Assembly: GCA_020725675.1 (NCBI GenBank)
Contig: DYEP01000006.1
Span: forward strand, 12,160-76,159
Source: Symbiobacterium sp.
GTDB lineage: Bacteria; Bacillota; Sulfobacillia; DUSP01; DYEP01
Direction of reading: 5' to 3'
Length of the DNA: 64,000 nucleotides
Shown: piece after piece, positions 1 through 64,000 of the stretch
How the letters are laid out: each line of letters begins with the position of its first letter
How positions within the stretch are numbered: the stretch's first letter is position 1
Translations under genes and position numbers: made by a program
Notes under the pieces: model-generated
Told to the model about the DNA's origin: nothing
Seen by the model: the letters and a program-made list of their open reading frames with translations, nothing else
Database searches by the model: none

Positions 1-999
1 ACCTGTTCTCAAATACGGTCTCCGTGATCACGCTGGTACCCTCGGACACACTCATCAACGCCATGATCTGCGGCTGGACGTCCGTAGGAAAACCCGGGTA
101 CGGGAGGGTCTTCACATCCACCGCGGACGGCCGCCTGTCGCAGGCCACATGCAGCTTGCCTGTCTTCTCCTCAACGAGCACTCCCGACTCGCGCAGTTTG
201 GCGCTGACAGATTCAACGTGCTCTGGTATGACGTTGTCCAGGTATATGTCTCCGCCGGTGATGGCGCCTGCTATCATGAACGTCGCGGTCTCGATGCGGT
301 CCGGTATCACCTGGTGTTCGCACCCTCCAAGCCCGGACGTACCTTCTATACGAATAATGTCCATCCCCGCGCCCTTTACGTTGGCGCCCATCGCGTTCAA
401 GAAATTCTGAAGATCCACGATCTCCGGTTCCTTGGCTGCATTCCGGATGACCGTTGTGCCTTCCGCCAGCACTGCTGCCATCATAATATTCTCGGTCGCT
501 CCCACGCTTGGAAAATCCAAGTGGATCTCAGCGCCGGTAAGCTTCTTTGCCTCTGCGTGGATGTAACCGAACTTCTCGTTGATGTCCGCTCCCAATGCGG
601 CCAGACCTCTCAGGTGAAGGTCTATGGGGCGCGGACCGATGTCACACCCTCCGGGGTAAGCTACCCTTACCTTTCCAAGCCGGCCGAGCAAAGATCCCAT
701 TAGAAAGATGGAAGAGCGCATGGCCCGCGTGAGGTTTTCCTCGACCTCGTGTGTGATGATCCGCAATGGGTTCACCATCAAAGAGAGGCTTCCCGTGTTT
801 TCGTCCACCCTCTCTTCCACATCCGCCCCGAGCTTTCTCAGGATCTCAATCATCACCGACACGTCTCGCAGCCTGGGGGTATCCCTTATGACGCACTCCT
901 TCTCTGTCAGCAACATGGCTGCCAGCATGGGAAGCACGGCGTTCTTCGCCCCCGATATCCTTACTGTGCCGCTTAGCCTCTCTCCGCCCCTGATAATGT
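1..999 (-). CDS. murA: UDP-N-acetylglucosamine 1-carboxyvinyltransferase MurA, 3' (C-terminal) part truncated by window edge
   Basis: Manual translation of the minus strand gives ...RYIIRGGERLSGTV... at the N-terminus and ...FLMGSLLGRLGKVRVAYPGGCDIGPRPIDLHLRGL..., matching MurA motifs (LPGGCAIGSRPID). TTG start at ~999 is preceded by GGAGGTG SD. Not in ORF track because no stop in window. Confidence 0.8.
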
Positions 1000-1042
1000 A
1001 TCTGGACAATAAAGATCGCACCTCCGGTCGCAGCCGGTTCCT

Positions 1043-1945
1043 TCAAGTCCCGACAAACCTGATCTCCTCCTGCAAACGCACGCCATGCGTTTCCCACACT
1101 GTGTTCTTTATATGCTCCACAAGCATCCTTATGTCCTTGGCGGTGGCATTCCCCGTGTTCACTATGAAGTTGGCGTGAACAGGTGAAATCGTGGCCCCGC
1201 CGAGAGAAAAGCCTTTGAGCCCCGCTTCCTCTATGAGTCTTCCCGCTGAAAGCCCGGGCGGATTCTTAAAGACGCTGCCTGCGCTAGGATACGATAGAGG
1301 CTGGCTCTTTCTTCTCCGCGCGTTATATTCCTCGATCTTTCGTAGACTCGCTTCCGGATCTCCAAGGCCGAGTCTTGCGTTTAGGTACAGTACTACGCCC
1401 TGGCGTTCCTGAAGCACCGAATACCGATATCCAAACCTCATTTCGGCGCATGACAGCCACACTGCCCTCTTCTCATCCGGCCAAAATACACACACACTTT
1501 CCGTAACGTCTGAGATCTGGCCATCATAGGCGCCCGCGTTCTGAAACACCGCACCGCCTACGGTACCCGGTATACCTGATGCAAACTCAAGCCCGGTCAG
1601 CCCCCGACTAGCACACTCTCTGGACAGTACAGAAAGCCTGACAGCCGCCCCTGCCCTGACCTGAAGGCCCGAAAACATGGTTTCCCTGAAGGTCCCAGCC
1701 AGTATCAGCACAATTCCACGAATGCCATTATCCCCGACCACGACGTTTGTTCCAAGACCAAGCAGCGTAATGGGTACCCCCGCGTCCTCTGCCAATGCAT
1801 ACACCTGCTCAAGTTGGTCTTTGTCCTCGGCAGTCACGTAAAGATCCGCAGGGCCCCCCACCCTAATGGACGTATGTCGGGCCATGCTCTCGTTCAATCG
1901 TACCTTGATCCCTGCACTCTGTAGCCTGTCTGCGAGTTGTTTCAC
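1043..1945 (-). CDS. murB: UDP-N-acetylenolpyruvoylglucosamine reductase MurB
   Basis: 300 aa; N-terminus ...HTSIRVGGPADLYV... and C-terminal ...GGATISPVHANFIVN... are MurB hallmarks (FAD-binding). Confidence 0.9.
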   Translation of the reverse strand: MKQLADRLQSAGIKVRLNESMARHTSIRVGGPADLYVTAEDKDQLEQVYALAEDAGVPITLLGLGTNVVVGDNGIRGIVLILAGTFRETMFSGLQVRAGAAVRLSVLSRECASRGLTGLEFASGIPGTVGGAVFQNAGAYDGQISDVTESVCVFWPDEKRAVWLSCAEMRFGYRYSVLQERQGVVLYLNARLGLGDPEASLRKIEEYNARRRKSQPLSYPSAGSVFKNPPGLSAGRLIEEAGLKGFSLGGATISPVHANFIVNTGNATAKDIRMLVEHIKNTVWETHGVRLQEEIRFVGT

Positions 1946-3293
1946 GTTGTTTTAACCTCTCAAGCAGGGCGTATCCAATCTGCCACACATTTCCCGCCCC
2001 GATAGTCAATACCATATCTCCCGGGTGTGCCAGCGAAAGCGCTTCTTCAACCACTTTGGCGTGGTCCTCGATGTATCGGACATCTACCTTTGGGTCGGCA
2101 GCCACCGCCTGCGCTATCAGCTCAGCGCTGACTCCGGGGATGGGCTCTTCTCCTGCAGAGTACAGCCGGGTTACTATCAGGTGCCGTACACCGACAAAAG
2201 ACGGACCGAACTCCCGGTAAAGCCTGGCTGTGCGGGTATACCGGTGGGGCTGGAAGATGGCGATAACCTTGCCAGCCCCTGCCCCACACGCCGCCTCGCA
2301 TGTGGCGCGCACTTCGGTGGGGTGATGTGCATAATCGTCCACCACCACCACACCGTCAGCCTCCCCGAGCCTCTGAAACCGCCTGTTTACTCCAGTAAAC
2401 GCAGGCAGGGCGGTTTTCACCACTTCAAGGTCCACATCCAACAGGTACGAAACCGCTGCCGACGCCAGTGCATTTCTCACGTTGTGGATGCCGGGGACGT
2501 GCAGCCTCATTTGTATGCTGCGGCCGTCGGGGAATGCCACCTGAGAGCACGAGCCAAATGGGAACAGCTGCACCTGTTCCGCCCTTACGTGGCATCCTTC
2601 TGAAATCCCATAAAGCAACGGGCTTTGGTACTTTCTGTACATGGTTCTTATGACCGGGTCATCCCCGCACGCCACCGCGTGTCGTTTGGCCTGGCCAAGA
2701 AATTGAAGAAATGCCTGCTTGAGCCTTTGAAAATCTCCGCCGTAGTTATCCAGGTGATCGTTATCAATGTTAGTTACAACAGAGATGGACGGTTTTAGTT
2801 TTAGGAACGAACCATCACTCTCGTCCGCCTCCGCTACGAGGAAACAGCCCGTCCCCAGCTTGGCGTTACCGCCTATATCATTCAGCTCGCCCCCCACGAG
2901 TACAGTGGGGTCAAGACCCGCGCGCTCAAGGATAAGCCATATCATGGACGTGGTGGTCGTCTTGCCATGACTGCCAACTACCGCTATGCCGTAGCGTTCG
3001 TTCATCAAGGCCGCAAGCAGATCTCCCCGGTGCATGATGTTGAGTCTCAGTGTTCTGGCGCGCCTCAGCTCTTCGTTGTCTTCCGGTACCGCCGACGATA
3101 CGACGACAAAATCAGGAGACAGGAGGTTCTCCCCTGAATGCCCGATGAATATCTTGGCCCCCAACGCGCTGAGCCGCGAAGTGTTGAGTGACTCAGCCAT
3201 ATCAGAGCCTGTCACTTCATGACCCATCTCCATAAGCACCCGCGCGAGACCGCTCATACCGGCCCCCCCTATCCCGACAAAGTGAAACTTCAT
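1863..3293 (-). CDS. murC: UDP-N-acetylmuramate--L-alanine ligase MurC
   Basis: 476 aa; starts MKFHFVGIGGAGMSGLA (MurC N-terminal Rossmann motif), Mur ligase GSHGKTTT P-loop; ~30 aa non-conserved C-terminal tail overlaps murB start by 83 nt. Confidence 0.9.
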   Translation of the reverse strand: MKFHFVGIGGAGMSGLARVLMEMGHEVTGSDMAESLNTSRLSALGAKIFIGHSGENLLSPDFVVVSSAVPEDNEELRRARTLRLNIMHRGDLLAALMNERYGIAVVGSHGKTTTTSMIWLILERAGLDPTVLVGGELNDIGGNAKLGTGCFLVAEADESDGSFLKLKPSISVVTNIDNDHLDNYGGDFQRLKQAFLQFLGQAKRHAVACGDDPVIRTMYRKYQSPLLYGISEGCHVRAEQVQLFPFGSCSQVAFPDGRSIQMRLHVPGIHNVRNALASAAVSYLLDVDLEVVKTALPAFTGVNRRFQRLGEADGVVVVDDYAHHPTEVRATCEAACGAGAGKVIAIFQPHRYTRTARLYREFGPSFVGVRHLIVTRLYSAGEEPIPGVSAELIAQAVAADPKVDVRYIEDHAKVVEEALSLAHPGDMVLTIGAGNVWQIGYALLERLKQRETTRRQATECRDQGTIEREHGPTYVH

Positions 3294-3410
3294 GAGCTCT
3301 CCTCCTTTGTACGGGCCGGCATCCTCGTCGACTGCATTTCATACTATGCCTGCCGCCCCTCCCATGTTACTTCCGGGGGCAGGCCTGTCCACCCAATGGA
3401 CACGAAATGG

Positions 3411-4511
3411 TTATTTACGGCGCGCGGCCTTCGTCATCACCTCAACGATTCTCTTTGCGGCGTACGGCCTTCCAAGCGCGCTCGCAGCATTGCGCATGGA
3501 GGACAGTCGCTCCTCATCGAACAAAATCTGCAGCACTTTACCTGCAACTCGCCTGCCCTCCGCTTCTTTGTCTAAGATCATTACAGCGGCACCTTCCGAT
3601 ACGAGCAGCCGTGCGTTGTATTCCTGATGGTTCCCCGCCACGTTCGGTGACGGGATGAGCACGGAGGGTAAGCCTGCTGCAGTCACTTCCGCAATGGTCA
3701 TGGCGCCCGCCCTGCATACTACCAGGTCGGATGCAGCCAGTGCCTTGCCCATGTCGTACAGGTAAGCAAAAACACGCACTCTTTCGCCTGAAAGTCCTTC
3801 TCTGGCGAACTCTTCCGTGACCTGGTCGTAATATCTTGAACCCGTCACGAGGATCATCTGAGCATTTGACCTCTTTAGCAACTCTTTGGCAATTTCACAG
3901 GATGCATCCACGATGGTTTTGGCGCCCCTGCTCCCTCCTAGTACCAGCACGGTCTTCATGAAGGGGGACAGTCCGAGCGCACGCGACGCGTCATCCCTTT
4001 TTTCTCCCAGTATTCCAGCTCTGATCGGGTTTCCTGTAACATGTAGTCTCGCCTGGCGCGGGAAGTAACGGGCGCACTCCGTATAAGGCACGAAAACCCC
4101 CCTTGCCCACCTGCTCATCAGCCGGTTGGTCGCCCCTGGCAGCACGTTCTGCTCTTGAAGGAAATAGGGAACGGAGAGAAGTCTGGCAGCAAGCACCACG
4201 GGCCCGCTTACGTACCCACCCGTTCCGAGCACCACGTCAGGACGGAAGTGCCTGATGATGCGCGCTGCCTCCAGTACCCCAAGCGCTGCCACAAATACTC
4301 CCACCCCTGCCTGACCCGGCGACTTATTCAAAAGCCCCCTTACGGGGATGGTCTTGAACGGAATGCCTTCCCGCGGCACAATGTCGGACTCGAGCCCTTT
4401 CGATGTGCCAACATAGAGTACTTCTCCGCCCCGCCTTAGCAACTCACCTGCTACAGCCAGCGCCGGATAAATGTGACCACCGGTGCCGCCTCCCGTGACT
4501 AGTAGACGCAT
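3411..4511 (-). CDS. murG: UDP-N-acetylglucosamine--N-acetylmuramyl-(pentapeptide) pyrophosphoryl-undecaprenol N-acetylglucosamine transferase MurG
   Basis: 366 aa; MRLLVTGGGTGGHIYPALAVA... glycosyltransferase family 28 signature. Confidence 0.9.
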   Translation of the reverse strand: MRLLVTGGGTGGHIYPALAVAGELLRRGGEVLYVGTSKGLESDIVPREGIPFKTIPVRGLLNKSPGQAGVGVFVAALGVLEAARIIRHFRPDVVLGTGGYVSGPVVLAARLLSVPYFLQEQNVLPGATNRLMSRWARGVFVPYTECARYFPRQARLHVTGNPIRAGILGEKRDDASRALGLSPFMKTVLVLGGSRGAKTIVDASCEIAKELLKRSNAQMILVTGSRYYDQVTEEFAREGLSGERVRVFAYLYDMGKALAASDLVVCRAGAMTIAEVTAAGLPSVLIPSPNVAGNHQEYNARLLVSEGAAVMILDKEAEGRRVAGKVLQILFDEERLSSMRNAASALGRPYAAKRIVEVMTKAARRK

Positions 4512-4520
4512 TGTCTCCTC

Positions 4521-5618
4521 CTACTCGGTGGTATACCTGGAAATATTCAATAGGATCCCCACGCCAGTCATGGTAAACAACAGCGAGGAGCCTCCGGAAC
4601 TCAAAAAGGGCAAAGGGATGCCGGTGATGGGAATTGTCGCCGTCACGACGGCGATGTTGATGACCGCCTGCAGTGTGATCATGGTTGTGATGCCACACGC
4701 AAGGAGCGAGCCAAACACATCTGGAGCATTGAGGGCCACGCGGTATCCCCTCCAGGCAAAGAAAAAGAACAATAGGATCAATGTAGAGGTACCCAGGAAA
4801 CCGAATTCCTCGCCCAAGATGGCGAATATGAAGTCTGTGTGCTGCTCCGGGAGGTAGAAGAACTTCTGCCTGCTCCAGCCGAGGCCGACCCCGAGCGGCC
4901 CTCCCGACCCCAGGGCGTACAGTGATTGCACGATGTGATAACCGGTATCCTGCAGATCGGACCAGGGGTCAAGAAAGGCCAGGAACCTCCTCAACCTGTA
5001 TTCCTCGCTCGTCACCGCCCAGTAAAGGACAGGGACGGCGCCCATCGCCAGCAACAGCAAGTGAGACATGCTGGCACCTGCCGCAAACAGCATGATCCCT
5101 GCGGTGGCCGCTATGGCCACGGCGGTCCCGAGGTCTGGCTGTTTCAATATGAGCGCAAACACCACTCCACACAGTACCACGTATGGGAGCACCCCTGTTG
5201 TGAACGCTCGCATCTTTTTCCCTTTTGCAGACATGCTGGCGGCAAGAAAGATCACAAACGCCAGTTTCATCACTTCAGATGGCTGTATGCCGAGCGAGCC
5301 CACGCCGATCCACCGCCTCGCGCCGTGCGCAGCCCGGCCAATTCCGGGTATGAGCACGATAACCAAAAGTCCGAGCCCCCCAAGCAAGATAAGGGGGGCA
5401 AGACGCTTCAGATGCCGGTATTCGAAGTTCATTGAGAACAGCATCGCAGCGATGCCAATGGCAGCCCACGCCAGCTGGCGTTTGAGATAATAAAACCGGT
5501 CCCCATACAGCACCATCGACTTGACCGCGCTTGCCGAGAACACCATCACAAGGCCGATCCCCAGAAGGATGAGTGCGCAAAAGAGTATGGCCATGTCGGG
5601 ATAGCCGCGGTTCTTCAC
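4521..5618 (-). CDS. ftsW: SEDS-family peptidoglycan glycosyltransferase FtsW/SpoVE
   Basis: 365 aa polytopic membrane protein, FtsW/RodA/SpoVE family features; position between mraY and murG in dcw cluster. Confidence 0.8.
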   Translation of the reverse strand: MKNRGYPDMAILFCALILLGIGLVMVFSASAVKSMVLYGDRFYYLKRQLAWAAIGIAAMLFSMNFEYRHLKRLAPLILLGGLGLLVIVLIPGIGRAAHGARRWIGVGSLGIQPSEVMKLAFVIFLAASMSAKGKKMRAFTTGVLPYVVLCGVVFALILKQPDLGTAVAIAATAGIMLFAAGASMSHLLLLAMGAVPVLYWAVTSEEYRLRRFLAFLDPWSDLQDTGYHIVQSLYALGSGGPLGVGLGWSRQKFFYLPEQHTDFIFAILGEEFGFLGTSTLILLFFFFAWRGYRVALNAPDVFGSLLACGITTMITLQAVINIAVVTATIPITGIPLPFLSSGGSSLLFTMTGVGILLNISRYTTE

Positions 5619-5631
5619 AGCGCAAACCCCC

Positions 5632-6591
5632 TCATGCCCGAGTCAGCGATATGAGGATAAGGCCGAGTACGCCAAAAGCCAGTGAGGCGAGCCAGAAGCT
5701 CTTCACCACGCGTCTTTCGGACCAGCCACCTAGCTCAAAATGGTGATGTAGCGGCGCCATGCGGAACACCCGCTTGCCTGTGGACCGAAACGCCACTACC
5801 TGGATAATATCCGAAGCCGCCTCTGCCACAAACACCGCCCCTATAATGGGCAGGAACAACTCTGTCTTGGTCATGATCGCGAGCGCCCCGATAGTACCGC
5901 CCAGCGCGAGCGCTCCGGTGTCTCCCATAAATACCTTCGCTGGATGTATGTTATACATCAAAAACCCGGCAAGCGACCCGGATAGGCATAGCGACAGTAC
6001 AGCCAGACCTGCGTTCCCTTGAGCGCTAGCAATGAGGACAAATGCGAATGCCACTATCAAACTCACGCCGGCTGCAAGTCCATCAAGCCCGTCGGTAAGA
6101 TTCACGCCGTTGGCCGAACCTAGCATTAAGACTACCGCAAACGGTACATACAGCACGCCCAGATCCCACCTTGTCGACAGCAAGGGTACGATCACTTCCG
6201 TGCCAAGCTGCGCCTGCGCGAACATGCCCACGAACACCGCGATGCCTACCTGAACCAACAGCTTGTATCTTGCTCTGAGACCAAGCGTGCTCTTCATGAC
6301 AACTTTGAGGAAGTCATCGATAAGACCCAGGATGCCGAAACCGAGCCCCGAAGCAAGTACAACTAGCGTGGAGGGCGACCTATCAGACAGAGCCAGCGTC
6401 GCTACGACGAACGCACTGATGAACATCACACCGCCCATGGTTGGTGTTCCTGACTTGGACAGGTGGCGCAACGGTCCTTGCGACCGCACCGCCTGGCCCA
6501 GCTTCAGTCTGCGCAGCACCGGGATTACTACTGGGCCGAGCGCAAGACTGATCGCCCATGATGTGATAAGGGGTATCGCCATCCAGGTCAT
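5632..6591 (-). CDS. mraY: phospho-N-acetylmuramoyl-pentapeptide transferase MraY
   Basis: 319 aa membrane protein with MraY motifs (GLIDDFLKV, NGVNLTDGLDGLA, HHHFEL). Confidence 0.9.
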   Translation of the reverse strand: MTWMAIPLITSWAISLALGPVVIPVLRRLKLGQAVRSQGPLRHLSKSGTPTMGGVMFISAFVVATLALSDRSPSTLVVLASGLGFGILGLIDDFLKVVMKSTLGLRARYKLLVQVGIAVFVGMFAQAQLGTEVIVPLLSTRWDLGVLYVPFAVVLMLGSANGVNLTDGLDGLAAGVSLIVAFAFVLIASAQGNAGLAVLSLCLSGSLAGFLMYNIHPAKVFMGDTGALALGGTIGALAIMTKTELFLPIIGAVFVAEAASDIIQVVAFRSTGKRVFRMAPLHHHFELGGWSERRVVKSFWLASLAFGVLGLILISLTRA

Positions 6592-7940
6592 CTGCCCTCC
6601 CCTCCCAAATGGGCGATGAGGGCTTTCACAATCTCCTCCATCCGAGCCCCCCTGCTTCCCTTTACCAGTAAGACGTCGCCCGGCCTGACCCTTTCACGGA
6701 GCCACCCGGCCGCCTCCACGTTGGTATCAAAGTGTAGTGCCCTAGTGCCGCGAGCGCGTGCCTCCTCCGCAGTAACCCGCGTCAGTTCTCCCACGCACAC
6801 CACATAGTCTGCAAAAGAGGCATAGGCACCGACTTCCCTGTGTCCCTCCATGCTAACGTCTCCGAGTTCCAGCATGTTCCCAAGCACTGCGATCTTGCGG
6901 TCCCCCGGAGTGCTCCTCAGTACATCGAGCGCTGCTTTGCAAGATACAGGCGCCGCGTTGTACGCATCGTTAATAATGGTAAGCCCGCCCAGGGTGATGG
7001 TTTCCAGCCTCATTTCCGGGAGCTTCATCGTTTCCAACGCGCACACCATGGCCAGAGCATCTGCGCCCAGTATCATCCCAGTGGTCCAGGCTGCAGCCGC
7101 GTTCACCGCATTATGCAGCCCTGGAACAGGCAATCTTATTGAATAAGTGCCCTCCGGCGAGGAGAGTGTGACCTGTCTTCCATCAAAAGACACCACCCGG
7201 ACATCCGCCTGGCTGTGTCGGCCATACCAAAACACCTGACCGGAGAACTTCTCGCCGAGTTCCTGGCTATAACGGTCGTCCCTGTTTAACACCGCAATAC
7301 CTCTTGCGCCGAGGTAGTCCAGCAGTTCACCCTTTGCCCTGACTATCGCCTCCTGGCTTCCCAGGAGCTCCATGTGAGTCTGGCCGATGTTAGTGATGAC
7401 TCCTATGGAAGGTGCTGCCATCTCACAAAGGTAAGCGATCTGACCCGGGCCCCTCATAGCCATTTCAATCACAGCGGCGCGGTGCGTCGGCCTGAGGTCA
7501 AGTAGTGCCAGGGGCACCCCGATCTCCGTATTGTAGTTCTTCTCCGTCTTCAGCACAGGACCAAGGGCGGATAGCACGGCCCAGATCATCTCTTTTACTG
7601 TAGTCTTTCCCACGCTGCCGGTCACGCCCACGACGGGTATCTGAAAACGGCGCCTGTGGTATGCAGCCAGCGCTCCAAGGGCAGCAAGCGTGTCTTTCAC
7701 GAGGACCCTCGGGCCTTGAGTTGTACGGTCCGATACTAAAGCGGCCACAGCCCCCTGCTCTAGCGCTGCGTTCACGTAGCGATGGCCATCCGTGTGCTCT
7801 CCTGCGAGTGCGACAAAAAGGCTCCCCGTCACTGCCTTTCTACTGTCTGTGACCACATGTTCCACGCGGGTACCAGGGTCTGCGTCAAGAAGGTACCCGT
7901 CTGTGGCCCTGCTGACCTCTCCCAGAGTGAATAACGTCAT
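6588..7940 (-). CDS. murF: UDP-N-acetylmuramoyl-tripeptide--D-alanyl-D-alanine ligase MurF
   Basis: 450 aa Mur ligase (GVTGSVGKTT P-loop); 4-nt overlaps with mraY and murE typical of dcw clusters. Confidence 0.85.
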   Translation of the reverse strand: MTLFTLGEVSRATDGYLLDADPGTRVEHVVTDSRKAVTGSLFVALAGEHTDGHRYVNAALEQGAVAALVSDRTTQGPRVLVKDTLAALGALAAYHRRRFQIPVVGVTGSVGKTTVKEMIWAVLSALGPVLKTEKNYNTEIGVPLALLDLRPTHRAAVIEMAMRGPGQIAYLCEMAAPSIGVITNIGQTHMELLGSQEAIVRAKGELLDYLGARGIAVLNRDDRYSQELGEKFSGQVFWYGRHSQADVRVVSFDGRQVTLSSPEGTYSIRLPVPGLHNAVNAAAAWTTGMILGADALAMVCALETMKLPEMRLETITLGGLTIINDAYNAAPVSCKAALDVLRSTPGDRKIAVLGNMLELGDVSMEGHREVGAYASFADYVVCVGELTRVTAEEARARGTRALHFDTNVEAAGWLRERVRPGDVLLVKGSRGARMEEIVKALIAHLGGEGR

Positions 7941-9424
7941 ATGCCAAGCGCCTCCAGTGCTTCCCGTGCTACCTCTTTGTCGTCAAAGTGTATGGTGCGG
8001 TCCCGGAATATCTGGTATGTCTCGTGCCCCTTACCCGCTATGACAACCACGTCCTTTTCTCGGGCGAGGCGTATCGCAGAAAAAATCGCCTGCCTCCTGT
8101 CAGTTTCGCAAGTATACTCCCCAGGACCCTCCCGCGCTCCCGCCAGCACCTCTTCGATAATAGCCTCCGGGTCCTCGCTCCTTGGGTTGTCTGATGTGAT
8201 AATCGCCACGTCTGCCAAAGTAGTGCTAATCTTCCCCATGATCGGCCGCTTGGTGCGGTCTCTGTCACCCCCGCAGCCAAACACCACAATAAGCCTGCCC
8301 GATGTAAGTTCGCGTGCAGATTTTAGCACATTCAAAAGCCCGTCGGGGGTGTGCGCATAGTCCACAATGACGCTGAATGCGCCGCTGTATACTGTTTCGA
8401 ACCTGCCCGGCACACCCTTTTTGAGCCGCAGCGCCTCGACAGCGGTCTTGGCATCTATGCCACGCGAGGTGCAAGCGGCGATGGCGGCGAGCGAGTTGTA
8501 CACGTTGAAACGGCCAGATAAGGAAAGCACTACACGGCCCGTATATACGGGGGAAATGAGAGTGTACTCGGTAGACCCCGCCGAGATGGATATGTCTTGT
8601 GCCCGGAATTCACAGGATTCATGTATACCGTAAGTTACCACGTGTGCTCCAGTTCGACCAGCAAAGAACTCGCTCGCCGGGTCGTCTGCGTTCAGCACGG
8701 CAGTGTCCTCTTCTTTTAGCATTTCAAACAGCCTGGCCTTAGCCCTCCTGTACGCGTCAAAGCTGCGGTGAAAATCCAGGTGATCCTGGGTCAGGTTGGT
8801 GAACACCCCCACATCGAACTGACACCCGGTCACCCTGTGCATCTCAAGCGCGTGCGATGACACTTCCATGGAGCATGCAGCGTCGCCGGCCCGGACCATC
8901 AAGTGGAAAAAACGCTGCAGGTCCGGAGCCTCCGGCGTGGTGTGCTCCACCGGAAGCCTCTGGCCTCCGATGATATTCTCGATGGTTCCGATCAAACCGC
9001 ACCTTCGGCCGCTGAGTTCGAGTATAGCCCGGATGAGGTGAGTGGTCGTGGTCTTTCCGTTGGTGCCCGTTACCCCATAAAGCTCCAACCGGCTGGACGG
9101 ATTGTCATAAAACCGCAGGGAAACCAGCGCCATTGCTACTCTTGAATCAGGTACAACTACCTGCGGAACGGATACATCCAGTTGCCTTTGGAGTATGAGT
9201 GCAACTGCCCCTGCTTTCACTGCTTCATCTGCGAACATATGGCCATCCCGGTTATATCCGGGTACGCAGATGAATACGTCGCCGGGCGCTACCCTTCTTG
9301 AATCGTAGGAGATCCCGGTACACTCGACGTCTTGCCCGATAAACGCTTCATGCTCAACAAACCTTACAAGTTCACTGAGTTTCATTGGGCACGGGCCAAA
9401 CCCAGTTCCTCCTTTTCTGAACAT
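7937..9424 (-). CDS. murE: UDP-N-acetylmuramoyl-L-alanyl-D-glutamate--2,6-diaminopimelate ligase MurE
   Basis: 495 aa Mur ligase (GVTGTNGKTTTT), DNPR motif near C-terminus consistent with meso-DAP-adding MurE. Confidence 0.85.
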   Translation of the reverse strand: MFRKGGTGFGPCPMKLSELVRFVEHEAFIGQDVECTGISYDSRRVAPGDVFICVPGYNRDGHMFADEAVKAGAVALILQRQLDVSVPQVVVPDSRVAMALVSLRFYDNPSSRLELYGVTGTNGKTTTTHLIRAILELSGRRCGLIGTIENIIGGQRLPVEHTTPEAPDLQRFFHLMVRAGDAACSMEVSSHALEMHRVTGCQFDVGVFTNLTQDHLDFHRSFDAYRRAKARLFEMLKEEDTAVLNADDPASEFFAGRTGAHVVTYGIHESCEFRAQDISISAGSTEYTLISPVYTGRVVLSLSGRFNVYNSLAAIAACTSRGIDAKTAVEALRLKKGVPGRFETVYSGAFSVIVDYAHTPDGLLNVLKSARELTSGRLIVVFGCGGDRDRTKRPIMGKISTTLADVAIITSDNPRSEDPEAIIEEVLAGAREGPGEYTCETDRRQAIFSAIRLAREKDVVVIAGKGHETYQIFRDRTIHFDDKEVAREALEALGI

Positions 9425-9511
9425 AACTCAATACTTAGCAAATCTTTCCTGTGAAACTAGTATACCCGGTTTGTTCTCTTTGTATCGACAGGGTTTTCTG
9501 CATTCGGGTTC

Positions 9512-11608
9512 CTATGGTGAGAACCGCACACGCACGATTGTTCCAGATGGTACCTGTGTGCCTGGTACCGGGTCCTGCTCTATGGCAAGCCCGCTTCCTT
9601 CAGTCTCCATTTGCAGGCCTACCTGCGCCAGCGTAGCTGCGACGCTGCGCATGGTCTTACCGATCAGGTCAGGCACAGTCACCTGCTCTTTCCCTCCGGG
9701 CTCTCCCTCCGTGAAGGCAATCACCATGGTGTCTTTCTTCACAGAAGCCCCGGCCGCAGGCGTCTGCTGCAATATCCTGGGTCCGCCACCCTCCACAAAC
9801 ACCCGGACGCCTGCCTCACGCGCGACCGACATGGCCTCGGCTGGCGTGAGGTTGACCACATTCGGTACCGTGACCTGGATATCTGCAGGGTCCGCAGCGC
9901 TAGGCTTTAGATCTGTCGAAGTCTTGGGTGCCGGTGGTATCTCCAGGTACTGTAGCACATCGCGCACGACCGCAGCCCACAGCGGTGCCGCTATCTGCCC
10001 GCCGTAGTAAGCGCCCTCAGGTTCATCCAACATGGCCAAAGCGATGAGCTTCGGATTGTCATAGGGTACAAACCCCACGAACATCGCAGTATACCGCCCT
10101 CTCACTATCCGGCCCTCAACCACCTTCTGCGCGGTACCTGTCTTGCCCGCCACGGTGTACCCTTCAATATACGCGTGCCTGCCCGTGCCCTCTTCCACCA
10201 CGGATCGCATGGCCTCTTTAAGCTCACGTGCCGTCTCCCTGGAGATGACCTGTCTTAACATTTCAGGCGGCTGTTCCGCAACCACCACGCCCTCCGGGCT
10301 TCTTATCTCCTTTAAAAGGTGCGGTCTCATGAGCTTTCCGTCGTTAGCGATGGCTGCCACTGCAGTGATGAGCTGAAGCGGCGTCACCGTGAGCGTCTGG
10401 CCGAAAGACATCACAGCAAGGTCCACTGTCTTCATTACATCGGGTTTCAGCATGATGCCAGTGGCTTCTCCTGGGAAATCGATACCGGTCTTGTCAGTCA
10501 AGTTGAACGCCTGAACGTACTCGTAGAATTTCTCCTTACCCACCCGAAGCCCTACATTGACAAAGCCCACATTGCAGGAATGCCGGATCACTTCAAGAAA
10601 ACTCAAACTACCATGGTTTGAGCTCCAACAGCTTATAACAGCGCCCGGAACCTTGATGCTGCCACCGCAGAAAAACCTGTCCGACATCTTCACCAGCCCC
10701 TCTTCCAGAGCGGCTGCTGCTGTGATGGGTTTGAATGTAGATCCGGGGCTGAACGCGTCCACGACAGCGATGTTCCGCCGGTTTTGAACAGGGTAGTCAT
10801 TATAGTTGTTCGGGTCGTAATCCGGCCTAACAGCCATAGCGAGGATCTCCCCGGTGGTGGGGTCCATTACAATGATCACGCCGCCCTTTGCCTGGTGCCG
10901 GATCATGGCCTGTTCCAGTTCGCGCTCCGCGATAAACTGGACGACCTCGTCTATCGTCAGGTAGGCGTCATTGCCGTCCACAGGCGCGATGTACCTGTGC
11001 AACGCCTGGGGCATCTCCTGTCCCCTTGCGTCAAATTCAATGATAATTTTACCCTTTGAACCCCCAAGTGGTGTATCGTAAAAGAGCTCGACCCCTTCAA
11101 GCCCCTGGTTATCGATGCCGGCTATGCCCAACACATGTGAAGCCAAATTCCCTTTCGGATAGTACCTTTTTGACTCCTGAGTGGTCTCAATGCCAGGCAG
11201 CTTTTTCGCCTTCAGTTGTCTTGCCACGTCTTCTTCGATCTTTCTCTTGATCCAAACGAAAGACGACGGCAGCGTAATGCGCCTCAGTACGTCGTCCTTC
11301 TCCATCCCAAGGATCGTTGCAACTGTGGCAGCCGTCGATTCGGCATCTCTGATCTGGGCGGGGATCGCAAATACCGACTCCACGTTGACGGAAACAGCAA
11401 GTTCTCTCCCGCGCCGATCGTATATAGTGCCGCGCTTGGCTTCCACCGGTACCTCTCTTGTGCGCATATCAAGAGCCCTCTTTGCGAGCTCTTCTCCCTG
11501 GATGAATTGAATATAGGCCACCCTGACAAGCAGGACGGCCATGAACAACGCTGTCCCAATAAACACTACAGCCATACGCTTTCTTAAGCCCAGATCCGGC
11601 GCGGGCAA
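9512..11608 (-). CDS. class B penicillin-binding protein (PBP2B/FtsI/SpoVD family) with two C-terminal PASTA domains
   Basis: 698 aa; N-terminal TM, PBP dimerisation domain, transpeptidase motifs (STFK, SCN, KTG), two PASTA-like repeats at C-terminus; located between ftsL and murE. Confidence 0.85.
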   Translation of the reverse strand: MPAPDLGLRKRMAVVFIGTALFMAVLLVRVAYIQFIQGEELAKRALDMRTREVPVEAKRGTIYDRRGRELAVSVNVESVFAIPAQIRDAESTAATVATILGMEKDDVLRRITLPSSFVWIKRKIEEDVARQLKAKKLPGIETTQESKRYYPKGNLASHVLGIAGIDNQGLEGVELFYDTPLGGSKGKIIIEFDARGQEMPQALHRYIAPVDGNDAYLTIDEVVQFIAERELEQAMIRHQAKGGVIIVMDPTTGEILAMAVRPDYDPNNYNDYPVQNRRNIAVVDAFSPGSTFKPITAAAALEEGLVKMSDRFFCGGSIKVPGAVISCWSSNHGSLSFLEVIRHSCNVGFVNVGLRVGKEKFYEYVQAFNLTDKTGIDFPGEATGIMLKPDVMKTVDLAVMSFGQTLTVTPLQLITAVAAIANDGKLMRPHLLKEIRSPEGVVVAEQPPEMLRQVISRETARELKEAMRSVVEEGTGRHAYIEGYTVAGKTGTAQKVVEGRIVRGRYTAMFVGFVPYDNPKLIALAMLDEPEGAYYGGQIAAPLWAAVVRDVLQYLEIPPAPKTSTDLKPSAADPADIQVTVPNVVNLTPAEAMSVAREAGVRVFVEGGGPRILQQTPAAGASVKKDTMVIAFTEGEPGGKEQVTVPDLIGKTMRSVAATLAQVGLQMETEGSGLAIEQDPVPGTQVPSGTIVRVRFSP

Positions 11609-11644
11609 AACAAGAACCTCCTTTATTGCGGCGCTTGTAAACCG

Positions 11645-12118
11645 CTATTTGGCAGGCCTTGCCTCCGCTTTGCCATCACCCATAGCCAACCACCTTGTAA
11701 AACTGGAAAGGGACTGAGCGAGCCGCGCAAAGAATCCGGTCCCGGCTTGTATAGGTTCCTCCACCTGGAGTGGCTCAGTCCGTGTTACGACTACCAGTCG
11801 TATTTCCGCAGGTTTCACCATACCGAGCCTGGTGACGGCTGCAGATTCAATGCGTTCGAGGGACTGAAGCCTTGCCACCTCCAACTCAAGGCGCTGGCTC
11901 TCTGCCTGCAGCACTCTGAGTTCTTCCCTGGCGCTCACAATACTGTAACCAAGGTGCGCAACAGTCGCGTGTCTTGATGTTATCACGAGGGCGACGAATA
12001 CCACAAGTACCAGCAACAACAAGTTCTCCACGATCTCTTTGTTCTTCTTGATCCTGCGCGCCCGTGCGGCCCTCTCTGCCGGGCCGTGCCCTTTAGTCTG
12101 CTCAATAGCTAATACCAT
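11645..12118 (-). CDS. ftsL: cell division protein FtsL-like (septum formation initiator family)
   Basis: 157 aa, single TM then coiled-coil (LRVLQAESQRLELEVARLQSLERIE); position between rsmH and PBP gene. Confidence 0.6.
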   Translation of the reverse strand: MVLAIEQTKGHGPAERAARARRIKKNKEIVENLLLLVLVVFVALVITSRHATVAHLGYSIVSAREELRVLQAESQRLELEVARLQSLERIESAAVTRLGMVKPAEIRLVVVTRTEPLQVEEPIQAGTGFFARLAQSLSSFTRWLAMGDGKAEARPAK

Positions 12119-12139
12119 AGTATTCGCCCCCTTTCCGCT

Positions 12140-13090
12140 TTAGAACTGCGCCGCAGTGCGTCGCGCTGCTCTCATCTTGGCCGATCTCGCCCGGGGATTC
12201 TCCCGGACCTCCTCTTCCCGGGGCGTGACCGGTCTCTTTGTCAATACTTCAAGAACACGCTTGGCCCCGCAGATGCAAGCAGGAAGTCCCCCGTGACACG
12301 TACAGTGGCCTGAAAGCCGCCTGAAAATCTGCTTGGTTATGCGGTCTTCCAGTGAGTGGTAGGAAATCACCACCACTTTGCCTTCTCCCACGCTTAGCAT
12401 GCTGCATGCTCCTTCCAACCCTTTCTTTAGCTCATCCAACTCCCCGTTGACCGCGATCCGGAGCGCCTGAAAGGTGCGTTTAGCGGGGTGCGGTCCATCG
12501 CTCCGGGCCGAGCGGGGTATTGCGGCCCGCACGATATCTACCAATTGTCCGGTAGTCCTAATGGGACCGTCCCGCCTCGCGGTGACGATAGAACCTGCGA
12601 TCCGCCGCGCCCAGCGTTCCTCTCCGTACTCCCACAGGATCCGTGTGAGCGTGTCAACGTCTGCCTGGTTGACCAGATCGGACGCAGTCATCTTGGACGC
12701 CGGATCCATTCTCATGTCAAGCGGTGCATCCTTGTTGTAGCTGAAGCCGCGCGACTCCTTATCCACATGACGCGACGACATACCCAGGTCGAACAAGATA
12801 CCGTCTGCCGATCTGCAACCGAGGTCTGAAAGGATATCCACTATCCTTGAAAACACCCCGTGGACCAACCTGATGCTGTCTGTAAAAGGGTCAAGACGCT
12901 CAGCTGCCGCTTCTATGGCCTCTGGATCCCTGTCTATCCCTACCAGCCTTGCCCGGCCGGCCGTGGCACGAAGAATCGCTTCGGAATGACCGCCGTCGCC
13001 CAGTGTGCAGTCGATATAAAGACCTCCCTCTTTAGGAGAGAGAAAATGCAGGACTTCCTTAACCATGACGGGCTGATGGTAGACTGTCAT
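12140..13090 (-). CDS. rsmH: 16S rRNA (cytosine1402-N4)-methyltransferase RsmH (MraW)
   Basis: 316 aa; N-terminus MTVYHQPVMVKEVL...IDCTLGDGGHSE is the RsmH SAM-binding signature. Confidence 0.9.
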   Translation of the reverse strand: MTVYHQPVMVKEVLHFLSPKEGGLYIDCTLGDGGHSEAILRATAGRARLVGIDRDPEAIEAAAERLDPFTDSIRLVHGVFSRIVDILSDLGCRSADGILFDLGMSSRHVDKESRGFSYNKDAPLDMRMDPASKMTASDLVNQADVDTLTRILWEYGEERWARRIAGSIVTARRDGPIRTTGQLVDIVRAAIPRSARSDGPHPAKRTFQALRIAVNGELDELKKGLEGACSMLSVGEGKVVVISYHSLEDRITKQIFRRLSGHCTCHGGLPACICGAKRVLEVLTKRPVTPREEEVRENPRARSAKMRAARRTAAQF

Positions 13091-13101
13091 GAGGAGTCCT
13101 C

Positions 13102-13533
13102 CTACAAATCGAAGTCAGCCAGTTTCTCCGCTATATCCTCATAGGAGACGTCTGTCCGGCGCTTATAATCTTCCCATCTTTCAGCGCTCCATATTTCCAC
13201 CCGCGTTGAAACCCCTATCACAACCACGTCCTTTTCGATGGACGAGTACTCACGCAAGTTCTGTGGAATAAGCACCCGCCCCTGACGGTCAAACTCGCCT
13301 TCGGTGGCTCCGGAGAACAGAAAGCGGGTGAATGCCCTTGCATCGGATTTGGTGAGCGAGAGCTGAGTCAGCCGTTTTTGGAGCCTCTCCCACTCCGGCA
13401 TTGGAAACACAAAAAGACAGTTCTCGAGCCCCCTGGCGATAATGAACCTGTCCCCCAGGTCTTCTCTCAGTTTGGAAGGCATTGTCAGCCTGCCTTTTTC
13501 GTCGATGGCGTGCTGGTACTCACCAATGAGCAA
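13102..13533 (-). CDS. mraZ: division/cell wall cluster transcriptional regulator MraZ
   Basis: 143 aa; MLIGEYQHAIDEKGRLTMPSKLRE... matches MraZ; TTG start preceded by GGGAGGAG. Confidence 0.9.
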   Translation of the reverse strand: MLIGEYQHAIDEKGRLTMPSKLREDLGDRFIIARGLENCLFVFPMPEWERLQKRLTQLSLTKSDARAFTRFLFSGATEGEFDRQGRVLIPQNLREYSSIEKDVVVIGVSTRVEIWSAERWEDYKRRTDVSYEDIAEKLADFDL

Positions 13534-13627
13534 AGGCCCTGTCTCCTCCCACTTCTACCCACTTTCCCCCACTCGGTGTAGTACTTCTACCACTATGCGG
13601 AAATTCCTTCTTTACTTTGCATCCGAA

Positions 13628-13660
13628 GGAAAAAATTTCAGGCCCGGGGATCCGGGCCTG
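13628..13660 (-). terminator. rho-independent terminator (minus strand) upstream of the mraZ promoter region
   Basis: GGCCCGG-GGAT-CCGGGCC hairpin followed on the minus strand by AAATTTTTTCC. Confidence 0.55.
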
Positions 13661-13690
13661 AACGGAACTTTTATTATGACGTGATCAAAT

Positions 13691-13873
13691 TTAAACGGGC
13701 ACTGTCTGAACCTTTGAGTAAAGACTCAACAGGGAAATCCTTTTTCCGCACTTGGGACACTGGAGTTCGTTGACTCCAGGCCCGCCGGTTAAGGATTTCC
13801 CTGTTGAAAGCTGGGTCCCCTGCGCCCCGCAACGTGGGCACACGAATTGCACCACCTGATGGCTCCCACTCAA
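13691..13873 (-). CDS. hypothetical 60-aa zinc-ribbon protein (CPRCG...CPKCG); may instead be part of a structured RNA
   Basis: ORF contains two CxxC pairs, but it also contains a perfect 13-bp inverted repeat with a nested 7-bp hairpin, so coding status is uncertain. Confidence 0.25.
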   Translation of the reverse strand: MSGSHQVVQFVCPRCGAQGTQLSTGKSLTGGPGVNELQCPKCGKRISLLSLYSKVQTVPV

Positions 13874-13935
13874 TTTGTGATGCCTCCCTGAGGTTCGTTT
13901 GTCAAAACACTTCGAGATCTAACCTCTTGACTCCT

Positions 13936-14754
13936 TCATGTGGCCATTGGAAAACTCCCAAGAACGCGAAGCGAAACTGTTTTAGTGCTGAGTTCCGAAA
14001 TCGCCTCAACCAACGAAGAGTCAGACATGTGAGCAGCGACATCTAGGTAAAAAAGATATTCCCACGGCCTGTCTCCAATGGGCCTTGACTCTAATTTAAG
14101 CAGGTTGATCTGTCTGTATGCAAAAGCGCCCAGCACCCAAAAAAGTGCAGCAGGCCTGTGCGCCGTTGCCAGCACCAGCACCGTCTTATTCTTCTCTCCA
14201 CGGGGAACCTCGCGCGTGCCTATGGCGTAAAACCGCGTGTAGTTGTTTGCTCTTGATTGAACCCCTCTTGCCAAAACAGTAAGACCATAAAGTTCGGCTG
14301 CCCTCTCAGAAGCGAGGGCTGCGGCATGTTCCATGCGTTCCATCGCGATCATGCGGGCACTGCCCGCAGTATCATAAACCGCCACCGCTTCGACACCGAG
14401 CTCCTTCAAGAATTCACTGCACTGAGCAAGCGCTTGCGGGTGAGAGTATACCCGCCTTATGCTGTCCAGGGTGGCACCTTTGGGGGCAAGTAAGCAGTGA
14501 TTTACTGGCAATACAACCTCCCCGAAGATCCTAAATGGGTAAAGGAGCAAGAGATCGTAGCTTTCGTTGATACTACCCGCGAGAGAGTTTTCGATGGGTA
14601 TTAGGCCGTCAGTAGCCTTGTGCTGGGCGAGCGCTTCAAACACATCAGACAGCGTCCGGCAGGGATAGGTCTTCACCTCCCCGAACATCTTGATCACCGC
14701 TTCTTCACTATATGCTCCGGGCTCCCCCTGAAAGGCTACTATCGTTTCTTCCAT
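13936..14754 (-). CDS. pheA: prephenate dehydratase (PDT domain + C-terminal ACT domain)
   Basis: 272 aa; PDT-domain conserved blocks and ACT regulatory domain ending ...LRVLGSFP. Confidence 0.85.
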   Translation of the reverse strand: MEETIVAFQGEPGAYSEEAVIKMFGEVKTYPCRTLSDVFEALAQHKATDGLIPIENSLAGSINESYDLLLLYPFRIFGEVVLPVNHCLLAPKGATLDSIRRVYSHPQALAQCSEFLKELGVEAVAVYDTAGSARMIAMERMEHAAALASERAAELYGLTVLARGVQSRANNYTRFYAIGTREVPRGEKNKTVLVLATAHRPAALFWVLGAFAYRQINLLKLESRPIGDRPWEYLFYLDVAAHMSDSSLVEAISELSTKTVSLRVLGSFPMAT

Positions 14755-14920
14755 ACTGTCCTACCTCTCCTAGTAGTTACTAGTAGTCACGTGTTGCAAC
14801 AAGTGTAGCACAACAACTCGGATAGGGAAAGCCCCATGCAAGAAACTTATCCTCGGCCCTTTGGGTGTCCCGTCAGCCCGGTCCGTTCAAAGATCACGGA
14901 TCACGTCCCTGCGCCAAAAG

Positions 14921-14958
14921 AAAATAGCAGGAACTTTTCCTGCTATTTCCCGTTTTTC
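14921..14958. terminator. bidirectional rho-independent terminator
   Basis: AATAGCAGGAA-ctt-TTCCTGCTATT hairpin flanked by A-run upstream and TCCCGTTTTT downstream. Confidence 0.6.
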
Positions 14959-15086
14959 GGTTCAACTCTGGGAGGTTTGGACGGCTGGGAACTGATGTCC
15001 TTTCCGCAGTAAGGGCAGATCCAAACCCCTCGCTCCGTAGCGGAATAGGAGTCGTTCCGACAGTAAGGGCACTCCTTCCTAAACAC
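14943..15086 (-). CDS. hypothetical 47-aa zinc-ribbon protein (not in ORF track, below size cutoff)
   Basis: Manual translation: (GTG)MFRKECPYCRNDSYSATERGVWICPYCGKDISSQPSKPPRVEPKNGK*; GAGGA SD 5 nt upstream of GTG; stop codon lies in the terminator stem. Confidence 0.35.
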   Translation of the reverse strand: MFRKECPYCRNDSYSATERGVWICPYCGKDISSQPSKPPRVEPKNGK

Positions 15087-15158
15087 AGAAGTCCTCAACG
15101 CCTTCCAAATCTACTTTGAACCGCTTCGCTATGCCTCTCCTCGGCGAGGACACCGCTC

Positions 15159-15509
15159 TTAGCCCTCAACGACCTCGGAGAAGTAAATCACTGTAACTAA
15201 CTCGTCCGGGGATATTTCCCTCATATAAATCTCTTTCAGGAAATCCATTGCATCATCGATGGTCTTCATGTCAGGGTTTTCGCCCTGGAGGTCCTCGGGA
15301 GTGAGCTCTGAAACAGTCTTCACCGTCACCTTGTCCAGGACGGCCGTGCACAGCTTCTTCCTAGGACGAAACCTGTCTCCGTGAGTCACCCAAACAAGGT
15401 CTCCCACCGCATATTTGGAGGTCTTATCTCCGAGCCTTATTGTACAGTGTTTTTCTCCAGCCAGTATGTTGACGTGATAGACGGATGAGTAAAAATTAAG
15501 TGCCCTCAA
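15159..15509 (-). CDS. ASCH domain-containing protein (PUA-like fold)
   Basis: 116 aa; ILAGEKHCTIRLGDK...GDLVWV matches ASCH GxKxxTxR core. Confidence 0.55.
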   Translation of the reverse strand: MRALNFYSSVYHVNILAGEKHCTIRLGDKTSKYAVGDLVWVTHGDRFRPRKKLCTAVLDKVTVKTVSELTPEDLQGENPDMKTIDDAMDFLKEIYMREISPDELVTVIYFSEVVEG

Positions 15510-15604
15510 ACGCCTCTCACCTCCCCCACCGATGGCTTCTGATTAACTTCAACAACACCGCAACAATTCCTTCCTGAACATCTCTCTCCAGACTTTTTCA
15601 GAAT

Positions 15605-16720
15605 CTACTGAAGAATTGCAAGAAGTATGCCGGCGGCTACCGCGCTGCCTATAACCCCTGCGACGTTGGGCCCCATAGCATGCATCAAGAGAAAGTTCCC
15701 AGGGTTTTCTTTCTGGCCCACGACCTGCGAAACACGGGCCGCCATGGGTACGGCCGAGACTCCGGCAGAACCGATCAACGGGTTTACTTTCCCCCCGCTC
15801 AGAGCATACATGAGTTTCCCCAGCAGCACGCCTGCGGCAGTGCCTATGGAAAATGCAGCGAGCCCGAGCAGGATGATATATATCGTTGACAGAGTAAGAA
15901 ATACCTCTCCCCGGGTGGTAGCGCCCACCGTAAGGCCGAGAAATATGGTGACGATGTTGATGAGCTCATTCTGGGCGGTCTTTGACAACCTGTCCACCAC
16001 ACCCGCTTCCCTGAGCAGGTTCCCAAACATCAGCATACCTATGAGAGCAAGCGCAGAGGGCAGCAGGAGCCCTGTAGCGATCATCACAACGATGGGGAAC
16101 AGTATCCGTTCCTTGCGCGAAACGGGCCTGAGCTGCTCCATTACCACGGAGCGCTCCTTCTTCGTAGTGAGCGCTTTCATGATGGGCGGCTGAATGATGG
16201 GTACCAGTGCCATATATGAATAGGCCGCCACAGCTATCGGGCCCAATAGCTCGGGCGCCAGTTTTGAGGTGAGGAAAATGGCAGTGGGTCCATCAGCTCC
16301 ACCGATGATCCCTATACTCGCAGCCTGTTGCGGCGTAAAACCTAGTGCCAAGGCCCCCAGGAGTGTGGTGAAGATCCCGAACTGGGCTGCAGCGCCGAGC
16401 AAAAAGGTCTTGGGATTGGCGATGAGCGGTCCAAAGTCGGTCATGGCACCGACGCCCAAGAATATCAGGGGTGGGTAAATGCCTAACTTCACTCCGAGGT
16501 ACAAAAAACTCAGCAACCCCCCAGGTTCCATGAGACCTGCTTTTGGAATGTTGGCCAGTAGCACACCAAACCCGATGGGCAGAAGGAGCAGCGGCTCATA
16601 TCTTTTTTCAATAGCCAGGTAGATAAGGACTCCACCCACAACCAGCATAACGGCCCCTCTCCAGTCCAGGCTCAAAAAACCGCTGCTGGTAATGAAATCA
16701 TACAAGTCAGCCCAGAGCAT
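15605..16720 (-). CDS. mmdB: Na+-transporting methylmalonyl-CoA/oxaloacetate decarboxylase beta subunit (membrane Na+ pump subunit)
   Basis: 371 aa polytopic membrane protein with OadB/MmdB/GcdB family hallmarks; last gene of decarboxylase operon. Confidence 0.8.
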
Positions 16721-16735
16721 GATCCAGCCCCCTCC

Positions 16736-17122
16736 CTATTCGATAACAGCAAGAACGTCCCCTGTGTTGACGCTGGCACCTTTCGTTACTTCCAGAGACT
16801 TTACCCGTCCTTCAAACGGGGACTGGATCTCATTTTCCATCTTCATAGCTTCGAGGATGAACATGACTGTCCCTGCTTTCACTTCGGAACCTACAGCCAC
16901 CTTGACATCCACTATGACGCCGGGCATCGGAGCAGTGATCTGGTTTTCTCCCGGAGCAGCTGTTCTTTTCGGCGCCGGGGGGGCAGCTTTTTCTCTTTCT
17001 GCCTGGGCAGGTGCGGCGGCTGCCGGTCTTGTATTTGGCTTGTCCGGTTTTTGGTCTCCGCCGTGTTCCTCGATTACTACCTCAAAAACCTCTCCATTCA
17101 CTGTCACCCTGTATTTCTTCAT
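16736..17122 (-). CDS. mmdC: biotin carboxyl carrier subunit of Na+-pumping decarboxylase (biotinyl domain, AMKM)
   Basis: 128 aa; Ala/Pro-rich linker then ...VMFILEAMKMENEI... biotin attachment motif. Confidence 0.85.
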   Translation of the reverse strand: MKKYRVTVNGEVFEVVIEEHGGDQKPDKPNTRPAAAAPAQAEREKAAPPAPKRTAAPGENQITAPMPGVIVDVKVAVGSEVKAGTVMFILEAMKMENEIQSPFEGRVKSLEVTKGASVNTGDVLAVIE

Positions 17123-17466
17123 CGATTGCTCCCCCTTCGAACAAACATCCTCGCCCTCTCGATCATCTGAGCTTGCCTCCCCGCAGCGCCCCAGGACGGT
17201 GAGGTGCCACCCACTTTCTTGATGGAAAGAACCCTCGGGGCTGACGACAATTCCAGGTGATAGGCGAGTGCTGCAGCGATGGCTGCTACCACCTTTGCAT
17301 CGTTGGCTTTGCCGCTTTCTACGTTCCCCGGTGCAACCGGGGTGCGGGCATTACGTGGTTGCCTGGGACCGCCAAACACGCTCAAGGCTCCCATGAGCAG
17401 GGCCAGCGCTATGAGGGAAGCAAATACCACGCTCATGCCCAACAAAGTCAACCTTATTCCGAGCAT
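17119..17466 (-). CDS. small membrane subunit of Na+-pumping decarboxylase (OadG/MmdD-like)
   Basis: Track ORF is 160 aa, but the conserved part starts at the internal Met, MLGIRLTLLGMSVVFASLIALALLMGAL (OadG-like TM helix); start re-set to 17466. Confidence 0.5.
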   Translation of the reverse strand: MLGIRLTLLGMSVVFASLIALALLMGALSVFGGPRQPRNARTPVAPGNVESGKANDAKVVAAIAAALAYHLELSSAPRVLSIKKVGGTSPSWGAAGRQAQMIERARMFVRRGSNR

Positions 17467-17494
17467 AACACCGTTTTCCAAAGTGACTGCCCTC

Positions 17495-19048
17495 CTACAC
17501 TGGCAGGTTTCCGTGTTTTCGCGCCGCCCGTGCCTCCCGCTTGGAAGACATGGCGGCAAATGCAGCCACAAGCTGCGGTCTCGTCTCTGCGGGATCAACA
17601 ATAACGTCCACGTATCCTCTGCTGGCGGCTACGTACGGATTGGCGAACTGTTCACGGTACGCGGCGATCTTCTCCCTTCTTAACGCCGCCGGGTCGTCCG
17701 CGCGGGCGATCTCGTCCCTGAATATAATATTCGCAGCGCCCTCAGGCCCCATGACGGCCACTTCCGCCTGCGGCCACGCAAGCACCTGGTCAGCACCTAA
17801 AGATCTTGAACACATCGCCAGGTATGCCCCACCATAGGCCTTCCTCAGTATGACCGTGATCTTCGGTACCGTAGCCTCCGAAAACGCATAAAGCAGTTTC
17901 GCACCGTGTCTTATGATCCCACCGTACTCCTGATCCGTGCCAGGCAGATAACCCGGTGTATCCACCAGCGTAAGCAAGGGAATATTGAAGGCGTCACAGA
18001 AACGTACAAACCTTGATGCCTTATCGGAAGCGTTGATATCGAGACAGCCTGCAAGTGTCCGTGGCTGGTTGGCGACCACTCCGACTGGCATCCCTGAGAT
18101 CCTGCAAAAGCCCACGACCAGGTTTTGCGCCCACCCTGCGTGTACTTCAAGGAAGTCACCGGCATCCACCACCAGCCGGATCACGTCCCGCACGTCATAG
18201 GGCTTGTTCGGGTCTGTCGGGACGATGTCCCGGAGGCGCTCCTCCATCCTATCTATGGGGTCCTCGCACTTGACTCTCGGCGGGTCCTCCATGTTATTGG
18301 ACGGGAGGAATGACAAAAGCCTGCGTACTGTCGCCAGGCACTCCTCCTCGTTTTCAGCTTTGAAGTGGGCGACCCCGCTTTTTGTGGCGTGCGTCCGCGC
18401 CCCGCCTAGCTGCTCAGGCGAGACTTCTTCGCCTGTGACGGCTTTGATCACCTGCGGTCCGGTGATAAACATCTGGCTTGTGCCCTCTACCATGAACACG
18501 AAGTCAGTCAGCGCAGGCGAGTAGACTGCTCCCCCGGCCGAGGGACCCATGATAACAGAAATCTGAGGGATGACCCCCGAAGCCATGGTGTTCCTGAAGA
18601 AAATGTTGCCGTATCCGTTCAGTGCGTCTACGCCCTCTTGAATTCGGGCTCCGCCTGAGTCGTTCAACCCGACCAGCGGGGCGCCCGCTTTCATCGCTAA
18701 ATCCATGACCTTGCAGATCTTGGCAGCGTGCATCTCACCCAGGCTACCCCCTATGACCGTAAAATCCTGAGCGAATGCGTAGACTAGCCTGCCGTCTATG
18801 GAGCCGTACCCGGTTATTACCCCCTCGCCTGGCGCCTCCACATCCTCCATGCCAAAAGCTGTGCACCGGTGCTTTACAAACATGTCCAGTTCTATAAAGC
18901 TTCCTTCGTCAAACAGCAGGTTCAATCTTTCCCGCGCGGTGAGCTTGCCTGCTTCGTGCTGTTTTGCCACCCGCTTTTCGCCGCCACCCGCACGCACTCG
19001 CTCGCGGGCTGCTTGCAGTTGCTCGATGAGTTCGGTAATGTCTGGCAA
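17495..19048 (-). CDS. mmdA: methylmalonyl-CoA decarboxylase alpha subunit / carboxyltransferase (propionyl-CoA carboxylase beta-chain family)
   Basis: 517 aa; carboxyl-transferase N and C domains. Confidence 0.85.
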   Translation of the reverse strand: MPDITELIEQLQAARERVRAGGGEKRVAKQHEAGKLTARERLNLLFDEGSFIELDMFVKHRCTAFGMEDVEAPGEGVITGYGSIDGRLVYAFAQDFTVIGGSLGEMHAAKICKVMDLAMKAGAPLVGLNDSGGARIQEGVDALNGYGNIFFRNTMASGVIPQISVIMGPSAGGAVYSPALTDFVFMVEGTSQMFITGPQVIKAVTGEEVSPEQLGGARTHATKSGVAHFKAENEEECLATVRRLLSFLPSNNMEDPPRVKCEDPIDRMEERLRDIVPTDPNKPYDVRDVIRLVVDAGDFLEVHAGWAQNLVVGFCRISGMPVGVVANQPRTLAGCLDINASDKASRFVRFCDAFNIPLLTLVDTPGYLPGTDQEYGGIIRHGAKLLYAFSEATVPKITVILRKAYGGAYLAMCSRSLGADQVLAWPQAEVAVMGPEGAANIIFRDEIARADDPAALRREKIAAYREQFANPYVAASRGYVDVIVDPAETRPQLVAAFAAMSSKREARAARKHGNLPV

Positions 19049-19050
19049 GT

Positions 19051-19455
19051 CTATCCCTCCTTAGGCCTCTGCACCAGCTCCAACAGCACCCCGCCCGTGC
19101 TGCTTGGATGAATGAAGATCACCCTTGTGCCGTGTGCCCCCTTCACCGGCGCATCAGATAGCAGCTGGAGTCCCGATCCTTTCGCTCTGCCCACTGCAGA
19201 GTCGATGTCGTCCACCTCCACTGCGATATGGTGTATGCCTGGGCGTCGGGTTTGGATAAAACGGGCGATGGGACTGTCATCAGCCGTGGGTTCAAGCAGT
19301 TCTATGCGCGTGCTACCAAGCGGCAAGAACGCGACCCTTACCTTCTGGCTCTCCACCACTTCTATGCCTTCCAAAACGAGTCCGAGCGCATCTACCCATA
19401 CGCGACTGGATTCCTCTATACTGTTTACCGCTATTCCGATATGATCAAGTTGCAT
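19051..19455 (-). CDS. mce: methylmalonyl-CoA epimerase (VOC/glyoxalase-fold)
   Basis: 134 aa; MQLDHIGIAV...GIHHIAVEVDDID...ELVQ typical of methylmalonyl-CoA epimerase; context between mutase and decarboxylase. Confidence 0.8.
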   Translation of the reverse strand: MQLDHIGIAVNSIEESSRVWVDALGLVLEGIEVVESQKVRVAFLPLGSTRIELLEPTADDSPIARFIQTRRPGIHHIAVEVDDIDSAVGRAKGSGLQLLSDAPVKGAHGTRVIFIHPSSTGGVLLELVQRPKEG

Positions 19456-19476
19456 GATTGTTCACCTCCTCGTCTG

Positions 19477-21129
19477 TTACTCGGCCCTGTACTCTCCAAA
19501 TACTTTGCGCAGACATCCGCAAATCTCTCCGAGCGTCGCGTAATGCCTCACCGCTTCGAGGATGAAAGGCATCATGTTTTCAGATCCCTGCGCCGCTTCA
19601 TGCAGATTCGAAAGCGCCCTGTCAACTGCTGCCTGATCCCGGCTGGCTTTCAACCGCTTGAGTTTTTCCTTCTGAGCACGCCCGACAAGTGGATCCACGC
19701 GCAGCAATTTCTCCGTGCGGCGCTCCTCCGCTTGGAACTTGTTTACGCCTACAACTATCCGCTCCCCCGACTCGATCTGTTTTTGGTAGTGGTATGCGGA
19801 ATCCTGGATCTCTTTTTGCATGTATCCCTTCTCAATTGCGGCAGCCGCCCCTCCGATCGAATCGATCTTGTCTATGTATTCCTGCGCTGCCGCCTCAATC
19901 CTGTCAGTCAGTGATTCGATATAGTAGCTGCCTCCAAGCGGGTCCACTGTATCGCAGACTCCGCTTTCAAAACCAATGATCTGCTGGGTCCGCAATGCTA
20001 TCCGCACTGACTCTTCCGTGGGCAATGATAATGCTTCGTCTCTTGAGTTGGTGTGGAGGGACTGAGTGCCACCGAGTACTGCAGACAGCGCCTGCAGCGT
20101 GACCCTGACCACGTTGTTGTCCGGCTGCTGCGCGGTGAGGGTGCATCCCGCTGTCTGTGTATGGAATCTGAGCATCTGCGATCTCGGGTTTTTGGCACCG
20201 AATCGTTCTTTCATAATTCGCGCCCATAACCTGCGTGCTGCCCGAAATTTGGCAATCTCCTCGAAGAAGTCGATGTGGGCGTTGAAAAAGAATGATAACC
20301 TGGGAGCAAACACGTCTACATCCAGCCCTTTTTCCACCGCCGCCTTCACATATTCAATGCCGTTGGCAAAGGTGAACGCGACCTCCTGAACCGCGGTGGC
20401 GCCCGCTTCCCTTATGTGGTAACCGCTAATCGAGATGGTGTTCCATTCTGGCATGTGTTTGGAACAATACTCGAATACGTCGGTGATGAGTCTCATCGAT
20501 GGTTTTGGGGGGAATATGTATGTGCCTCTCGCTACATACTCCTTCAGAATATCATTCTGGATGGTCCCGGACAGTTTGGAAGGTTCGATCCCTTGTTTTT
20601 CCGCAACCACGATGTACATCGCAAGGAGGATCGCTGCAGGTGCATTAATAGTCATCGATGTCGATACGCGATCAAGAGGAATCTGATCAAACAGCACTTC
20701 CATGTCCGCGAGCGAATCTATGGCCACACCGACCTTTCCTACCTCGCCCTCTGCCAAATGGTGATCCGAGTCGTACCCGATCTGGGTGGGGAGGTCGAAT
20801 GCCACGGATAGGCCAGTTTGTCCCTGTGAAAGCAGATACCGAAACCGCGCGTTCGTCTCTTCCGCAGTACCAAACCCTGCATACTGCCTCATAGTCCAGA
20901 GTCTGCCCCGGTACATATTTGGCTGAACTCCCCGAGTGAACGGGTACTCGCCTGGAAATCCCAGGTTCGTCATGTAATCCGTCCCCTCGAGGTCAACTGG
21001 CGTATAAAGCGTCTTCACCTCCAGACCCGAGGGAGTGCAAAACTCCTGCTTCCTTTCGGGAAAACGGCTCCGGAGTTTTTCCAGCGTACTTGTTTCCCAT
21101 ATCTTTTGGGCTTCTTTCACATCTTGCAT
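19477..21129 (-). CDS. mcmA: methylmalonyl-CoA mutase, catalytic (TIM-barrel) large subunit without fused B12-binding domain
   Basis: Protein ~550 aa from the internal Met MQDVKEAQ... (track N-extension of 15 aa likely spurious); MCM substrate-binding barrel conservation; ends before the B12-binding domain, so a separate cobalamin-binding subunit is required. Confidence 0.85.
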
Positions 21130-21288
21130 GCTATCCCCCCCGTGTTGCGTTCGTACTTCGAATATTGTTCGCATGACATATACAATTCCTTCTTTGCAAA
21201 AGCTTTCCCTTCAGTTTGTCAGCGGGCACCTTTAAGTGGTACGGGGGCCCGAAACGGGCCCCCTGACAGAGGTGTTCGGGTTCCGATA

Positions 21289-22542
21289 TTAGCCCAGCCA
21301 GCCCCTGACCCGCATGGCCTGTGCAACCCTGTCAACTGCGACAAGGTATGCCGCGTCTCGTGGTTTCACCCTCTTGCTCTTGTACATATTGTATACGTTC
21401 TCAAAGGCCTTCACCATCATGAACTCAAGCCTTGAATTCACTTCCTCTTCCGACCAATAGAACCCGTAAAGGTTTTGACACCATTCGAAATAGGATACGG
21501 TTACGCCGCCTGCGTTAGCCAAAATGTCGGGGATGACGAATACTCCATTCTTCGCCAGAATCTCATCGGCTTCAGGGGTAGTAGGACCGTTGGCCGCCTC
21601 TCCCACGATCCGCGCCCTGACTCTGCCGGCGTTGGCTGCTGTAATCTGGTTCTCCAGCGCAGCGGGGATCAGCACCTCGCACTCAAGTTCGAGCAGCTCC
21701 TCATTGGTTATGGGCTTTGTGCCGGGATAGCCCACAACGCTGCCCGTCTCGTCTTTGAAGGCCAGTACCTTCAGAGGATCAAGCCCGGCCGGGTTCAGGA
21801 TCCCACCCTTTGAATCACTGACTGCGATTACGGCGGCGCCCATTTCATGCATGAGCCTTGCGGCAATGCTGCCTGCATTGCCGTATCCTTGTACGGCCAC
21901 TCTTGCGCCTTTTATCTCGATGCCCAGCTTCTTTGCGGCTTCCCTGATGGTGATCACACATCCGCGCGCAGTGGCCTCGTTACGCCCGAGTGAACCGCCG
22001 ATGATGATAGGCTTCCCCGTAATGACCCCGGGTTGGAAACTCTCCTTGATCTTGGAGAATTCATCCACCATCCACGCCATGATCTGCGGGTTTGTGTATA
22101 CATCGGGCGCCGGAATGTCCTTCTCGGGTCCGACGATCTGGGAAATAGCCTGGAAGAATCCGCGGCTTATCCTCTCGAGCTCGCCCTTTGAGAGCTCCTT
22201 CGGGTTGCAAACCACACCGCCCTTGCCTCCGCCGTAAGGAAGACCGAGCACGGCGCACTTGAACGTCATCCACATGGAGAGCGCCCTGACTTCGTCCGCG
22301 TGAACGTCCGGGTGGAACCTGATGCCGCCTTTTGTGGGACCTACAGCATCATTGTGCTGGGAGCGGAAACCTTTGAACACGCGTACCGATCCGTCATCCA
22401 TGCGCACCGGGAACGTGACCTCAAGGAATCTCATAGGCTCCTTCAATACCTCGTATACCGCAGGCTCAAGCTCCAGCATGTCGACGGCCCGTTTGATCTG
22501 ACCCTGTACAATCTTGAAAGGATTCATCTGCTCGGTAGACAT
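21289..22542 (-). CDS. gdhA: Glu/Leu/Phe/Val-family glutamate dehydrogenase
   Basis: 417 aa; ...GPTKGGIRFHP... and ...KCAVLGLPYGGGKGG... catalytic-domain motifs; NAD(P)-binding GYGNAGS. Confidence 0.9.
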   Translation of the reverse strand: MSTEQMNPFKIVQGQIKRAVDMLELEPAVYEVLKEPMRFLEVTFPVRMDDGSVRVFKGFRSQHNDAVGPTKGGIRFHPDVHADEVRALSMWMTFKCAVLGLPYGGGKGGVVCNPKELSKGELERISRGFFQAISQIVGPEKDIPAPDVYTNPQIMAWMVDEFSKIKESFQPGVITGKPIIIGGSLGRNEATARGCVITIREAAKKLGIEIKGARVAVQGYGNAGSIAARLMHEMGAAVIAVSDSKGGILNPAGLDPLKVLAFKDETGSVVGYPGTKPITNEELLELECEVLIPAALENQITAANAGRVRARIVGEAANGPTTPEADEILAKNGVFVIPDILANAGGVTVSYFEWCQNLYGFYWSEEEVNSRLEFMMVKAFENVYNMYKSKRVKPRDAAYLVAVDRVAQAMRVRGWLG

Positions 22543-22625
22543 TTTTTTGGGTTGCTCCCCCTTTTCTGATCATTCTCTGTTTTGCGGCATAACTGGTAGC
22601 GAACTCTGGCGGGTCGTGTTGTGGA

Positions 22626-23192
22626 TTACCTACCTCCTTCTCTTTGGCAGGGCACAGCATGTTTCGCCAGGGCATAACCCGCTTCAAGCGCCTTCTTGTT
22701 CAGCTGCTCCGTGCCTGGCGGCACCCTGGCAAGCACGGCCTTCTCGCAGGCGCCTGGTGACACGACGCCCGTCAGTTCGACCAAAAGGCCAAGTGCCACA
22801 ATATTGGCCACGATCGCCTTTCCCGAACACGCTATGGCGGTTTCGGTAATGGGCGACGCCACTACCTTCGCGTCAATATCAGGCAACCGCTTGACAAGCC
22901 CGGCATCGACGATCAGCACTCCGCCCCGAGCTATATCTTTCGCATACTTATCGCAAGCTACCTGAGTCATCACCAAGAGCACGTCAGGCACGGTAACCTT
23001 GGGGTAATCGATCTCGTCGTCGGAAATGATCACCTCCGATTTGCTCGCGCCCCCTCTTGACTCAGGGCCATATGACTGGGTCTGCACGGCGTTCTTGCCC
23101 TCATGTATTGCGGCCGCTTCCGCCAGTATGATCCCAGCCAATATCAAGCCCTGACCGCCCTCTCCCGCCAGCCTGATCTGCCAGTAGCTCAT
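22626..23192 (-). CDS. korC: 2-oxoglutarate (2-oxoacid):ferredoxin oxidoreductase gamma subunit
   Basis: 188 aa; MSYWQIRLAGEGGQGLILAG... POR/KOR gamma-subunit N-terminus. Confidence 0.85.
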   Translation of the reverse strand: MSYWQIRLAGEGGQGLILAGIILAEAAAIHEGKNAVQTQSYGPESRGGASKSEVIISDDEIDYPKVTVPDVLLVMTQVACDKYAKDIARGGVLIVDAGLVKRLPDIDAKVVASPITETAIACSGKAIVANIVALGLLVELTGVVSPGACEKAVLARVPPGTEQLNKKALEAGYALAKHAVPCQREGGR

Positions 23193-24016
23193 GGTCTCAC
23201 GCCTCCTTTTGCGCGCTCCACCAGTTCCCTGTAGGCCTTCGTATACTCCTTGAGCTCGGTGGCCCTGTAGAGTTCACCGACGATGATCTTGCCTTCAACT
23301 TGTTCAGGAGGCAGCTTTGACAGCGCCTTCTTGTTCACGGAATTGTCCCGGAACCAGTTCAGCATGTCTACTGCTGTGCCGCGCTTGTTCCTGCGTCCAA
23401 AGTACGTAGGGCACTGGGACAGCGCTTCCACGAAAGAGAAGCCGTCCACGCGGAGCGCTTCGGTAATCAAGTTTGTGAGCATGGTCACATGGTAGGTGGT
23501 CGCCCGGGCGACATAGGCTCCCCCCGCAGCCTGCACCAGCCTGGACAGATCAAAAGGTATATCGATGCTCCCGAAAGGAGACGTGGTCGCCAGCGAACCC
23601 GTGGGCGTTGAAGGTGAATACTGCCCGCTCGTCATTCCGTAAACATAGTTATTAAAGCAGATCGTGGTGATTCCGATGTTTCGTCTAGCGGCGTGTATAA
23701 GGTGGTTACCTCCGATGGCCGCAGCATCGCCATCGCCGGTAATGACAATGACCTTAAGCTCGGGTCTTGCCAGCTTGATGCCGGTCGCGAACGCCAGCGC
23801 TCTGCCGTGTGTAGTGTGCAGTGTGTCAAAGTTCATGTAGCCGGTAGCCCGCGAAGAGCAGCCTATACCCGACACGATGACCGTTTTATCCTGATCCAAT
23901 CCGGCCTTTTGAATCGCTCTTAAGAGGCAGCCCAGCACCGTACCGTGCCCGCATCCCGCGCACCAGATGTGCGGGAGCGCCCGGTCTCTCAAATAACCTC
24001 GAATGTGCTCGCTCAT
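23189..24016 (-). CDS. korB: 2-oxoglutarate:ferredoxin oxidoreductase beta subunit (TPP-binding)
   Basis: 275 aa; WCAGCGHG and GDGD TPP-binding motifs; 4-nt overlaps with neighbours. Confidence 0.85.
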   Translation of the reverse strand: MSEHIRGYLRDRALPHIWCAGCGHGTVLGCLLRAIQKAGLDQDKTVIVSGIGCSSRATGYMNFDTLHTTHGRALAFATGIKLARPELKVIVITGDGDAAAIGGNHLIHAARRNIGITTICFNNYVYGMTSGQYSPSTPTGSLATTSPFGSIDIPFDLSRLVQAAGGAYVARATTYHVTMLTNLITEALRVDGFSFVEALSQCPTYFGRRNKRGTAVDMLNWFRDNSVNKKALSKLPPEQVEGKIIVGELYRATELKEYTKAYRELVERAKGGVRP

Positions 24017-25146
24017 GATAGCACCTCCAGGACCCTTCGCTCGATCTCGTCAGGGGTTATCATCTCCCCATCCACACGGGAATAGGATAACACCTGGCAC
24101 TGGCAAAGCAGCGCTCTTTCGACTTCAAGTACGAGCTGTCCAAGGTTCATCTCGGGCACCAGCACTGTGTGCGCGCCGGCAGCGATCTCCCGCAGCGCTT
24201 CAGCAGGAAAAGGCCAGATCACCGACGTCTTGGCAAACCCCACACGGTACCCACGCCCCCTCAGGTTTCTAGATGCGCGGAGCGCCGAGCGGGCCGTGGC
24301 GCCGTAGGAAAAGATGATCAGTTCTGCGTCTTCGCAGTTCTCCACCTGAGTCCTCACCAGCTCAGCCCTCCGTCTCTCCACTTTCTGGCAGATCCTGCGG
24401 AGGAGATGTTCAGCTTTTTCCCCTTTCCCGATGGGCATACCGGATTCGCTGTGGAAGAGTCCTGTCACGTGATAACGGTAGCCGTCTCCGAACGCGGCCA
24501 TCGGCGGGATGTCGCTGCCGGGCAACGGCGCGTACGGGAGGTACTCGCCCGGAGGAGTCGTGGGAGAAGGCCGAACCTCGATGCTGACCTCTTCGGGGAT
24601 GATGATCTTCTCTCTCATGTGCGCTACGATCTCGTCAAGCAAGAGGATCACAGGTACCCTGAGCCGTTCTGAGATGTTGAAGGCCCAGATGGTCAGGTCA
24701 TATGTCTCTCGCACAGAAGAAGGTGACAGCACAACAATAGGGTGGTCGCCGTGCGTCCCCCATCTCGCCTGCATCACATCTCCCTGTGCGGGAGATGTGG
24801 GAAGGCCCGTGGAGGGCCCCATCCTCTGGACGTTCACCACCACGCACGGTACCTCCGCCAATGCGGCGTAGCCGATGTTCTCCTGCTTTAAGGAGAAACC
24901 CGGACCGCTGGTCGCGGTCATGGCCTTTGCCCCCGTCAGCGACGCCCCTATGACTGCTGCCATGGACGCGATCTCATCCTCCATCTGGATGAACGTCCCT
25001 CCCACACGGGGCAGCCGGTCGGCCAGGCTTTCCGCGATCTCAGTAGACGGAGTAATGGGGTAGCCTGCGAAAAAGGAGAGCCCGGCCCTTATCGCTGCTT
25101 CTGCACAGGCCTCGTTCCCCTGCATAAACCTTACTTCGCCGCTCAC
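24013..25146 (-). CDS. korA: 2-oxoglutarate:ferredoxin oxidoreductase alpha subunit
   Basis: 377 aa; MQGNEACAEAAIRAG...GYPITPSTEI POR/KOR alpha N-terminus. Confidence 0.85.
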   Translation of the reverse strand: MSGEVRFMQGNEACAEAAIRAGLSFFAGYPITPSTEIAESLADRLPRVGGTFIQMEDEIASMAAVIGASLTGAKAMTATSGPGFSLKQENIGYAALAEVPCVVVNVQRMGPSTGLPTSPAQGDVMQARWGTHGDHPIVVLSPSSVRETYDLTIWAFNISERLRVPVILLLDEIVAHMREKIIIPEEVSIEVRPSPTTPPGEYLPYAPLPGSDIPPMAAFGDGYRYHVTGLFHSESGMPIGKGEKAEHLLRRICQKVERRRAELVRTQVENCEDAELIIFSYGATARSALRASRNLRGRGYRVGFAKTSVIWPFPAEALREIAAGAHTVLVPEMNLGQLVLEVERALLCQCQVLSYSRVDGEMITPDEIERRVLEVLS

Positions 25147-25367
25147 TCTCCGTCACCCCCGTCAACTTCGATAGCAAAGTCAGGACACATGAATTCGCAT
25201 AACCGGCATGCAGAACAATCTTCCGGCCGCGCCGGGAGCGGGCGGTGCTCGTCGTCTGGGTCAAGCACCTTCTTTGGGCAAAACGCGATGCAGATCCCGC
25301 AAGCCTTGCACCATGCCCTGTTTACGCTGATCTTCGGGATCTTCTTGACTTTCCTGGGCATGGCCAC
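25143..25367 (-). CDS. korD: 2-oxoacid:ferredoxin oxidoreductase delta subunit (2x[4Fe-4S] ferredoxin)
   Basis: 74 aa with two CxxCxxCxxxCP clusters (CKACGICIAFCP, CSACRLCEFMCP). Confidence 0.8.
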   Translation of the reverse strand: MAMPRKVKKIPKISVNRAWCKACGICIAFCPKKVLDPDDEHRPLPARPEDCSACRLCEFMCPDFAIEVDGGDGE

Positions 25368-25403
25368 TACCCATCATCTCCTTCATGAATGTGTAGCCCG
25401 ACG

Positions 25404-26378
25404 TTACCCGGGTCTTCTTTCAATGAGTGCCGTCTTCAAGAGGTTTATGGAGCCCGCGTCAGGCCTGTAGATGAACTCAATGATCTCTGCCCCCGGGGAT
25501 GCGCACGCCTCCACTTCCTTTTTCCGCCCGGGGCTCGTGATGACTACGTGGAGAGGCCTTACAAACTTCTCCAGTTCCTGCCTGTCCTTGGTTGTGGTAT
25601 ACTCGAAGGCTGTGCTAATACCGCTTTGACTTAACGACTTCATGACCCTTTCTGCGAAATCCTTCGACGAACACACCAGGCCCACGCGTTTCCCGTCACC
25701 GATCCGGGCGATACGCACCATAGTCTCGAGCAACGGATCAAGCGCAATCCCCAAAACATCTACGCCGGTTCCCGACGCCATTTCTCTCACCTCGTCCAGG
25801 TGAAAGAACGTGGTGACGATCACGTCCATGCTCCCGAGCACCGCCCGGGCGTTCACCATATCACGCTTCAATTCAGGGAACAGCAGCGGTACAATCTTTA
25901 CACCCGACCCGAGCTCCAGCTGTTTTGCGAAGTAATCCAGTTGCTCTTTGTTACACTCCACAAAGGCCGCTTTTACGTGCCCTAAGAGCTCTCTTCTTTC
26001 TTCCACCCGCTGGTGTACCATCGCCAGGAAGTCGTCAAGACCGAGCCCAACAAAAAGAGCCTCGTCGATACAAGACTCGATGGCTCTTTTTAAGCGGTCA
26101 GCACCGTCTTCGTTTTTGGATATGCCGGAGAGTATGAAAGTGCCTCTCCCCTGGCGGGAAGTGACAAAACCCTGCGCTTCCAGCTCCCTGTAAGCCATTG
26201 ACACGGTATTCCTGGATATGCCCAGCGCGTTGGCCAGGTCCCGCTCAGTGGGTATGCGCATGCCTTCGCGCCAGTAGCCCGTGCGTATCAGCTGCTCTAT
26301 CTGTTTCTTAAGCTGCAGGTAAATGGGCAGCTCGCCGTCCCTGTCGACTCTCAAAGGCAGTTCCTTCACGCCCCGCAC
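25404..26378 (-). CDS. GntR-family transcriptional regulator with ~230-aa uncharacterised C-terminal domain
   Basis: 324 aa; N-terminal winged HTH PTERDLANALGISRNTVSMAYRELEAQGFV; first gene, 36 nt upstream of korD on same strand. Confidence 0.7.
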   Translation of the reverse strand: MRGVKELPLRVDRDGELPIYLQLKKQIEQLIRTGYWREGMRIPTERDLANALGISRNTVSMAYRELEAQGFVTSRQGRGTFILSGISKNEDGADRLKRAIESCIDEALFVGLGLDDFLAMVHQRVEERRELLGHVKAAFVECNKEQLDYFAKQLELGSGVKIVPLLFPELKRDMVNARAVLGSMDVIVTTFFHLDEVREMASGTGVDVLGIALDPLLETMVRIARIGDGKRVGLVCSSKDFAERVMKSLSQSGISTAFEYTTTKDRQELEKFVRPLHVVITSPGRKKEVEACASPGAEIIEFIYRPDAGSINLLKTALIERRPG

Positions 26379-26550
26379 CTCTTTAATGGACTGGTGGTAT
26401 TTGGCCTATTGGATCTATTCATTAGTCCTTATTGGCCCACCGCTCACACATATTCTACGCCCGGAGCGTTTTTCCTGCCAGCTGTTCCGCTCTACTGTGA
26501 AATTTTTCTCGAACCAACATTTGCAAGTGATACCCGCTTCACAGCACAGA

Positions 26551-26583
26551 AAACAGAAAAAAGACCCCCAAAGATAGGGGGAT
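26551..26583 (-). terminator. rho-independent terminator downstream of amidase gene
   Basis: CCCCC-aaagata-GGGGG hairpin followed on the minus strand by TTTTTTCTGTTTT. Confidence 0.6.
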
Positions 26584-26614
26584 TATGTATGTGCCTGATT
26601 TTCCCCGGTTGCGC

Positions 26615-27508
26615 TCAGCTGCCGTTAAAATACCTTACGATACCTCTGAAGATACCTTCGGCAACTCGCCTTCTGAAAGCGGGGTCCTGTAGCAGCCGTT
26701 CATCGCCTGCATTGGAGATGAAGCCGGCTTCCACAAGCACCGCGGGCATCTTCGTGTTCCTGAGCACGTAAAACCTTGCCCCGTGTATACCCCTGTCCTT
26801 CATGCCCGTGGCCTTCACCAGTTCCTCCTGCATAACTCGGGCGATCGCTTTTCCTGTCGCATCACCCTCGAGATAAAACGTCATCATCCCCGATATGGAC
26901 CTGTCCCTGTGGGCGTTATTGTGAATGCTTACGAACAGGTGGGCTCCCGATGCGTTGGCCACCAGCACGCGCGCTTCCAGCTGCCCCGCGGACGGTTTTT
27001 GCGGCGCACGGGGCTGTACGTCAGCGTCGCGGGTAAGTACCACATCCGCCCCTGCAGCCTTCAACATCTGCGCGAGGCTTAGCCCGATCGCCAGCACATT
27101 GTCCGCCTCCCGTGTGCCGGATGCACCTACGGCGCCCGGGTTAGGCCCACCGTGGCCCGGATCAACCACTACCTTTCTGCCAGATAGCACAGCCCGCTCA
27201 GACCTGCCAGGTTGGGCACCGGCTGACTTCAGCGCAGCAAGCGTCAGGGGGCCGACAATCCCGTCGCGGGCAAGGCCATGTGTCTCCTGGAAAGATATTA
27301 CCGCTTGTCTAGTTCTCAGTCCGAATATACCGTCCACCGGGCCCGGGTCGTATCCGCGCTCGGCGAGCATCCTCTGTACCTGGGCCACCTCCGGGCCCGT
27401 ACTGCCGAGAAGAAGCAGGCCTCCTTGTGCCTGTACCGGCCCAGTATACGTGGTGAGCAACAAGATGCAGACAAACAGCAAAGCCCAGTAACGTCGTTTT
27501 CTAACCAT
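26615..27508 (-). CDS. N-acetylmuramoyl-L-alanine amidase (signal peptide + PG_binding_1 + Amidase_3)
   Basis: 297 aa; N-terminal signal sequence, peptidoglycan-binding repeat (LGSTGPEVAQVQRMLAERGYDPGPVDGIFG), Amidase_3 zinc-site motifs (VVVDPGHGG, SIHNNAH). Confidence 0.8.
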   Translation of the reverse strand: MVRKRRYWALLFVCILLLTTYTGPVQAQGGLLLLGSTGPEVAQVQRMLAERGYDPGPVDGIFGLRTRQAVISFQETHGLARDGIVGPLTLAALKSAGAQPGRSERAVLSGRKVVVDPGHGGPNPGAVGASGTREADNVLAIGLSLAQMLKAAGADVVLTRDADVQPRAPQKPSAGQLEARVLVANASGAHLFVSIHNNAHRDRSISGMMTFYLEGDATGKAIARVMQEELVKATGMKDRGIHGARFYVLRNTKMPAVLVEAGFISNAGDERLLQDPAFRRRVAEGIFRGIVRYFNGS

Positions 27509-27616
27509 CGGTTACCTCCTTGAACAGGTGTAACCTAATTATAACGCCGCTGGGCTGCTTATGTCATCTATGGAATTATTGGAATCGGGAAGGAAATGCT
27601 ATGTACGCAGGCAGTA

Positions 27617-27919
27617 TTATTCGCTCTTGCCCAAAACGTAACCTACGCCAGCCCTATTTATGTTAATTTCCACCTTGTCTGCGATCCGCAGTGTTAGCAC
27701 ATCGCCTTTGATCTCGGTGATAGTGCCATGGATGCCGCCCACGGTAACCACCTTTTCCCCCTTCTTCAACTCAGAGAGCATCTTCTGCCTCTTCTTTTGC
27801 TGTTGCTGCTGCGGACGGATGATCAGAAACCACATAAATGCAAACAACAGGATGAAGGGAAGGAATGCCTGTAAGTTCTGCAATTTAGATCTCTCCTTTC
27901 TTCCCCGATAAGCGTTCAT
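27617..27919 (-). CDS. yajC: preprotein translocase subunit YajC
   Basis: 100 aa; single TM then ...LKKGEKVVTVGGIHGTITEIKGD...; conserved yajC-tgt-queA arrangement. Confidence 0.8.
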   Translation of the reverse strand: MNAYRGRKERSKLQNLQAFLPFILLFAFMWFLIIRPQQQQQKKRQKMLSELKKGEKVVTVGGIHGTITEIKGDVLTLRIADKVEININRAGVGYVLGKSE

Positions 27920-27951
27920 TCACATCTTCGACGGCAGCTTTGCAAATACCT

Positions 27952-30097
<2,146 letters not shown>

Positions 30098-30101
<4 letters not shown>

Positions 30102-31048
30102 GTGCGGGGTCGACCCACACCTCCTTTCCGTCCGTGATTCTGTGGCAGGGTAAAAGGCGTCCGCCTACCAGGGACGAGGTCTTTCTGCCAAGGTGTCTCC
30201 CGCTCCGAGTTCACCTGATTGGCCGGCTGGTCTGTCAAGTCTCCGGATCGGCCTGGTGGTTCAAACGGGGGCCCGCCCTGTCCCTTCTTTTCCATGCGGA
30301 TGCGTTCGAGTTCTTCCTTTTTGCTCACCTTTTCAAGTATGCGTTCTATAACAGCCTTTGGAACACCTTCTTCAGACAGTACCTCAGACGGCTGTTCCTC
30401 GCCAGAGCGCGCCAGCATTACCGCATACTTCCCAATAGAGAGTCCCATATTTCTCGCTTCCTTATGTGCTTGTGCAGTGAGCAATACCGGCGTGACGACC
30501 TGGGTGACGGTTTCCTGAGTTTCCTCAGCCCATGCTGCTGCGAGCCTTTCGATCTTGGCAAAGACCAGTGCGTCCTCCCATTGATCCGCGGAATCTTCCC
30601 GAGCTGGAGCAAAGCCTATGAACACGTAGCCCGGCTTCCCCTCCATATACCCGAGCTCCACAACCGCCCTGGCCACGCGCCTGACCAGGTCCTCCGTAGA
30701 TATGCCCCGCATATGTCCCACCGCCTCTAGCACACGCCTGCCGTCCTCATTGAAGCTGGTCACCTCGACCACTCTGTCGTTTGCATCGATCGCCGCCTCG
30801 ATGGAAGGGTTCACGTCAATACTCACGTAAGCGCTGATCTCGCCAGGAGGAACAGGGCGGAACAACAAAAGAATCATGGCAGCCACCGCCACCATCGCGG
30901 TCACTCCCAATGTCTTACGCGAAGCAGGCACACGTATCTCGTCCCCCGGTTTTACCCCGTGCGGGCGCCTAATACGGAGGTACTCCCCTTCGCTGGTAAG
31001 CACTATACAAAACTGCCCTTTTTCCTCGAGTACAATACCAGACCTCAT
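30098..31048 (-). CDS. rsgI: anti-sigma-I factor RsgI-like (RsgI_N domain, TM, Pro/Glu-rich C-terminal region)
   Basis: 316 aa; N-terminus MRSGIVLEEKGQFCIVLTSEGEYLRIRRP matches RsgI N-domain; TM segment; low-complexity C-terminus; 4-nt overlap with sigI. Confidence 0.7.
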
Positions 31049-31767
31049 GAGTTGTCTCCCTCTCTGGGTATATACTCCTTCAAGTAAGGGAAATCGCCTG
31101 ACAAAACAATCACTAGCGATATCAGGTATTTCCTGTGGCGCTCAACGGTCTTTCTGCTGCATCCGAACCGTTCGACAAGCGCCGCTACCGGTAGCTGGCA
31201 TTTGTCCTTTATGAACTTGAGCATCTCCCCGTCTGCAGCAAGCGCCCGTGCCATGGACACCAATTGTGCCCGTGTATCCCTGTGCTTGGGCGATACGCGC
31301 ACGAGTTCGGAAAAGCTGAGCCCGTACTTGGACAATTCATGTGAGAACAATTGAATCTCCCAAAGGCGCTCTTCCCTCTCAAGCGCCTTGTGGTATTCGT
31401 TTGTGGCAAACTGTTCCATAACTGGGTTAAAGATGGCGCCTTCGTTTTCTAATGTCAGATCCGTCATCGGAGTCTCTTTAGTTCTGCCCGTCTTCCTGTA
31501 ATAATCAACGAGCCTGCGCTTTATGAGCAACGCACAGAACGCCTCAAAACATGAGACCTCGCTATGACTCCTCACAGCCTCCATAAAAGCCTCTGTCGCC
31601 ACCTGGATCTCGTCGTCCCGCCCCCAGCTCAGGTAGCGCCCGCACCACCTTGAAGCTACTCTTGTGATGAAATCCCGGTACATGCGGAGCAGGTCGTTCC
31701 ACGCTTCGGGATCCCCGGCGCGCGCGCGTTGCATTAGTTCGGGTGAACCCAAAGACACCAACGCCAC
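31045..31767 (-). CDS. sigI: RNA polymerase sigma factor SigI
   Basis: 240 aa sigma-70 family with region 2 and a C-terminal region-4-like HTH, size and pairing with RsgI-like gene. Confidence 0.7.
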   Translation of the reverse strand: MALVSLGSPELMQRARAGDPEAWNDLLRMYRDFITRVASRWCGRYLSWGRDDEIQVATEAFMEAVRSHSEVSCFEAFCALLIKRRLVDYYRKTGRTKETPMTDLTLENEGAIFNPVMEQFATNEYHKALEREERLWEIQLFSHELSKYGLSFSELVRVSPKHRDTRAQLVSMARALAADGEMLKFIKDKCQLPVAALVERFGCSRKTVERHRKYLISLVIVLSGDFPYLKEYIPREGDNS

Positions 31768-31788
31768 CTCACAACCTTCTTTACTACA

Positions 31789-31819
31789 TTCGTAAAGTGA
31801 TCAAGCATTTTAGGGGGTA
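31789..31819 (-). promoter_or_regulatory. candidate sigma-I-type autoregulatory promoter (ACCCCC ... CGAA) upstream of sigI
   Basis: Minus strand reads ...tcgtACCCCCtaaaatgcttgatcactttaCGAAtgtagtaaagaaggttgtgATG; motifs match the sigma-I -35/-10 consensus, but the 21-nt spacing is longer than I expect. Confidence 0.25.
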
Positions 31820-32119
31820 CGAGAACTACCTGTTTCATCTTTGCTATCAACTATCAAACGGTAGTCCTCGCTCTCCAGAGGCCGGCTTTGACTCAGCATT
31901 TGAGTCCCGCTTCTTCCAGCTCACCAGCACTTCACAGAATCTAGGCGACCAATGGGCTTGCTGCTTCTGACAAGAGGCAAACCGCGTCTTTCGACTCAAC
32001 TAAAGTCTCCATACTCTCTGCCAGGGACTTAGAGAGCAGGGGGTGGGCGAAGGACGCTTCTTGATGATGTTTGGCTGCCAGCCGCTCACCCCGAGGACAG
32101 GCCCATGCGTTCTTGCTTC

Positions 32120-32359
32120 TTACCTCCTGGCCAGGATGGAAAAGAGCAACGTAAGGATCAGGCTCACGAGGATGGATGTGGCCAGGGGGAAGTAAAAAGT
32201 GAAGTTGCCGCGCCTAATCAGGATGTCCCCTGGCAACCTGCCAATGCCGGGAATTTTCCCGGCAAACATGAGAATAACTCCGATCATGAGGATGATGGCA
32301 CCAAACAGCACAAATGTCTTACCTATCTGTTCCATGCTTCTCACCTTCTTTGAAGTCAC
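32120..32359 (-). CDS. DUF2905-family small membrane protein
   Basis: 79 aa; two TM helices and ...LPGDILIRRGNFTFYFPLATSIL... motif. Confidence 0.5.
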   Translation of the reverse strand: MTSKKVRSMEQIGKTFVLFGAIILMIGVILMFAGKIPGIGRLPGDILIRRGNFTFYFPLATSILVSLILTLLFSILARR

Positions 32360-32413
32360 TTAAGCCGTGTCGCTTATTGGGCAGCCCGGCTTCCCTGGTG
32401 AATTGATGATGTT

Positions 32414-33214
32414 CTAAAGTCCTTTCAATGCTAATACTTCTTTTGCCGGAGTTCTGTCACCCTTGCAGCTGATCATGCGGGGCGCATCCAGAAATACTAT
32501 TTTGAATCCATGGCTCTGATACAATTGTATAATACGATCCGTCGCCTGGTTGGATAGGACTACAGGCCCCGAATGCCGGGCCAGCCAAGCGGCTAGACGG
32601 GTCTGGTCCTCCCAGCCGAATCCATCCTTGGAATACTGGGTAAATTCCACATCATACGGAGGATCGGCGTATACAAAGTCATTCTCGTTGAGGACAAGAC
32701 TCTCAAAGTCACTGCAGGAGAACTCCCACTGGCTAAGTACCTGCCGATAGGGTTGGTGGTCACGCACGTAGTTTATAGCACGGTATCTGCCAAATGGAAC
32801 GTTAAACTCCCCTTTTTTGTTGAAACGGCACAGTCCGTTATAGCCCGTTCGGTTAAGATAATAAAACAGTTCGGCTGATTCCTTGGTTTTTTCTTTTCCT
32901 TCCTTGACAAGCCGGTTGAAACGTTCGCGGTGAGCATAGTAAAGGGTCTTATCATTCTCCATGGGGATTGTAATGTACAGGCCCCTCTGCACCCACCGGA
33001 AAAAGTTGATCACGTGTATATTAATATCGTTCAACAGCGCCCTTTTCGGCATTAGACCCAAGGTTACCGATAGGCCGCCACATAGCGGCTCGACTAATCT
33101 CAGGCTCGAATAGGGCTCCCAAAGAGGCTTCAGGTGGGGGACCAACCACCGTTTTCCCCCAGCCCACTTCAGCGGTGGCCCCAGACCGCGGACATAAATG
33201 CCGTTTGCCTTCAT
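32414..33214 (-). CDS. dam: DNA adenine methyltransferase, Dam/D12 class (N6-adenine MTase)
   Basis: LKWAGGKRWL (SAM-binding motif I) near N-terminus and DPPY catalytic motif (VYADPPYD); start moved to MKANGIYV... (track N-extension of 10 aa). No adjacent restriction endonuclease. Confidence 0.8.
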   Translation of the reverse strand: MKANGIYVRGLGPPLKWAGGKRWLVPHLKPLWEPYSSLRLVEPLCGGLSVTLGLMPKRALLNDINIHVINFFRWVQRGLYITIPMENDKTLYYAHRERFNRLVKEGKEKTKESAELFYYLNRTGYNGLCRFNKKGEFNVPFGRYRAINYVRDHQPYRQVLSQWEFSCSDFESLVLNENDFVYADPPYDVEFTQYSKDGFGWEDQTRLAAWLARHSGPVVLSNQATDRIIQLYQSHGFKIVFLDAPRMISCKGDRTPAKEVLALKGL

Positions 33215-33323
33215 GTCATGACTCCTAACGCCCGGTTTCCGCAAGAACGGACAAAGCCGGGATCTTTCACATCAGCATTACGCCGAGTGCACTCCTGCTC
33301 CAGCGCGTACGGCCTGTTCACTC

Positions 33324-33848
33324 TTACCGGTATCGTTCAAATTCCGAGTATATGCAGCCACAATACTTCTGCATGTAAAGCCCGGCTTCCTTCGCATCGC
33401 GCTGACCCTGTCTGAAATAGGGCCTTGCGTCCACGTAGTGGAAGGGGACACCTGTTTCTTCTGAAATCTCAGCCCCCAAATTGGCTATCTGATCGTGCAG
33501 CTGATACGGGCTCACGAGCAACGTGGTGGTAAAGGCGTCAAAACCCTTTTGCTTTGCTTCTTTCGCGGCGCAGGCAAGACGCAGTCTGTAACAGGGAAGA
33601 CATCGCTTCCCATAACCGCTGTCCTTTACCGCCTCCGCAAAGAACGTATCCAGATCGTAGCTATCATCCACGGTCAGCGGTATTGATCTCTGCTCACAGA
33701 ACGTTGAAAGTGCCTCCATCCTCCTTTTGTACTCTGTCCACGGGTGAATATTGGGGTTATAAAAAAACGCAGTTACGTCCTTGTCTTTGAGAGTGTGAAG
33801 AGTCCCAGCAAGGCACGGTCCGCAGCAGGTATGCACCAGTATCCTCAT
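33324..33848 (-). CDS. queH: epoxyqueuosine reductase QueH (DUF208)
   Basis: 174 aa; [12 protein letters not shown]... and later CLPCY, YCGCIYS cysteine motifs typical of QueH. Confidence 0.75.
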
Positions 33849-34861
33849 TCGAAGAATCTCTCCTGATCATCTCTTCTTACACCCAGGTGGGCGAATGCCT
33901 GAGGTGTCAACACTCTGCCTCGCGGGGTTCTCTGCAGAAAACCGATCTGCATAAGGTATGGTTCGCACACATCCTCGATGGTCTCGGTCTCCTCCGATAT
34001 TGCAGCAGCCAGCGTCTCGATACCTACCGGACCACCCCCATACATCTTCGCAATAGCAGACAGCAGCCGTCTGTCCACTGCGTCAAGCCCCAGATGGTCC
34101 ACTTCCATAAGCGCGAGACCTTCTTCTGCCACCTGCTTTGTAATTCTCCCTGATGCTCTAACCTGAGCATAGTCCCTGAGCCTTTTTAGTAACCTGTTGG
34201 CCACTCGCGGAGTGCCTCGCGACCTCGCCGCTATCTCAGCTGCACCCTCGCTGTCAAGCTGCACTCCCAAGATGGCTGCAGAGCGCTCCACGATCCTGCA
34301 GAGCTCAGCAGGGGTGTAAAAGTCAAGCCGCGCGATGACTCCGAACCTGTCCCTGAGCGGAGAGGTGAGCGACCCTGCGCGGGTGGTCGCACCGATTAGC
34401 GTAAATCTCGGAAGCTCAAGCCTCAGTGACCTGGCGCTCGGTCCTTTACCTATCACAATGTCCAGAGCGAAATCTTCCATCGCAGGGTAAAGGATCTCTT
34501 CCACGGTCCGGTTCAGTCTGTGGATCTCATCGATGAACAGCACGTCGTGCTGGCCCAAGTTGGTCAGGATTGCAGCCAGATCTCCCGGCCTCTCTATCGC
34601 CGGTCCAGAGGTCGCGCGTAGTCCCACGCCCAGTTCGTTCGCGATAATATGCGCCAGCGTCGTCTTGCCAAGCCCCGGCGGTCCGTAAAGAAGCACGTGG
34701 TCCAGATGTTCCCTTCGCTGTTTGGCAGCTTCTATGTAAATGGAGAGCCTCTCCTTCAGACCGTCCTGTCCCACATAATCACTAAGCCTTCGCGGGCGAA
34801 GGCTCAGATCCAGCACTTCATCCTCCTGTTTAGGTTTCCCAGAAACTATCCGTTCTTCCAT
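33845..34861 (-). CDS. ruvB: Holliday junction branch migration DNA helicase RuvB
   Basis: 338 aa; AAA+ Walker [12 protein letters not shown], RuvB conserved blocks. Confidence 0.9.
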
Positions 34862-34873
34862 TCGCGTCCCCTT

Positions 34874-35470
34874 TCAGCGAGCCAGTATCTTGAGGCACAA
34901 CTTAACGAGTTCGTCCGTCTTCTCCGTCCCTGCTTCAGGCAGAGCACGCTCCAGTGCCGCGGCCGCTTCCGCTCGCGAATACCCGAGGGCCAGCAGCGCC
35001 ATCAATGCTTCGCCGGAAGCGCCGAGCGGGGCCGATACGTCCTGCGCACCGCGAACTGCTTCTCTTGCGGAACCCGTCACGCGGTCCTTGAGCTCGAGCA
35101 GTATGCGTTCAGCGCCTTTCTTCCCGATCCCGGGCACCCGCTGGAGCACCTTGCTCTCCTCAAACACCAGCGCCTTTCGGAACTCGTCAGGAGTCAGGCA
35201 ACTCAGCACGTTCAACGCTAGCCTCGGCCCTACCCCTGAGACCGAAATGAGCAGGGAGAAAAGCTGGAGCTCAGCCTGGTCCTCAAACCCGTAAAGCGTC
35301 AGGCTGTCTTCCTTTACATGAAGGTGCGTGTGAAGCGTGACCTCAGTTCCCGCCTTAAGCCTTGAGCGCAGCGCGGTAGTGATAAATACCCGATATCCCA
35401 CCCCTGATACAAAGAGCACCAGGTAGTCCGGACCAAGATGGTGTATGATTCCTTTGAGCATTGCTATCAT
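34874..35470 (-). CDS. ruvA: Holliday junction DNA helicase RuvA
   Basis: MIAMLKGIIHHLGPDYLVLFVSGVGYRV... RuvA domain I; HhH domain LISVSGVGPRLA; track N-extension likely spurious (true start 35470 or 35461). Confidence 0.85.
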   Translation of the reverse strand: MIAMLKGIIHHLGPDYLVLFVSGVGYRVFITTALRSRLKAGTEVTLHTHLHVKEDSLTLYGFEDQAELQLFSLLISVSGVGPRLALNVLSCLTPDEFRKALVFEESKVLQRVPGIGKKGAERILLELKDRVTGSAREAVRGAQDVSAPLGASGEALMALLALGYSRAEAAAALERALPEAGTEKTDELVKLCLKILAR

Positions 35471-35958
35471 TGGCGGAACTCCCTTAACGTAGTCTCGGTA
35501 TGGATACAGCACAAGGCAACGGCGAGTGCATCCGCAGCATCGTCCGGGCGCGGTTCCTCTTCGAGGCCGAGCAGGACCTTTATCATTGACTGGATCTGGC
35601 GCTTGCTCGCACGGCCGTAACCCACAACTCCCATTTTTACCTCAAGCGGTGTATACTCGAGAACTGAGAGTCCCGCCTGGTTGGCAGCCAGCAGCACCAC
35701 GCCCCGGGCCTGTCCCACCTGCAGCGCCGACCGGGCGTTCTTGTTGAAGAACACCTGTTCCACAGCTACAACATCTGGCCTGAAATCCCGGATAATGCCC
35801 TGTATGCGCGCATGCACTTCAAGGAGCCTCTGCGGAAGGGGAGCATTTGCTGAAGTGCGTATGCAGCCGTAGTCCACCGCCCGTATCTTGCCAGATTCAT
35901 GCTCCACCAACCCAAAACCAGTCGTCGCAGTACCCGGGTCCACACCCAATACCCGCAT
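35467..35958 (-). CDS. ruvC: crossover junction endodeoxyribonuclease RuvC
   Basis: 163 aa; MRVLGVDPGTATTGFGLVE... RuvC RNase-H-fold N-terminus. Confidence 0.9.
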   Translation of the reverse strand: MRVLGVDPGTATTGFGLVEHESGKIRAVDYGCIRTSANAPLPQRLLEVHARIQGIIRDFRPDVVAVEQVFFNKNARSALQVGQARGVVLLAANQAGLSVLEYTPLEVKMGVVGYGRASKRQIQSMIKVLLGLEEEPRPDDAADALAVALCCIHTETTLREFRQ

Positions 35959-36167
35959 GAGCCATCACTCCGATTGATTTAGCTTCGACGGTCCGCGCAC
36001 GGATTCCTGTCCAGCCCCGATTCGCAGTAACGCTCGGGACGCCAATTGTCCACCCGAGAAACCCAAACGCGCATAGGAGGCATTGTCGTTTATACAGACA
36101 GGGTTTTCTGCAGAAGATCAGTTTTGCTGATACGTACTAAAGATCCTTCACGTCAGGCCAAACACTC

Positions 36168-36208
36168 TTGCAAACAAAAAGACACAGGATACATAACGAA
36201 TCCTGTGC
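36168..36208 (-). terminator. rho-independent terminator downstream of BofC-like gene
   Basis: CACAGGAT-acataacga-ATCCTGTG hairpin followed on the minus strand by TCTTTTTGTTTG. Confidence 0.55.
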
Positions 36209-36214
36209 CCTGAA

Positions 36215-36784
36215 CTACTCTGATAGACCCTCAAGGAATTCTGCCACCGCTTCGTCGCCCATGACCACGATTCCCGCCTGAAGCAGTGCACGGTCGTTTG
36301 ATAGGAGTCTGCTCGCAGGTATTCCAGTAACCGTGTGCACCATTCCCGGGTCAGGTTTCTTGCCGTAGTATACTGTCACTATGCCATCCTTGATCCCGAT
36401 GCTTCTGTATAACAGGTGCTCTTCACACATCCCGCCTACCTCTTTGGCGAGCGTCACTTGCTTTGGTGAGAAATATAGGATCATCCAGTCAGGAAAGGCC
36501 TGCGCTACATCGTCTTCTGTCATACCCGCCAGGTAGGCGCCGGCAGTCTCCTCGATCTCTTCAATGTCATCACATTCGGAGTACGAGATGATGTACGTGA
36601 ATGTGGCGTCCGGAGCCACCACGTTGCCCGTACCCATGCCCATCTGGCCCGGGCCTCTTATGCTTTCGGGCAGAAGGTCTCTGGGGATAAGCCCTGCTCC
36701 CCACCAATAGCCAGCGGCAAATGCCACTGCAAAGCAGACTACCGAACTGATCCAGAGCCTTCTCCAGCTGACTTTGTTGGACAC
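36215..36784 (-). CDS. membrane-anchored hypothetical protein, possibly BofC-like (sporulation)
   Basis: 189 aa; N-terminal TM; C-terminal block DGIVTVYYGKKPDPGMVHTVTGIPASRLLSNDRALLQAGIVV resembles BofC C-domain; weak recall only. Confidence 0.25.
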   Translation of the reverse strand: MSNKVSWRRLWISSVVCFAVAFAAGYWWGAGLIPRDLLPESIRGPGQMGMGTGNVVAPDATFTYIISYSECDDIEEIEETAGAYLAGMTEDDVAQAFPDWMILYFSPKQVTLAKEVGGMCEEHLLYRSIGIKDGIVTVYYGKKPDPGMVHTVTGIPASRLLSNDRALLQAGIVVMGDEAVAEFLEGLSE

Positions 36785-36823
36785 ACCGCTTCCCCCCTTT
36801 GGGGATCAGTGTGTCCAGTTCTG

Positions 36824-37576
36824 TCAACTCATATGCCTTTGCATCAATTCTTCGGGCAAATCGAAATTGGCGTAAACGTTCTGCACGTCGTCGTGCTCTT
36901 CCAAAACGTCCATCAGCTTTAGCAGCTTCTCTGCGTCTTTCTCGGCGACCGATACCGTTGATTTGGGCACCATCGTCACCTCTGCCTGCGCCACCGGAAT
37001 CCCTGATGCCAGCAACCTCTCCTTAACTTCCTCCAGGTCTTCCGGTTTTGTAAACACTTCGTATGTATCCTCTTCAGATACCATGTCTTCAGCTCCTGCA
37101 TCGAGCACCACGAGCATCAGCTCGTCCTCTCCCGGGGATCCTTCCTTATTCACAACGATATACCCTCGCTTCTCAAACATCCAGGAAACGCACCCTGTTT
37201 CGCCCAGGTTCCCCCCGTGTTTTGAGAACAGGTGCCGGATCTCTCCTGCAGTCCGGTTGCGGTTGTCTGTCAATATGTCCAGCATTATGGCTACGCCACC
37301 TGGGCCGTACCCCTCGTACACGAGTTCCTCGTAGTTGATGCCTTCGAGTTCGCCGGTGCCCTTTTGAATGGCCCTCTGGATGTTTTCAGAAGGGATATTC
37401 GCCTCCCTGGCTTTTTGTATTGCCATCCTGAGCCTGGTATTGGTTTCCGGGTTGCCTCCACCTGCTCTCGCTGCAACCATCAGCTCGCGGCTGATCTTTG
37501 AAAATATATTCCCCCTTTGCGCGTCTACTTTCGCCTTCTTATGCTTTATATTCGCCCATTTTGAGTGTCCTGACAT
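36824..37576 (-). CDS. yebC: YebC/PmpR-family DNA-binding transcriptional regulator
   Basis: 250 aa; [22 protein letters not shown]... invariant YebC N-terminus. Confidence 0.9.
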
Positions 37577-37609
37577 CCCGGACGCGCCCCCTTTCTCAGG
37601 TTCTTCGGA

Positions 37610-38323
37610 TTAAAGTACCGGAACCGGAGGCATCCTCCGCTTGTGCTCGCTTAATCTGTGCCTCTTGTCTATGATCTGTTGCACTTGGGGTTCAGCATCT
37701 CCGGTCAACAAATATCTGTCAAGCTCCTTGTATGTAAGACCCATTTCCCCCTCGTCCGTCTGACCTGGCCATAACCCGGCTGAGGGTACCCTGTTCACAA
37801 TCCGCTCAGGGATGCCGAGGTACGACGCAAGCCGCCGAACCTCTTCTTTAACTAAACCTCCAAGCGGCAGAAGGTCCACCGCCCCGTCACCATGTTTTGT
37901 AAAGTATCCCACGTGTATCTCTGACCTGTTACCCGTACCCACCACGAGGGATCTGCGCCTTGCAGCCACATGGTAAAGGGTGATCATGCGCAGCCTTGGC
38001 CTTATGTTGGCCTGCACCAGGTCTCCACACGTGGCTGACTCATCCAACGTCTCAAGAAACCGGTCAAAAACGGGTGTCAGGTCCACCATGAGCCGCTCTG
38101 CGCCTACCGTACGGATCACAAGTTCGGCATCCTCCACATCCTCTGCCGCGCTGTGGCACGGCATGATGACGCCAGTTACACAGCCTGGAGTAGCCCTCGC
38201 GCACAAGGCGAGCACCGCGGCGGAGTCCACTCCACCGCTGACGCCCACTACGGTCCCCTGCGCACCGGCCTCCTCCACGTGTTCGGCTATCCATTTGACC
38301 AGCCTGTCCGCTATTTCTTTCAT
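37610..38323 (-). CDS. nadE: NH3-dependent NAD+ synthetase
   Basis: 237 aa; N-type ATP-PPase SGGVDSA motif, overall NadE size and blocks. Confidence 0.8.
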   Translation of the reverse strand: MKEIADRLVKWIAEHVEEAGAQGTVVGVSGGVDSAAVLALCARATPGCVTGVIMPCHSAAEDVEDAELVIRTVGAERLMVDLTPVFDRFLETLDESATCGDLVQANIRPRLRMITLYHVAARRRSLVVGTGNRSEIHVGYFTKHGDGAVDLLPLGGLVKEEVRRLASYLGIPERIVNRVPSAGLWPGQTDEGEMGLTYKELDRYLLTGDAEPQVQQIIDKRHRLSEHKRRMPPVPVL

Positions 38324-38733
38324 CGCTTCACCACCAATCCCGTCCTCTTCAGTGTGCCTTGGGATGCCTCGTAAATGTGCATTTCCCGCTGCTCCAAGGA
38401 GGCGATGATGTACAAATAACCCGGGTAAGTGAGTAAGGCCAGATCTCTTTCAGAAGGGAATGCAGACCCCCTGGGGTGGGAGTGAAACACCGCTATCAGA
38501 TCGTGGCCTCGCAGCTGGGCACCATTAATGGCCGCCAACTGGTCTTCTGGGTGCATCAGAAAAGAGTTCTCGTCTTTGCTTACGTTTCGGGCTTTCCAGA
38601 AGACCGAAAAACGCCTCCCTTTACCGGTAACCATCCCGCATGCCTCGCCGGGCGCTGCAGCCACAGCAGCTTTCCACAGTGCGCCGTAGAGCGCTTCGCT
38701 CAAGCAGTAAGTTTTCTCACACGGAGTTTCCAT
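38320..38733 (-). CDS. JAMM/MPN+ metalloisopeptidase (Mov34 family; Mec+/QbsD-like)
   Basis: 137 aa; catalytic Glu (GEACGMV) and intact JAMM motif HSHPRGSAFPSERD (HxHx7Sx2D). Confidence 0.8.
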   Translation of the reverse strand: METPCEKTYCLSEALYGALWKAAVAAAPGEACGMVTGKGRRFSVFWKARNVSKDENSFLMHPEDQLAAINGAQLRGHDLIAVFHSHPRGSAFPSERDLALLTYPGYLYIIASLEQREMHIYEASQGTLKRTGLVVKR

Positions 38734-38942
38734 TCACCTGGTCCCACCTGCTCTATTCCGTAAACTTGCTGGCCTTCCATGGTAAAATTGCGCCTTAGAT
38801 TGTCCACCGCCGGCGCGTAATCGATAAGTACGAGCATCACCTGCTGCGGTTTCAGGTCCTCCAAAGTAATCCGCGCCTTGATGTAGGTCATTGGGCACTT
38901 GTCTCCCCTTATGTCACAAAGCACGTCGTACTCTTCATCCAT
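38700..38942 (-). CDS. TusA-like sulfur carrier / two-layered alpha-beta sandwich protein
   Basis: 80 aa; N-terminal Cys in CPMTY (TusA CPxP-type motif) followed by typical TusA secondary-structure pattern. Confidence 0.6.
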   Translation of the reverse strand: MDEEYDVLCDIRGDKCPMTYIKARITLEDLKPQQVMLVLIDYAPAVDNLRRNFTMEGQQVYGIEQVGPGEWKLRVRKLTA

Positions 38943-38948
38943 ACGGGC

Positions 38949-39752
38949 TCACCCCCGATTGCCCTTTTGACAACCATTGTATGTCGGGCGTGCGACAGCG
39001 TCCCGCGTTCCTTCGCGGCAGGGGCAGCCTGGATCTGGCTGCACCTCGACCTCCATGAACTCCATCGATAGTCCGTTGAATAGGATCAGCCTGCCTGACA
39101 GCGTTCGCCCGGCATCGAGTAGTATCTTGAGGACTTCAAGTGCCTGTATGGATCCTATGACCCCGGGTACCGCACCCAGCACCCCAACCTGGGCGCACGT
39201 GGGCATGAGGTCAGGCGGGGGGGCCGCAGGATATATGCAGCGGTAACACGGGCCTCCACCTCCAAACACAGTAACTTGCCCTTCGAACCGAAATATGCTA
39301 CCGTGAACCATGTACTTGCCCGCCCTCACACACGCGTCGTTCATAATATACCGGGCGGCAAAATTGTCGGTAGCATCTACCACCACATCATACTCGCCAA
39401 CGAGCGCGTCAGCATTCTCCTCGCTCAGCATACACTGGTGAACAGAAACGGTGATATCCGGATTGAGCGCAAGCAGTTTCTCACGTGCTGAGAAGACCTT
39501 TTGCCGACCGATGTCTCTTGTGGAGTGAAGGATCTGCCTTTGCAAGTTCGAAAGGTCTACAACATCGCCATCGACCAAGCCTATCCTTCCTACTCCGGCC
39601 GCTGCCAGATAGTAGCTGACAGGGGAACCGAGGCCTCCTGTGCCCACTACAAGCACGCTGGAGTTGAGCAGTCTTATCTGGCCCCGTTTCCCTACCTGGT
39701 CAAGAACGATGTTCCGCGAGTACCTCAGCACCTGTTCCTCAGAGAGTGTCAC
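38949..39752 (-). CDS. moeB: E1-like adenylyltransferase ThiF/MoeB family (sulfur-carrier-protein activating enzyme)
   Basis: 267 aa; LVVGTGGLGSPVSYYLAAAGVG Rossmann/ATP motif, two CxxC pairs near C-terminus. Confidence 0.85.
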   Translation of the reverse strand: MTLSEEQVLRYSRNIVLDQVGKRGQIRLLNSSVLVVGTGGLGSPVSYYLAAAGVGRIGLVDGDVVDLSNLQRQILHSTRDIGRQKVFSAREKLLALNPDITVSVHQCMLSEENADALVGEYDVVVDATDNFAARYIMNDACVRAGKYMVHGSIFRFEGQVTVFGGGGPCYRCIYPAAPPPDLMPTCAQVGVLGAVPGVIGSIQALEVLKILLDAGRTLSGRLILFNGLSMEFMEVEVQPDPGCPCREGTRDAVARPTYNGCQKGNRG

Positions 39753-41491
39753 GTCCTGTCGCCCCCCTTGAAAACCTTCAGGCTCCGCATTCTTGAAATA
39801 GCATACAGCACATCCTCAGGTCTTGGCATGACGTAGTCGCCCTCGGGAGCAGAAAAGGGCGACAACATCTCAAGACCTGATCTCTCCATTTCCTTGTACG
39901 CCCTGAAGATTCCTTCCGTCAGCGAGGTACGACCATCGAACACGTTCTCCGACAGGTAATGTATGAGGTCTCCGAGCGCACGCACCTGCCCGGGGTCCAC
40001 GATCTGTTCGATGCAGGATAACACCACTTCCTGCTCTCCGAACACAAGGTTTCCGCCTCTTTCCGTGATCTTCACCTTCCTGCCGCGGTATGGGTTAAAG
40101 CTCTCTGGGTAAGGTATTCGCCCAGCCGGCCGGGCCAGCGGACGGCCGCGCACAGACCAATCGGCGCTGCGCAGTTCCTCGCCTATGCGGCGAGCCTGCG
40201 CAGATACATCCAATACGCGATAATTCTCGCACATGATCACTGTATCCGCCACTCCCAAATAGAGTCCGGAACCGCCCATGACTAACACGGTGGATACCCC
40301 GAGTGTTTCGTAAAGCTCCCGCACCCGGTAAAGGAACGGGGTAATAGGCTCTTTGTCATCACTGACAAGCCTTCGCATGTACTCATCCCTGATCATGAAG
40401 TTGGTCGCGCAGGTGTCCTCATCCATTAGCAGTGTCTTCGTTCCCGCTTCGATCGCCTCCATGATGTTCGCAGCCTGGGACGTAGAACCCGACGCGTTTT
40501 CTGTACAAAAAGCGGTGGTATCCTCCCCGCTCGGAAGCCCGCTGATAAATGGTGAAATGTCCACTCTCTCGATGCGCCTTCCGTCCTCTGCCCTCACCTT
40601 TGTCGCCGAGCGTTCAGTGATGACCATTTCTCTGCCGTCACCGGGGATGTGGTTGTATACACCTCGCTCAAGCGCCTTAAGCAGCGTAGATTTACCATGG
40701 TAACCGCCTCCCACAATAATCGTTACGCCGCGCGGAATGCCCATACCAGTAACGGCTCCCGCATGCGGGGTATGAATGGTAACCTGAAGTGTGTCCGGAG
40801 TCTTAAAAGCAACGGCCCTCTCCCGGCTCATCGGTAGATCAGAGATTCCGCTCTCTCTTGCCAGCACAGCTCCGTTAGCGACAAAGGCAACCAAACCGAG
40901 TCTATCCAAAGCCTCGCGTATGGCCTCCTGGTCCTCGTACAAGTCTGCAGCCCTCTTGAGCGCACGCTTGTCCAAAGCTGCGTAAAAGAGGCATGCAGAA
41001 GCGATCTCCCTGATTTCAAAAAAGAACATTTGAATCGCCTGCCTGCCCAGCACTCTTCGGCCGTCTGCAGGCAGCCCGACGCGGAGGCGCGCCTCGACCC
41101 AGTGCTCGGTCATTCTCACGGAGGTACGTTCTAGCACCTCCTGCCCGCATTTCATGCAATAAATGGCTCCGGATCTCCCAGACCCCCGTTTGCTTCTTGA
41201 TATCTGGGATATGGCTTTGCCCAGCATTCGGGTGATGTAGTCCTCGCACGCGATGCGTCTTGATCGATTGGACCAGTACTCGCTTGGGAAATCCATCCCG
41301 GCGGTACGCAGCCTAATCCGGCTTGGAGCAGCAAACGGATCTGCCTGTACCTGGTCTATGTACAGGGTATAGTCGCCGAAATCGTACGCGCCTTTGATAT
41401 CTTTGTAAGCGGGGTAGCCCTTCCCGTCAATGCGCATTAGCTCCGTTTCGAGCTTGGTCTTGTCAAATACCGTCATCTTCTCCCTCGTCAT
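39749..41491 (-). CDS. ABC-class ATPase domain protein (Pfam ABC_ATPase / MRB1590-like), function unknown
   Basis: 580 aa; Walker A IIVGGGYHGKSTLL embedded in a large non-transporter protein; family assignment from recall of the predicted ATPase of the ABC class. Confidence 0.55.
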   Translation of the reverse strand: MTREKMTVFDKTKLETELMRIDGKGYPAYKDIKGAYDFGDYTLYIDQVQADPFAAPSRIRLRTAGMDFPSEYWSNRSRRIACEDYITRMLGKAISQISRSKRGSGRSGAIYCMKCGQEVLERTSVRMTEHWVEARLRVGLPADGRRVLGRQAIQMFFFEIREIASACLFYAALDKRALKRAADLYEDQEAIREALDRLGLVAFVANGAVLARESGISDLPMSRERAVAFKTPDTLQVTIHTPHAGAVTGMGIPRGVTIIVGGGYHGKSTLLKALERGVYNHIPGDGREMVITERSATKVRAEDGRRIERVDISPFISGLPSGEDTTAFCTENASGSTSQAANIMEAIEAGTKTLLMDEDTCATNFMIRDEYMRRLVSDDKEPITPFLYRVRELYETLGVSTVLVMGGSGLYLGVADTVIMCENYRVLDVSAQARRIGEELRSADWSVRGRPLARPAGRIPYPESFNPYRGRKVKITERGGNLVFGEQEVVLSCIEQIVDPGQVRALGDLIHYLSENVFDGRTSLTEGIFRAYKEMERSGLEMLSPFSAPEGDYVMPRPEDVLYAISRMRSLKVFKGGDRT

Positions 41492-41915
41492 ACTCGATGA
41501 TTTCCACTACCCTGGGGCGGAATCTCCCTTCCGCTTCCGCTCGTCTGTCGATTCTTCTCAATAGCAAGAACGACAGCAAGAAAAGCACCGCCCCAGCGGC
41601 AGCCGCGGTCCCTTCCGCCGGCAGCGAAAGCCATCTCGCAAGTTGGAATCCAAGTGCAAGCCCGGTTGCTCCCAAGAGTAACGGGAAGATATACACGAGA
41701 AAGGCTGCCTGCAGCATGTACCTGGTCTCAAGGTCCACGCGCACCCGATCTCCCTCTTTTGCTCCCAGTTCATTGACTGCACGAACCAATATTTCGCGGT
41801 CTGGGTGTAGTGCGGACTCCCCACATTTGCCGCAGCTTTTGCACATAGCAGTTCTTTGCATGCGCACTGTGGCATAGACTCCGTCTACAGATACGATTTC
41901 ACCTATGTCCGACAC
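41463..41915 (-). CDS. RseC/MucC-family protein (SoxR-reducing-system-like small membrane protein)
   Basis: 150 aa; N-terminal GEIVSVDGVYATVRMQRTAMCKSCGKCG (CxxCxxC-type) then two TM helices. Confidence 0.45.
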   Translation of the reverse strand: MSDIGEIVSVDGVYATVRMQRTAMCKSCGKCGESALHPDREILVRAVNELGAKEGDRVRVDLETRYMLQAAFLVYIFPLLLGATGLALGFQLARWLSLPAEGTAAAAGAVLFLLSFLLLRRIDRRAEAEGRFRPRVVEIIEYDEGEDDGI

Positions 41916-41972
41916 AGCTGCACCTCCACAGTCTCTATTCTATCACTGTTTGTACCCCCTGAGCAAAGGCCG

Positions 41973-42010
41973 CCAAGACAACAGTCCAGGCCCCCCCTGA
42001 GGGCCTGGAT
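41973..42010 (-). terminator. GC-rich hairpin, probable terminator after yunB
   Basis: CCAGGCCC-cccctga-GGGCCTGG hairpin; weak U-tract. Confidence 0.3.
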
Positions 42011-42024
42011 TGCTCTTTGGTCAC

Positions 42025-42651
42025 TCAATTGCCTATCTTCACGTATGTCTGTGGCACTTCTCCGGGAATGATCGCCTCGGCGATCGGAGAATTCACCACA
42101 ACGCGTATCTCTGAAGAAAACAGGGGGATGACCACCTGTATGATCACTTCCGACTCAAGGTACAGCATGTGCCTTACTGTGTTTATGCCAGCGTCCTCAA
42201 ATTTGTCCTTTAGGTTAACTTGCGCCACACCCACCGGCACCACCCGTACCCCAATCGGAGGCCCGTAGTTGGCGAATAGTACGCTGCCCATGGCCTGGCC
42301 CAATGGGATCTTCACTTCCAGTTCGGACAGGTCACGGAGCGCCCTCTGAATCGCCAGGATACTCGTGGCGAGCACGCGGTTGACCTCGTTGGTGTCGGGT
42401 TGCATGAATACGATGCGGCCCTTTTCATCTCGTTCGATGTAAATGAGTTCCCGGTAGCTGGTGGTCTGAACCAAATTCTCATACACCGCGCGAGCGATTA
42501 CCTCTGTTGCCAGCTTTGTAACGCGCATCTGGCTCACTGCGATTACGGTGGGAGCCAGTGTGCGTTCAAGGAAGTAGCCCGAAAGCACAAACAGCATCAT
42601 GAAGACAAAGAACAACAGACTCACTCGGCTCCTCCGCGCGCGCCACCGCAA
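42025..42651 (-). CDS. yunB: sporulation protein YunB
   Basis: 208 aa; N-terminal TM; conserved ...IPLGQAMGSVLFANYGPPIGVRVVPVG... and ...EVIIQVVIPLFSSEIRVV...IIPGEVP blocks as in YunB. Confidence 0.6.
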   Translation of the reverse strand: MRWRARRSRVSLLFFVFMMLFVLSGYFLERTLAPTVIAVSQMRVTKLATEVIARAVYENLVQTTSYRELIYIERDEKGRIVFMQPDTNEVNRVLATSILAIQRALRDLSELEVKIPLGQAMGSVLFANYGPPIGVRVVPVGVAQVNLKDKFEDAGINTVRHMLYLESEVIIQVVIPLFSSEIRVVVNSPIAEAIIPGEVPQTYVKIGN

Positions 42652-42731
42652 GTGGACCCTCCCCTTCCCGCGATCAAAACCCGGTACTAAATTATACGAA
42701 AGGCGCGGGAAGAAAAGTCACACGCAAAAGA

Positions 42732-43547
42732 TCAGGTTCTGGCAGCCAGACTAATCATGGCCCTTGCTGCTCTGAAGGCGTCTGTGTAGTTCTGAGCGGT
42801 AAAACCCAAGGTAAGTCCGTCAAGTCGCACGGTCCCTGGCATCAGATTGGCAGCACTCGCCTGTCCGGCTGTGGCGAAGCGTAGTGCCAGCTCCACGGGG
42901 CGCGATGCGATCAACGGCTTCACTGTTCCTATGAGGGATACCGCCTGCCTCGCAGTCTCCTCGATGAGTGCTCGAGCTCTTTGAGGTGGCATGCACCACG
43001 CCGCAGCTCTGCCCATAGCTTCTTTGACTTGAGCGGTCCTGACGTGCGGGATCAGCGACTCCGCCTCGCGCGCGACAGCGGCGTCCCCCGAGACAAACAG
43101 CACTGGAACTCCCATCTCACCAGCAAAGTAGGCGTTCATACCCGTCTCACCCATTACCTGGCCATTTATGATGTACTCGAGCACGGATCCTGCGTAAGTA
43201 TGGCTGAGTACACCCTCCACCCCCGCCATGGCGTGGTAGCCCACAAACATGCAGCCGTGAAACGTAGAGTCGAGCCCCTGCATCATACCGTAGGGTTTGG
43301 GAGACCCGGTGATCAGGTCCGCCCTCGGGTCCAGATGCTCTATTAGAATGTTCCGCATGTTGCCATGGGAGTCGTTTACCAGGACGTAAGTAGCCCCGCC
43401 CTTGAACGCTCCTTCAATGGCCGCATTCACTTCCTGCGTCATCAGTAGCCGCGCGCGTTCGTATTCGGCATGGCACTCCGGCCCGGTTTGATCCCAGCTT
43501 ACCACGCCAGACACACCTTCCATGTCTGCAGAGATGTAGATCCTCAC
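42732..43547 (-). CDS. dppA: D-aminopeptidase DppA (peptidase M55)
   Basis: Conserved start ...RIYISADMEGVSGV... (start GTG ~43547; track N-extension of ~21 aa); M55 family blocks (NDSHGNM, HAMAG). Confidence 0.75.
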   Translation of the reverse strand: MRIYISADMEGVSGVVSWDQTGPECHAEYERARLLMTQEVNAAIEGAFKGGATYVLVNDSHGNMRNILIEHLDPRADLITGSPKPYGMMQGLDSTFHGCMFVGYHAMAGVEGVLSHTYAGSVLEYIINGQVMGETGMNAYFAGEMGVPVLFVSGDAAVAREAESLIPHVRTAQVKEAMGRAAAWCMPPQRARALIEETARQAVSLIGTVKPLIASRPVELALRFATAGQASAANLMPGTVRLDGLTLGFTAQNYTDAFRAARAMISLAART

Positions 43548-43678
43548 GCTGCATCCCCTCTCGTTTACATCAAGATGACGTCCCTTGGGAACTCCAGATG
43601 GATTCGTCACGTCAGAAGGCGTCTCCTTCTGGTAGGAAATTGCTGCCGTATGTTGAAATCAATCTTTGAAATTACGGG

Positions 43679-44410
43679 ATGGGAGGCTTGTACGACATGG
43701 CACAGGCGGGTCTTCACGGTATAGCCGGGTTGTATCTGGCCCAGAGCAAACCGAACCTGGAAGGTCAGTTCCGTTACGGGCTGTTGCTCGGTGCGCTCAT
43801 TCCAGATGTGGATTTCTTCCCACTCGCCCTGCTTTATTTCTTCAACTCAAAACTTGCGCTGAGCATGCACAGGTCATTCACCCATAGCCTGCTTGCGGTG
43901 ATAGTGGTCACAGCGTTTTTCCTGCTTAAAGACAAAAGCAAGTCGGGCAAGAGCTTTGCCTGGGGTCTGGGCGCCGGGATGCTGCTTCACATCATCATGG
44001 ATATCGCGGTATGGTTTTCAGGGGTGGACATTCTCTGGCCTCTCGGGGCATTTGGGCTCCAGAGCAAGATTCACCTGTGGGCGAACGTCGCGATAAACCC
44101 GCTGCTGCCCAAGCTCATGGGTGCGCTGGACTACCTGTTTTTCGGCCTTTATTACATCTACCTCGGCTCTCTGGCGAAACGGCACGGGACAGATGCTCAG
44201 ATGCTGCCGTTCCTCCGTCGGGCCACGCTGCTGCAATGGACGTTTCTGGTAGTATTCCTCGCGCTGATGTTCGTGCTGTCACCGTCACTGTTCGATATTG
44301 CACACTATGCCATGTTCATCCCGATCTTCTTTCCCCTCTGCCTGTATATTACAGTCAAAATGAGAAAGACCATAACGTGTGAACAGTTAGACATATCACA
44401 CGCAGCCTGA
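43679..44410 (+). CDS. membrane-bound metal-dependent hydrolase (DUF457/YdjM-like)
   Basis: 243 aa multi-TM protein with SFTHSLL and HIIMD histidine motifs. Confidence 0.55.
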   Translation: MGGLYDMAQAGLHGIAGLYLAQSKPNLEGQFRYGLLLGALIPDVDFFPLALLYFFNSKLALSMHRSFTHSLLAVIVVTAFFLLKDKSKSGKSFAWGLGAGMLLHIIMDIAVWFSGVDILWPLGAFGLQSKIHLWANVAINPLLPKLMGALDYLFFGLYYIYLGSLAKRHGTDAQMLPFLRRATLLQWTFLVVFLALMFVLSPSLFDIAHYAMFIPIFFPLCLYITVKMRKTITCEQLDISHAA

Positions 44411-44961
44411 TGAACCTTCAAGGAGGGATTTGTGTGACCAAGGATGTAATAGATGCAATAAACGACAGGCGAAGCATCCGGGAGTTCACAGCGGACGACG
44501 TACCAGAAGCCACCATCACTCGTCTGCTGGAGGCAGCGTGTAGAGCACCGTCTGCAGGTAACAGGCAACCCTGGTTTTTCTATCTGGTACGCGCACAAAA
44601 GGTCAAGAGCGCTCTCGCCCGCGCCGCTTACGATCAGAGGTTCCTCGAGGAAGCGCCCTGGGTCATTGTGGTATGCGCGGAACCGGACCGCTCGGCCGAA
44701 AGGTACGGAAAGAGGGGCAGAGATCTGTATTGCATCCAGGATACGGCGGCAGCAGTCCAGAACATACTGCTGGCGGCGGACGGCTTTGGTCTGGGAACTT
44801 GCTGGGTCGGGGCGTTCGACGAGGTACGTGCTGCACAGGTGCTTGAGATAGACCCTGAGGTGCGGCGACCCGTCGCCATGATCCCTGTGGGAATCCCCGC
44901 TTCCCGACCCTCCCCACGCGCGAGACGTCCAGTCAGTGAGGTCTCGACGGTGATACGGTAG
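44410..44961 (+). CDS. nitroreductase-family protein
   Basis: 183 aa; RRSIREFT...PSAGNRQPW nitroreductase signature. Confidence 0.8.
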   Translation: MNLQGGICVTKDVIDAINDRRSIREFTADDVPEATITRLLEAACRAPSAGNRQPWFFYLVRAQKVKSALARAAYDQRFLEEAPWVIVVCAEPDRSAERYGKRGRDLYCIQDTAAAVQNILLAADGFGLGTCWVGAFDEVRAAQVLEIDPEVRRPVAMIPVGIPASRPSPRARRPVSEVSTVIR

Positions 44962-44970
44962 GTTGCGTGG

Positions 44971-45003
44971 AAAAGGAGGCCCATGCAAGCGGGCCTCCTT
45001 TCT
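44971..45003. terminator. bidirectional rho-independent terminator between convergent genes
   Basis: AAAAGGAGGCCC-atgcaagc-GGGCCTCCTTTC perfect 11-12 bp stem with A-run / T-run flanks. Confidence 0.65.
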
Positions 45004-45006
45004 CAC

Positions 45007-46401
45007 TCACTGAAAACGGGAAAACGCCCTGTACAGGCGATCGATGAGTTCGTCCGCCTGCTCCTTTGTAATGATAAGCGGAGGTCCCACAAGAAAATGG
45101 TCTCCCAGGACGCCGTCGACGGCTCCTCCCCCGGGATATACCACAACTCCTTCCTCCAGCGCGATGCGGGTAAATCGCTCGGCGGCCTGTCCTCCCCCCT
45201 GAGGGAACGGCATTTTCGTATCCCGATCCTGCACAAGCTCGATCCCTATCATTAACCCTTTGCCGCGCACATCCCCCACGTTCGGGTGGGAGTGCAAAAC
45301 CGTCAACAGCCCATCAAGCAGGTACTGCCCGATATCAGCAGAATTCTTGGCGAGGTCGTGCTCGGTGTAGTAATCCAGCACGGCGCAACCAACCCGGCAG
45401 GCGAGAGGATTTGCCCCGTACGTATGCCCGTGTACAAACTTACCGCTGCCGCGCAGGAACGCCTCCCAGATACGCTCCCTCGCAATAACCGCGCCTATTG
45501 GAAAATACCCCGCTCCCATCCCTTTTGCCACGGTCATGAGATCCGGCACCACTCCCCAGTGCTCAATTGCAAAGTGCCGGCCTGTACGGCCGAATCCGGT
45601 CATCACTTCATCTACGATCAGCAGTATGTCGTATCTGTCACAGATCTCCCTGATAATACGCCAGTACTCAGGGGGAGGAACGATAGCCCCTGTTGCCGCC
45701 CCTCCTATGGGTTCAGCAATGAATGCCGCTATGTAATCGGCACTTTCTGTCTTTATCACAGTGTCCAGCTCGTATGCGCATTTGATGCCGCACTCCGGGT
45801 AGGTCCGGTTATATGGGCACCGGTAGCAGTACGGCGGGTTTATATGAGGGAAATCTACCAGCATTGGCGCATACTTCCGTCTCCTCCCGACCGTGCCGCT
45901 CATCGACAGCGCACCGAGGGTGTTACCGTGAAATGCGTGCCACCTGCCTATGACCTTGTGCTTTTGTGACACGCCGTCCCGTTCCAGGAAGTACTGTCTT
46001 GCCATTTTCATCGCAGTTTCCGTTGCTTCTGACCCTCCCGATACCAGGTAGACCCGATTTAGATCTCCCGGTGCAAGCGTCGCTACCTTCCTGCAGAGCT
46101 CCAAAAGCCACGGTGTGGTGAACCTGGACTGGTGCGCAAAACCGAGCGTCCTGGCCTGCTCGGCCAAGGCCTCCGCGATACCCGGCAGCCCCTGCCCGAT
46201 GTTCGTCACGAGCGCCCCTGAGCAACCATCGATGTATCTGTTTCCGTCCTTGTCCCAAAGGTATATGCCACTACCCTTCACGAGCACAGGGTGTGAGCGT
46301 GAAACGTCCCGATAAAACACCCACCTATCGTCCACCGCATGTTCGCCCCCCGTCACTTCTTCCTTGACCCCGGTTTCCAGTACACCTCGTGAGTCTCCCA
46401 T
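45007..46401 (-). CDS. class III (omega-type) PLP-dependent aminotransferase
   Basis: 464 aa; aminotransferase class-III fold blocks (…LVSGGSEATETAMKMAR…, DEVMTGFGRTG, TVAKGMG Lys). Confidence 0.85.
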   Translation of the reverse strand: MGDSRGVLETGVKEEVTGGEHAVDDRWVFYRDVSRSHPVLVKGSGIYLWDKDGNRYIDGCSGALVTNIGQGLPGIAEALAEQARTLGFAHQSRFTTPWLLELCRKVATLAPGDLNRVYLVSGGSEATETAMKMARQYFLERDGVSQKHKVIGRWHAFHGNTLGALSMSGTVGRRRKYAPMLVDFPHINPPYCYRCPYNRTYPECGIKCAYELDTVIKTESADYIAAFIAEPIGGAATGAIVPPPEYWRIIREICDRYDILLIVDEVMTGFGRTGRHFAIEHWGVVPDLMTVAKGMGAGYFPIGAVIARERIWEAFLRGSGKFVHGHTYGANPLACRVGCAVLDYYTEHDLAKNSADIGQYLLDGLLTVLHSHPNVGDVRGKGLMIGIELVQDRDTKMPFPQGGGQAAERFTRIALEEGVVVYPGGGAVDGVLGDHFLVGPPLIITKEQADELIDRLYRAFSRFQ

Positions 46402-47225
46402 AGTCTCTCAAGGCGGTCCAGCGCTTCAATGGTCGCGCCGCGCCTTAGTGCGCCCACACCAGCCACCAGCACGTTTACCAGGCTGAGTGGGCCGACGAAC
46501 GAATCGGCGAAATGCCGGAAGCCGCTCTTTGCCAAAAGCACCGTATCCGCATACTCCGTCAGCGGTGAAAGCACGCTGTCAGTGATGGCAATGGTATTTG
46601 CGCCGTTTTCTCTCGCAAGTCGTATGAGCTCCACCGTGACCATAGAGTACCTGGGGAAGGAGAGCGCAACTACCGTATCGCCCACCCCAATATTCGCCAT
46701 CTGGTCATACATGTCTGCAGTGCCGTATCCGAGTACCGATACGTCAGGCAGGATCCACCTCAGGTAAAACCCCATAAAGAAAGCGAGGGAGAACGTGCTT
46801 CTGTAACCGATAATGCGTACGCGCTTTGATGTACTCAGCATCTTCACAGCCTGCTCCACTGCGCTGTAGTCCACTTCGGTCATGGTGCGCGCCACCAGTT
46901 CCATGTCATCTTGAAATACCCTGCTGATCCAGTTTTCCTCGTCAAGCCCTTCAGTAGAGCCTACGAGTCGGTCCACCGTAGTCAGTTTGCTCTTTAAGAC
47001 CTCCTGAAGCGCCTCTTGGAACTCCGGGTAGCCCTCATATCCCAGCGCAGAGGCGAACCGCACGACCGTCGATTCACTCACTCCCACTGCGCGCCCTACC
47101 TTGGCCGCTGTCATAAATACGGCCTTGTCATAATGTTCGATAAAGAACTCGGCAATAGCCCTTTGGGAGCTGGACATCTCGTTGATCCGCTGCTTGATCC
47201 TATCTATGACCTCTACTGGTTCCAA
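46353..47225 (-). CDS. MurR/RpiR-family transcriptional regulator (HTH_6 + SIS domain)
   Basis: 290 aa; N-terminal RpiR HTH (SQRAIAEFFIEHYDKAVFMTAAKVGRAVGVSESTVVRFA) and SIS domain. Confidence 0.8.
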   Translation of the reverse strand: MEPVEVIDRIKQRINEMSSSQRAIAEFFIEHYDKAVFMTAAKVGRAVGVSESTVVRFASALGYEGYPEFQEALQEVLKSKLTTVDRLVGSTEGLDEENWISRVFQDDMELVARTMTEVDYSAVEQAVKMLSTSKRVRIIGYRSTFSLAFFMGFYLRWILPDVSVLGYGTADMYDQMANIGVGDTVVALSFPRYSMVTVELIRLARENGANTIAITDSVLSPLTEYADTVLLAKSGFRHFADSFVGPLSLVNVLVAGVGALRRGATIEALDRLERLWETHEVYWKPGSRKK

Positions 47226-47237
47226 CTGAAGACCCCC

Positions 47238-49190
47238 TTAGACCTGCCGGATAGCGCCCAGACGGCGTTGCCGGGTCAGGTATTCGTACAGTGTAATGGC
47301 GAGGATAATGAACAGACCCGCCCCATCTATAGTGGGGTTTGGATCGATCAGCGCGATGGCCGCAACAAACAGGAGACCTCGCTGCACCCAGGGTATGGGA
47401 TAGAGGTAGTAGCCCTGAATGGCGGCGGACAGCGCCACGATGCCGATGATGGCCGTGGGGATGGCCACCAGGATCCTGGCAAGCGGGGCATTGAGTATGA
47501 GCGCTGGACCGTAAATGAACATGAAAGGCACAAGATAGGCAGAAAGGCCCAGCTTAAACGCCTCCCATCCCGTCCTCATTGGATTTGCGCCGGCCAGCCC
47601 AGCCGCTGCATACGATGCCAGACCCACAGGTGGCGTGATATCCGCATCAGTGCCGAAGTATAGGATAAACAGGTGCGCAGCCATGAGTGGCGCTCCCAGG
47701 TCCACCAGTGCAGGCGCAACGAGTGTCGCCATGATGATGTACTTGGCAGTTGTAGGTACACCCATACCCAGGATGAGCGCAGATATCATCGTCAGGGGGA
47801 GCGCTAATATGAGGTGCCCTCTTGACAGGTCCACGATCAGTGTGGAGAACTTGAGTCCAAGACCTGTCATTGTCACCACTCCGATGATGATGCCTGCCAC
47901 AGCGCAGGCAGAAGCCACCTCCAGGGCACGCATGGTGCCATCAGCCAGTGCAGACATGATGTCCCTCGGGTACATCCGGCTCTCTTTACGGATCCAGCTT
48001 AGGGGTACCGTGAGCAGGATGGCATAAAGCACCGATCGAGACGGGGAATGCCCTGAAGACAGCATAAAGATCAAGACGATCAGCGGGAGGAAATAGTAAA
48101 AGCCCTTCTTCAGGGTTGCTCCAAGGTGCGGCAGATCCTCTCTGGGCAGCCCCACGAGTCCCTCCCGCTTGGACCTAAAGTGAACCATAAAATATGTGGC
48201 TGTGAAGTAAAGCACAGCTGGAACCACCGCCGCGGTCATCACCTTAGCATAAGGTACTGACAGCCACTCCGCCATAACAAACGCAGCTGCGCCCATGACA
48301 GGCGGCAGTATCTGTCCTCCCGTCGAGGCTGCCGCTTCCACCCCTGCGGCGAACGCAGGGTGATATCCCATTTTCTTCATCAGCGGTATGGTGAAAGTAC
48401 CGGTGGTCACCACGTTCGCAGTGGAACTCCCAGTGATGGATCCCATAAGACCAGAGAATACCACAGCAGCCTTGGCAGGTCCGCCCACAAAGCGACCTGT
48501 CAGCGCAAACGAAAGGTCGCGAAAGAAGTCGCCCGCACCGGATCGCTCAAGGAATGACCCAAAGATGATGAAAAGAAGGATGAACTTGGCCGAAACGCCG
48601 AGCGGTATGCCGAACACGGCCGCGTCGGTCAGATACATATAAGGAAAGATCCGAGAGAAACTGTACCCACGGTGCCTGAGCAGTCCCGGCATCGCTCGGC
48701 CAAAGTAGGCATACGTGAGAAAGACGAGGCCTACAATGACGATGGGCCAGCCTACCGTCCGCCTACCTGCCTCAAGCACCACCGCGACGAAGATCGCCCC
48801 AAAAACCACGTCGGTGAGTGTGGGCGCACCAGCCCTCGCCGCTATCTCGGTCCAGTTCAGCCAGACGTAAAGCCCGAGGAATACAGATGTCAGCACCAGC
48901 AGTACATCAACGATTCCTGGCTGTTTCCCCTTGTGCCGCGGGGACATCGGGTAAAGGAGAAACAGTAGCGAAGCAAGGAGCATCCAGTGGATGTTCCGGA
49001 AAAGCAGCGCGAACGGGGGGCCAAAATACGCGCAGTATAGGTGATAAAGGCCCGTGCCTGCCGCTAGCGCCTGCGCGAAGATCGCCCATATTCCCGAAAG
49101 GACTCTCTTCTTCCCTAGCGCCAGTTCTCTCGCTCTGGCATACATCTCTTTCTGATCGGGTGCATCAAGCGGTGAGGACATACTATTCAA
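47238..49190 (-). CDS. TRAP transporter, TAXI-type fused 4TM/12TM permease
   Basis: 650 aa polytopic membrane protein; adjacent TAXI receptor and DUF1850. Confidence 0.8.
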   Translation of the reverse strand: MNSMSSPLDAPDQKEMYARARELALGKKRVLSGIWAIFAQALAAGTGLYHLYCAYFGPPFALLFRNIHWMLLASLLFLLYPMSPRHKGKQPGIVDVLLVLTSVFLGLYVWLNWTEIAARAGAPTLTDVVFGAIFVAVVLEAGRRTVGWPIVIVGLVFLTYAYFGRAMPGLLRHRGYSFSRIFPYMYLTDAAVFGIPLGVSAKFILLFIIFGSFLERSGAGDFFRDLSFALTGRFVGGPAKAAVVFSGLMGSITGSSTANVVTTGTFTIPLMKKMGYHPAFAAGVEAAASTGGQILPPVMGAAAFVMAEWLSVPYAKVMTAAVVPAVLYFTATYFMVHFRSKREGLVGLPREDLPHLGATLKKGFYYFLPLIVLIFMLSSGHSPSRSVLYAILLTVPLSWIRKESRMYPRDIMSALADGTMRALEVASACAVAGIIIGVVTMTGLGLKFSTLIVDLSRGHLILALPLTMISALILGMGVPTTAKYIIMATLVAPALVDLGAPLMAAHLFILYFGTDADITPPVGLASYAAAGLAGANPMRTGWEAFKLGLSAYLVPFMFIYGPALILNAPLARILVAIPTAIIGIVALSAAIQGYYLYPIPWVQRGLLFVAAIALIDPNPTIDGAGLFIILAITLYEYLTRQRRLGAIRQV

Positions 49191-49208
49191 TGGCGATCAC
49201 CTCCTCCA

Positions 49209-49673
49209 TCACGGCCAGCGCCTTATCCTGACCAGGATACGGCTGCCGGCCGGCGCTACATCCGAGAGCAGAAACTCCCTGTCCGGCATGATGAAACGCT
49301 GGCTCACAGTATACGCTACCCTGAAGGCGATCTCGTCCATCTCCTCCGTGTAACCTGATATGATTACCCGGTTCCCATCGAGCGAGAACTCCCGTGCTGC
49401 CATGGACTCAAGACCCGCTCCATACCACTCGTAGGACTCGGATACGAGGCGAATCCGGCAGTGCTCAGTCACTTCCCATACCTGGCATACCGGGGTTCTG
49501 TCCGAAGAGTGGATGTACTCGGTGATGAACCTTTCCCCCGCCCATGTGGGTGCAGCATATACTACTTCTCCATCGTCCGCACGTACCACCTGCAGCATAC
49601 ACGAAGGGCGCCGGACGATGAGCACGGCGCCCACCAAGAGAATTACAATCGCGGCCCTTCCCGCGAGCTTCAT
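49209..49673 (-). CDS. DUF1850-domain protein associated with TAXI-TRAP systems
   Basis: Conserved part begins MKLAGRAAIVILLV (TM/signal); the ~65-aa N-extension in the track is Pro/Ser/Thr-rich and probably spurious; position between TAXI receptor and permease. Confidence 0.5.
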   Translation of the reverse strand: MKLAGRAAIVILLVGAVLIVRRPSCMLQVVRADDGEVVYAAPTWAGERFITEYIHSSDRTPVCQVWEVTEHCRIRLVSESYEWYGAGLESMAAREFSLDGNRVIISGYTEEMDEIAFRVAYTVSQRFIMPDREFLLSDVAPAGSRILVRIRRWP

Positions 49674-49674
49674 G

Positions 49675-50673
49675 CTACTTAATCGCTCCAAGCTCCTGAA
49701 ATGCCTTCTTTGCGCCCGGGTGCAGTGGTATGGGAGTGTCCGCTCCCAGCACCGGGGTGAACTGGTTGGCGATGGGGTGGATGGCCGCCAGCTGTTTCTT
49801 GGAGTCATCGTTGAAGATGGCCAGTACAATCTGTTTTGCCAGTTCCTCGTCCATGTCCTTGTGGGCAACCATCACGTTGGAGACCATGAGTACACGAGTG
49901 TCCGTCTGAACCTTCCTGTACGCGCCGGCGGGTATAGTGCCCTTGGTGAAGTAAGGGTACTTGGCGATAATGGTATCGAGCAAGTTGTCCTCAAATGGGA
50001 TCAACCGGATGTCATGTGTCGCGCTAATTTCCTCAATGATGGCGCCGGGATATGCAAAATTGTAGAACACGGCGTCAACGATCCCGTCCTTTAGGGCTTC
50101 GGCCGCCTCAGGCTGAGAGTAGTTCACCGTGTTCACCTTATCCCTGATCCCCGCAGCTTCTAGAATGATATATGAGGTGACCTCGCACCCACTTCCCGCT
50201 GCATCTACGCTGACCTTTTTCCCCACCAGATCGTGCACGGACTGGATGTCCGAGTTCGCCAGCACGAGCAGGTGCTGTGGTGCCGGGTACATAGAAAACA
50301 GCGCCAGAATGGGGAGCTTTCCGTCCTTGAAATTGCCCCTGCCTTCATATGCGTCGTAAGCGACGTTACCCATGGCCATACCCATCTCTGATTCACCGCG
50401 CCCGACCAGACGACAGTTTTCCACAGAAGCAGCTGTCGACTCGGACTGAGCAAAAACATTTGGGACCTTGTCAGAGATAATTTTGGCAATACCCGCTCCC
50501 AGCGGGAAGTATACGCCGCCTGGGCTACCCGAACTCACTACAATGAACTTGATCTCAGGCTTCTTTGGCTCTTGTTCACCCGCCGGGGCCGGCTTGGACG
50601 CACAACCCGCCAGAAGCATACAAATCAGCCCGATGGTAATGCAGAAGGCAACAACCCTCATAGCGCCCTTCAC
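49675..50673 (-). CDS. TAXI-family TRAP transporter solute receptor (lipoprotein)
   Basis: 332 aa; lipobox LLAGC; TAXI blocks (SGSPGGVYFPLGAGIA...). Confidence 0.8.
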   Translation of the reverse strand: MKGAMRVVAFCITIGLICMLLAGCASKPAPAGEQEPKKPEIKFIVVSSGSPGGVYFPLGAGIAKIISDKVPNVFAQSESTAASVENCRLVGRGESEMGMAMGNVAYDAYEGRGNFKDGKLPILALFSMYPAPQHLLVLANSDIQSVHDLVGKKVSVDAAGSGCEVTSYIILEAAGIRDKVNTVNYSQPEAAEALKDGIVDAVFYNFAYPGAIIEEISATHDIRLIPFEDNLLDTIIAKYPYFTKGTIPAGAYRKVQTDTRVLMVSNVMVAHKDMDEELAKQIVLAIFNDDSKKQLAAIHPIANQFTPVLGADTPIPLHPGAKKAFQELGAIK

Positions 50674-50703
50674 AATACGTTCCCCTCCCTGGTTAACTTA
50701 TTA

Positions 50704-51891
50704 TCACACCCGCTTGACAGCACAAGAGATTCCCATCCCGCCGTTTACGCACGCCGTAGCCAGCCCCATCCTGCCGCCAGTGCGGCACAGCCCGTGGATC
50801 ACTGCGCCCAGTATCCGTATTCCTGTCATGCCTATGGGATGCCCTATGGCGATGGCACCGCCCCACACATTACAAACCTCTTCATCCCATGCAAGTTCTT
50901 TCTTGCAGGCAAGTACCTGGACTGCGAACGCCTCGTTGATCTCTATCAGGTCGAAATCGTGGATGGACCCAAGTCCCATATCTTTTATTAATGCGCGAAC
51001 TGACGGCACGGGACCTATGCCCATGTACTCGGGGTCCACCCCGGCTTCAGAAAACGCAAGCACCTCAGCCAGTGGCAAGAGCCGCCGAGCCCGTGCCATC
51101 TCCTCGCTCACCAGCACCATTGCTGCCGCACCGTCGGAAATTGCGGAGGCGTTGCCGGCCGTCACCTGCCCGCCGTCGCGGAATACAGCAGGAAGCTTTG
51201 CCAGCGTCTCCGGCGTCGTATCTGAGCGCGGACACTCATCCCGGTCGATCACTTGGTTCGGGCCCTTCTTTTGCGTCACTTCTACCGGCATCACTTCGTC
51301 CTTGAAGATGCCATTGTCCCAGGCTGAAACGGCCTTCTTATGGGACAGGAGTGCATAAGCATCCGCCTCTTGGCGCGTGATGCCGTACCGCTCCCCCAGA
51401 TTCTCTGCGGTGTTGCCCATGTGCATGTTGGAAAGCGCACAGATAAAGCCGTCTTTGTGCAGCGCGTCCAAGAGTTCAGCGTTTCCCAGCCGGTAGCCCC
51501 AGCGAGCCCGGTCAAGGATGTACGGAATACGACTCATCATTTCTACTCCCACAACCAGGACGCTGTTCCTTGCGCCCGCCTGGATGGCGTAATATGCCAT
51601 TTGTACCGCCTTCAACCCGGAACCGCACGCCATGTTGATAGTGCTGCCAGTTACTCCGAGTGAAAGACCCGCAGTCTTCACCACTTGGCGTCCGGGGTTA
51701 GGCCCGACCCCGGCCTGCCTCGCGTTGGATACCACCACCTCCTCTACATCTTCAGCCTGGAGTCCTGAACGTAATATCGCCTCGCGGCCGACCATGCCAC
51801 CAATCTCAGCGACGCTGAGTGCGGCAAGACCACCTCCGAACCTACCCACAGGCGTTCTGACTGCGCTGACCACGAGCACTCGGCGACTCAA
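50704..51891 (-). CDS. acetyl-CoA C-acetyltransferase (thiolase II)
   Basis: 395 aa; VVSAVRTPVGRFGG N-terminus, thiolase active-site Cys (NMACGSGL) and C-terminal GGG. Confidence 0.9.
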   Translation of the reverse strand: MSRRVLVVSAVRTPVGRFGGGLAALSVAEIGGMVGREAILRSGLQAEDVEEVVVSNARQAGVGPNPGRQVVKTAGLSLGVTGSTINMACGSGLKAVQMAYYAIQAGARNSVLVVGVEMMSRIPYILDRARWGYRLGNAELLDALHKDGFICALSNMHMGNTAENLGERYGITRQEADAYALLSHKKAVSAWDNGIFKDEVMPVEVTQKKGPNQVIDRDECPRSDTTPETLAKLPAVFRDGGQVTAGNASAISDGAAAMVLVSEEMARARRLLPLAEVLAFSEAGVDPEYMGIGPVPSVRALIKDMGLGSIHDFDLIEINEAFAVQVLACKKELAWDEEVCNVWGGAIAIGHPIGMTGIRILGAVIHGLCRTGGRMGLATACVNGGMGISCAVKRV

Positions 51892-51892
51892 T

Positions 51893-53086
51893 TCACATCG
51901 CCCCTTCCGCCTTGAACTCTACGAGAATCCTATCCAGCAGATCGTTGTGTTCGCCAAGGTCTGGCGTGCGCGACGCACTCGGCGCCGGGGCACGGGAGAA
52001 TTTGACCGGGCTGCCCACAAGTTTCTTGCCTGTTACCCCTGGATCGTCCAGTTCCACAAGCATCCCCCTGGCTGCCACGTGGGGACACGAAAATACGTCG
52101 GCAGCTGTCTGAACGGGCCCTACCGGGACCCCTGCCTCATTCAACAACACCATGGCTTCCTGCCTGGTCTTGTCCTGAAGCCACCCCTCAATGGCAGGCC
52201 TGATTACCGTTTCCAGGTTGGCGGCTCTTGCCGGGCCGCTGACACATCTTGGGTCATGGGCCAGGTCTTCCCTGCCAATCACACAAGTCAGCCTGTGCCA
52301 GATGTAATCTGTGGGAACATTCAATGCCAGATACCCGTCTTTCGCACGGAATGTGCCTCTTGGACCTATGAGTCTCTCAGGCCCCCTGCTCGGCACCTGC
52401 CCCGTGAACGAGTGGATAGTCAGAGCTCTCTCATTCAGCGCAATCATCGCATCTAGCATCGATACGTCTACGAACTGACCTTCCCCGGTGACCTCCCGGT
52501 CAAGAAGGGCAGCTAAAATGCCCTGCACCGCGACAAGTGCGGCTACCAAGTCCGCAAGGCCGTATACCGCCGACACCGGCGGCCTATCTTCAAAACCGAT
52601 CATGTGCATAAATCCGCTCATTGCCTCGACAACGATGTCGAAAGCGGGCCAGTTCGAGTACTTGCCTTTATAAGGCTCAAGCTGACCAAAGCCGCTGATT
52701 GCACAATACACCAATCGGGGGTTTACCTGCCTCAGCCGCTCCCAGCCCACGCCCAGTTTGTCCATGACTCCCGGCCTGAAGTTTTCAACCAGCACATCGC
52801 TAACTGCCGCGAGCCGTTCGAACTTCGCTCTGTCGGCAGGAACTTTTAGATCCAGGGTCACGCTCTTTTTGTTTCGGTTGTATTCAGCAAAACCCCATGC
52901 GTAGCGCCCTGAGTCCGTATCAATGAACGGTCCCATTTCTCGCCGTGGATCACCTGTCCCCGGCCGTTCAACCTTGATCACCTCGGCGCCGTAATCCGCT
53001 AGCAGCATGGTACAGTACGGCGCAGCGATGTATTGCTCGTGCGCGAGCACCCGTATATGTTCCAGTGGTCTCCTAGTGCCAGACAT
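51893..53086 (-). CDS. family III CoA-transferase (CaiB/BaiF/Frc-like)
   Basis: 397 aa; characteristic N-terminus ...RVLAHEQYIAAPYCTMLLADYGAEVIKVERPGTGD... and catalytic Asp region. Confidence 0.85.
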   Translation of the reverse strand: MSGTRRPLEHIRVLAHEQYIAAPYCTMLLADYGAEVIKVERPGTGDPRREMGPFIDTDSGRYAWGFAEYNRNKKSVTLDLKVPADRAKFERLAAVSDVLVENFRPGVMDKLGVGWERLRQVNPRLVYCAISGFGQLEPYKGKYSNWPAFDIVVEAMSGFMHMIGFEDRPPVSAVYGLADLVAALVAVQGILAALLDREVTGEGQFVDVSMLDAMIALNERALTIHSFTGQVPSRGPERLIGPRGTFRAKDGYLALNVPTDYIWHRLTCVIGREDLAHDPRCVSGPARAANLETVIRPAIEGWLQDKTRQEAMVLLNEAGVPVGPVQTAADVFSCPHVAARGMLVELDDPGVTGKKLVGSPVKFSRAPAPSASRTPDLGEHNDLLDRILVEFKAEGAM

Positions 53087-53406
53087 GTCACGCCTCCTCT
53101 TTGCAATAAATCTTGCATAACTTATATATATTGCAGTATTTTATGTGGTATCATATACCATTTTCATATATAAATCAAGAATATCCTGGTATTTTTGGAT
53201 TTTACAACAATTAAATCTGGACAGCTCCGTGAATTTATACAAATGAAACCTGCGGAACTTTGTGGCAAGGCCCGTCCGTCTAAGCAATCTAGTCGGGAGG
53301 TCAAAAAGCATGACCAGGATTTGGCAGGCCAGTGAGCATGAGGCATTAAAAGCCCAGTTAAGAAGGTGTTGCATGCGGACTTGCAGAAATAATCGTTGCC
53401 AGGAAG

Positions 53407-54204
53407 GTGATGTTGTTGAATAATCTTAGATCGATCTTCGTAGTCACTCTGATAACACTGTTGGTCATGGTTTTTGAGCTGTTTCCCTTGCCATCAACCG
53501 ACGATATCCCCGCAATGGCTCCGGTAATCGACAGGCCAGGAGGTAGTGCACCTGTGAGTCTACCGGCGGATATTCCCGTCCATCAGCGCAACATCGCAAG
53601 AGCAGAAGGGCTGGCCAAGACTGCAGCCCCTGACGAGTACGTGGATGCGCTCATTGAAAGGCTCTCGTTCCTAAGCATGCCTGTCCGCGGCGCACAGGTA
53701 CCGGATTTCGCCGGGCAGCTGCCTGGCTCTCCTCGTAGCTACAGAAACGGCGTGCATGAGGGAGTGGATATCTACGGTCCGCCCAAGGGTACGCCCATAT
53801 ACGCCGCAGGCAGCGGCGTTATCATCCGTGCTGACATCGATTACGAAGAATTCACCTACGAGGAGCGTATGGCAATTCTCAAAGAAGCTGCCAGTGCTTC
53901 AGATACACCAGATGATGTCCTGGATAGACTAAACGGCAGGCAGGTCTGGATACACCATGGCGATGGCGTGATTACGCGCTACAGCCACCTCGATGGTATT
54001 GCTCCTGGTGTAGTACCGGGGAAAGCAGTGGACGCGGATACCATCATCGGATACATGGGCAACTCAGGAACAAGTGATGGCGTGGCAAACAGCCAAGACG
54101 GAGTGCACTTGCACTTTGAGATCATCGTGGACGGCTACAGTTTCTGGAAAGACTTAACTCTGGGGCAGGTAAAGCAGGTACTCAAGGCAGTGCTTACGCC
54201 GTAA
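53407..54204 (+). CDS. M23-family metallopeptidase (LytM-like)
   Basis: 265 aa; N-terminal TM; HEGVDIYGP...D and ...GVHLHFEI zinc-binding motifs. Confidence 0.8.
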   Translation: MMLLNNLRSIFVVTLITLLVMVFELFPLPSTDDIPAMAPVIDRPGGSAPVSLPADIPVHQRNIARAEGLAKTAAPDEYVDALIERLSFLSMPVRGAQVPDFAGQLPGSPRSYRNGVHEGVDIYGPPKGTPIYAAGSGVIIRADIDYEEFTYEERMAILKEAASASDTPDDVLDRLNGRQVWIHHGDGVITRYSHLDGIAPGVVPGKAVDADTIIGYMGNSGTSDGVANSQDGVHLHFEIIVDGYSFWKDLTLGQVKQVLKAVLTP

Positions 54205-54277
54205 GCGCGTTGGTGCGTTCGTCATCCCATGAAGGCGGGCAGGCTTTGCTCAAAGCGAATTGAGAAGGCGATGGCGG

Positions 54278-55243
54278 TCAGCCTGTATCTTTGTCCGGTG
54301 AGTTAACCCTCAAGTCGTACAATCTGTCTGCGAAAGACACAATCATCTCTCTTTGTGACAGCTTTTCAAGCCACTGCGATGGAATACCGTCCACTCCGTA
54401 GAACGCTCCTGCGAGCTGTCCGTATACCGCCCCGGTGGTGTCCGCGTCTTCGCCCAGGTTGACTGCAAGCAGCGCCCCCTCTTCAAAAGACGAGGACCTG
54501 TAAAAACTCCAGAGCGCAGCTTCCAGCGACTGTACCACATATCCGGTACCGCGGACCTCAGGCGGATTTCGGCGCCTGAAGGAACCGGACGCCACTTCCG
54601 CAATCCGGGGCACAAGCGGCTGATCTTTCCAAAAGCCTGGCAACGGCTCAAAAGTGTCCGAAAGAAGTCCATCCTTAGAAACTCCTGATAGTGCGCCTAC
54701 GATCAGCGCTGCCAGGTAACGACATCCGTCCACCGCTTCTTGAGCGCCATGTGTGGTCAGAGAACTTTCCGCTGCACGTTCCACCGCTTGGCGGGGACAG
54801 GAAGCATAAAACAGCACGACAGGGCCAAGTCGCATGATGGACCCGTTTCCCGCAGTGTGGGGGTGCTGGGGACCGGAGTAGGGATCCCCTGTGCGCTCAT
54901 ACTGTTCCAGTGCGTATCTGACCGTATTGCCTATATCAAAGCAGTAGCTCCTGCTGCTCAGGTAACCCGTGCGGTACCAACGAACAAATCTTTCCATCTG
55001 GTCTTTCGGGTCGAAACCTCTCCGCTCGATCAGGCTTTCCGCAAGACACAGCGCCATAGAGGTATCATCCGTCCACTCGCCCGGCCGCAGCCTGAAAAAC
55101 CCTCCACCTGTCATATCGCGCACAGGCTCAAAGGAGCCGGGAAGCATGAACTCAACTGCTGCACCGAGCGCATCACCTACAGCAAGACCCAAAAGACAAC
55201 CTCGGTAACGCTTCCGGAGATCCATTCGGCCACCTCCTTGCAA
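54278..55243 (-). CDS. ADP-ribosylglycohydrolase family protein (DraG-like)
   Basis: 321 aa; GCLLGLAVGDALGAAVEF...WTDDTSMALCLAES N-terminal signature. Confidence 0.8.
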   Translation of the reverse strand: MQGGGRMDLRKRYRGCLLGLAVGDALGAAVEFMLPGSFEPVRDMTGGGFFRLRPGEWTDDTSMALCLAESLIERRGFDPKDQMERFVRWYRTGYLSSRSYCFDIGNTVRYALEQYERTGDPYSGPQHPHTAGNGSIMRLGPVVLFYASCPRQAVERAAESSLTTHGAQEAVDGCRYLAALIVGALSGVSKDGLLSDTFEPLPGFWKDQPLVPRIAEVASGSFRRRNPPEVRGTGYVVQSLEAALWSFYRSSSFEEGALLAVNLGEDADTTGAVYGQLAGAFYGVDGIPSQWLEKLSQREMIVSFADRLYDLRVNSPDKDTG

Positions 55244-55315
55244 AACAACGATGACCTTCCTTTGAGCCTCTGACTTGCGGCGGGCCTGCTTCCATCTGGT
55301 CTGAGCCTGTCAGGC

Positions 55316-56508
55316 TCAGCCCACAGTCACCCTCACATACTTCCTCTTTCCCACCTGAATGATCATTTCCTCCTCAATTCGGAGCTCAAGATCCGGATCT
55401 GATACTCTGTGCTGATTGACCTTCACAGCACCCTGAGCGATGAGACGTTTAGCTTCGCTGTTTGATGCAGCAAGCCCCGAGTCTACCATGAGCCTGACCA
55501 TGCGGATGCTGCCCGGAGAAACCCGGAATTCGGACATCTCCTCGGGCAGCCCCCCACGCTGAAACACCCGGACGAACTCTTCCTCGGCTTGCCTTGCCGC
55601 GGTAGGCCCGTGATACAACGAAACAATTTCCCTGGCGAGTCTCATCTTCACGTCTCTCGGGTGAACGGTACCGTCCCGCAGCTGCCGTTTTATATGTTCA
55701 ATTTCTGCAAAAGGCACATCGGTAACCAGTTCATAATACTTCAACATGAGCTCGTCGGGGATGGACATGGTTTTTCCGTACATGTCACGGGGAGACTCAT
55801 TGATGCCTATGTAGTTATTCAAGCTCTTTGACATCTTTTGGGTGCCATCAGTACCTTCAAGCAGTGGCATAGTCATCATCACTTGAGGTTCAAGCCCGTA
55901 CTCCCTCTGGATGTCCCGTGTCAACAGGAAGTTGAAAGTCTGATCTGTACCCCCAAGCTCCACGTCCGCACGGATCGCCACAGAGTCGTAGGCCTGGGCC
56001 AGGGGATACAAGAACTCGTGGATGCTTACCGGTTTTTCTTCCTGCATTCGTTTTTTGAAATCGTCTCTTTCCAGCATGCGTGCTACCGTGTACTTGGAAG
56101 CCAGAGTTATCACATCCACAAAACTAAGCGGCGAAAGCCACGAACTGTTAAAAAGCACCCTGGTCTTGTCAGGGTCCAGGATCTTAAAGATCTGCTCTTT
56201 ATACGTTTTTGCGTTTTGGAGCACTTCTTCTTCGCTAAGCTGCCGCCTGGTCTCCGACCTGCCTGACGGATCTCCGATTCTTCCGGTGAAGTCACCGATA
56301 ATGAAGTAGACCTCGTGTCCCAGTTCCTGAAAGTGTTTGAGTTTCCTTATGGGCACTGTGTGACCAAGATGAATATCAGGAGCGCTGGGGTCAGCCCCGT
56401 ACTTCACCCTCAGGGGCTTTCCTCGCTGGATCTTTTGTTCAAGTTCGAGTTCACTTACGATCTCGGCAGCGCCACGACTGAGTATCCTAACCTGTTCTTT
56501 AGCGTCCA
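55316..56508 (-). CDS. tyrS: tyrosine--tRNA ligase (Thermus-like type 2 TyrRS with C-terminal S4 domain)
   Basis: Conserved N-terminus [18 protein letters not shown]...[15 protein letters not shown] (HIGH), KMSKS present; track start 56620 adds a 37-aa non-conserved extension and runs through the promoter, so start set at ATG ~56508. Confidence 0.9.
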
Positions 56509-56542
56509 TTGCTACCCTCGCTCCCTGACTTACTTTAGTGTG

Positions 56543-56571
56543 ATTATAGCATAGGTTACTTGACCTCTCAA
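56543..56571 (-). promoter_or_regulatory. sigma-A-type promoter for tyrS (TTGAGA-17-TATAAT)
   Basis: Minus strand reads TTGAGAggtcaagtaacctatgcTATAAT, ~35 nt upstream of the tyrS ATG. Confidence 0.5.
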
Positions 56572-56633
56572 ACGAAAGAACGCCCAGGGAACTCTGCCCG
56601 AGGTCAGCCCGTCTTAGCACATAGGCAGCGCTT

Positions 56634-56662
56634 TTTACACTGGTCTTTCGTTATGTTATAAT
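56634..56662 (+). promoter_or_regulatory. sigma-A-type promoter for class A PBP gene (TTTACA-17-TATAAT)
   Basis: TTTACActggtctttcgttatgtTATAAT on plus strand, ~47 nt upstream of ATG 56709 with GAGGAGGA SD. Confidence 0.5.
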
Positions 56663-56708
56663 CTTACGTGAGTCTATTTTCTTTGTTTTCCGAGGAGGAA
56701 CCCCTGAA

Positions 56709-58943
56709 ATGGCCACTACCAAGAAGAAGGGGAAGAAAAGACCCAGCACAACGTGGGGACTGGTGATTCTTACCCTCGTTTTGTTTGCAAGTCTCGCATT
56801 ACTCGGCGCGGGCATCGGATTCGTGATAAGCGCCGTAAGAGGACTCCCGGCACTTTCTTCTTTTGAGCCCAAGCCCAGCATGACTTCCATGATCTATGAT
56901 TCCAAAGGAAACGTAATAGCCAAGCTTCATGGTGAAGAAAACCGCATTCCCATAAGTATTGACCAGATGCCAGAGCACCTGCAGAAGGCGTTCGTGGCGA
57001 CTGAAGATGACAAGTTCTTCGAACACCGGGGGGTCAACTTCAAGGCGATCATCCGCGCGCTGTACGTCAACATAAGAGGGATCTCGTACCAGGGGGGCAG
57101 TACGATAACACAACAGCTCGTGAAGACCGCTCTGCTGAAAAACCCCGCACGCACGTATACTCGGAAGATCCAGGAGGCCATACTTGCAGTTCAGGTGGAA
57201 CGGTATTTTACAAAAAAGGAAATCCTCCAGATGTACCTGAACCAAATCCACCTTGGACACGGGACCTACGGCGTGGAAGCAGCCGCGCAGTTGTACTTCG
57301 GAAAACACGCCAGGGATCTAACTCTTGGAGAATCTGCGCTGCTCGCAGGACTTGCCCGTTCACCATCGACGTACTCCCCTTACAACGACATGGCAGCGGC
57401 AAGAACCGTGCGGGATGTGGTGCTGGATCAGATGCTAAAAAACCAGTTCATCAGCGCCGATCAACATGCACAAGCCAAGGCAGAGGAAATAAGACTCGCC
57501 GGACTTACCAAAGAAGAGTCAAATCTTGCACCGTTTTTTGTGGACGTGGTCCTAAAACAAGTTCTCGAAAAGTACGGCGCATCCGCCGTATATGGTGGAG
57601 GGCTGCACATTTATACAACGGTCGATATGGACATTCAGAACGCTGCTGAAGCGGGTGTTGCCCAGGTCATGGACCAGGCCTTTCCCATAAGGGAGGGACA
57701 AGACCAGCCGGATGCGGCCGTTGTGGTGCTCGACCCCAAAACAGGAGAGGTCAAAGCAATAGTAGGCGGCCGTGCCCACACGAACAGGTTGTCACTGAAC
57801 CGCGCGATGCACGACCCGCGCCAGCCGGGTTCCGCATTCAAACCCATTGCAGTCTACGCCGCTGCTTTCGAAAGAGGTTATTCCGCAGGTACGGTAATCG
57901 ACGACAGCCCCGTATCATATCCACAATTCTCGGGTCCGCCATGGACCCCGGAAAACTACACAAGAGATTTCAAGGGACTCATCACCATCCGTGAAGCCAT
58001 CGAACAGAGCATTAACGTTGTGGCTGTCAAAGTTCTCGAGCAGATCGGGGTAGAAACCGGCGTGAACTACGCTACTCGAATGGGAATTTCCACTCTTGTT
58101 ACTCAAAAAGGCGCGCAAAAAAGCGACTATACTCTGTCTCTGGGGTTGGGTGGCCTCACCCACGGCGTGACGCCCTACGAAATGGCTTCCGCATATGGTG
58201 TGTTCGCAAACAAAGGCATCCGTGTGGAACCGCATACTATCACAAAAGTCACCGATAATATGGGGAACATCCTGGAGCAACACCAGCCCAAGATGGAAAT
58301 TATAATGGGTGAAGATGTCGCTTACCTCATGACCCATATCCTGCGTGGCGTCATTTTCAGCCCGGGGGCGACAGGCGGGCGTGCGAACATCGGCCGCCCC
58401 GCCGCCGGTAAGACCGGCACATCCTCAGACCATGCCGACGCCTGGTTTGTAGGTTACACGCCAGACCTTGTCGCTGCAGTATGGATAGGGCATCACGAGA
58501 GAAAACCCATGGACAGGCAGACAGGCGGGAGGTATCCTGCCGAGATCTGGAAACTCGTCATGGGAGAAGCACATAAGAACATCCCCGTTTCCGATTTTCA
58601 AAGGCCGAAGAATTTTGTGGAGGTAGAGATCTGCACCAAGTCGGGCCACCTGCCCGGACCGTTCTGTCCGGCTGACACCATCAAGAAGGAGCTGTTTATA
58701 AAGGGTACCGAACCTCAGGTAACTTGCAGTGTTCACGTGCTTGCACAGGTGTGTGCAGACGACCCCACTAAGCTGGCGACTCAAAACTGCCCGTGGGTCA
58801 TAGATAAAGTGTTTATTAAACGTCCCGAGCCTTACACTCCGACAAAAGATGGGCGAATTCCCAAAGACGCATATCTTGAGGTCCCAACGCAGTACTGTCA
58901 AATCCACGGCAATCAAGGTGAAGACTGGAGCGGGGATGATTGA
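56709..58943 (+). CDS. class A penicillin-binding protein (PBP1A; glycosyltransferase GT51 + transpeptidase)
   Basis: 744 aa; Lys-rich N-terminus, TM, GT51 motifs (EDDKFFEHRGV, GGSTITQQLVK), transpeptidase SAFKP, KTGT. Confidence 0.9.
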   Translation: MATTKKKGKKRPSTTWGLVILTLVLFASLALLGAGIGFVISAVRGLPALSSFEPKPSMTSMIYDSKGNVIAKLHGEENRIPISIDQMPEHLQKAFVATEDDKFFEHRGVNFKAIIRALYVNIRGISYQGGSTITQQLVKTALLKNPARTYTRKIQEAILAVQVERYFTKKEILQMYLNQIHLGHGTYGVEAAAQLYFGKHARDLTLGESALLAGLARSPSTYSPYNDMAAARTVRDVVLDQMLKNQFISADQHAQAKAEEIRLAGLTKEESNLAPFFVDVVLKQVLEKYGASAVYGGGLHIYTTVDMDIQNAAEAGVAQVMDQAFPIREGQDQPDAAVVVLDPKTGEVKAIVGGRAHTNRLSLNRAMHDPRQPGSAFKPIAVYAAAFERGYSAGTVIDDSPVSYPQFSGPPWTPENYTRDFKGLITIREAIEQSINVVAVKVLEQIGVETGVNYATRMGISTLVTQKGAQKSDYTLSLGLGGLTHGVTPYEMASAYGVFANKGIRVEPHTITKVTDNMGNILEQHQPKMEIIMGEDVAYLMTHILRGVIFSPGATGGRANIGRPAAGKTGTSSDHADAWFVGYTPDLVAAVWIGHHERKPMDRQTGGRYPAEIWKLVMGEAHKNIPVSDFQRPKNFVEVEICTKSGHLPGPFCPADTIKKELFIKGTEPQVTCSVHVLAQVCADDPTKLATQNCPWVIDKVFIKRPEPYTPTKDGRIPKDAYLEVPTQYCQIHGNQGEDWSGDD

Positions 58944-58944
58944 C

Positions 58945-61296
58945 TTACACATCGAGGGTGACAACCGTTATACCGAGATCGCCTTCGCCGTGCGCGCCGG
59001 GCCTGAAGCCAGCAACTCGCGGATGATCGGACAGATAGGCAGAGACCGCTCTTCTCAATGCACCCGTACCTTTTCCATGAACGATGCGCACCTGCCGGAG
59101 ACCGGCCAAGGACGCATCGTCCAAGTATTTATCCAGCAATTCTAGCGCTTCCGCAACGACCATGCCGCGAAGGTGCAGCTCAACAGGCACCTCCCTGGGT
59201 TTCCCCGGAAGAAGCCGCCCGGGTGCAGGTTTCTCCTCAGCCGCCCCGGTGTCCACAATTGCACGCAGGTCAGAAACAGGCACTTCCGCTCTCATTATGC
59301 CTGCCTGAACTGTTGCGCGCATGCCGTCCTGAGATACAGATAGCACACTTCCATTCATGTTCAAACTGGCCACGTATACCCGATCGCCGGGATTCACACG
59401 CTCAAGCGACTGACCTACTCTGTCCACAACTGGAATGGCAGATTCCTCGAGTTCCTGAGCCAGCTTCTGCATACCCTCATGGGCCGCCTTGACGTCAAGG
59501 AACCTCCTTTCCTTTTCCGCCTGCCTGGCTGCCTCAAGAATCCTCCTTGTTTCTTCCTTCGCTCTGTGGACGATAGAACGCGCCTCACCAACTGACTTTT
59601 CCATGAACTCCTTACGTCTTGCCTCAAATCTCTCTAATTCCTTCTCCAGCCTTTGGCGGATCATCTGTGCCTTGTCGCGATCAATTCGTGCCTGCTCGAG
59701 TTCTCGTTCTAACTCGTGCTTGGCCCTGTGAAGATCCCTGATGACCAGTTCCACATTGTTATCATCCTTTCTTGCAAACTCCCTGGCCCGTGTTAAAATG
59801 CCCGCATCCAGTCCGAGCCTGGCGGAGATCTCAAATGCGTTGCTTGACCCTGGAATACCAATGAGCAGCTTGTACGTGGGGGACAGCGTTTCTATATCAA
59901 ACTGTACCGATGCGTTTTCTACGCGTTCCCGCGTGTACGCAAAGGTTTTCAGCTCGCTGGAGTGAGTAGTGGCAATAGTCTTTGCCTTGATCTCTAGCAA
60001 CCGCTCAAGTATGGCCATGGCGAGCGCAGCACCTTCTGTGGGGTCTGTCCCCGCTCCGAGCTCATCCAGGAGTACTAAAGATCTGGATGTTACCTGAGCG
60101 AGTATGGAAATGATATTTGACATGTGGGCTGAAAAAGTGGAAAGGCTCTGCTCGATGCTCTGTTCGTCCCCAATATCACAAAAGACCGAGTCAAACACGC
60201 CTACCATAGAATCAGACGAAGCAGGAATTGGAATACCGCTCTGTGCCATGAGCACAAAAAGACCCGCCGTCTTCAAAGCGACAGTCTTACCGCCGGTATT
60301 TGGGCCGGTAATGACAAGGATGTCAAAATCATCACCGATACGGATATCAACGGGTACCACGTTGCCTGACAGCAGCGGGTGCCTTCCGCCCACTATGTTT
60401 AGGATTGGCATTTCCGAGATAACGGGCGCAACGCCCCGCATATCAGCACCGTACTTTACCCTGGCGAACAGGCAGTCCAATTCTCCGAGAGTCAACACGG
60501 TTTCCTGGAGATTGAAAATCTCTGCATGCACCATCTTGGTAAGCTCTCTGAGTACCTTATCCACTTCTTGTGCTTCAGCAATCTCCATAATCTTGATTTC
60601 ATTGGTCATCTCCACCGCCCGTGCGGGCTCCACAAATAACGTGGCTCCACTCGCGGATACATCATGCACGATACCGGGCACATGACTCTTGTACTCTTGC
60701 TTTACTGGCAGCACATAGCGGTCCGACCGTATGGTAATAATGGGTTCCTGCAGGTAACGGGACACTTCCGAGGAGCGCACCAGTCCCTCCAGGTAGTCCC
60801 TGAGTCTTGACTGTGCAGCACGCTTTCTCCTGCGTATCTGAGATAGCTCGGGACTTGCTCCATCGGCCACTTCGCCTTCTTCCGTAATTGCCCGGGATAC
60901 AGCGGCCTCGATGTCAGAAAATCGGTGAAGCTTCCGTGCGTACGCCGTTATTGCAGGGCAACTGGATGCTTTTTCTTCAAGGTACGCGCGCATGTTTTTC
61001 GCTGCTCTTGCAGTGGACACGATGTTCAAGAACTCTTGAGGAAGGAGCACCCCGCCCCGTTCCACCTTATGCAAGGCGCCGCGAATGTCCCGGATACCTT
61101 CGAAGGGAACCGCAGGGTATCTTTGGAATAGTTGCATGGCCAAAAACAGTTCCTCCCTTCGCCTGCTCACCGTCTCATAGCAGGCACAGGGGGCAAGCCT
61201 CAAAACCAGTTCCTGGCCCATCGGGCTTATGGCGTAGGAGGCAACGTGCTTCAATACTTGTTCAAACTCCAGGGTTGCGAAGGTCTTTTCGTTCAT
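58945..61296 (-). CDS. mutS2: endonuclease MutS2 (MutS domain + C-terminal Smr domain)
   Basis: 783 aa; Walker A GPNTGGKT, long coiled-coil, C-terminal Smr (...LHLRGMVVAEALE...VRIVHGKGTGALR...). Confidence 0.9.
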   Translation of the reverse strand: MNEKTFATLEFEQVLKHVASYAISPMGQELVLRLAPCACYETVSRRREELFLAMQLFQRYPAVPFEGIRDIRGALHKVERGGVLLPQEFLNIVSTARAAKNMRAYLEEKASSCPAITAYARKLHRFSDIEAAVSRAITEEGEVADGASPELSQIRRRKRAAQSRLRDYLEGLVRSSEVSRYLQEPIITIRSDRYVLPVKQEYKSHVPGIVHDVSASGATLFVEPARAVEMTNEIKIMEIAEAQEVDKVLRELTKMVHAEIFNLQETVLTLGELDCLFARVKYGADMRGVAPVISEMPILNIVGGRHPLLSGNVVPVDIRIGDDFDILVITGPNTGGKTVALKTAGLFVLMAQSGIPIPASSDSMVGVFDSVFCDIGDEQSIEQSLSTFSAHMSNIISILAQVTSRSLVLLDELGAGTDPTEGAALAMAILERLLEIKAKTIATTHSSELKTFAYTRERVENASVQFDIETLSPTYKLLIGIPGSSNAFEISARLGLDAGILTRAREFARKDDNNVELVIRDLHRAKHELERELEQARIDRDKAQMIRQRLEKELERFEARRKEFMEKSVGEARSIVHRAKEETRRILEAARQAEKERRFLDVKAAHEGMQKLAQELEESAIPVVDRVGQSLERVNPGDRVYVASLNMNGSVLSVSQDGMRATVQAGIMRAEVPVSDLRAIVDTGAAEEKPAPGRLLPGKPREVPVELHLRGMVVAEALELLDKYLDDASLAGLRQVRIVHGKGTGALRRAVSAYLSDHPRVAGFRPGAHGEGDLGITVVTLDV

Positions 61297-62213
61297 GATG
61301 CCACCTCAATCAGCTGACCCACCAATTGCCTTACGTGAGAAAGATCCAGCGGGCGGGGGACGTCGGGGATCTTTTTCCCGGAAATGACCACCAGGAAGAC
61401 GTCATTTGGGGTGTGGGCCGGCGTAGACAGGTCCTCGAGGTTGCCGTGGTCCGCGGTTATCACCAGGTAGTCCTCGCTCAAGATACCTTCTATGACGATC
61501 GTGAGAAACTGATCGAGGACTGAAAGCACGTAGTGTGCCAGTTTTTCATCCTGCCTGTGGCCGGCAACATCGGTAACGAAGTATTCGAAAACTGTAAACA
61601 GATGTTCCCGCATTACTGAAATCGCTATTTTCCCTGCTTCAACAGGTTGCCTTTCCGGGAAATCAGGTTGTTTGAGTCTAAGCGTCCAGTGGGTTATGTC
61701 GTGATACAACGCTTGGCCCCGGTCGAGATGGGCGAAGCTGCGCAGTGGGATCCCGGCTGCTTTCGCTGCTATGGTCGTTGCAGAAGGCGTGTAGGTACCC
61801 TGTTCCATCCTGGAGAACGCTTCCGGCCTGTATGCGTTCAAGAAGGTGGTCTTTCCTCGCCGCTTCCCGTCATGAAACAGGTTACCACTCTCGATCAGGC
61901 CTGCCAGATGACTGCCCGGATGGCTGTTTTCGTGTCTCCCCAAAATTGCAGCTGCGTTAATGCCACAAAAGATCGAAGTCTGTCCAGTTGCGCTCTGTGG
62001 TATGCCCTCCACCCCTAGTCTTGCATCCAGAGAATACGCAACCGCACGGCTCGTTCTGACTTCACCTGATCGGAAACCCATGCTATCCAGCGGTACCCCA
62101 AGTATTCTGGACAGTGATGGTAGCCCCGCTGAAACTGGGTTTGAGGCGCCCGGTCTGCCCAGCCCGACGCCATCCAACATCAAAAAGAATACACCCACAC
62201 GCACCAGCTCCAA
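61293..62213 (-). CDS. alkaline-phosphatase-superfamily metalloenzyme domain protein (phosphopentomutase/iPGM-like)
   Basis: 306 aa; N-terminal FLMLDGVGLG and ITADHGN metal-site motifs typical of Metalloenzyme (PF01676-like) proteins. Confidence 0.4.
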   Translation of the reverse strand: MELVRVGVFFLMLDGVGLGRPGASNPVSAGLPSLSRILGVPLDSMGFRSGEVRTSRAVAYSLDARLGVEGIPQSATGQTSIFCGINAAAILGRHENSHPGSHLAGLIESGNLFHDGKRRGKTTFLNAYRPEAFSRMEQGTYTPSATTIAAKAAGIPLRSFAHLDRGQALYHDITHWTLRLKQPDFPERQPVEAGKIAISVMREHLFTVFEYFVTDVAGHRQDEKLAHYVLSVLDQFLTIVIEGILSEDYLVITADHGNLEDLSTPAHTPNDVFLVVISGKKIPDVPRPLDLSHVRQLVGQLIEVAS

Positions 62214-62273
62214 TGCAATCTATCGTAAGTACATGATATCATCGGTGCGCTCTCCTGGATATATGGACCTTCC

Positions 62274-63995
62274 CTACTTCTTATGATTGGCGAGGAAGTC
62301 CTGAAGCGTTTCCAGAGGCATTGTGTTTATCACGTCTTCTTTTGTGAGCCATGCCCTCCTTGCATTAAACACTCCGAATTGCATATCGTGCATTGCTGCA
62401 ACGCTGTGGCCGTCGCTGTTGATGGCAATCTTCACTCCCAAAGACGCAGCCATCCGTGCGTGTACGTCGGAGAGGTCGAGGCGGTCCGGGGACGCGTTGA
62501 TCTCAAGCACCGTATTGGTACGTTTAGCCGCCGTTATCACTTCCTCTATGTCCACCTCGTAGGCGTCACGCCGGCCGATCAGCCGCCCGGTGGGGTGTGC
62601 CACAATGTCCACATGCGGATTCTCCATGGCACGTATAATCCTTCTCGTCATAGTTTGCCTGTCCTGCCTGAAAGCGGAGTGGACAGATGCAATTACTACG
62701 TCCAACTCCTCGAGCACTTCGTCCGGGTGGTCCAGGCTCCCGTCGGGCAGTATGTCTACCTCGACTCCGCAAAGCAACCTTACAGATTCCATTTCCTCAT
62801 TGAGCCGGCGAATCCGCTCGCCCTGCGCTTTGAGTCTGGCAGCATCAAGCCCGCGGGCGATCACAAGCGAACGCGAGTGGTCGGTGATGGCAAGATATTC
62901 ATAGCCCCAGCGTACCGCCTGCTCTGCCACCTGTTCGATAGTCCCAAGGCCGTCTGAGTCCCTTGTATGAATGTGAAGATCGCCGCGAATACAGCTAAGC
63001 GAAATCAGTTCAGGTATTTGATCTTTAGCTGCAGCCTCGATTTCCCCCCTGTTTTCACGAAGTTCGGGAGGGATAAACGACAAACCAAGCAGCGAATAAA
63101 GGTCGGCCTCTTCCTCAGTTGGGAACAGGAACCCATCCAGAGACCAAACCCCATATTCGTTGATCTTAAGTCCAAGATCCTTTGCACGTCCCCTAAGACT
63201 TGCGTTGTGCTCTGCAGACCCAGTGAGGTGTAGCAGTGCCGCAGCAAACTCTGAGCGTTTCACCACGCGAAGATCCACACTGATCCCCGCACGGGACTTA
63301 CCAGAAAGCTTTGTGTCCCCCCTCGATGTGACCTCAGCGATCAACGGCAGGCTGGCGAAGTAGTCCATGACGGTTTCTGGGTGGTCCGATGCTACAACCA
63401 GGTCCAGATCCTTTATGGTTTCCCGGCGTCTCCTGAAACTCCCCGCTAATTCTGCCGCTTGTACCGCAGCATGAGCGTTCAGTGCATCGCGAATGTCGTA
63501 CGCCAGAGCAAACACATCAGCAAGGAGAATCCTCCCGGCGTTCTTCTTAAACGCCTCGATCCCTCGCAGGATGGCCGCCTCCTTCTTCTCGCCAAAGCCC
63601 TTGAGGCTTCGCAGCAGGCCAGCTCTGGCCGCGTTTTCCAGCTCTTCAATGCTCTCAAGGTGAAGCTCAGTGAATAGAATGGAAGCGGTTTTCCCGCCTA
63701 TCCCGGGGATAGCAAGAAAATTGAGGACGCCCGGCGGTACCTGCTTTCTCAGTTCCTCCAGGTAGCGGATACTTCCCGTGTCTAACATCTCCCTGATCTT
63801 TGCGCTCAAAGCTGGTCCGACTCCAGGAATGAGCGAGAGCGCATCCTTTCGCGCCAAATCCTCAACGTCGCCGGGGTAGCCTTCGACCCCTCTGGCCGCC
63901 TTCCGGTATGCGTTCACACGGAACGTGTCTGCCCCGAGAATCTCAAGCAGCGCCGCTATTTCTTCCAGCGCATAGGCCACATCAAAATTCTTCAA
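62274..63995 (-). CDS. polX: family X DNA polymerase/3'-5' exonuclease PolX (Pol beta-like + PHP domain)
   Basis: 573 aa; N-terminal HhH/lyase region (AYRKAA, IPGVGPALSAKI, GIGGKTA), nucleotidyltransferase DLD motif, C-terminal PHP phosphoesterase (DLHIHT...DH). Confidence 0.85.
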   Translation of the reverse strand: MKNFDVAYALEEIAALLEILGADTFRVNAYRKAARGVEGYPGDVEDLARKDALSLIPGVGPALSAKIREMLDTGSIRYLEELRKQVPPGVLNFLAIPGIGGKTASILFTELHLESIEELENAARAGLLRSLKGFGEKKEAAILRGIEAFKKNAGRILLADVFALAYDIRDALNAHAAVQAAELAGSFRRRRETIKDLDLVVASDHPETVMDYFASLPLIAEVTSRGDTKLSGKSRAGISVDLRVVKRSEFAAALLHLTGSAEHNASLRGRAKDLGLKINEYGVWSLDGFLFPTEEEADLYSLLGLSFIPPELRENRGEIEAAAKDQIPELISLSCIRGDLHIHTRDSDGLGTIEQVAEQAVRWGYEYLAITDHSRSLVIARGLDAARLKAQGERIRRLNEEMESVRLLCGVEVDILPDGSLDHPDEVLEELDVVIASVHSAFRQDRQTMTRRIIRAMENPHVDIVAHPTGRLIGRRDAYEVDIEEVITAAKRTNTVLEINASPDRLDLSDVHARMAASLGVKIAINSDGHSVAAMHDMQFGVFNARRAWLTKEDVINTMPLETLQDFLANHKK

Positions 63996-64000
63996 AAAGA

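Follow-up and report, generated by a model that had tools for sequence, protein, structure and literature searches.

A group of twelve co-directional genes on the minus strand of the 64-kb window (the whole stretch of DNA analyzed, from the MAG of an uncultured anaerobic Bacillota bacterium) probably forms a regulator-led catabolic operon, leading from glutamate, or from 2-oxoglutarate derived from any glutamate-family amino acid, to propionyl-CoA. The enzymes of the cluster are all ordinary known types. What is new here is a GntR helix-turn-helix (HTH) joined to a LacI/PBP-like domain (YmtS_Ross) in the regulator, and a conserved GATCCAAT-type candidate operator upstream of it.

Gene order and predicted transcription unit

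According to the ORF coordinates the cluster spans 15605-26378, from the mmdB stop (15605) to the start of the longest regulator ORF (26378), in the order GntR-type regulator, korDABC, gdh, methylmalonyl-CoA mutase large subunit, epimerase and mmdA-D-C-B. The preliminary description of a head-to-tail gene set on one strand was borne out, in layout and in every gene identity:

25404-26369, minus strand: regulator; GntR winged HTH, two YtrA-like helices, ~190-aa LacI/PBP-like alpha/beta domain
25143-25367, minus strand: korD, 2x[4Fe-4S] delta subunit of a 2-oxoacid:ferredoxin oxidoreductase; two 4Fe-4S motifs
24013-25146, minus strand: korA, alpha subunit; POR_N and PFOR_II
23189-24016, minus strand: korB, TPP-binding beta subunit; TPP_enzyme_C
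22626-23192, minus strand: korC, gamma subunit; POR gamma, PF01558
21289-22542, minus strand: gdh, hexameric-type glutamate dehydrogenase; both ELFV domains
19477-21174, minus strand: mcmA (mcm), methylmalonyl-CoA mutase large (substrate-binding) subunit; alternative start ATG 21129
19051-19455, minus strand: methylmalonyl-CoA epimerase (epi); TIGR03081 at 151.8 bits, above the cut-off of 114.95
17495-19048, minus strand: mmdA, methylmalonyl-/propionyl-CoA-type carboxyltransferase; TTG start
17119-17466, minus strand: mmdD, small membrane-anchor subunit, OAD_gamma family; PF04277, E=3.4e-12
16736-17122, minus strand: mmdC, biotin carrier with Ala/Pro-rich linker and EAMKM motif (Lys94); Biotin_lipoyl
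15605-16720, minus strand: mmdB, Na+-translocating carboxybiotin decarboxylase beta subunit; TIGR01109 at 526 bits, above the cut-off of 191

For the regulator, GTG 26369 (321 aa) is a more probable start than 26378, given an RBS (AAAGAGG) 9 nt ahead and the match to a 321-aa, 99% identical protein (P0001); the start of mmdD is placed at 17466 rather than at the TTG farther upstream that opens a 160-aa ORF. Four gene pairs overlap by 4 nt (korD/korA, korA/korB, korB/korC and mmdD/mmdC). The remaining intergenic distances are 36 nt (regulator-korD), 83 nt (korC-gdh), 114 nt (gdh-mcm), 21 nt (mcm-epi), 2 nt (epi-mmdA), 28 nt (mmdA-mmdD) and 15 nt (mmdC-mmdB). The following features bear on the extent of the unit:

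26564-26583, minus strand: terminator-like hairpin with T-run; stem CCCCC/GGGGG, tail CTTTTTTCT
26452-26481, minus strand: promoter-like site; CTGGCA, 18-nt spacer, TAGAAT
21243-21263, minus strand: GC-rich 9-bp hairpin without U-run, 25 nt past the gdh stop
15159-15509, minus strand: ASCH-domain gene, by domain match
14943-15098, minus strand: putative 51-aa zinc-ribbon ORF (CPYC...CPYC), preceding the terminator
14922-14948, minus strand: nearest strong intrinsic terminator 3' of the cluster; 12-bp stem and UUUUCUUUU

The transcription unit probably extends from about 26481 to the terminator at 14948-14922 (dG -22.2 kcal/mol, z -4.4), its probable 3' end, which would give an operon of about 11.5 kb read as a single transcript, with the ASCH-domain gene, no member of the cluster in two related loci (L083 and L084), as a probable co-transcribed passenger. 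The 5' limit is marked by the hairpin that ends the upstream amidase (cwlD-like) gene, rated weak because of its fold energy (dG -10 kcal/mol, z -1.4). The promoter-like site is a consensus match only (9/12), of a kind not more frequent than in shuffled sequence. A terminator scan found no intrinsic terminator within the cluster on the coding strand, which at the sequence level speaks against separate unrelated transcripts.

Recurrence and variation among related loci

In 48/54 metagenome loci the regulator homologue is followed by korA, often together with mcm, epi, gdh and mmd. This ties the regulator to the cluster, in line with the dedicated GntR-type regulator proposed earlier, and leaves the arrangement, also called unusual then, so only relative to cultured model organisms. 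The order regulator-kor-(gdh)-mcm-epi-(mmd) is common in metagenomes, occurring on dozens of contigs; a literature search found no published description of such a regulator-led operon. In the 29 loci that have 9.5 kb or more of room, the neighbors of the regulator include korA in 24, mcm in 22 and epi in 20, and kor-mcm-epi is the conserved core beside the regulator. Such a core is what one would expect of a KOR yielding succinyl-CoA, on which the mutase acts. Many independent contigs share this order even though their proteins have just 41-79% identity to those of the window, so the gene arrangement is, judged by sequence, beyond chance.

Module content differs among genomes, some having kor-mcm-epi without gdh or mmd, others kor-gdh alone or gdh-mcm-mmd without kor. 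In favor of the glutamate-to-propionyl-CoA reading, a Halanaerobiales MAG (L016) also groups korABC with mcm, meaB, epi, the gene of the B12 subunit and two copies of gdh, though ordered differently. On the other side, gdh and mmd are missing from many related loci, so glutamate is not necessarily the starting point of what the core does in common. The variation in module content is consistent with the presence of two differently regulated units, regulator-korDABC-gdh and mcm-epi-mmdADCB, linked more loosely in physiology, e.g. as a succinate-to-propionate fermentation beside a separate glutamate/2-oxoglutarate node. Also in keeping with two units are the stable hairpin right after gdh (dG -21.9 kcal/mol, z -3.6), the gap ahead of mcm, the largest in the cluster, and a divergence history of mcm (92.9% nucleotide identity) unlike that of its neighbors (99% or more). 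However, this hairpin lacks a U-run, the coding strand of the korC-gdh and gdh-mcm gaps shows no promoter-like site, many lineages preserve the order kor, gdh, mcm with little space between the genes, and two short variants (L090 and L091) have mcm directly after korC, so that a division into two units appears unlikely. The hairpin could be an mRNA stabilizer, a processing site or a partial attenuator, and, as a point against the single-operon reading, internal promoters or processing sites could be hidden there and in the 83-nt and 114-nt gaps. As to the genome itself, no named genus has a MutS2 that shares more than 48% identity with the MutS2 of this MAG.

Enzyme assignments and the proposed route to propionyl-CoA

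The kor genes resemble those of the four-subunit OorDABC/KorDABC 2-oxoglutarate:ferredoxin oxidoreductases in their delta-alpha-beta-gamma order and 4-nt overlaps. KorA matches NF006412 at 556 bits (cut-off 411) and, in the PDB, best matches 1yd7, 8ys5 and 6n2n, its closest named relatives being 2-oxoglutarate synthase alpha (8ys5) and the Magnetococcus OGOR (6n2n), with far lower scores against PFOR and oxalate oxidoreductase. The best-scoring named families of the beta and delta subunits are 2-oxoglutarate-specific, with KorB at 303 bits against NF007207 (2-oxoglutarate Fd oxidoreductase beta; cut-off 364) and KorD at 55.8 bits against OGOR_delta (cut-off 125); KorC reaches 221 bits against NF006323 (cut-off 235). 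As only KorA passes a curated cut-off, that of a generic 2-oxoacid family, the presumed 2-oxoglutarate specificity of KOR rests on its conserved linkage to mcm. The best PDB matches of the glutamate dehydrogenase are 7mfm, 3k8z and 3k92 (532-557 bits), two of them titled 'NAD-specific glutamate dehydrogenase', which we take to be the catabolic B. subtilis GudB/RocG.

The mutase subunit (PF01642 at 807 bits, TIGR00641 at 860 bits) has no B12-binding domain. In alignment it carries Tyr98, Ala125, Arg216 and His253, the first three corresponding to the substrate residues of true methylmalonyl-CoA mutase, whereas HcmA shows Ile, Asp and Gln at these positions; this speaks against a paralogue acting on another substrate, which the preliminary description had left to be checked. 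Neither a B12-binding mutase subunit nor MeaB was found in the window, and the mutase step therefore depends on genes outside it.

MmdA scores 702-746 bits against propionyl-/methylmalonyl-CoA carboxyltransferases. The two other candidate types were rejected, glutaconyl-CoA decarboxylase because GcdA scores only 91-119 bits and oxaloacetate decarboxylase because MmdA is unrelated to the TIM-barrel OadA. No biotin carboxylase domain occurs among the window ORFs scanned with Pfam, which marks the biotin enzyme as an assembly of the decarboxylase type, its membrane subunits being of the beta and gamma families. MmdB keeps, in alignment, all six residues equivalent to OadB D203, Y229, N373, G377, S382 and R389, which we take to be functionally important and to include the Na+ site. 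The subunit set and A-D-C-B order resemble those of Propionigenium modestum and Veillonella parvula, whose operons read mmdADCB and mmdADECB, as do the carboxyltransferase-type MmdA, the OAD_gamma anchor, the AMKM biotin carrier and the Na+-site residues of the beta pump. In contrast to these systems, the mmd genes of the window are the tail of a longer unit opening with the regulator, korDABC and gdh, an epsilon subunit (present in V. parvula) is lacking, MmdA falls under the TIGR01117 cut-off (913 vs 998.8 bits), and succinyl-CoA would derive from 2-oxoglutarate oxidation rather than from succinate via a CoA-transferase. Since KorB, KorC, KorD, the glutamate dehydrogenase and MmdA all score below curated equivalog or subfamily cut-offs, their substrate specificities are to be read at the family level.

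In the predicted route, glutamate would be deaminated by the dehydrogenase to 2-oxoglutarate, which KorDABC with ferredoxin would convert to succinyl-CoA and CO2, and as the thioester is formed directly no succinate activation step would be needed. The mutase, with a B12-binding subunit presumably encoded elsewhere in the genome, would yield (R)-methylmalonyl-CoA, the epimerase (S)-methylmalonyl-CoA, and the membrane complex MmdADCB propionyl-CoA with export of Na+. Genes beyond the window would deal with NAD(P)H, reduced ferredoxin and the thioester; for organisms of this kind, that probably means production of H2 or formate and ATP formation from propionyl-CoA. Formation of propionate from glutamate is the established physiology of glutamate-degrading propionate formers studied by Stams and Plugge; at about -6 kJ/mol under standard conditions, it depends on H2 removal. 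Stams, Plugge and Nanninga reportedly traced it via succinyl-CoA and methylmalonyl-CoA in Thermanaerovibrio acidaminovorans, Gelria glutamica and Anaeromusa acidaminophila. The encoded enzyme sequence is exactly that needed in these organisms from glutamate to propionyl-CoA, although they are cultured and characterized by labelling and enzyme assays, whereas the window comes from an uncultured MAG. Measured against the full glutamate-to-propionate set claimed at first, the genes present are incomplete and the cluster is not self-sufficient: beyond the missing B12 subunit and MeaB, the ORFs scanned with Pfam include no obvious enzyme for propionyl-CoA to propionate and no glutamate carrier in the window, and neither a hydrogenase nor Rnf within the cluster.

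As all the soluble steps (KOR, glutamate dehydrogenase, mutase, epimerase) are reversible and a propionate-forming end step is not encoded in the cluster, the enzymes might instead run backwards, the Mmd complex carboxylating propionyl-CoA at the expense of the Na+ gradient, followed by succinyl-CoA, 2-oxoglutarate (by KOR) and amination by the dehydrogenase, a scheme that would serve either to assimilate propionate or, in a variant form, to oxidize it. Such reverse use of a similar gene set was proposed for Cloacimonadota, where a 2-oxoglutarate:ferredoxin oxidoreductase adjoins the epimerase in a KOR-epimerase-mmd cluster (PMC13082233). Yet a gene for propionate activation (CoA-transferase, ligase or kinase) is absent from the cluster of the window, the only CoA-transferase found in the window sits 25 kb off in another cluster, and carboxylation against the free energy of decarboxylation, together with ferredoxin-dependent reductive carboxylation, would be energetically costly. 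A repressor-type, effector-binding regulator heading the unit is, moreover, typical of catabolic operons, and the closest PDB relatives of the dehydrogenase are the catabolic GudB/RocG. Co-location of mutase, epimerase and carboxyltransferase genes is shared with the mmc (methylmalonyl-CoA pathway) cluster of Pelotomaculum-type syntrophic propionate oxidizers, which, like that of Cloacimonadota and unlike ours, is read in the propionate-oxidizing direction. Known syntrophic propionate oxidizers use a transcarboxylase and are not known to use a Na+ pump, and Pelotomaculum combines the transcarboxylase with succinate dehydrogenase, fumarase and malate dehydrogenase; the window cluster lacks those genes and has gdh and the Na+ pump. 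Taken together, these points make the reverse direction improbable and favor a catabolic flux.

It is very doubtful that the mutase branch is non-functional through loss of the B12-binding subunit and MeaB, both absent from the window and both encoded between mcm and epi in fuller operons (L086/L087, L164 and L140), leaving KOR and the dehydrogenase as a mere 2-oxoglutarate/succinyl-CoA node, given that all ORFs are intact, that the catalytic residues of mutase and MmdB are conserved, that 17/22 mcm-containing related loci likewise lack an in-cluster B12 subunit, its off-cluster location thus being the norm, and that a second strain (96.7% nucleotide identity; mcm protein 95% identical) has retained the arrangement without a B12 subunit.

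The regulator and its candidate operator

The regulator combines a GntR HTH (Pfam PF00392, E=1.4e-18) with an effector-type domain of its own Pfam family, PF27163 (YmtS_Ross), which by sequence has no match in the PDB. AraR-type regulators also join a GntR HTH to a periplasmic-binding-protein-like effector domain of the LacI/GalR type, but the domain of the regulator is only about 10% identical to theirs and shorter (~190 aa), and is separated from the HTH by the two YtrA-like helices. The probable targets of the protein are GATCCAAT-type sites that lie between the RBS of its own gene and the -10 box; bound there, it would keep the whole unit repressed for as long as no small-molecule effector occupies the LacI/PBP-like domain. 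The putative sites are located as follows:

26385-26437, minus strand: candidate operator; four [GT]CCA[AT][AT] half-sites between the -10 box and the RBS

The half-sites (GGCCAAT, ATCCAAT, GGCCAAA and GTCCATT) lie in the sole place in the 64 kb with at least three half-sites per 60 nt, and an unbiased k-mer comparison across 8 lineages ranks the motif first. It is enriched in the upstream regions of 74 independent regulator homologues, with 138 half-sites, vs 15.8 +/- 4.2 in controls, and with GATCCAA in 23/74, vs a control mean of 1.6.

Gene layout and probable transcription unit

ORF listing and translation, with families assigned by HMM scans, place twelve consecutive genes on the minus strand from 26378 to 15605, and the layout given in the preliminary description proved correct as written, both in ORF coordinates and in HMM identities.

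Features of the cluster (26378-15605, minus strand), in gene order
regulator: GntR helix-turn-helix (PF00392, 66.7 bits)
korD: 2x[4Fe-4S] subunit (HMM scan)
korA: POR_N plus PFOR_II subunit (HMM scan)
korB: TPP-binding subunit (HMM scan)
korC: POR gamma subunit (HMM scan)
gdh: glutamate dehydrogenase (GDH) with both ELFV domains (PF00208, 289 bits; PF02812, 196 bits)
mcm: 565-aa methylmalonyl-CoA mutase catalytic subunit without B12-binding domain
epi: methylmalonyl-CoA epimerase, passing the TIGR03081 equivalog cut-off (151.8 bits against 114.95)
mmdA: 517-aa carboxyltransferase (PF01039, 705 bits)
mmdD: 115-aa OAD_gamma-family membrane protein (PF04277, E=3.4e-12)
mmdC: 128-aa biotin carrier (PF00364) with an EAMKM biotinylation motif (Lys94)
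mmdB: 371-aa OAD_beta-family pump subunit (TIGR01109, 526 bits against a cut-off of 191)

Adjacent genes overlap by 4 nt at korD/korA, korA/korB, korB/korC and mmdD/mmdC and are otherwise separated by gaps of 2-114 nt, in agreement with the 4-nt overlaps or short gaps originally claimed. The most probable start of the regulator is GTG 26369 (321 aa), since the ribosome-binding site AAAGAGG lies immediately against the earlier GTG and P0001, a protein of 99% identity, also has 321 residues. As a small correction, the start of mmdD is placed at 17466.

A consensus scan of the coding strand detected no terminator-like site inside the cluster. A perfect 9-bp GC hairpin without a U-run (GGGGGCCCG-UUU-CGGGCCCCC; 21243-21263, minus strand; dG -21.9 kcal/mol, z -3.6) occurs 25 nt 3' of the gdh stop codon and could cause a difference in mRNA levels between the kor-gdh and mcm-mmd halves. 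Downstream of the cluster, the first strong terminator (14948-14922, dG -22.2 kcal/mol) lies beyond an ASCH gene and a zinc-ribbon ORF, and on the upstream side the amidase gene ends in a weak terminator. A promoter-like CTGGCA-18-TAGAAT is found at 26481-26452, an assignment that is weak because promoter-like matches in the region do not exceed those in shuffled sequence. From the terminators and this site, the likely transcription unit extends from about 26481 to about 14920, somewhat beyond the interval first proposed. The ASCH-domain gene and the 51-aa CPYC...CPYC zinc-ribbon ORF (14943-15509, minus strand), which precede the terminator and follow mmdB, may thus be co-transcribed with the operon; neither belongs to the cluster in the other lineages checked.

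According to Pfam scans of many of the window's ORFs, both flanks consist of housekeeping genes (ruvCAB-queH-dam-sigI/rsgI-queA-tgt-yajC-amidase upstream; ASCH-pheA-mraZ-rsmH-ftsL-PBP-mur genes downstream). The Dam-like DNA adenine methylase gene (MethyltransfD12; 32414-33244, minus strand), between queH and sigI/rsgI, falls within the 2-kb bin where GC content is lowest in the window (0.514) and is missing from that position in four related loci (L082, L085, L088, L090). At Rfam gathering scores the 64 kb is free of matches, with neither a cobalamin or other riboswitch 5' of the cluster nor a T-box before tyrS (55316-56620). A second putative catabolic cluster (45007-53086, minus strand) encodes a class-III aminotransferase, an RpiR-type regulator, a fused TRAP permease, a TAXI solute receptor, a thiolase and a family-III CoA-transferase, the last being the only CoA-transferase found in the window.

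Enzyme assignments and direction of the proposed route

In the proposed route, GDH would convert glutamate to 2-oxoglutarate, which the 2-oxoacid:ferredoxin oxidoreductase KorDABC (KOR) would oxidize with ferredoxin to succinyl-CoA and CO2; mutase and epimerase would then yield (R)- and (S)-methylmalonyl-CoA, and MmdADCB would decarboxylate this intermediate to propionyl-CoA and CO2 with export of Na+. The steps onward to propionate, redox disposal and an uptake system lie elsewhere than in this cluster. Conversion of glutamate to propionate, 2 CO2, NH4+ and 2 H2 has a free energy close to zero under standard conditions, so that an organism living by it would depend on removal of H2 or formate.

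This catabolic reading, already adopted in the preliminary description, is the best supported. It is favoured by the presence of a Na+-pumping decarboxylase instead of a transcarboxylase or an ATP-dependent carboxylase, by a cluster devoid of a propionate-activating enzyme, by the nearest PDB relatives of the GDH (7mfm, 3k8z and 3k92, 532-557 bits), which we take to be the catabolic GudB/RocG enzymes, and by the repressor-like regulator that leads the operon. Possible flux in the opposite direction through the same cluster weighs against certainty, given that every soluble step is reversible and that a similar KOR-epimerase-mmd set in Cloacimonadota has recently been read in that direction (PMC13082233). 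A further limit on the catabolic reading is that several subunits score below curated equivalog cut-offs, among them the GDH (NF040817, 610 bits against 750).

The four KOR subunits are translationally coupled through three of the 4-nt overlaps. The best named family is 2-oxoglutarate-specific for korB (303 bits against a cut-off of 364) and likewise for korD (56 against 125); korA passes the generic NF006412 only, scoring 380 against a cut-off of 579 for the 2-oxoglutarate-specific NF007206. Indirect support for the predicted preference for 2-oxoglutarate comes from the conserved position of kor next to mcm, the enzyme of which acts on the product of KOR.

The mutase matches TIGR00641 at 860 bits and comprises the substrate-binding (beta/alpha)8 domain. 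Its top-scoring PDB match is the 2-hydroxyisobutyryl-CoA mutase HcmA (601 bits), ahead of human methylmalonyl-CoA mutase (557 bits). Residues Tyr98, Ala125 and Arg216 align with Tyr, Ala and Arg in the human enzyme and with Ile, Asp and Gln in HcmA, and the substrate pocket is therefore of the methylmalonyl-CoA type. An isobutyryl-CoA mutase paralogue, against which the protein was to be checked, and a 2-hydroxyisobutyryl-CoA mutase are rejected on these residues despite the HcmA score, which probably reflects a shared split-subunit architecture. An NCBIfam scan of the cluster gave no match to the ethylmalonyl-CoA mutase family.

In relatives, mcm is followed by a gene for a B12-binding subunit of about 130 aa (DGHDRG motif), often with MeaB, and both are found within the cluster in the related loci L084, L086/L087, L016 and L164. 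A search of genome contigs with the mutase (80 loci) likewise showed the two genes normally 3' of mcm. Neither a B12-binding subunit (DxHxxG) nor MeaB was detected in the 64-kb window by tblastn with two B12 subunits and one MeaB from related loci as queries (best E=0.6). The claimed route from glutamate to propionyl-CoA is thus encoded here except for the half of the mutase that binds cobalamin.

The carboxyltransferase, for which glutaconyl-CoA and oxaloacetate decarboxylases had been named as alternatives, is of the methylmalonyl-/propionyl-CoA type. In the PDB comparison MmdA scores 640-746 bits against crystallised propionyl-/methylmalonyl-CoA carboxyltransferases (1vrg, 746; 1x0u, 702; 12S transcarboxylase, 673), relatives that include the Thermotoga 'PCC beta', the Sulfolobus 'Mmd alpha' and the 12S transcarboxylase. 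The glutaconyl-CoA decarboxylase subunit GcdA scores only 119 and 91 bits and is rejected, as is OadA of oxaloacetate decarboxylase, to which MmdA is unrelated, having no HMGL/TIM-barrel domain of the OadA type. MmdA aligns over its full length with the curated mmdA subfamily model TIGR01117 (residues 6-517 to model positions 1-512) and scores below the cut-off (913.2 against 998.8 bits), MmdA being inseparable from PccB or 12S by its sequence alone. The name MmdA over PccB/12S consequently rests on its partners MmdB, MmdC and the OAD_gamma-type anchor, together with the lack of a biotin carboxylase domain among the window ORFs scanned with Pfam. Aligned to 6iva, MmdB keeps the equivalents of OadB D203, Y229, N373, G377, S382 and R389, the Na+/H+ pathway residues that OadB mutagenesis marks as critical. 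The complex, MmdABCD, is a predicted methylmalonyl-CoA-dependent Na+ transporter, and its gene order mmdADCB is that of Propionigenium.

The regulator and its candidate operator

The regulator combines an N-terminal GntR winged helix-turn-helix with a C-terminal YmtS_Ross domain (PF27163), the latter taken from the precomputed annotation of the 99% identical P0001. Homologues number 636 at E <= 1e-10, with PF27163 present in all 120 among the matches listed. An AlphaFold model built from 57 sequences is confident (pLDDT 90.6) and predicts the GntR winged helix at the N-terminus followed by two YtrA-like helices; for the C-terminal LacI/PBP-like domain the PDB offers no relative by sequence.

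Among the k-mers shared most widely 5' of regulator genes in eight lineages, TCCAAT/GCCAAT occurs in seven, GATCCAA in five (a count reached by 0 of 300 shuffles) and GATCCAAT in four (reached by 2 of 300). In the window, four half-sites occupy 26385-26437, after the -10 box and ahead of the ribosome-binding site; nowhere else in the 64 kb do at least three fall within 60 nt. For 74 independent metagenome loci with sufficient sequence 5' of the regulator, half-sites in that region totalled 138, compared with 15.8 +/- 4.2 in segments drawn at random from those loci, and GATCCAA occurs in 23 of the 74 against a control mean of 1.6; the loci being related by descent, these counts overstate independence, and the signal is large all the same. 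The motif is conserved, and the regulator may bind these upstream GATCCAAT-type sites and respond to a pathway metabolite; a repressor that would block the promoter until its effector binds is the simplest reading.

An orthologue 50% identical to the regulator lies directly 3' of yajC in the related loci L088 (10001-10975) and L089 (1116-2090), where the kor-mcm cluster is absent and genes for a short-chain dehydrogenase, a 5-FTHF cyclo-ligase and DUF401 follow. Only the regulator is kept there, which would mean loss of the cluster or additional targets for the regulator.

Distribution, variants and significance

At least three distinct chromosomal neighbourhoods (L083, L084/L085 and L086/L087) show the order regulator-korDABC-gdh-mcm, L086/L087 carrying a complete version of the operon with B12 subunit and MeaB. 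A short version, regulator-korDABC-mcm-epi, occupies the same yajC...mraZ slot as in the window in L090/L091. A metagenome search with the regulator alignment recovered 80 further loci (41-55% identity) from sources including freshwater and marine sediments, bioreactors and fermentations. Of the 54 with 1.5 kb or more of room, 48 have korA after the regulator; among the 29 with at least 9.5 kb, korA is found in 24, mcm in 22, epi in 20, gdh in 17, mmdA in 10, the B12 subunit in 5 and MeaB in 2. From these counts, kor-mcm-epi forms the conserved core, often joined by gdh and mmd, and the B12 subunit is normally encoded outside the cluster. The counts also bear out the claim of a dedicated GntR-type regulator. 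The one-operon arrangement itself, called unusual in the preliminary description, is so only relative to cultured model organisms, as the regulator-led order recurs widely in loci of uncultured lineages and metagenomes. None of the 80 genome loci from the mutase search, where relatives are at most 71% identical, contains the regulator, so that this search says little about the operon.

Every enzyme of the cluster is of a well-known family, and the glutamate-to-propionate pathway is familiar from physiological work on glutamate degraders in culture. The literature found, including that on 'YmtS', holds no description of gdh, korDABC and the mutase, epimerase and Mmd genes as one regulator-led unit, no account of the wide distribution of such a unit in uncultured Bacillota, and no YmtS_Ross-type GntR regulator with a conserved upstream motif. 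It is quite possible, although we would stop short of calling it probable, that the GntR/YmtS_Ross regulator, the GATCCAAT-type operator and the korDABC-mcm-epi core make up a widespread regulon, undescribed in the papers found, by which uncultured Bacillota of sediments, digesters and fermentations funnel 2-oxoglutarate directly to propionyl-CoA, that the full version of the window (with gdh and mmdADCB) is a one-operon, Na+-conserving glutamate-to-propionate pathway, and that these lineages are the so far unrecognized organisms that degrade glutamate syntrophically and produce propionate in these environments.

In anaerobic digestion, accumulating propionate is a classic bottleneck, protein-rich feeds bring much glutamate, and the organisms that form propionate from amino acids are mostly uncultured. 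Since the enzymology is textbook, the gain is one of ecology, annotation and regulation: the value of the operon is that of a marker and of a regulon open to testing, and no new mechanism is involved. It would serve as a genetic marker for propionate formers from amino acids, supply a testable regulator/operator pair, and help settle the reading direction of KOR-mutase-epimerase-mmd clusters in other phyla, for which the reverse has been put forward.

That KOR, mutase, epimerase and GDH are functionally linked is independently supported by a Halanaerobiales MAG (L016) recovered in the mutase search, in which korABC, mcm, B12, meaB, epi and two copies of gdh are clustered in another order. Two further variants were observed among the related loci. 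L156 has no kor genes and reads regulator-gdh-mcm-B12-meaB-epi-mmdA-C-B. In L084 (11160-12795) mmdC is followed by a GH18 gene with no adjacent mmdB; the pump subunit may lie elsewhere, or the complex may work differently there.

The same operon is present on JGI metagenome contig 3300002733, which is 96.7% identical to the window at the nucleotide level; the MutS2 of the window has a 100% identical counterpart in an uncultured 'Bacillota bacterium', beyond which identity does not exceed 48% (Pelotomaculum, Desulfofundulus, Symbiobacterium and others). Between the window and the JGI strain, kor, mmdD, mmdC and mmdB are at least 99% identical in nucleotide sequence, epi and mmdA about 96.5%, and mcm, the most diverged gene, 92.9% (window 19477-21174 against L081 15192-16895). 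This mosaic pattern of identity suggests recombination at the mutase locus.

Follow-up and report, generated by a model that had tools for sequence, protein, structure and literature searches.

The window analysed here, a stretch of 64 kb of DNA, contains five co-directional open reading frames on the minus strand, which were taken from a six-frame ORF list and assigned to families by setting their Pfam scores against the gathering thresholds. They code for an RseC/MucC-family membrane protein (positions 41463-41915, 150 aa; RseC_MucC, 98.4 vs. 24.4), an ABC_ATPase or MRB1590-like ATPase (39749-41476, 575 aa from Met6; ABC_N, ABC_ATPase, and MRB1590_C), a MoeB/ThiF-type E1 adenylyltransferase (38949-39752, 267 aa; ThiF, 268.8 bits), a TusA/SirA-family sulfur carrier (38700-38942, 80 aa; TusA, 53.7 vs. 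28.6), and a JAMM/MPN+ metallopeptidase (38320-38733, 137 aa; Prok-JAB, M67, 70.5 vs. 25). An overlap of 14 nt joins the RseC and ATPase genes and one of 4 nt the ATPase and E1 genes, a gap of 6 nt separates the E1 and TusA genes, and the TusA and JAMM genes overlap by 34 nt, while the stop codon of the JAMM gene overlaps by 4 nt with the start of nadE, coding for NH3-dependent NAD+ synthetase (37610-38323, minus strand; TIGR00552, 239 vs. 63.65). The ORF list and the Pfam matches thus bear out the first-pass annotation, which had described five overlapping or abutting genes running into nadE and had named all five domains correctly, each of them scoring above its threshold.

A terminator-like GC-rich hairpin on the minus strand (41985-42009), consisting of 11 pairs (8/11 G-C) followed by a weak T tail, is located between the stop codon of yunB and the start of rseC and probably delimits the transcription unit on its upstream side, as judged from the sequence. 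Downstream of the JAMM gene, the run goes on through nadE-yebC-bofC with gaps of 33-39 nt, and tight packing at this locus is therefore no evidence of a common function. A synteny block of housekeeping genes (yunB ... nadE-yebC-bofC-ruvCAB) encloses the trio of E1, TusA, and JAMM, and nadE is also syntenic with E1-JAMM pairs in two other loci (L104 and L125), which carry MoeB-JAMM-(LarE)-NadE-YebC. The dN/dS values of 0.05-0.14 obtained for all five genes against a relative of about 90% identity (L002) indicate that they are real genes under purifying selection.

The E1, TusA, and JAMM proteins

The E1 enzyme lacks a rhodanese domain and contains the motifs GTGGLGS (residues 37-43), CYRC (169-172), and CPC (243-245), as well as a conserved Cys186 within PTCAQ. 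It exceeds the cut-off of the NCBIfam MoeB subfamily NF004281 (292.4 vs. 266) and stays below those of the MoeZ (297 vs. 647), UbaA (SAMP-activating; 325 vs. 450 bits), and ThiF equivalogs. Outside the species, the two homologues closest to it (P0133 and P0134) both have ThiF fused to TusA; identity to P0134 amounts to 65% over the E1 domain and, with the Cys motif GD[KR]CPMTYIK kept, to 47% over the TusA domain. About 98 of the best 120 E1 homologues are ThiF-rhodanese fusions, and four are ThiS-ThiF fusions. Among eight contexts of E1s at 58-65% identity, TusA adjoins or is fused to the E1 in six (L083, L171, L088-90, L172, L174, and L175); L088-90 and L174, which are among the nearest E1 relatives, are located in PALP-ThiS-ThiF-sulfite reductase-TusA clusters.

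The 80-aa protein was confirmed as a member of the TusA family by the profile check, which gave no Pfam match to ThiS. It carries a conserved Cys16 within GDKCPMTYIK, shows its best PDB match to TM0983 (1JDQ, E = 3.8e-11), and ends with VRKLTA, without a GG terminus. The suggestion that TusA takes the place of the beta-grasp carrier is not supported, given its C-terminus, its family, and the presence of TusA or rhodanese as C-terminal domain in homologous E1s. Since the nearest E1 homologues have either of these domains at their C-termini, TusA should be regarded as a persulfide donor rather than as an E1 substrate; by sequence, it is a stand-in for the rhodanese domain, not for the carrier. 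The absence of a carrier gene in or beside the operon, as noted in the first-pass annotation, extends over the entire window: of its 878 stop-to-stop ORFs, none matched at E<=10 a ThiS/MoaD/CysO HMM that detects ThiS-like genes in 27 other loci, and the only ORFs of 40-140 aa ending with GG are two embedded in larger genes. The small intergenic ORFs of the window code for ASCH, YajC, and DUF2905 proteins, zinc ribbons, and a ferredoxin, none of them beta-grasp proteins.

The JAMM protein contains the full motif HSHPRGSAFPSERD at residues 84-97 plus Glu30, and the catalytic residues Glu30, His84, His86, Ser94, and Asp97 are invariant in a 41-sequence alignment, so the enzyme is predicted to be catalytically intact, as previously proposed. 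Its PDB matches are 2KKS, 2KCQ, and PfJAMM1, its sole NCBIfam match is the Haloferax desampylase model (64 vs. a cut-off of 130), and its closest representative outside the species shares only 44% identity over the matched stretch. JAMMs from several architectures are about equally distant (60-71 bits), and the substrate class is therefore not assignable from sequence. Among 80 fetched JAMM loci, 15, which stem from metagenomes, have a ThiF-family gene directly upstream of the JAMM gene; the respective proteins comprise about 250-263 aa where complete, several being cut by contig ends, and no ThiS-like ORF occurs in the available flanks of these pairs. Another 24 of the 80 loci are of the CysO/CysM/MoeZ type. 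The trio recurs in identical order in another lineage (L172; PALP-ThiF-(URO-D-TusA)-Prok-JAB), again with no carrier nearby, and the JAMM encoded there is among the best matches outside the species (68.7 bits). Partial arrangements also exist, since TusA and JAMM are both missing beside the E1 of L086, and TusA is missing from the E1-JAMM pairs of L104 and L125.

The ATPase and RseC neighbours

The ATPase ORF reaches position 41491 (580 aa), and the true start is likely Met6 at 41476, which is preceded by a ribosome-binding site (GAGGGAGAAG) and agrees with the homologues of 575 aa. The protein scores 181, 411, and 87 for ABC_N, ABC_ATPase, and MRB1590_C, respectively, and retains the invariant columns of the family together with two intact Walker motifs, GGGYHGKST (A, at 261) and LLMDEDT (B, at 354). 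It thus shares its domain composition with MRB1590, a kRNA-editing factor of T. brucei, and with the bacterial "ABC-class ATPases" of PF09818 (PDB 5D6A, E = 1.7e-126), but unlike MRB1590 it has no RNA-editing context. Neighbourhoods of 80 ABC_ATPase genes from diverse genomes of many phyla were searched with profile HMMs in fetched flanks of up to 10 kb (in 35 of the 80, each side covered 5 kb or more); E1, TusA, JAMM, ThiS, or RseC occurred near none of them, and the family has no conserved neighbour. The RseC protein has a C25-x2-C28-x2-C31 motif near its N-terminus as well as two hydrophobic segments, and falls below the cut-off of the NCBIfam RseC equivalog (37.7 vs. 184). Among about 175 loci fetched, it is present only in L001, L002, and L086, and both ATPase and RseC are absent from the 80 JAMM loci and from all close E1 contexts except L086.

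The identical gene order in L001 and L002 is uninformative, because these are at least 90% identical. Among the loci fetched, L086 is the one more distant relative in which the RseC-ATPase-E1 adjacency is kept, at 61% E1 identity and along with the 4-nt overlap of ATPase and E1, and a lineage-specific functional link is therefore conceivable. However, a frameshift and the loss of residues 162-349, Walker A among them, mark the ATPase of L086 as a likely pseudogene next to an intact E1 and an intact RseC, although an assembly artefact could produce the same picture in this single MAG contig. The recurrent linkage of ABC_ATPase with E1 and JAMM, for which the first-pass annotation had suggested a neighbourhood analysis, was not found in any of the 80 loci, and what stands is the RseC-ATPase-E1 arrangement of L086 with its decayed ATPase. 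The adjacency of the ATPase and RseC genes to the trio seems to be confined to this lineage.

A putative sulfur relay and alternative readings

We consider it probable that the functional unit consists of the three genes for E1, TusA, and JAMM, acting as a sulfur-carrier-protein activation relay, with RseC, ABC_ATPase, NadE, YebC, and BofC standing outside. A sulfur-relay role had already been proposed and is corroborated for the trio by the E1-TusA fusions, the recurrent E1-TusA and E1-JAMM associations, and the arrangement in L172; the domain identities and intact catalytic residues agree with it. By analogy with the biochemistry of the families, from which relay chemistry, carrier identity, and end product are derived, the rhodanese-less E1 would adenylate a MoaD/ThiS/CysO-type beta-grasp carrier at its C-terminal Gly-Gly; the gene for this carrier presumably lies elsewhere in the genome. 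Cys16 of TusA would bear a persulfide originating from a cysteine desulfurase or sulfide and hand the sulfur to the acyl-adenylate, generating the carrier thiocarboxylate and thereby taking over the task of the fused rhodanese domain in MoeZ/MOCS3-type E1s. The JAMM would expose or regenerate the free Gly-Gly end of the carrier, either from a precursor with a C-terminal extension or fusion, which it would trim in the manner of HcyD, QbsD, and DR0402, or from a carrier-product adduct, which it would hydrolyse in the manner of Mec+. Molybdopterin and/or cysteine or homocysteine would be the most likely destination of the sulfur. The remaining genes may be viewed as housekeeping neighbours with the same direction, in a compact run that is probably co-transcribed and would be specific to this spore-forming Bacillota lineage.

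Ub-like conjugation of the SAMP/UbaA/HvJAMM1 or TtuB/TtuC type is an unlikely alternative, in which a distantly encoded Ubl would be passed via an E1 thioester on Cys186 to target lysines, the JAMM would serve as deconjugase, and TusA would supply only a parallel sulfur branch. The UbaA and desampylase scores, the conserved Cys in PTCAQ, and the PfJAMM1 match are in line with this, as are the dual-use systems of Haloferax and Thermus, which operate with carriers encoded elsewhere. Yet both scores lie well below the equivalog cut-offs, the conserved Cys is common to sulfur-only MoeB/ThiF enzymes, neither an E2 nor a Ubl is present, PADLOC yields only generic E1-domain matches, and the close E1 relatives reside in metabolic PALP/ThiS/sulfite-reductase clusters.

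Still less probable is a single non-canonical sulfur-relay or Ub-like modification module of all five genes, where the ATPase and RseC, a redox protein of the membrane, would contribute, e.g., substrate remodelling or reducing power for resolving an acyl-persulfide. The shared direction, the 14-nt and 4-nt overlaps, a terminator-like hairpin solely upstream of rseC, purifying selection on every gene, and the order kept in L001, L002, and partly L086 are compatible with it, but nadE, yebC, and bofC share the same tight run, and the neighbourhood counts of ATPase and RseC together with the L086 pseudogene beside intact E1 and RseC speak against a part of both proteins in the relay. That the trio represents functionally independent housekeeping genes in coincidental adjacency, as the unrelated nadE-yebC-bofC in the same run and the incomplete sets of L086, L104, and L125 might suggest, is hardly credible in view of the E1-TusA fusion proteins, TusA with the E1 clade in six of eight contexts, 15 independent metagenome loci with direct E1-JAMM adjacency, the repeated trio order in L172, and an E1-TusA-JAMM association already in the literature (PMC1779556).

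Comparison with known systems

The JAMM resembles DR0402 of Deinococcus radiodurans, HvJAMM1, and PfJAMM1, which cleave MoaD-MoaE fusions (PMC8832034) or SAMP conjugates, in being small and stand-alone, in its full E...HxH...S..D motif, and in its linkage to a MoeB/UbaA-like E1. The sequence similarity is at family level only (E = 6e-7 for PfJAMM1, and the desampylase score given above), and a fused or extended carrier was not seen. Many E1-rhodanese fusions of the MoeZ/MoeBR/MOCS3/Uba4 type share 55-61% identity with the E1 core, and the logic of adenylation followed by persulfide transfer is shared with these and with the CysO-CysM-Mec+ cysteine pathway of Mycobacterium tuberculosis, which also has a JAMM partner. 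Unlike in the fusions, the persulfide carrier of the window is a separate TusA, the E1 falls far short of the MoeZ equivalog cut-off, and CysO and CysM are not adjacent. Another parallel is the molybdopterin system of E. coli with MoeB, TusA, and IscS, where the E1 is likewise MoeB-like and rhodanese-less, moaD is not next to moeB, and the TusA persulfide is stated to be the sulfur donor for MoaD-COSH (PMC5372717), as it may be for the carrier thiocarboxylate here. In E. coli, however, tusA is not linked to moeB and the system works without a JAMM, whereas TusA and JAMM are tightly ordered with E1 in the window.

Operon type 4e of Iyer, Burroughs and Aravind (2006) combines ThiS/MoaD, JAB, a rhodanese-less E1, and SirA, which is predicted to act like a rhodanese, with sulfate-assimilation genes in low-GC Gram-positives and others (PMC1779556, Table 1). 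The window differs in that a ThiS/MoaD gene is absent from its entire 64 kb, genes for sulfite reductase, a PALP enzyme, or sulfate assimilation are lacking near the trio, and a housekeeping synteny block surrounds the latter. The HcyS/HcyD/HcyF methionine pathway of Wolinella, reportedly described by Krishnamoorthy and Begley in 2011, is said to be the biochemically studied example of type 4e. The designation as non-canonical is not supported, since such operons were already catalogued in 2006 as type 4e and as type 4b, which includes E1+JAB-only derivatives without a carrier gene (PMC1779556, Table 1), and the 15 E1-JAMM pairs likewise have none nearby. With its rhodanese-less E1, its TusA/SirA with the conserved Cys, its JAB/JAMM with active-site residues, its Bacillota host, and the type 4e-like clusters of its nearest E1 relatives, the E1-TusA-JAMM unit corresponds to a sulfur-carrier-protein relay of a type known from earlier work.

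Organization of the gene run and search for a carrier

The span 38320-41915 consists of five co-directional minus-strand open reading frames, as judged from a six-frame ORF list, which code for an RseC-like protein (41463-41915, 150 aa), an MRB1590-like ABC_ATPase of family PF09818 (39749-41491 as ORF, 580 aa), a ThiF/MoeB-type E1 (38949-39752, 267 aa), a TusA protein (38700-38942, 80 aa), and a JAMM peptidase (38320-38733, 137 aa). The true start of the ATPase is most likely Met6 at 41476, as suggested by a GAGGGAGAAG ribosome-binding site in front of it, which would yield a protein of 575 aa as in the homologues. The genes overlap by 14 nt (RseC/ATPase), 4 nt (ATPase/E1), and 34 nt (TusA/JAMM), and 6 nt separate E1 from TusA. 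The JAMM gene overlaps by another 4 nt with nadE (37610-38323, minus strand), which is followed by yebC after a 33-nt gap and bofC after a 39-nt gap. A GC-rich terminator-like hairpin (41985-42009) lies between the run and the upstream yunB gene, while a promoter scan returned no more sites than in shuffled sequence. All domain calls for the five genes exceed the curated Pfam and NCBIfam thresholds, and dN/dS values of 0.05-0.14 in each of them, calculated against a relative at about 90% identity, indicate that they are real genes under selection. Their order is the same in two near relatives, L001 (JGI; 97% identity) and L002 (Logan/NCBI "Bacillota bacterium"; 90%), where the products are named by PGAP as MoeB, TusA family, M67 metallopeptidase, RseC family, and ABC-ATPase domain proteins. 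The presence of YunB and BofC identifies the host as an endospore former.

The first-pass annotation had described a five-gene run devoid of a carrier, i.e., the ThiS/MoaD/CysO-type beta-grasp protein with a Gly-Gly end expected as substrate of E1 and JAMM. This is borne out by the ORF list and the domain profiles, and the absence extends over the whole window: an ORF scan of the 64 kb revealed no plausible ORF ending in GG, and a ThiS/MoaD/CysO HMM gave zero matches at E<=10 when every one of the 878 stop-to-stop ORFs of the window was searched. The same HMM, whose seven seeds (six known carrier sequences, used for sensitivity only, and the ThiS of locus L088) were supplemented with 27 locus hits, recovers ThiS-like genes in 27 other loci. 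We infer that the carrier for E1 and JAMM is encoded elsewhere in the genome. The small intergenic ORFs of the window code for ASCH, YajC, DUF2905, zinc-ribbon, and ferredoxin proteins, with no ThiS-like ORF among them. An unusually gene-poor 2-kb stretch (13540-15600) contains only small zinc-ribbon ORFs (13691-13873 and 14943-15098) and an ASCH-domain ORF (15159-15509), all on the minus strand, as well as an 820-bp gene (13936-14754). A Dam-like DNA methyltransferase (32414-33244, minus strand; MethyltransfD12 in the L001 annotation) is encoded between queH and a DUF2905 gene, with no restriction partner visible.

The E1, TusA, and JAMM proteins

The E1 protein matches PF00899 over the entire profile (positions 1-238 of 238; 268.8 vs. 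a cut-off of 28.1) and passes only the MoeB subfamily model of NCBIfam (NF004281; 292.4 vs. 266). It contains the Gly-rich loop GTGGLGS (37-43), a C169xxC172 pair (CYRC), and the active-site-loop Cys186 in PTCAQ, while the second Cys pair is a CPC at 243-245, representing CxC instead of CxxC. A C-terminal rhodanese domain is absent from its 267 aa (no PF00581 match). Among the best 120 E1 homologues, approximately 98 are E1-rhodanese fusions, 16 consist of E1 alone, four are ThiS-E1 fusions, and two are E1-TusA fusions. The latter two, P0133 (382 aa, L171:1150-2298) and P0134 (414 aa, L083:10001-11245), come closest to the window E1 among homologues from outside the species; both stand alone, with neither carrier nor JAMM adjoining. 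P0134 shares 65% identity with the window proteins in the E1 domain and 47% in the TusA domain, including the motif GD[KR]CPMTYIK. No mention of the ThiF-TusA fusion architecture was found in the literature searched.

The 80-aa protein scores 53.7 against TusA/SirA (PF01206; threshold 28.6), and its CP-motif Cys16 occupies the same alignment position as the Cys in TM0983 and in the fused TusA domains. It had been proposed to sit in the place of the carrier, but a role as E1 substrate is rejected because its C-terminus reads VRKLTA without Gly-Gly, it yields no ThiS match (PF02597) at E<=0.01, and TusA occurs as a C-terminal domain of E1. TusA accompanies this E1 clade in six of eight contexts examined: it is fused to E1 in L083 and L171, and found in the orders PALP-ThiS-ThiF-sulfite reductase-TusA-ThiF2 (L088-90, L174), ThiF-TusA-ThiF2 (L175), and PALP-ThiF-(URO-D-TusA)-Prok-JAB (L172). 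The last of these repeats the window order of ThiF, TusA, and JAMM, with no ThiS within its 5.3-kb contig. Its TusA domain forms the C-terminus of a 413-aa fusion with URO-D (uroporphyrinogen decarboxylase/MtaA-like; L172:3596-4837) between ThiF and Prok-JAB, and the upstream PALP gene is CysK/CysM-like. In L088 (3650-6360), L174, and L175 (1747-3689), two ThiF paralogues flank TusA in the order ThiF-(sulfite reductase)-TusA-ThiF2, and a zinc-ribbon plus PALP enzyme and a ThiS are encoded upstream in L088-90 and L174.

The JAMM protein belongs to the Prok-JAB family (PF14464, M67; 70.5 vs. 25) and carries the catalytic residues Glu30 and HSHPRGSAFPSERD at 84-97 (His84, His86, Ser94, Asp97), which fall in alignment columns invariant across 41 homologues. 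It is otherwise highly diverged, the next representative in a full HMMER search being 44% identical (82 bits). The best matches to the window JAMM, 80 metagenome loci, many of them on short contigs, were retained from a scan that used an alignment of four JAMM sequences. A ThiF-family gene directly precedes JAMM in 15 of these 80 loci; where complete, it codes for about 250-263 aa, and several copies are truncated by the end of the contig. As far as the flanks extend, no ThiS-like ORF accompanies any of the 15. Another 24 loci belong to the CysO/CysM/MoeZ type. Similarity does not assign the JAMM to a substrate class, as it scores 60-71 bits alike against JAMMs from CysO/CysM-type, direct MoeB-JAMM, and stand-alone loci.

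With these domain identities, intact catalytic residues, fusions, and recurrent linkage, the E1-TusA-JAMM trio is a genuine unit. The following steps of its action are deduced from the biochemistry of the families. The E1 would adenylate the terminal Gly-Gly of a beta-grasp carrier whose gene lies elsewhere, and the JAMM may expose or regenerate this end. Mec+, QbsD, and HcyD are precedents for such JAMM activity. Another is DR0402, which acts on MoaD-MoaE (PMC8832034). The TusA Cys16 persulfide is predicted to give the sulfur for the carrier thiocarboxylate, replacing the rhodanese domain of MoeZ/MOCS3; exactly such a sulfur-supply role was predicted by Iyer et al. (PMC1779556) for SirA in those operons in which the E1 "always lacks" rhodanese, and the sulfur donor for MoaD-COSH of E. 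coli is given as TusA (PMC5372717). Sulfur transfer from TusA to an E1-bound carrier gains clean Rosetta-stone support from the E1-TusA fusions. In E. coli, its basis is genetics and in vitro work. The evidence points to no single end product of the relay: the E1 passes the MoeB subfamily model only, its closest relatives belong to clusters of the cysteine or homocysteine type, the JAMM is equally distant from every architecture, and no riboswitch (Moco, TPP, SAM) gives a clue to the pathway, as Rfam returned no family at gathering score anywhere in window positions 1-64000 and no match at E<=1 around the operon. The finding reaches little beyond annotation: the 80-aa protein is to be taken as the persulfide donor of a MoeB/ThiF-type E1, equivalent to a rhodanese, rather than as a carrier stand-in, and the JAMM as a carrier-processing peptidase.

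Genes adjoining the trio

The ATPase exhibits the three-domain architecture PF20446 + PF09818 + PF21117 with intact Walker A and B motifs. The RseC-like protein matches PF04246 (RseC/MucC; 98.4 vs. 24.4) and contains Cys25, Cys28, and Cys31 in an N-terminal cluster and two hydrophobic segments, as read by eye from the sequence. It scores below the SoxR-reducing E. coli equivalog (NF008115; 37.7 vs. 184), and no rnf/rsx genes are among the annotated genes of the window.

Both genes had been counted as parts of the module in the first-pass annotation, a claim which can hardly be upheld, since the pattern in other genomes comes essentially to what that annotation had itself named as its refutation. 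No homologue of ThiF, TusA, JAMM, ThiS, RseC, or NadE was detected by single-sequence searches and profile HMMs in the fetched flanks (up to 10 kb; 5 kb or more on either side in 35 loci and 3 kb or more downstream in 61) of 80 ABC_ATPase loci from diverse genomes (ATPase 46-55% identical), and neither ATPase nor RseC occurs in any of the 80 JAMM loci. Among close E1 contexts, they are found only in the more distant relative L086 (E1 61% identical), in the order yunB ... RseC - ATPase - E1 - yebC - bofC. The ATPase gene has decayed there, as judged by tblastn on this one MAG contig: residues 14-161, 350-425, and 427-579 of the query lie in different frames, and residues 162-349 (approximately), including Walker A, are lost, while RseC and E1 (MoeB) are intact. 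The same locus harbors a short inverted duplicate of ATPase residues 350-384 (L086:2945-4060; GCA_040754315.1, JBFMCS010000053.1). The absence from all 80 loci and the decayed ATPase of L086 indicate that the adjacency of RseC/ATPase and E1 represents lineage-specific synteny. Alternatively, the relay may have enlisted ATPase and RseC in this uncultured spore-forming Bacillota clade, e.g., with RseC supplying electrons for resolving an acyl-persulfide and the ATPase remodelling or loading the carrier. We regard this as very improbable and retain it at all only because of the overlaps of the RseC, ATPase, and E1 genes and because their order survives where E1 identity has dropped to 61%. Were it true, PF09818 would have its first bacterial function. 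Clustering of the neighbours revealed no conserved ATPase partner, the largest cluster being generic response regulators in 9 of the 80 loci, and no gene neighbour of this bacterial and archaeal family is conserved within 4 kb (L003-L082). Genome context will thus not reveal the function of the MRB1590-like ATPases, and the locus is unfit for linking them to ubiquitin-like chemistry.

The position of nadE directly after JAMM is probably a matter of synteny as well. Loci L104 and L125, whose genes were called by homology because longest-ORF calls favour spurious antisense ORFs at their high GC content, display the order MoeB-JAMM-(LarE)-NadE-YebC(-BofC-RuvC), indicating that the E1-JAMM-NadE-YebC synteny is common to a wider spore-former clade. 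In L104 (2931-6205, metagenome contig Ga0315274_10015053; MoeB - JAMM - LarE - NadE - YebC - BofC ... RuvC), a LarE gene (TIGR00268; 253.8 bits vs. a cut-off of 150) is placed between the E1-JAMM pair and NadE. LarE, a PP-loop enzyme, inserts sulfur in the pathway to the nickel-pincer cofactor, which derives from NaAD, and NadE likewise uses NaAD. A thiocarboxylate or persulfide relay could conceivably feed LarE in this organism.

Relation to known sulfur-carrier and conjugation systems

The closest counterpart is the type 4e operon class of Iyer et al. (2006), which likewise combines an E1 without rhodanese, SirA/TusA, and JAB. However, type 4e operons have a ThiS/MoaD-like gene in the neighbourhood, which is missing from the 64 kb of the window, and linked sulfate/sulfite-assimilation or sulfhydrylase genes, whereas the window neighbours are yunB, dppA, nadE, yebC, bofC, and ruvCAB. 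The CysO-CysM-Mec+ pathway differs by its adjoining CysO and CysM (PALP) genes, neither of which lies beside the window genes; 18-24 of the 80 JAMM loci contain both of them, and L172 and L173 include a PALP gene. For a SAMP/UbaA/desampylase system, the scores stay below equivalog level (UbaA, 325 vs. 450; desamp_Halo, 64 vs. 130), and the MoeZ/MoeBR/MOCS3 type is rejected, given that the window E1 lacks a rhodanese domain; its score also falls below the MoeZ equivalog cut-off (297 vs. 647). Anti-phage E1-E2-JAB systems (CBASS Cap2/Cap3, Bil, 6A-MBL) are dismissed, with PADLOC giving partial E1-domain matches only and nothing for JAMM, TusA, ATPase, or RseC, with a score of 50 vs. 320 on the 6A-MBL cap2_3 model of NCBIfam, and with the window containing neither the E2 domain or gene nor the Ubl required by Ub-like conjugation or anti-phage systems. 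The E1-TusA-JAMM trio is a stripped-down member of type 4e/4b, set apart by its lack of a carrier and of assimilation genes and by its housekeeping setting.

Follow-up and report, generated by a model that had tools for sequence, protein, structure and literature searches.

The seven genes at positions 45,007 to 53,086 of the DNA analyzed here form one operon, and we hold with about even confidence that this operon encodes a self-regulated pathway that breaks down a 3-amino (beta-amino) carboxylic acid, in which an aminotransferase, a CoA-transferase, and a thiolase act in that order. As we infer the individual reactions, their order, and their regulation, a TAXI-TRAP transporter with a DUF1850 partner would import the substrate or a close carboxylate relative. 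A YodT-family aminotransferase would then transaminate the free acid, passing its 3-amino group to a 2-oxo acid and leaving a 3-oxo acid. A family-III CoA-transferase would turn this product into a 3-oxoacyl-CoA with an acyl-CoA as donor and no ATP, and the thiolase would cleave it to acetyl-CoA and a shorter acyl-CoA, which could serve as the CoA donor in the next turn. An RpiR-type protein with an altered SIS loop would repress the operon at a TGCA-box operator until its effector arrives. The initial annotation had also proposed that a 3-amino acid is converted to a 3-oxoacyl-CoA and cleaved by the thiolase under the control of the operon's own regulator, and the gene content supports this outline.

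The window, which is the whole 64-kb stretch of DNA that was analyzed, comes from an uncultured, spore-forming bacterium. ORF, Pfam, and NCBIfam searches recovered every gene named by the initial annotation at its coordinates on the minus strand (Table 1). In the gene order of the table, the intergenic gaps down to the regulator are 1, 30, 1, 18, and 12 nt, and the GTG at position 46356 of the aminotransferase gene overlaps the TGA stop codon of the regulator gene as GTGA. Because no gap exceeds 30 nt and the last two genes overlap in this manner, the block is one operon. This GTG is probably the true start of the aminotransferase, giving a product of 449 amino acids. The real start of the DUF1850 gene is the ATG at 49673 and not the TTG at 49868. 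A convergent nitroreductase gene borders the operon on one side and a divergent M23 peptidase gene on the other. Nothing supports calling this region an island if foreign DNA is meant, as its base composition is like that of its flanks. A sibling contig that is 97% identical (L084) has the same seven genes amid the same housekeeping neighbors.

Table 1. Features of the operon and its leader, listed in gene order and followed by the leader elements.
Feature	Coordinates	Strand	Evidence
Family-III (CaiB/BaiF) CoA-transferase, first gene of operon	51893..53086	-	PF02515 408 bits, full length
Thiolase (acetyl-CoA C-acyltransferase)	50704..51891	-	Thiolase_N + Thiolase_C; TIGR01930 427 vs cut-off 240.55
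TAXI-family TRAP solute-binding protein	49675..50673	-	TIGR02122 266.7 vs cut-off 84.35
Small DUF1850 protein	49209..49673	-	PF08905 44 vs cut-off 27
Fused TRAP permease (DctQ + DctM in one protein)	47238..49190	-	TIGR02123 710.9 vs cut-off 320.65
RpiR-family regulator, HTH_6 + SIS	46353..47225	-	Pfam
YodT-family class-III aminotransferase	45007..46401	-	Aminotran_3 354 bits; PRK07483, PRK06917
Promoter-like site	53150..53178	-	Consensus scan, 9/12 positions
Candidate operator, three TGCA-type boxes	53102..53135	-	Inverted repeat; boxes conserved in L084

Judged by its profile scores, the aminotransferase is a member of the YodT family (PRK07483/PRK06917). It passes the cut-off of PRK07483 (497.7 against 485) and narrowly misses that of PRK06917 (518.3 against 535), and the next-best NCBIfam models are those for omega-transaminase and BioA. 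Its nearest solved structure is 3I4J, which is also the nearest for Bacillus subtilis YodT, and it carries a CxxC-x8-C-x3-C loop that is common to members from Bacilli, Bacillota, and Chloroflexi. Grouping with ornithine/acetylornithine or GABA transaminases, named in the initial annotation as a result that would count against its proposal, was not observed, PRK06917 and PRK07483 being the best models. A literature search on YodT-family aminotransferases, including YodT itself, found no characterized member. Transaminases of the omega, GABA, putrescine, or beta-alanine-pyruvate type are numerous among the solved homologs, as might be expected if the enzyme were a standard omega-transaminase with a terminal amine (for instance GABA, putrescine, or 5-aminovalerate) as its substrate, the CoA-transferase and thiolase handling later intermediates. 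We consider this explanation very improbable. The aminotransferase reaches none of the NCBIfam equivalog models for named omega-, GABA-, putrescine-, or beta-alanine-type transaminases, Pfam and homology searches found no aldehyde or alcohol dehydrogenase in the operon, and the family-wide genetic linkage is to users of 3-oxo acids, not of aldehydes.

The linkage was established by a survey of 87 loci carrying aminotransferases of this family, of which the first 83 were used for neighbor counts. The neighbors are for the most part consumers of 3-oxo acids: BKACE, which takes free beta-keto acids and acetyl-CoA, occurs at about 22 of these loci, family-I CoA-transferase A and B subunits at 18–22, and thiolase at 10. 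TAXI-TRAP genes are found at ∼20 and RpiR genes at 11. In a neighbor-joining tree, the window aminotransferase groups with that of locus L087, where the gene order is RpiR, aminotransferase, family-III CoA-transferase, and thiolase. Next are L081 and L083 (RpiR, aminotransferase, BKACE, and TAXI-TRAP), followed by L082, L001, and L002 with BKACE and by L085 with a family-III CoA-transferase. Therefore, the BKACE solution and the CoA-transferase plus thiolase solution interleave around what appears to be one kind of aminotransferase product. The core of RpiR, aminotransferase, and family-III CoA-transferase is found again at four independent loci of Bacillota (L085, L086, L087, and L172), two of which also carry a thiolase. 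In all four, a homolog with 58%–66% identity to the window CoA-transferase directly follows the RpiR–aminotransferase pair.

With a CoA_transf_3 domain that covers positions 1–366 of the 366-position PF02515 profile, the CoA-transferase is a family-III enzyme by sequence criteria. No NCBIfam equivalog model is reached at its cut-off, the best being mesaconate CoA-transferase (319 against 700). Identification as formyl-CoA transferase, YfdE, mesaconate or glutarate transferase, or CaiB was rejected, with the named family-III models giving scores versus cut-offs of 319/700, 258/750, 243/442, 244/522, and 112/413. The thiolase is likewise assigned as an acetyl-CoA C-acyltransferase from its score above the TIGR01930 cut-off and from the catalytic Cys/His/Cys motifs MACGSG, GHPIG, and ACVNGG in its translation. 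Among solved structures, clostridial acetoacetyl-CoA thiolases are the nearest to it, and it reaches no substrate-specific equivalog model in NCBIfam.

We place transamination of the free acid first because the closest relatives of the aminotransferase pair with BKACE (present in L081–L083 and in L004), a user of free beta-keto acids, and because members from Bacilli pair with CoA-transferase subunits that match the 3-oxoacid CoA-transferase family (TIGR02429, 205 against 128). In L004, the aminotransferase and BKACE genes are joined by one for an acetoacetate-CoA ligase (TIGR01217, 933 against 521) and by the same type of TAXI. Both pairings run counter to the order given in the initial annotation, which was CoA activation followed by transamination of the CoA ester. 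According to that alternative, the CoA-transferase first makes a 3-aminoacyl-CoA, the aminotransferase acts on the CoA ester as Kat does, and the thiolase cleaves the resulting 3-oxoacyl-CoA. The three enzymes fit this scheme too, and no free, unstable beta-keto acid would be formed. Kat, the 3-aminobutyryl-CoA aminotransferase of alternative lysine fermentation and the analog put forward in the initial annotation, is a HemL-like enzyme restricted to CoA esters and encoded alongside kce, kdd, and kam genes (PMC3149608). Its example shows that specificity for CoA esters does occur in class III and that such an aminotransferase can adjoin Kce and a thiolase. Moreover, the BKACE of L081 has its highest similarity to Kce (214 bits in a solved-structure search; Kce model 334 versus a cut-off of 382). 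Kat and the window enzyme are alike in belonging to class III and, on the role proposed here, in delivering a 3-oxoacyl unit to a thiolase.

The analogy with Kat nevertheless finds no support at the level of family or of the neighboring genes searched for. In contrast to HemL-like Kat, the window enzyme is YodT-like and resembles BioA and omega-transaminases, which sets it apart from Kat as described. No HemL model is among the 25 best NCBIfam models listed for it, and no glutamate-1-semialdehyde aminomutase is among its 60 best solved structures. Searches of the 64-kb window with tblastn gave no match to BKACE (Kce family, PF05853) with an E value below 0.7 and none to lysine 2,3-aminomutase. 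The CoA-ester order would also oblige those sister clusters that hold only aminotransferase, BKACE, and transporter genes to import a labile beta-keto-amino acid. Genetic context alone cannot fix the order, because in the Kce-then-Kat precedent the aminotransferase follows BKACE and acts on a CoA ester. On balance, we regard activation before transamination as unlikely, although it deserves to be kept in mind.

The transporter is a TAXI-TRAP system as judged by its TAXI binding protein and fused DctQM permease, both of which pass their model cut-offs. The translation of the binding protein begins with a signal peptide and the lipobox LLAGC, and thus it is probably a lipoprotein. The DUF1850 protein has a single N-terminal membrane helix. 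Its gene also lies between those for the binding protein and permease in L004, L084, L086, L168, L169, and L171, and the protein probably serves this TAXI subfamily as an accessory subunit. At the ligand positions of VcGluP, the TAXI protein reads SVYFSMYAGCYNA. It shares fold and family with the glutamate-binding TAXI proteins VcGluP and TtGluBP (PMC11574862; E about 1e-39 to 1e-45) and retains S75 and G156 on the carboxylate side as well as the aromatic residue Y45. In contrast, the amine ligands are absent (Q93 to M and E125 to A), and further changes are D157 to C, M201 to N, and G203 to A. A glutamate or glutamine binder of the VcGluP/TtGluBP type was therefore rejected, as only Y45 is kept among Y45, Q93, and E125. 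Grouping with such receptors, another result that the initial annotation held would oppose its proposal, is likewise absent.

The same pocket signature occurs in homologs adjoining 2-oxoacid:ferredoxin oxidoreductases, an aldehyde oxidoreductase, and a xanthine-dehydrogenase-family enzyme. Because of this distribution and the loss of the amine-binding Gln and Glu, the imported ligand may be a plain (oxo)carboxylate. The earlier suggestion of an amino-acid-like anion finds no support in the pocket, and the nearest TAXI homologs adjoin 2-oxoacid and aldehyde oxidoreductases, not aminotransferases. These features would agree with a system in which the transporter, CoA-transferase, and thiolase take up and cleave a short 3-oxo acid (acetoacetate, for instance) or some other plain oxo-carboxylate. 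The aminotransferase would then be a side entry for a 3-amino acid that arises inside the cell, perhaps by release from peptides. The resemblance of the thiolase to acetoacetyl-CoA thiolases points the same way, as do L087 and L172, which have the enzyme core without any transporter; peptidase genes flank L172, and a Peptidase_S8 gene follows the thiolase gene in L087. However, no genes accompany this CoA-transferase subfamily more constantly than those for the aminotransferase and RpiR. Also, L004 encodes a TAXI protein with a near-identical pocket (11 of 13 ligand positions) together with an aminotransferase and a BKACE, which would be of no use on acetoacetate. We consequently find uptake of a plain oxo-carboxylate as the main function improbable, and favor catabolism of a 3-amino acid.

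The regulator has the general RpiR architecture of HTH_6 and SIS domains by Pfam, and it falls below the cut-off of every NCBIfam equivalog model. The name MurR used in the initial annotation is too specific. The model for this MurNAc-6-phosphate-responsive regulator (PRK15482) gives 45 against a cut-off of 408, and the SIS loop is not the canonical G-x-G-x-S. The loop reads G-Y-R-S-T, compared with G-L-G-S-S in Escherichia coli YebK. The substitution of Arg for Gly, which is not found in YebK, recurs in 17 of the 18 other regulators with a linked aminotransferase gene (from Bacillota and Proteobacteria); the exception is L056, with the loop G-M-R-Q. The protein is presumed to be a repressor of the operon.

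The leader was said to be AT-rich and to bear palindromes, and both properties were confirmed, with a GC content of 0.43 versus about 0.56 elsewhere and with inverted repeats present. A promoter-like site, whose −35 hexamer TTGATT and −10 hexamer TATGAT are 17 nt apart, is perfectly conserved in L084, but it is only a consensus match and is not significant by count. The −10 hexamer lies within the palindrome TGGTAT-N3-ATACCA. Between this hexamer and the ribosome-binding site is a candidate operator with the boxes TGCAAT, ATGCAAG, and TTGCA, which combine into an inverted repeat of 10 nt around a 14-nt spacer. L084 retains all three boxes, whereas the spacers between them have diverged. TGCA-rich palindromes are also located upstream of the RpiR–aminotransferase clusters in L081, L085, and L086. 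A loose palindrome pattern occurs in the window no more often than chance predicts (2 found versus 1.9 expected).

Among candidate substrates, only the N-epsilon-acetyl-beta-lysine/beta-lysine type has positive comparative evidence, whereas 3-aminobutyrate or beta-alanine is possible. One comparison is with a Bacillus cluster, whose gene content was taken from Bacillus albus (L026) and which we take to be of the B. subtilis yodT-yodS-yodR-yodQ-yodP-kamA type. Its aminotransferase belongs to the same family (PRK06917 scores 853, versus 518 for the window) and shares the four-cysteine loop and the nearest structure with the window enzyme. In both clusters the aminotransferase is paired with a CoA-transferase that follows it, although that of Bacillus is the family-I, two-subunit 3-oxoacid type and that of the window is family III. 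Only the Bacillus cluster has an M20 deacylase, a beta-lysine N-acetyltransferase (TIGR03827, 346 against 205), a lysine 2,3-aminomutase (TIGR03820, 643 against 525), and a sigma-54 activator, which have no match in the window; a Bacillus aldehyde dehydrogenase query also detected no homolog there. The window has instead the thiolase, TAXI-TRAP, and RpiR genes. The substrates of the two aminotransferases may differ, since their identity is only about 45%. Moreover, a route from acetyl-beta-lysine would need a deacetylase, for which no M20 homolog was detected in the window, and further downstream enzymes.

A second comparison is with beta-lysine breakdown in Pseudomonas B4. Barker's group reportedly described in this organism an N6-acetyl-beta-lysine transaminase (EC 2.6.1.65) acting on the free acid, and a 3-keto-6-acetamidohexanoate cleavage enzyme that is said to use the free acid and acetyl-CoA. 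To our knowledge, no genes were ever assigned to these enzymes. In both this route and our proposal, a free 3-amino acid would become a 3-oxo acid, and then two carbons would be removed as acetoacetate or an acetyl-CoA equivalent. The sister clusters with aminotransferase and BKACE (L081–L083 and L004) fit the Pseudomonas scheme step by step, whereas the window, lacking BKACE, would use CoA transfer and thiolysis. We raise, as a tentative and rather doubtful idea, that the YodT-family aminotransferase is the long-missing EC 2.6.1.65 enzyme, partnered by either BKACE or a family-III CoA-transferase and thiolase, and that the operon scavenges N-epsilon-acetyl-beta-lysine. This compound is an osmolyte of methanogens. 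The anaerobic spore-former would make acetyl-CoA and 4-acetamidobutyryl-CoA from it in an ATP-free CoA cycle. A bolder variant starts from beta-alanine and leads via malonate semialdehyde to formyl-CoA and acetyl-CoA. If true, it would be the natural counterpart of a BKACE step described as new to nature (PMC11961710).

If the proposed pathway is correct, it would assign roles to three groups of proteins: the widespread, unstudied aminotransferase family to which B. subtilis YodT belongs, one subfamily of family-III CoA-transferases, and a branch of RpiR regulators with an altered sensor loop. Candidate genes could also be named for enzyme activities of beta-lysine breakdown that have long been orphans, and TAXI-TRAP systems, among which known ligands are few, would gain a testable ligand class. 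Finally, it would suggest a way in which fermenting or syntrophic Bacillota could feed on beta-amino acids released by their neighbors, such as methanogens.

Seven minus-strand genes at 45007-53086 form a compact block. The gene content listed in the initial annotation was confirmed from open reading frames and from Pfam and NCBIfam matches, with the curated cut-offs passed for all seven family assignments. The genes are separated by gaps of 1, 30, 1, 18, and 12 nt, and the aminotransferase has an alternative start at GTG 46356, which forms a GTGA overlap with the stop codon of the regulator gene. From this start the protein has 449 amino acids, and the listed homologs typically have 442-456. 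The block is bordered downstream by a convergent nitroreductase and YdjM pair and upstream by a divergent M23 peptidase gene.

Features of the seven-gene operon and its surroundings
Feature	Position	Strand	Basis	Remarks
Family-III CoA-transferase	51893-53086	-	Pfam, NCBIfam	First gene in reading direction
Thiolase	50704-51891	-	Pfam, NCBIfam	
TAXI solute-binding protein	49675-50673	-	Pfam, NCBIfam	N-terminal lipoprotein signal LLAGC
DUF1850 protein	49209-49673	-	Pfam, NCBIfam	Single N-terminal membrane helix
Fused TRAP permease	47238-49190	-	Pfam, NCBIfam	
RpiR-family regulator	46353-47225	-	Pfam, NCBIfam	HTH_6 and SIS domains
SIS loop of regulator	46797-46808			Residues G140-S143
Class-III aminotransferase	45007-46401	-	Pfam, NCBIfam	
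Four-cysteine loop of aminotransferase	45778-45828			C192, C195, C204, C208
233-aa ORF	44305-45006	-	No Pfam family match	Abuts aminotransferase end; probably no gene, antisense to nitroreductase gene
Nitroreductase gene	44410-44961			
M55 D-aminopeptidase gene	42732-43610	-		About 1.4 kb past operon end
Conserved intergenic stretch	53190-53300		No Rfam match	Divergent region upstream of M23 peptidase gene; ~110 nt almost identical in sibling contig
ADP-ribosylglycohydrolase gene	54278-55243	-	321 bits vs cut-off 490	Resembles ADP-ribosylarginine hydrolase Tri1 model

Two labels in the initial annotation are looser than the data allow. The base composition inside the block equals that outside it, except in a 320-nt AT-rich leader (GC 0.43), so that "island" in the sense of foreign DNA is not supported. 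Similarly, the regulator reaches no NCBIfam equivalog cut-off, so the name "MurR" is too specific. A sibling metagenome contig with 97%-identical proteins (L084) carries the same seven genes amid the same housekeeping neighbors. A spore-forming host from the Bacillota is indicated by nearby sporulation genes (YunB in the window, BofC in the sibling) and by strong ribosome-binding sites of sequence GGAGG.

Among NCBIfam models, PRK06917 gives the aminotransferase its highest score (518 bits vs cut-off 535), and PRK07483 follows (498 bits vs cut-off 485), ahead of omega-transaminase and BioA models; HemL is absent among the models listed. The nearest solved structure is 3I4J, an uncharacterized Deinococcus protein. 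The same structure is nearest to YodT in a survey of Bacillus subtilis PLP enzymes, where the function of YodT is recorded as unknown. The analogy that had been drawn to 3-aminobutyryl-CoA aminotransferase (Kat) fails at the family level. Kat is a HemL-like protein from lysine-fermentation clusters that acts only on CoA esters (PMC3149608), whereas the window enzyme is of the YodT type, and we therefore reject its membership in the Kat family. The window enzyme also carries a four-cysteine loop, CxxC-x8-C-x3-C, which is invariant in family members from Bacillota, Bacilli, Chloroflexi, and archaea and is missing from proteobacterial members. The four cysteines may bind zinc or an iron-sulfur cluster.

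Gene neighborhoods of this aminotransferase family were compared using 80 genome loci collected with an alignment of close homologs, plus loci around individual homologs, with neighbors scored through tblastn searches and ORF clustering. Very often, a gene next to the aminotransferase encodes a 3-oxo acid-consuming enzyme. Among the first 83 loci counted, a two-subunit family-I CoA-transferase is nearby in about 20 and a thiolase in 10. TAXI-TRAP genes (about 20 loci) and RpiR-type regulators (11 loci) were found in the same set, both in Bacillota and Proteobacteria.

Clusters from Bacilli encode, in order, the aminotransferase, CoA-transferase subunits A and B, an M20 deacylase, a GNAT protein, a sigma-54 activator, and a radical-SAM aminomutase. 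Three of these products exceed the cut-offs of specific models: 3-oxoacid CoA-transferase subunit (TIGR02429, 205 vs 128), beta-lysine N-acetyltransferase (TIGR03827, 346 vs 205), and lysine 2,3-aminomutase (TIGR03820, 643 vs 525). In the yodT-like cluster of Bacillus albus (L026, 9914-17869), a sigma-54 enhancer-binding protein lies between the acetyltransferase and the aminomutase, and genes for acetyl-beta-lysine synthesis (AblA, AblB) are co-clustered with those for its apparent breakdown (aminotransferase, CoA-transferase, deacylase).

The closest relatives of the aminotransferase (~60% identity) occur in two layouts that include a BKACE, a Kce-family beta-keto acid cleavage enzyme: RpiR-aminotransferase-BKACE-TAXI-TRAP in L081 and L083, and LysR-aminotransferase-BKACE-CoA-transferase A/B-thiolase in L082. 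In a Labrenzia locus (L047, 12117-13043), an aminotransferase-BKACE pair is directly followed by a formyl-tetrahydrofolate deformylase-like gene with ACT and formyl-transferase domains, which may reflect a link to one-carbon metabolism or chance adjacency. Homolog queries for BKACE, aminomutase, GNAT, M20 deacylase, and family-I transferase gave no tblastn match in the window. A hidden or decayed BKACE gene downstream from the aminotransferase was rejected, as the 233-aa ORF at this place has no Pfam match and is antisense to the nitroreductase gene, and BKACE similarity is absent from the whole window.

The window CoA-transferase has homologs (58%-66% identity) directly after an RpiR-aminotransferase pair in four further Bacillota loci. 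They are accompanied by a thiolase in L087 and L172, by TAXI-DUF1850-TRAP in L086, and by flanking LivK-type ABC transporters in L085. Hence, the pairing is more than a one-off. A metagenome scan with the window CoA-transferase returned only relatives of ≤40% identity. L085 and L086 are syntenic apart from one cassette after the CoA-transferase, which is TAXI-DUF1850-TRAP in L086 and a second LivK-type ABC transporter with a CN-hydrolase in L085. Peptidase genes border the related gene cores in L172 and L087, and the M55 D-aminopeptidase gene past the end of the window operon may be a parallel.

A neighbor-joining tree of 87 aminotransferases groups the window enzyme with that of L087, then L081/L083, then L082, L001, L002, and L085. 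Within this one clade, loci with BKACE and loci with a family-III transferase are thus intermingled, and the simplest explanation is that the two contexts represent alternative routes for the same kind of product.

BKACE enzymes convert a free beta-keto acid and acetyl-CoA to an acyl-CoA and acetoacetate. Clusters with only a transporter, the aminotransferase, and BKACE make sense if the aminotransferase converts an imported 3-amino acid to the free 3-oxo acid. In comparison locus L004, genes for TAXI, DUF1850, TRAP, aminotransferase, and BKACE are followed by an acetoacetate-CoA ligase gene (TIGR01217, 933 vs cut-off 521), which supports BKACE chemistry with acetoacetate as a product. The 3-oxoacid-type CoA-transferases of Bacilli point in the same direction, toward transamination of the free acid.

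Based on this gene context, we infer an order of transamination, CoA transfer, and thiolysis for the window operon. The aminotransferase would convert a 3-amino acid to a 3-oxo acid, the family-III transferase would convert this to the 3-oxoacyl-CoA, and the thiolase would release acetyl-CoA and a shorter acyl-CoA. Because the operon lacks an ATP-dependent ligase, this shorter acyl-CoA would be a natural CoA donor for the transferase. The initial annotation had named the same three enzyme families, which holds, but placed the CoA-transferase before the aminotransferase. That reverse order is chemically sound and has a precedent in the Kce-Kat pair. However, the BKACE-only sister clusters and the CoA-transferases of Bacilli favor the free acid, and we give the reverse order about half the weight of transamination first.

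N-epsilon-acetyl-beta-lysine or beta-lysine is the only substrate candidate with positive support, which comes from comparison with related clusters. In Bacilli, the aminotransferase family is linked to genes that form and acetylate beta-lysine, and a related M20 deacylase is found alongside it in import clusters of alphaproteobacteria (L055, L072). In Barker's Pseudomonas B4, a transaminase reportedly acts on free N6-acetyl-beta-lysine, and acetyl-CoA-dependent cleavage then yields acetoacetate and 4-acetamidobutyryl-CoA. Against this candidate, M20 deacylase and aldehyde dehydrogenase queries gave no match in the window, where the downstream genes required by the acetyl-beta-lysine route were thus not found. 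Our literature search returned nothing on catabolism of acetyl-beta-lysine or 3-keto-6-acetamidohexanoate. Further neighbors offer no decisive substrate clue: The L085 CN-hydrolase is generic, the L087 racemase is an ordinary glutamate racemase, the L172 peptidases have no specific assignment, and the deformylase-like gene of L047 does not settle the matter either.

The substrates originally suggested fare less well. 3-Aminobutyrate would give the simplest and neatest complete three-enzyme route, but it is weakened by L004, which combines BKACE, an enzyme that would be futile on acetoacetate, with a TAXI protein whose pocket agrees with that of the window protein in 11 of the 13 ligand positions. 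With beta-alanine, thiolysis would have to release formyl-CoA; the BKACE counterpart of this step works in vitro and is regarded as new to nature (PMC11961710).

The 13 ligand-contact residues of VcGluP, a glutamate-binding TAXI protein (PMC11574862), were mapped onto the window TAXI protein. Carboxylate-side residues are kept, but the amine ligands are lost (Q93 to Met, E125 to Ala). The resulting signature, SVYFSMYAGCYNA, or a close variant is common to most of the best 120 TAXI homologs. Unlike the window protein, aminotransferase-linked TAXI proteins of proteobacteria retain glutamate-type pocket residues. Four homologs (59%-70% identity; L168-L171) lie in other gene settings, and the pocket is the same or nearly identical in all but the L170 protein (P0252), which differs at several positions. 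Two of the four neighbor 2-oxoacid:ferredoxin oxidoreductases with GntR or IclR regulators, one an aldehyde:ferredoxin oxidoreductase with iron alcohol dehydrogenases, and one a xanthine-dehydrogenase-family enzyme. Given the lost amine ligands and these oxidoreductase settings, the proposed amino-acid-like cargo is unproven, and a plain (oxo)carboxylate is a realistic alternative cargo. In this TAXI subfamily, a DUF1850 gene always lies between those for binding protein and permease (window, L004, L084, L086, L168, L169, L171), independent of the neighboring catabolic genes.

The leader is palindrome-bearing, as originally described. It contains a promoter-like site (TTGATT, 17 nt, TATGAT), with the -10 hexamer inside the palindrome TGGTAT-N3-ATACCA. 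Three TGCA boxes between the -10 hexamer and the ribosome site form an inverted repeat, a candidate operator. In the sibling contig, the boxes are kept but their spacers are not, and other RpiR-aminotransferase clusters likewise have TGCA-rich palindromes upstream; this conservation is suggestive. The pattern is a lead only, since its loose form, TGCAA…TTGCA, occurs in the window at chance frequency. An Rfam search of the operon and its leader, up to an E value of 1, gave no match to a riboswitch or other known RNA.

The SIS loop of the regulator reads G-Y-R-S, vs G-L-G-S-S in Escherichia coli YebK. Its Arg is conserved throughout a comparison set of 19 aminotransferase-linked RpiR regulators that spans two phyla, and G-x-R-(S/G/A) is found in the window regulator and 17 of 18 others (L056 has G-M-R-Q). 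A short insertion following the loop is another common feature of these regulators. The altered loop suggests that the effector may not be a sugar phosphate.

By the proposed reading, the operon would work like known beta-amino-acid routes, namely Barker's beta-lysine route and the Kat branch, but it belongs to neither the Kat nor the BKACE-dependent pathways. Its component families are ordinary, and it is their combination that stands out. We found no description in the literature of a YodT-type aminotransferase together with a family-III CoA-transferase, a thiolase, an atypical RpiR regulator, and TAXI-TRAP/DUF1850. The main value of the operon is that it offers a testable function assignment for the YodT family.
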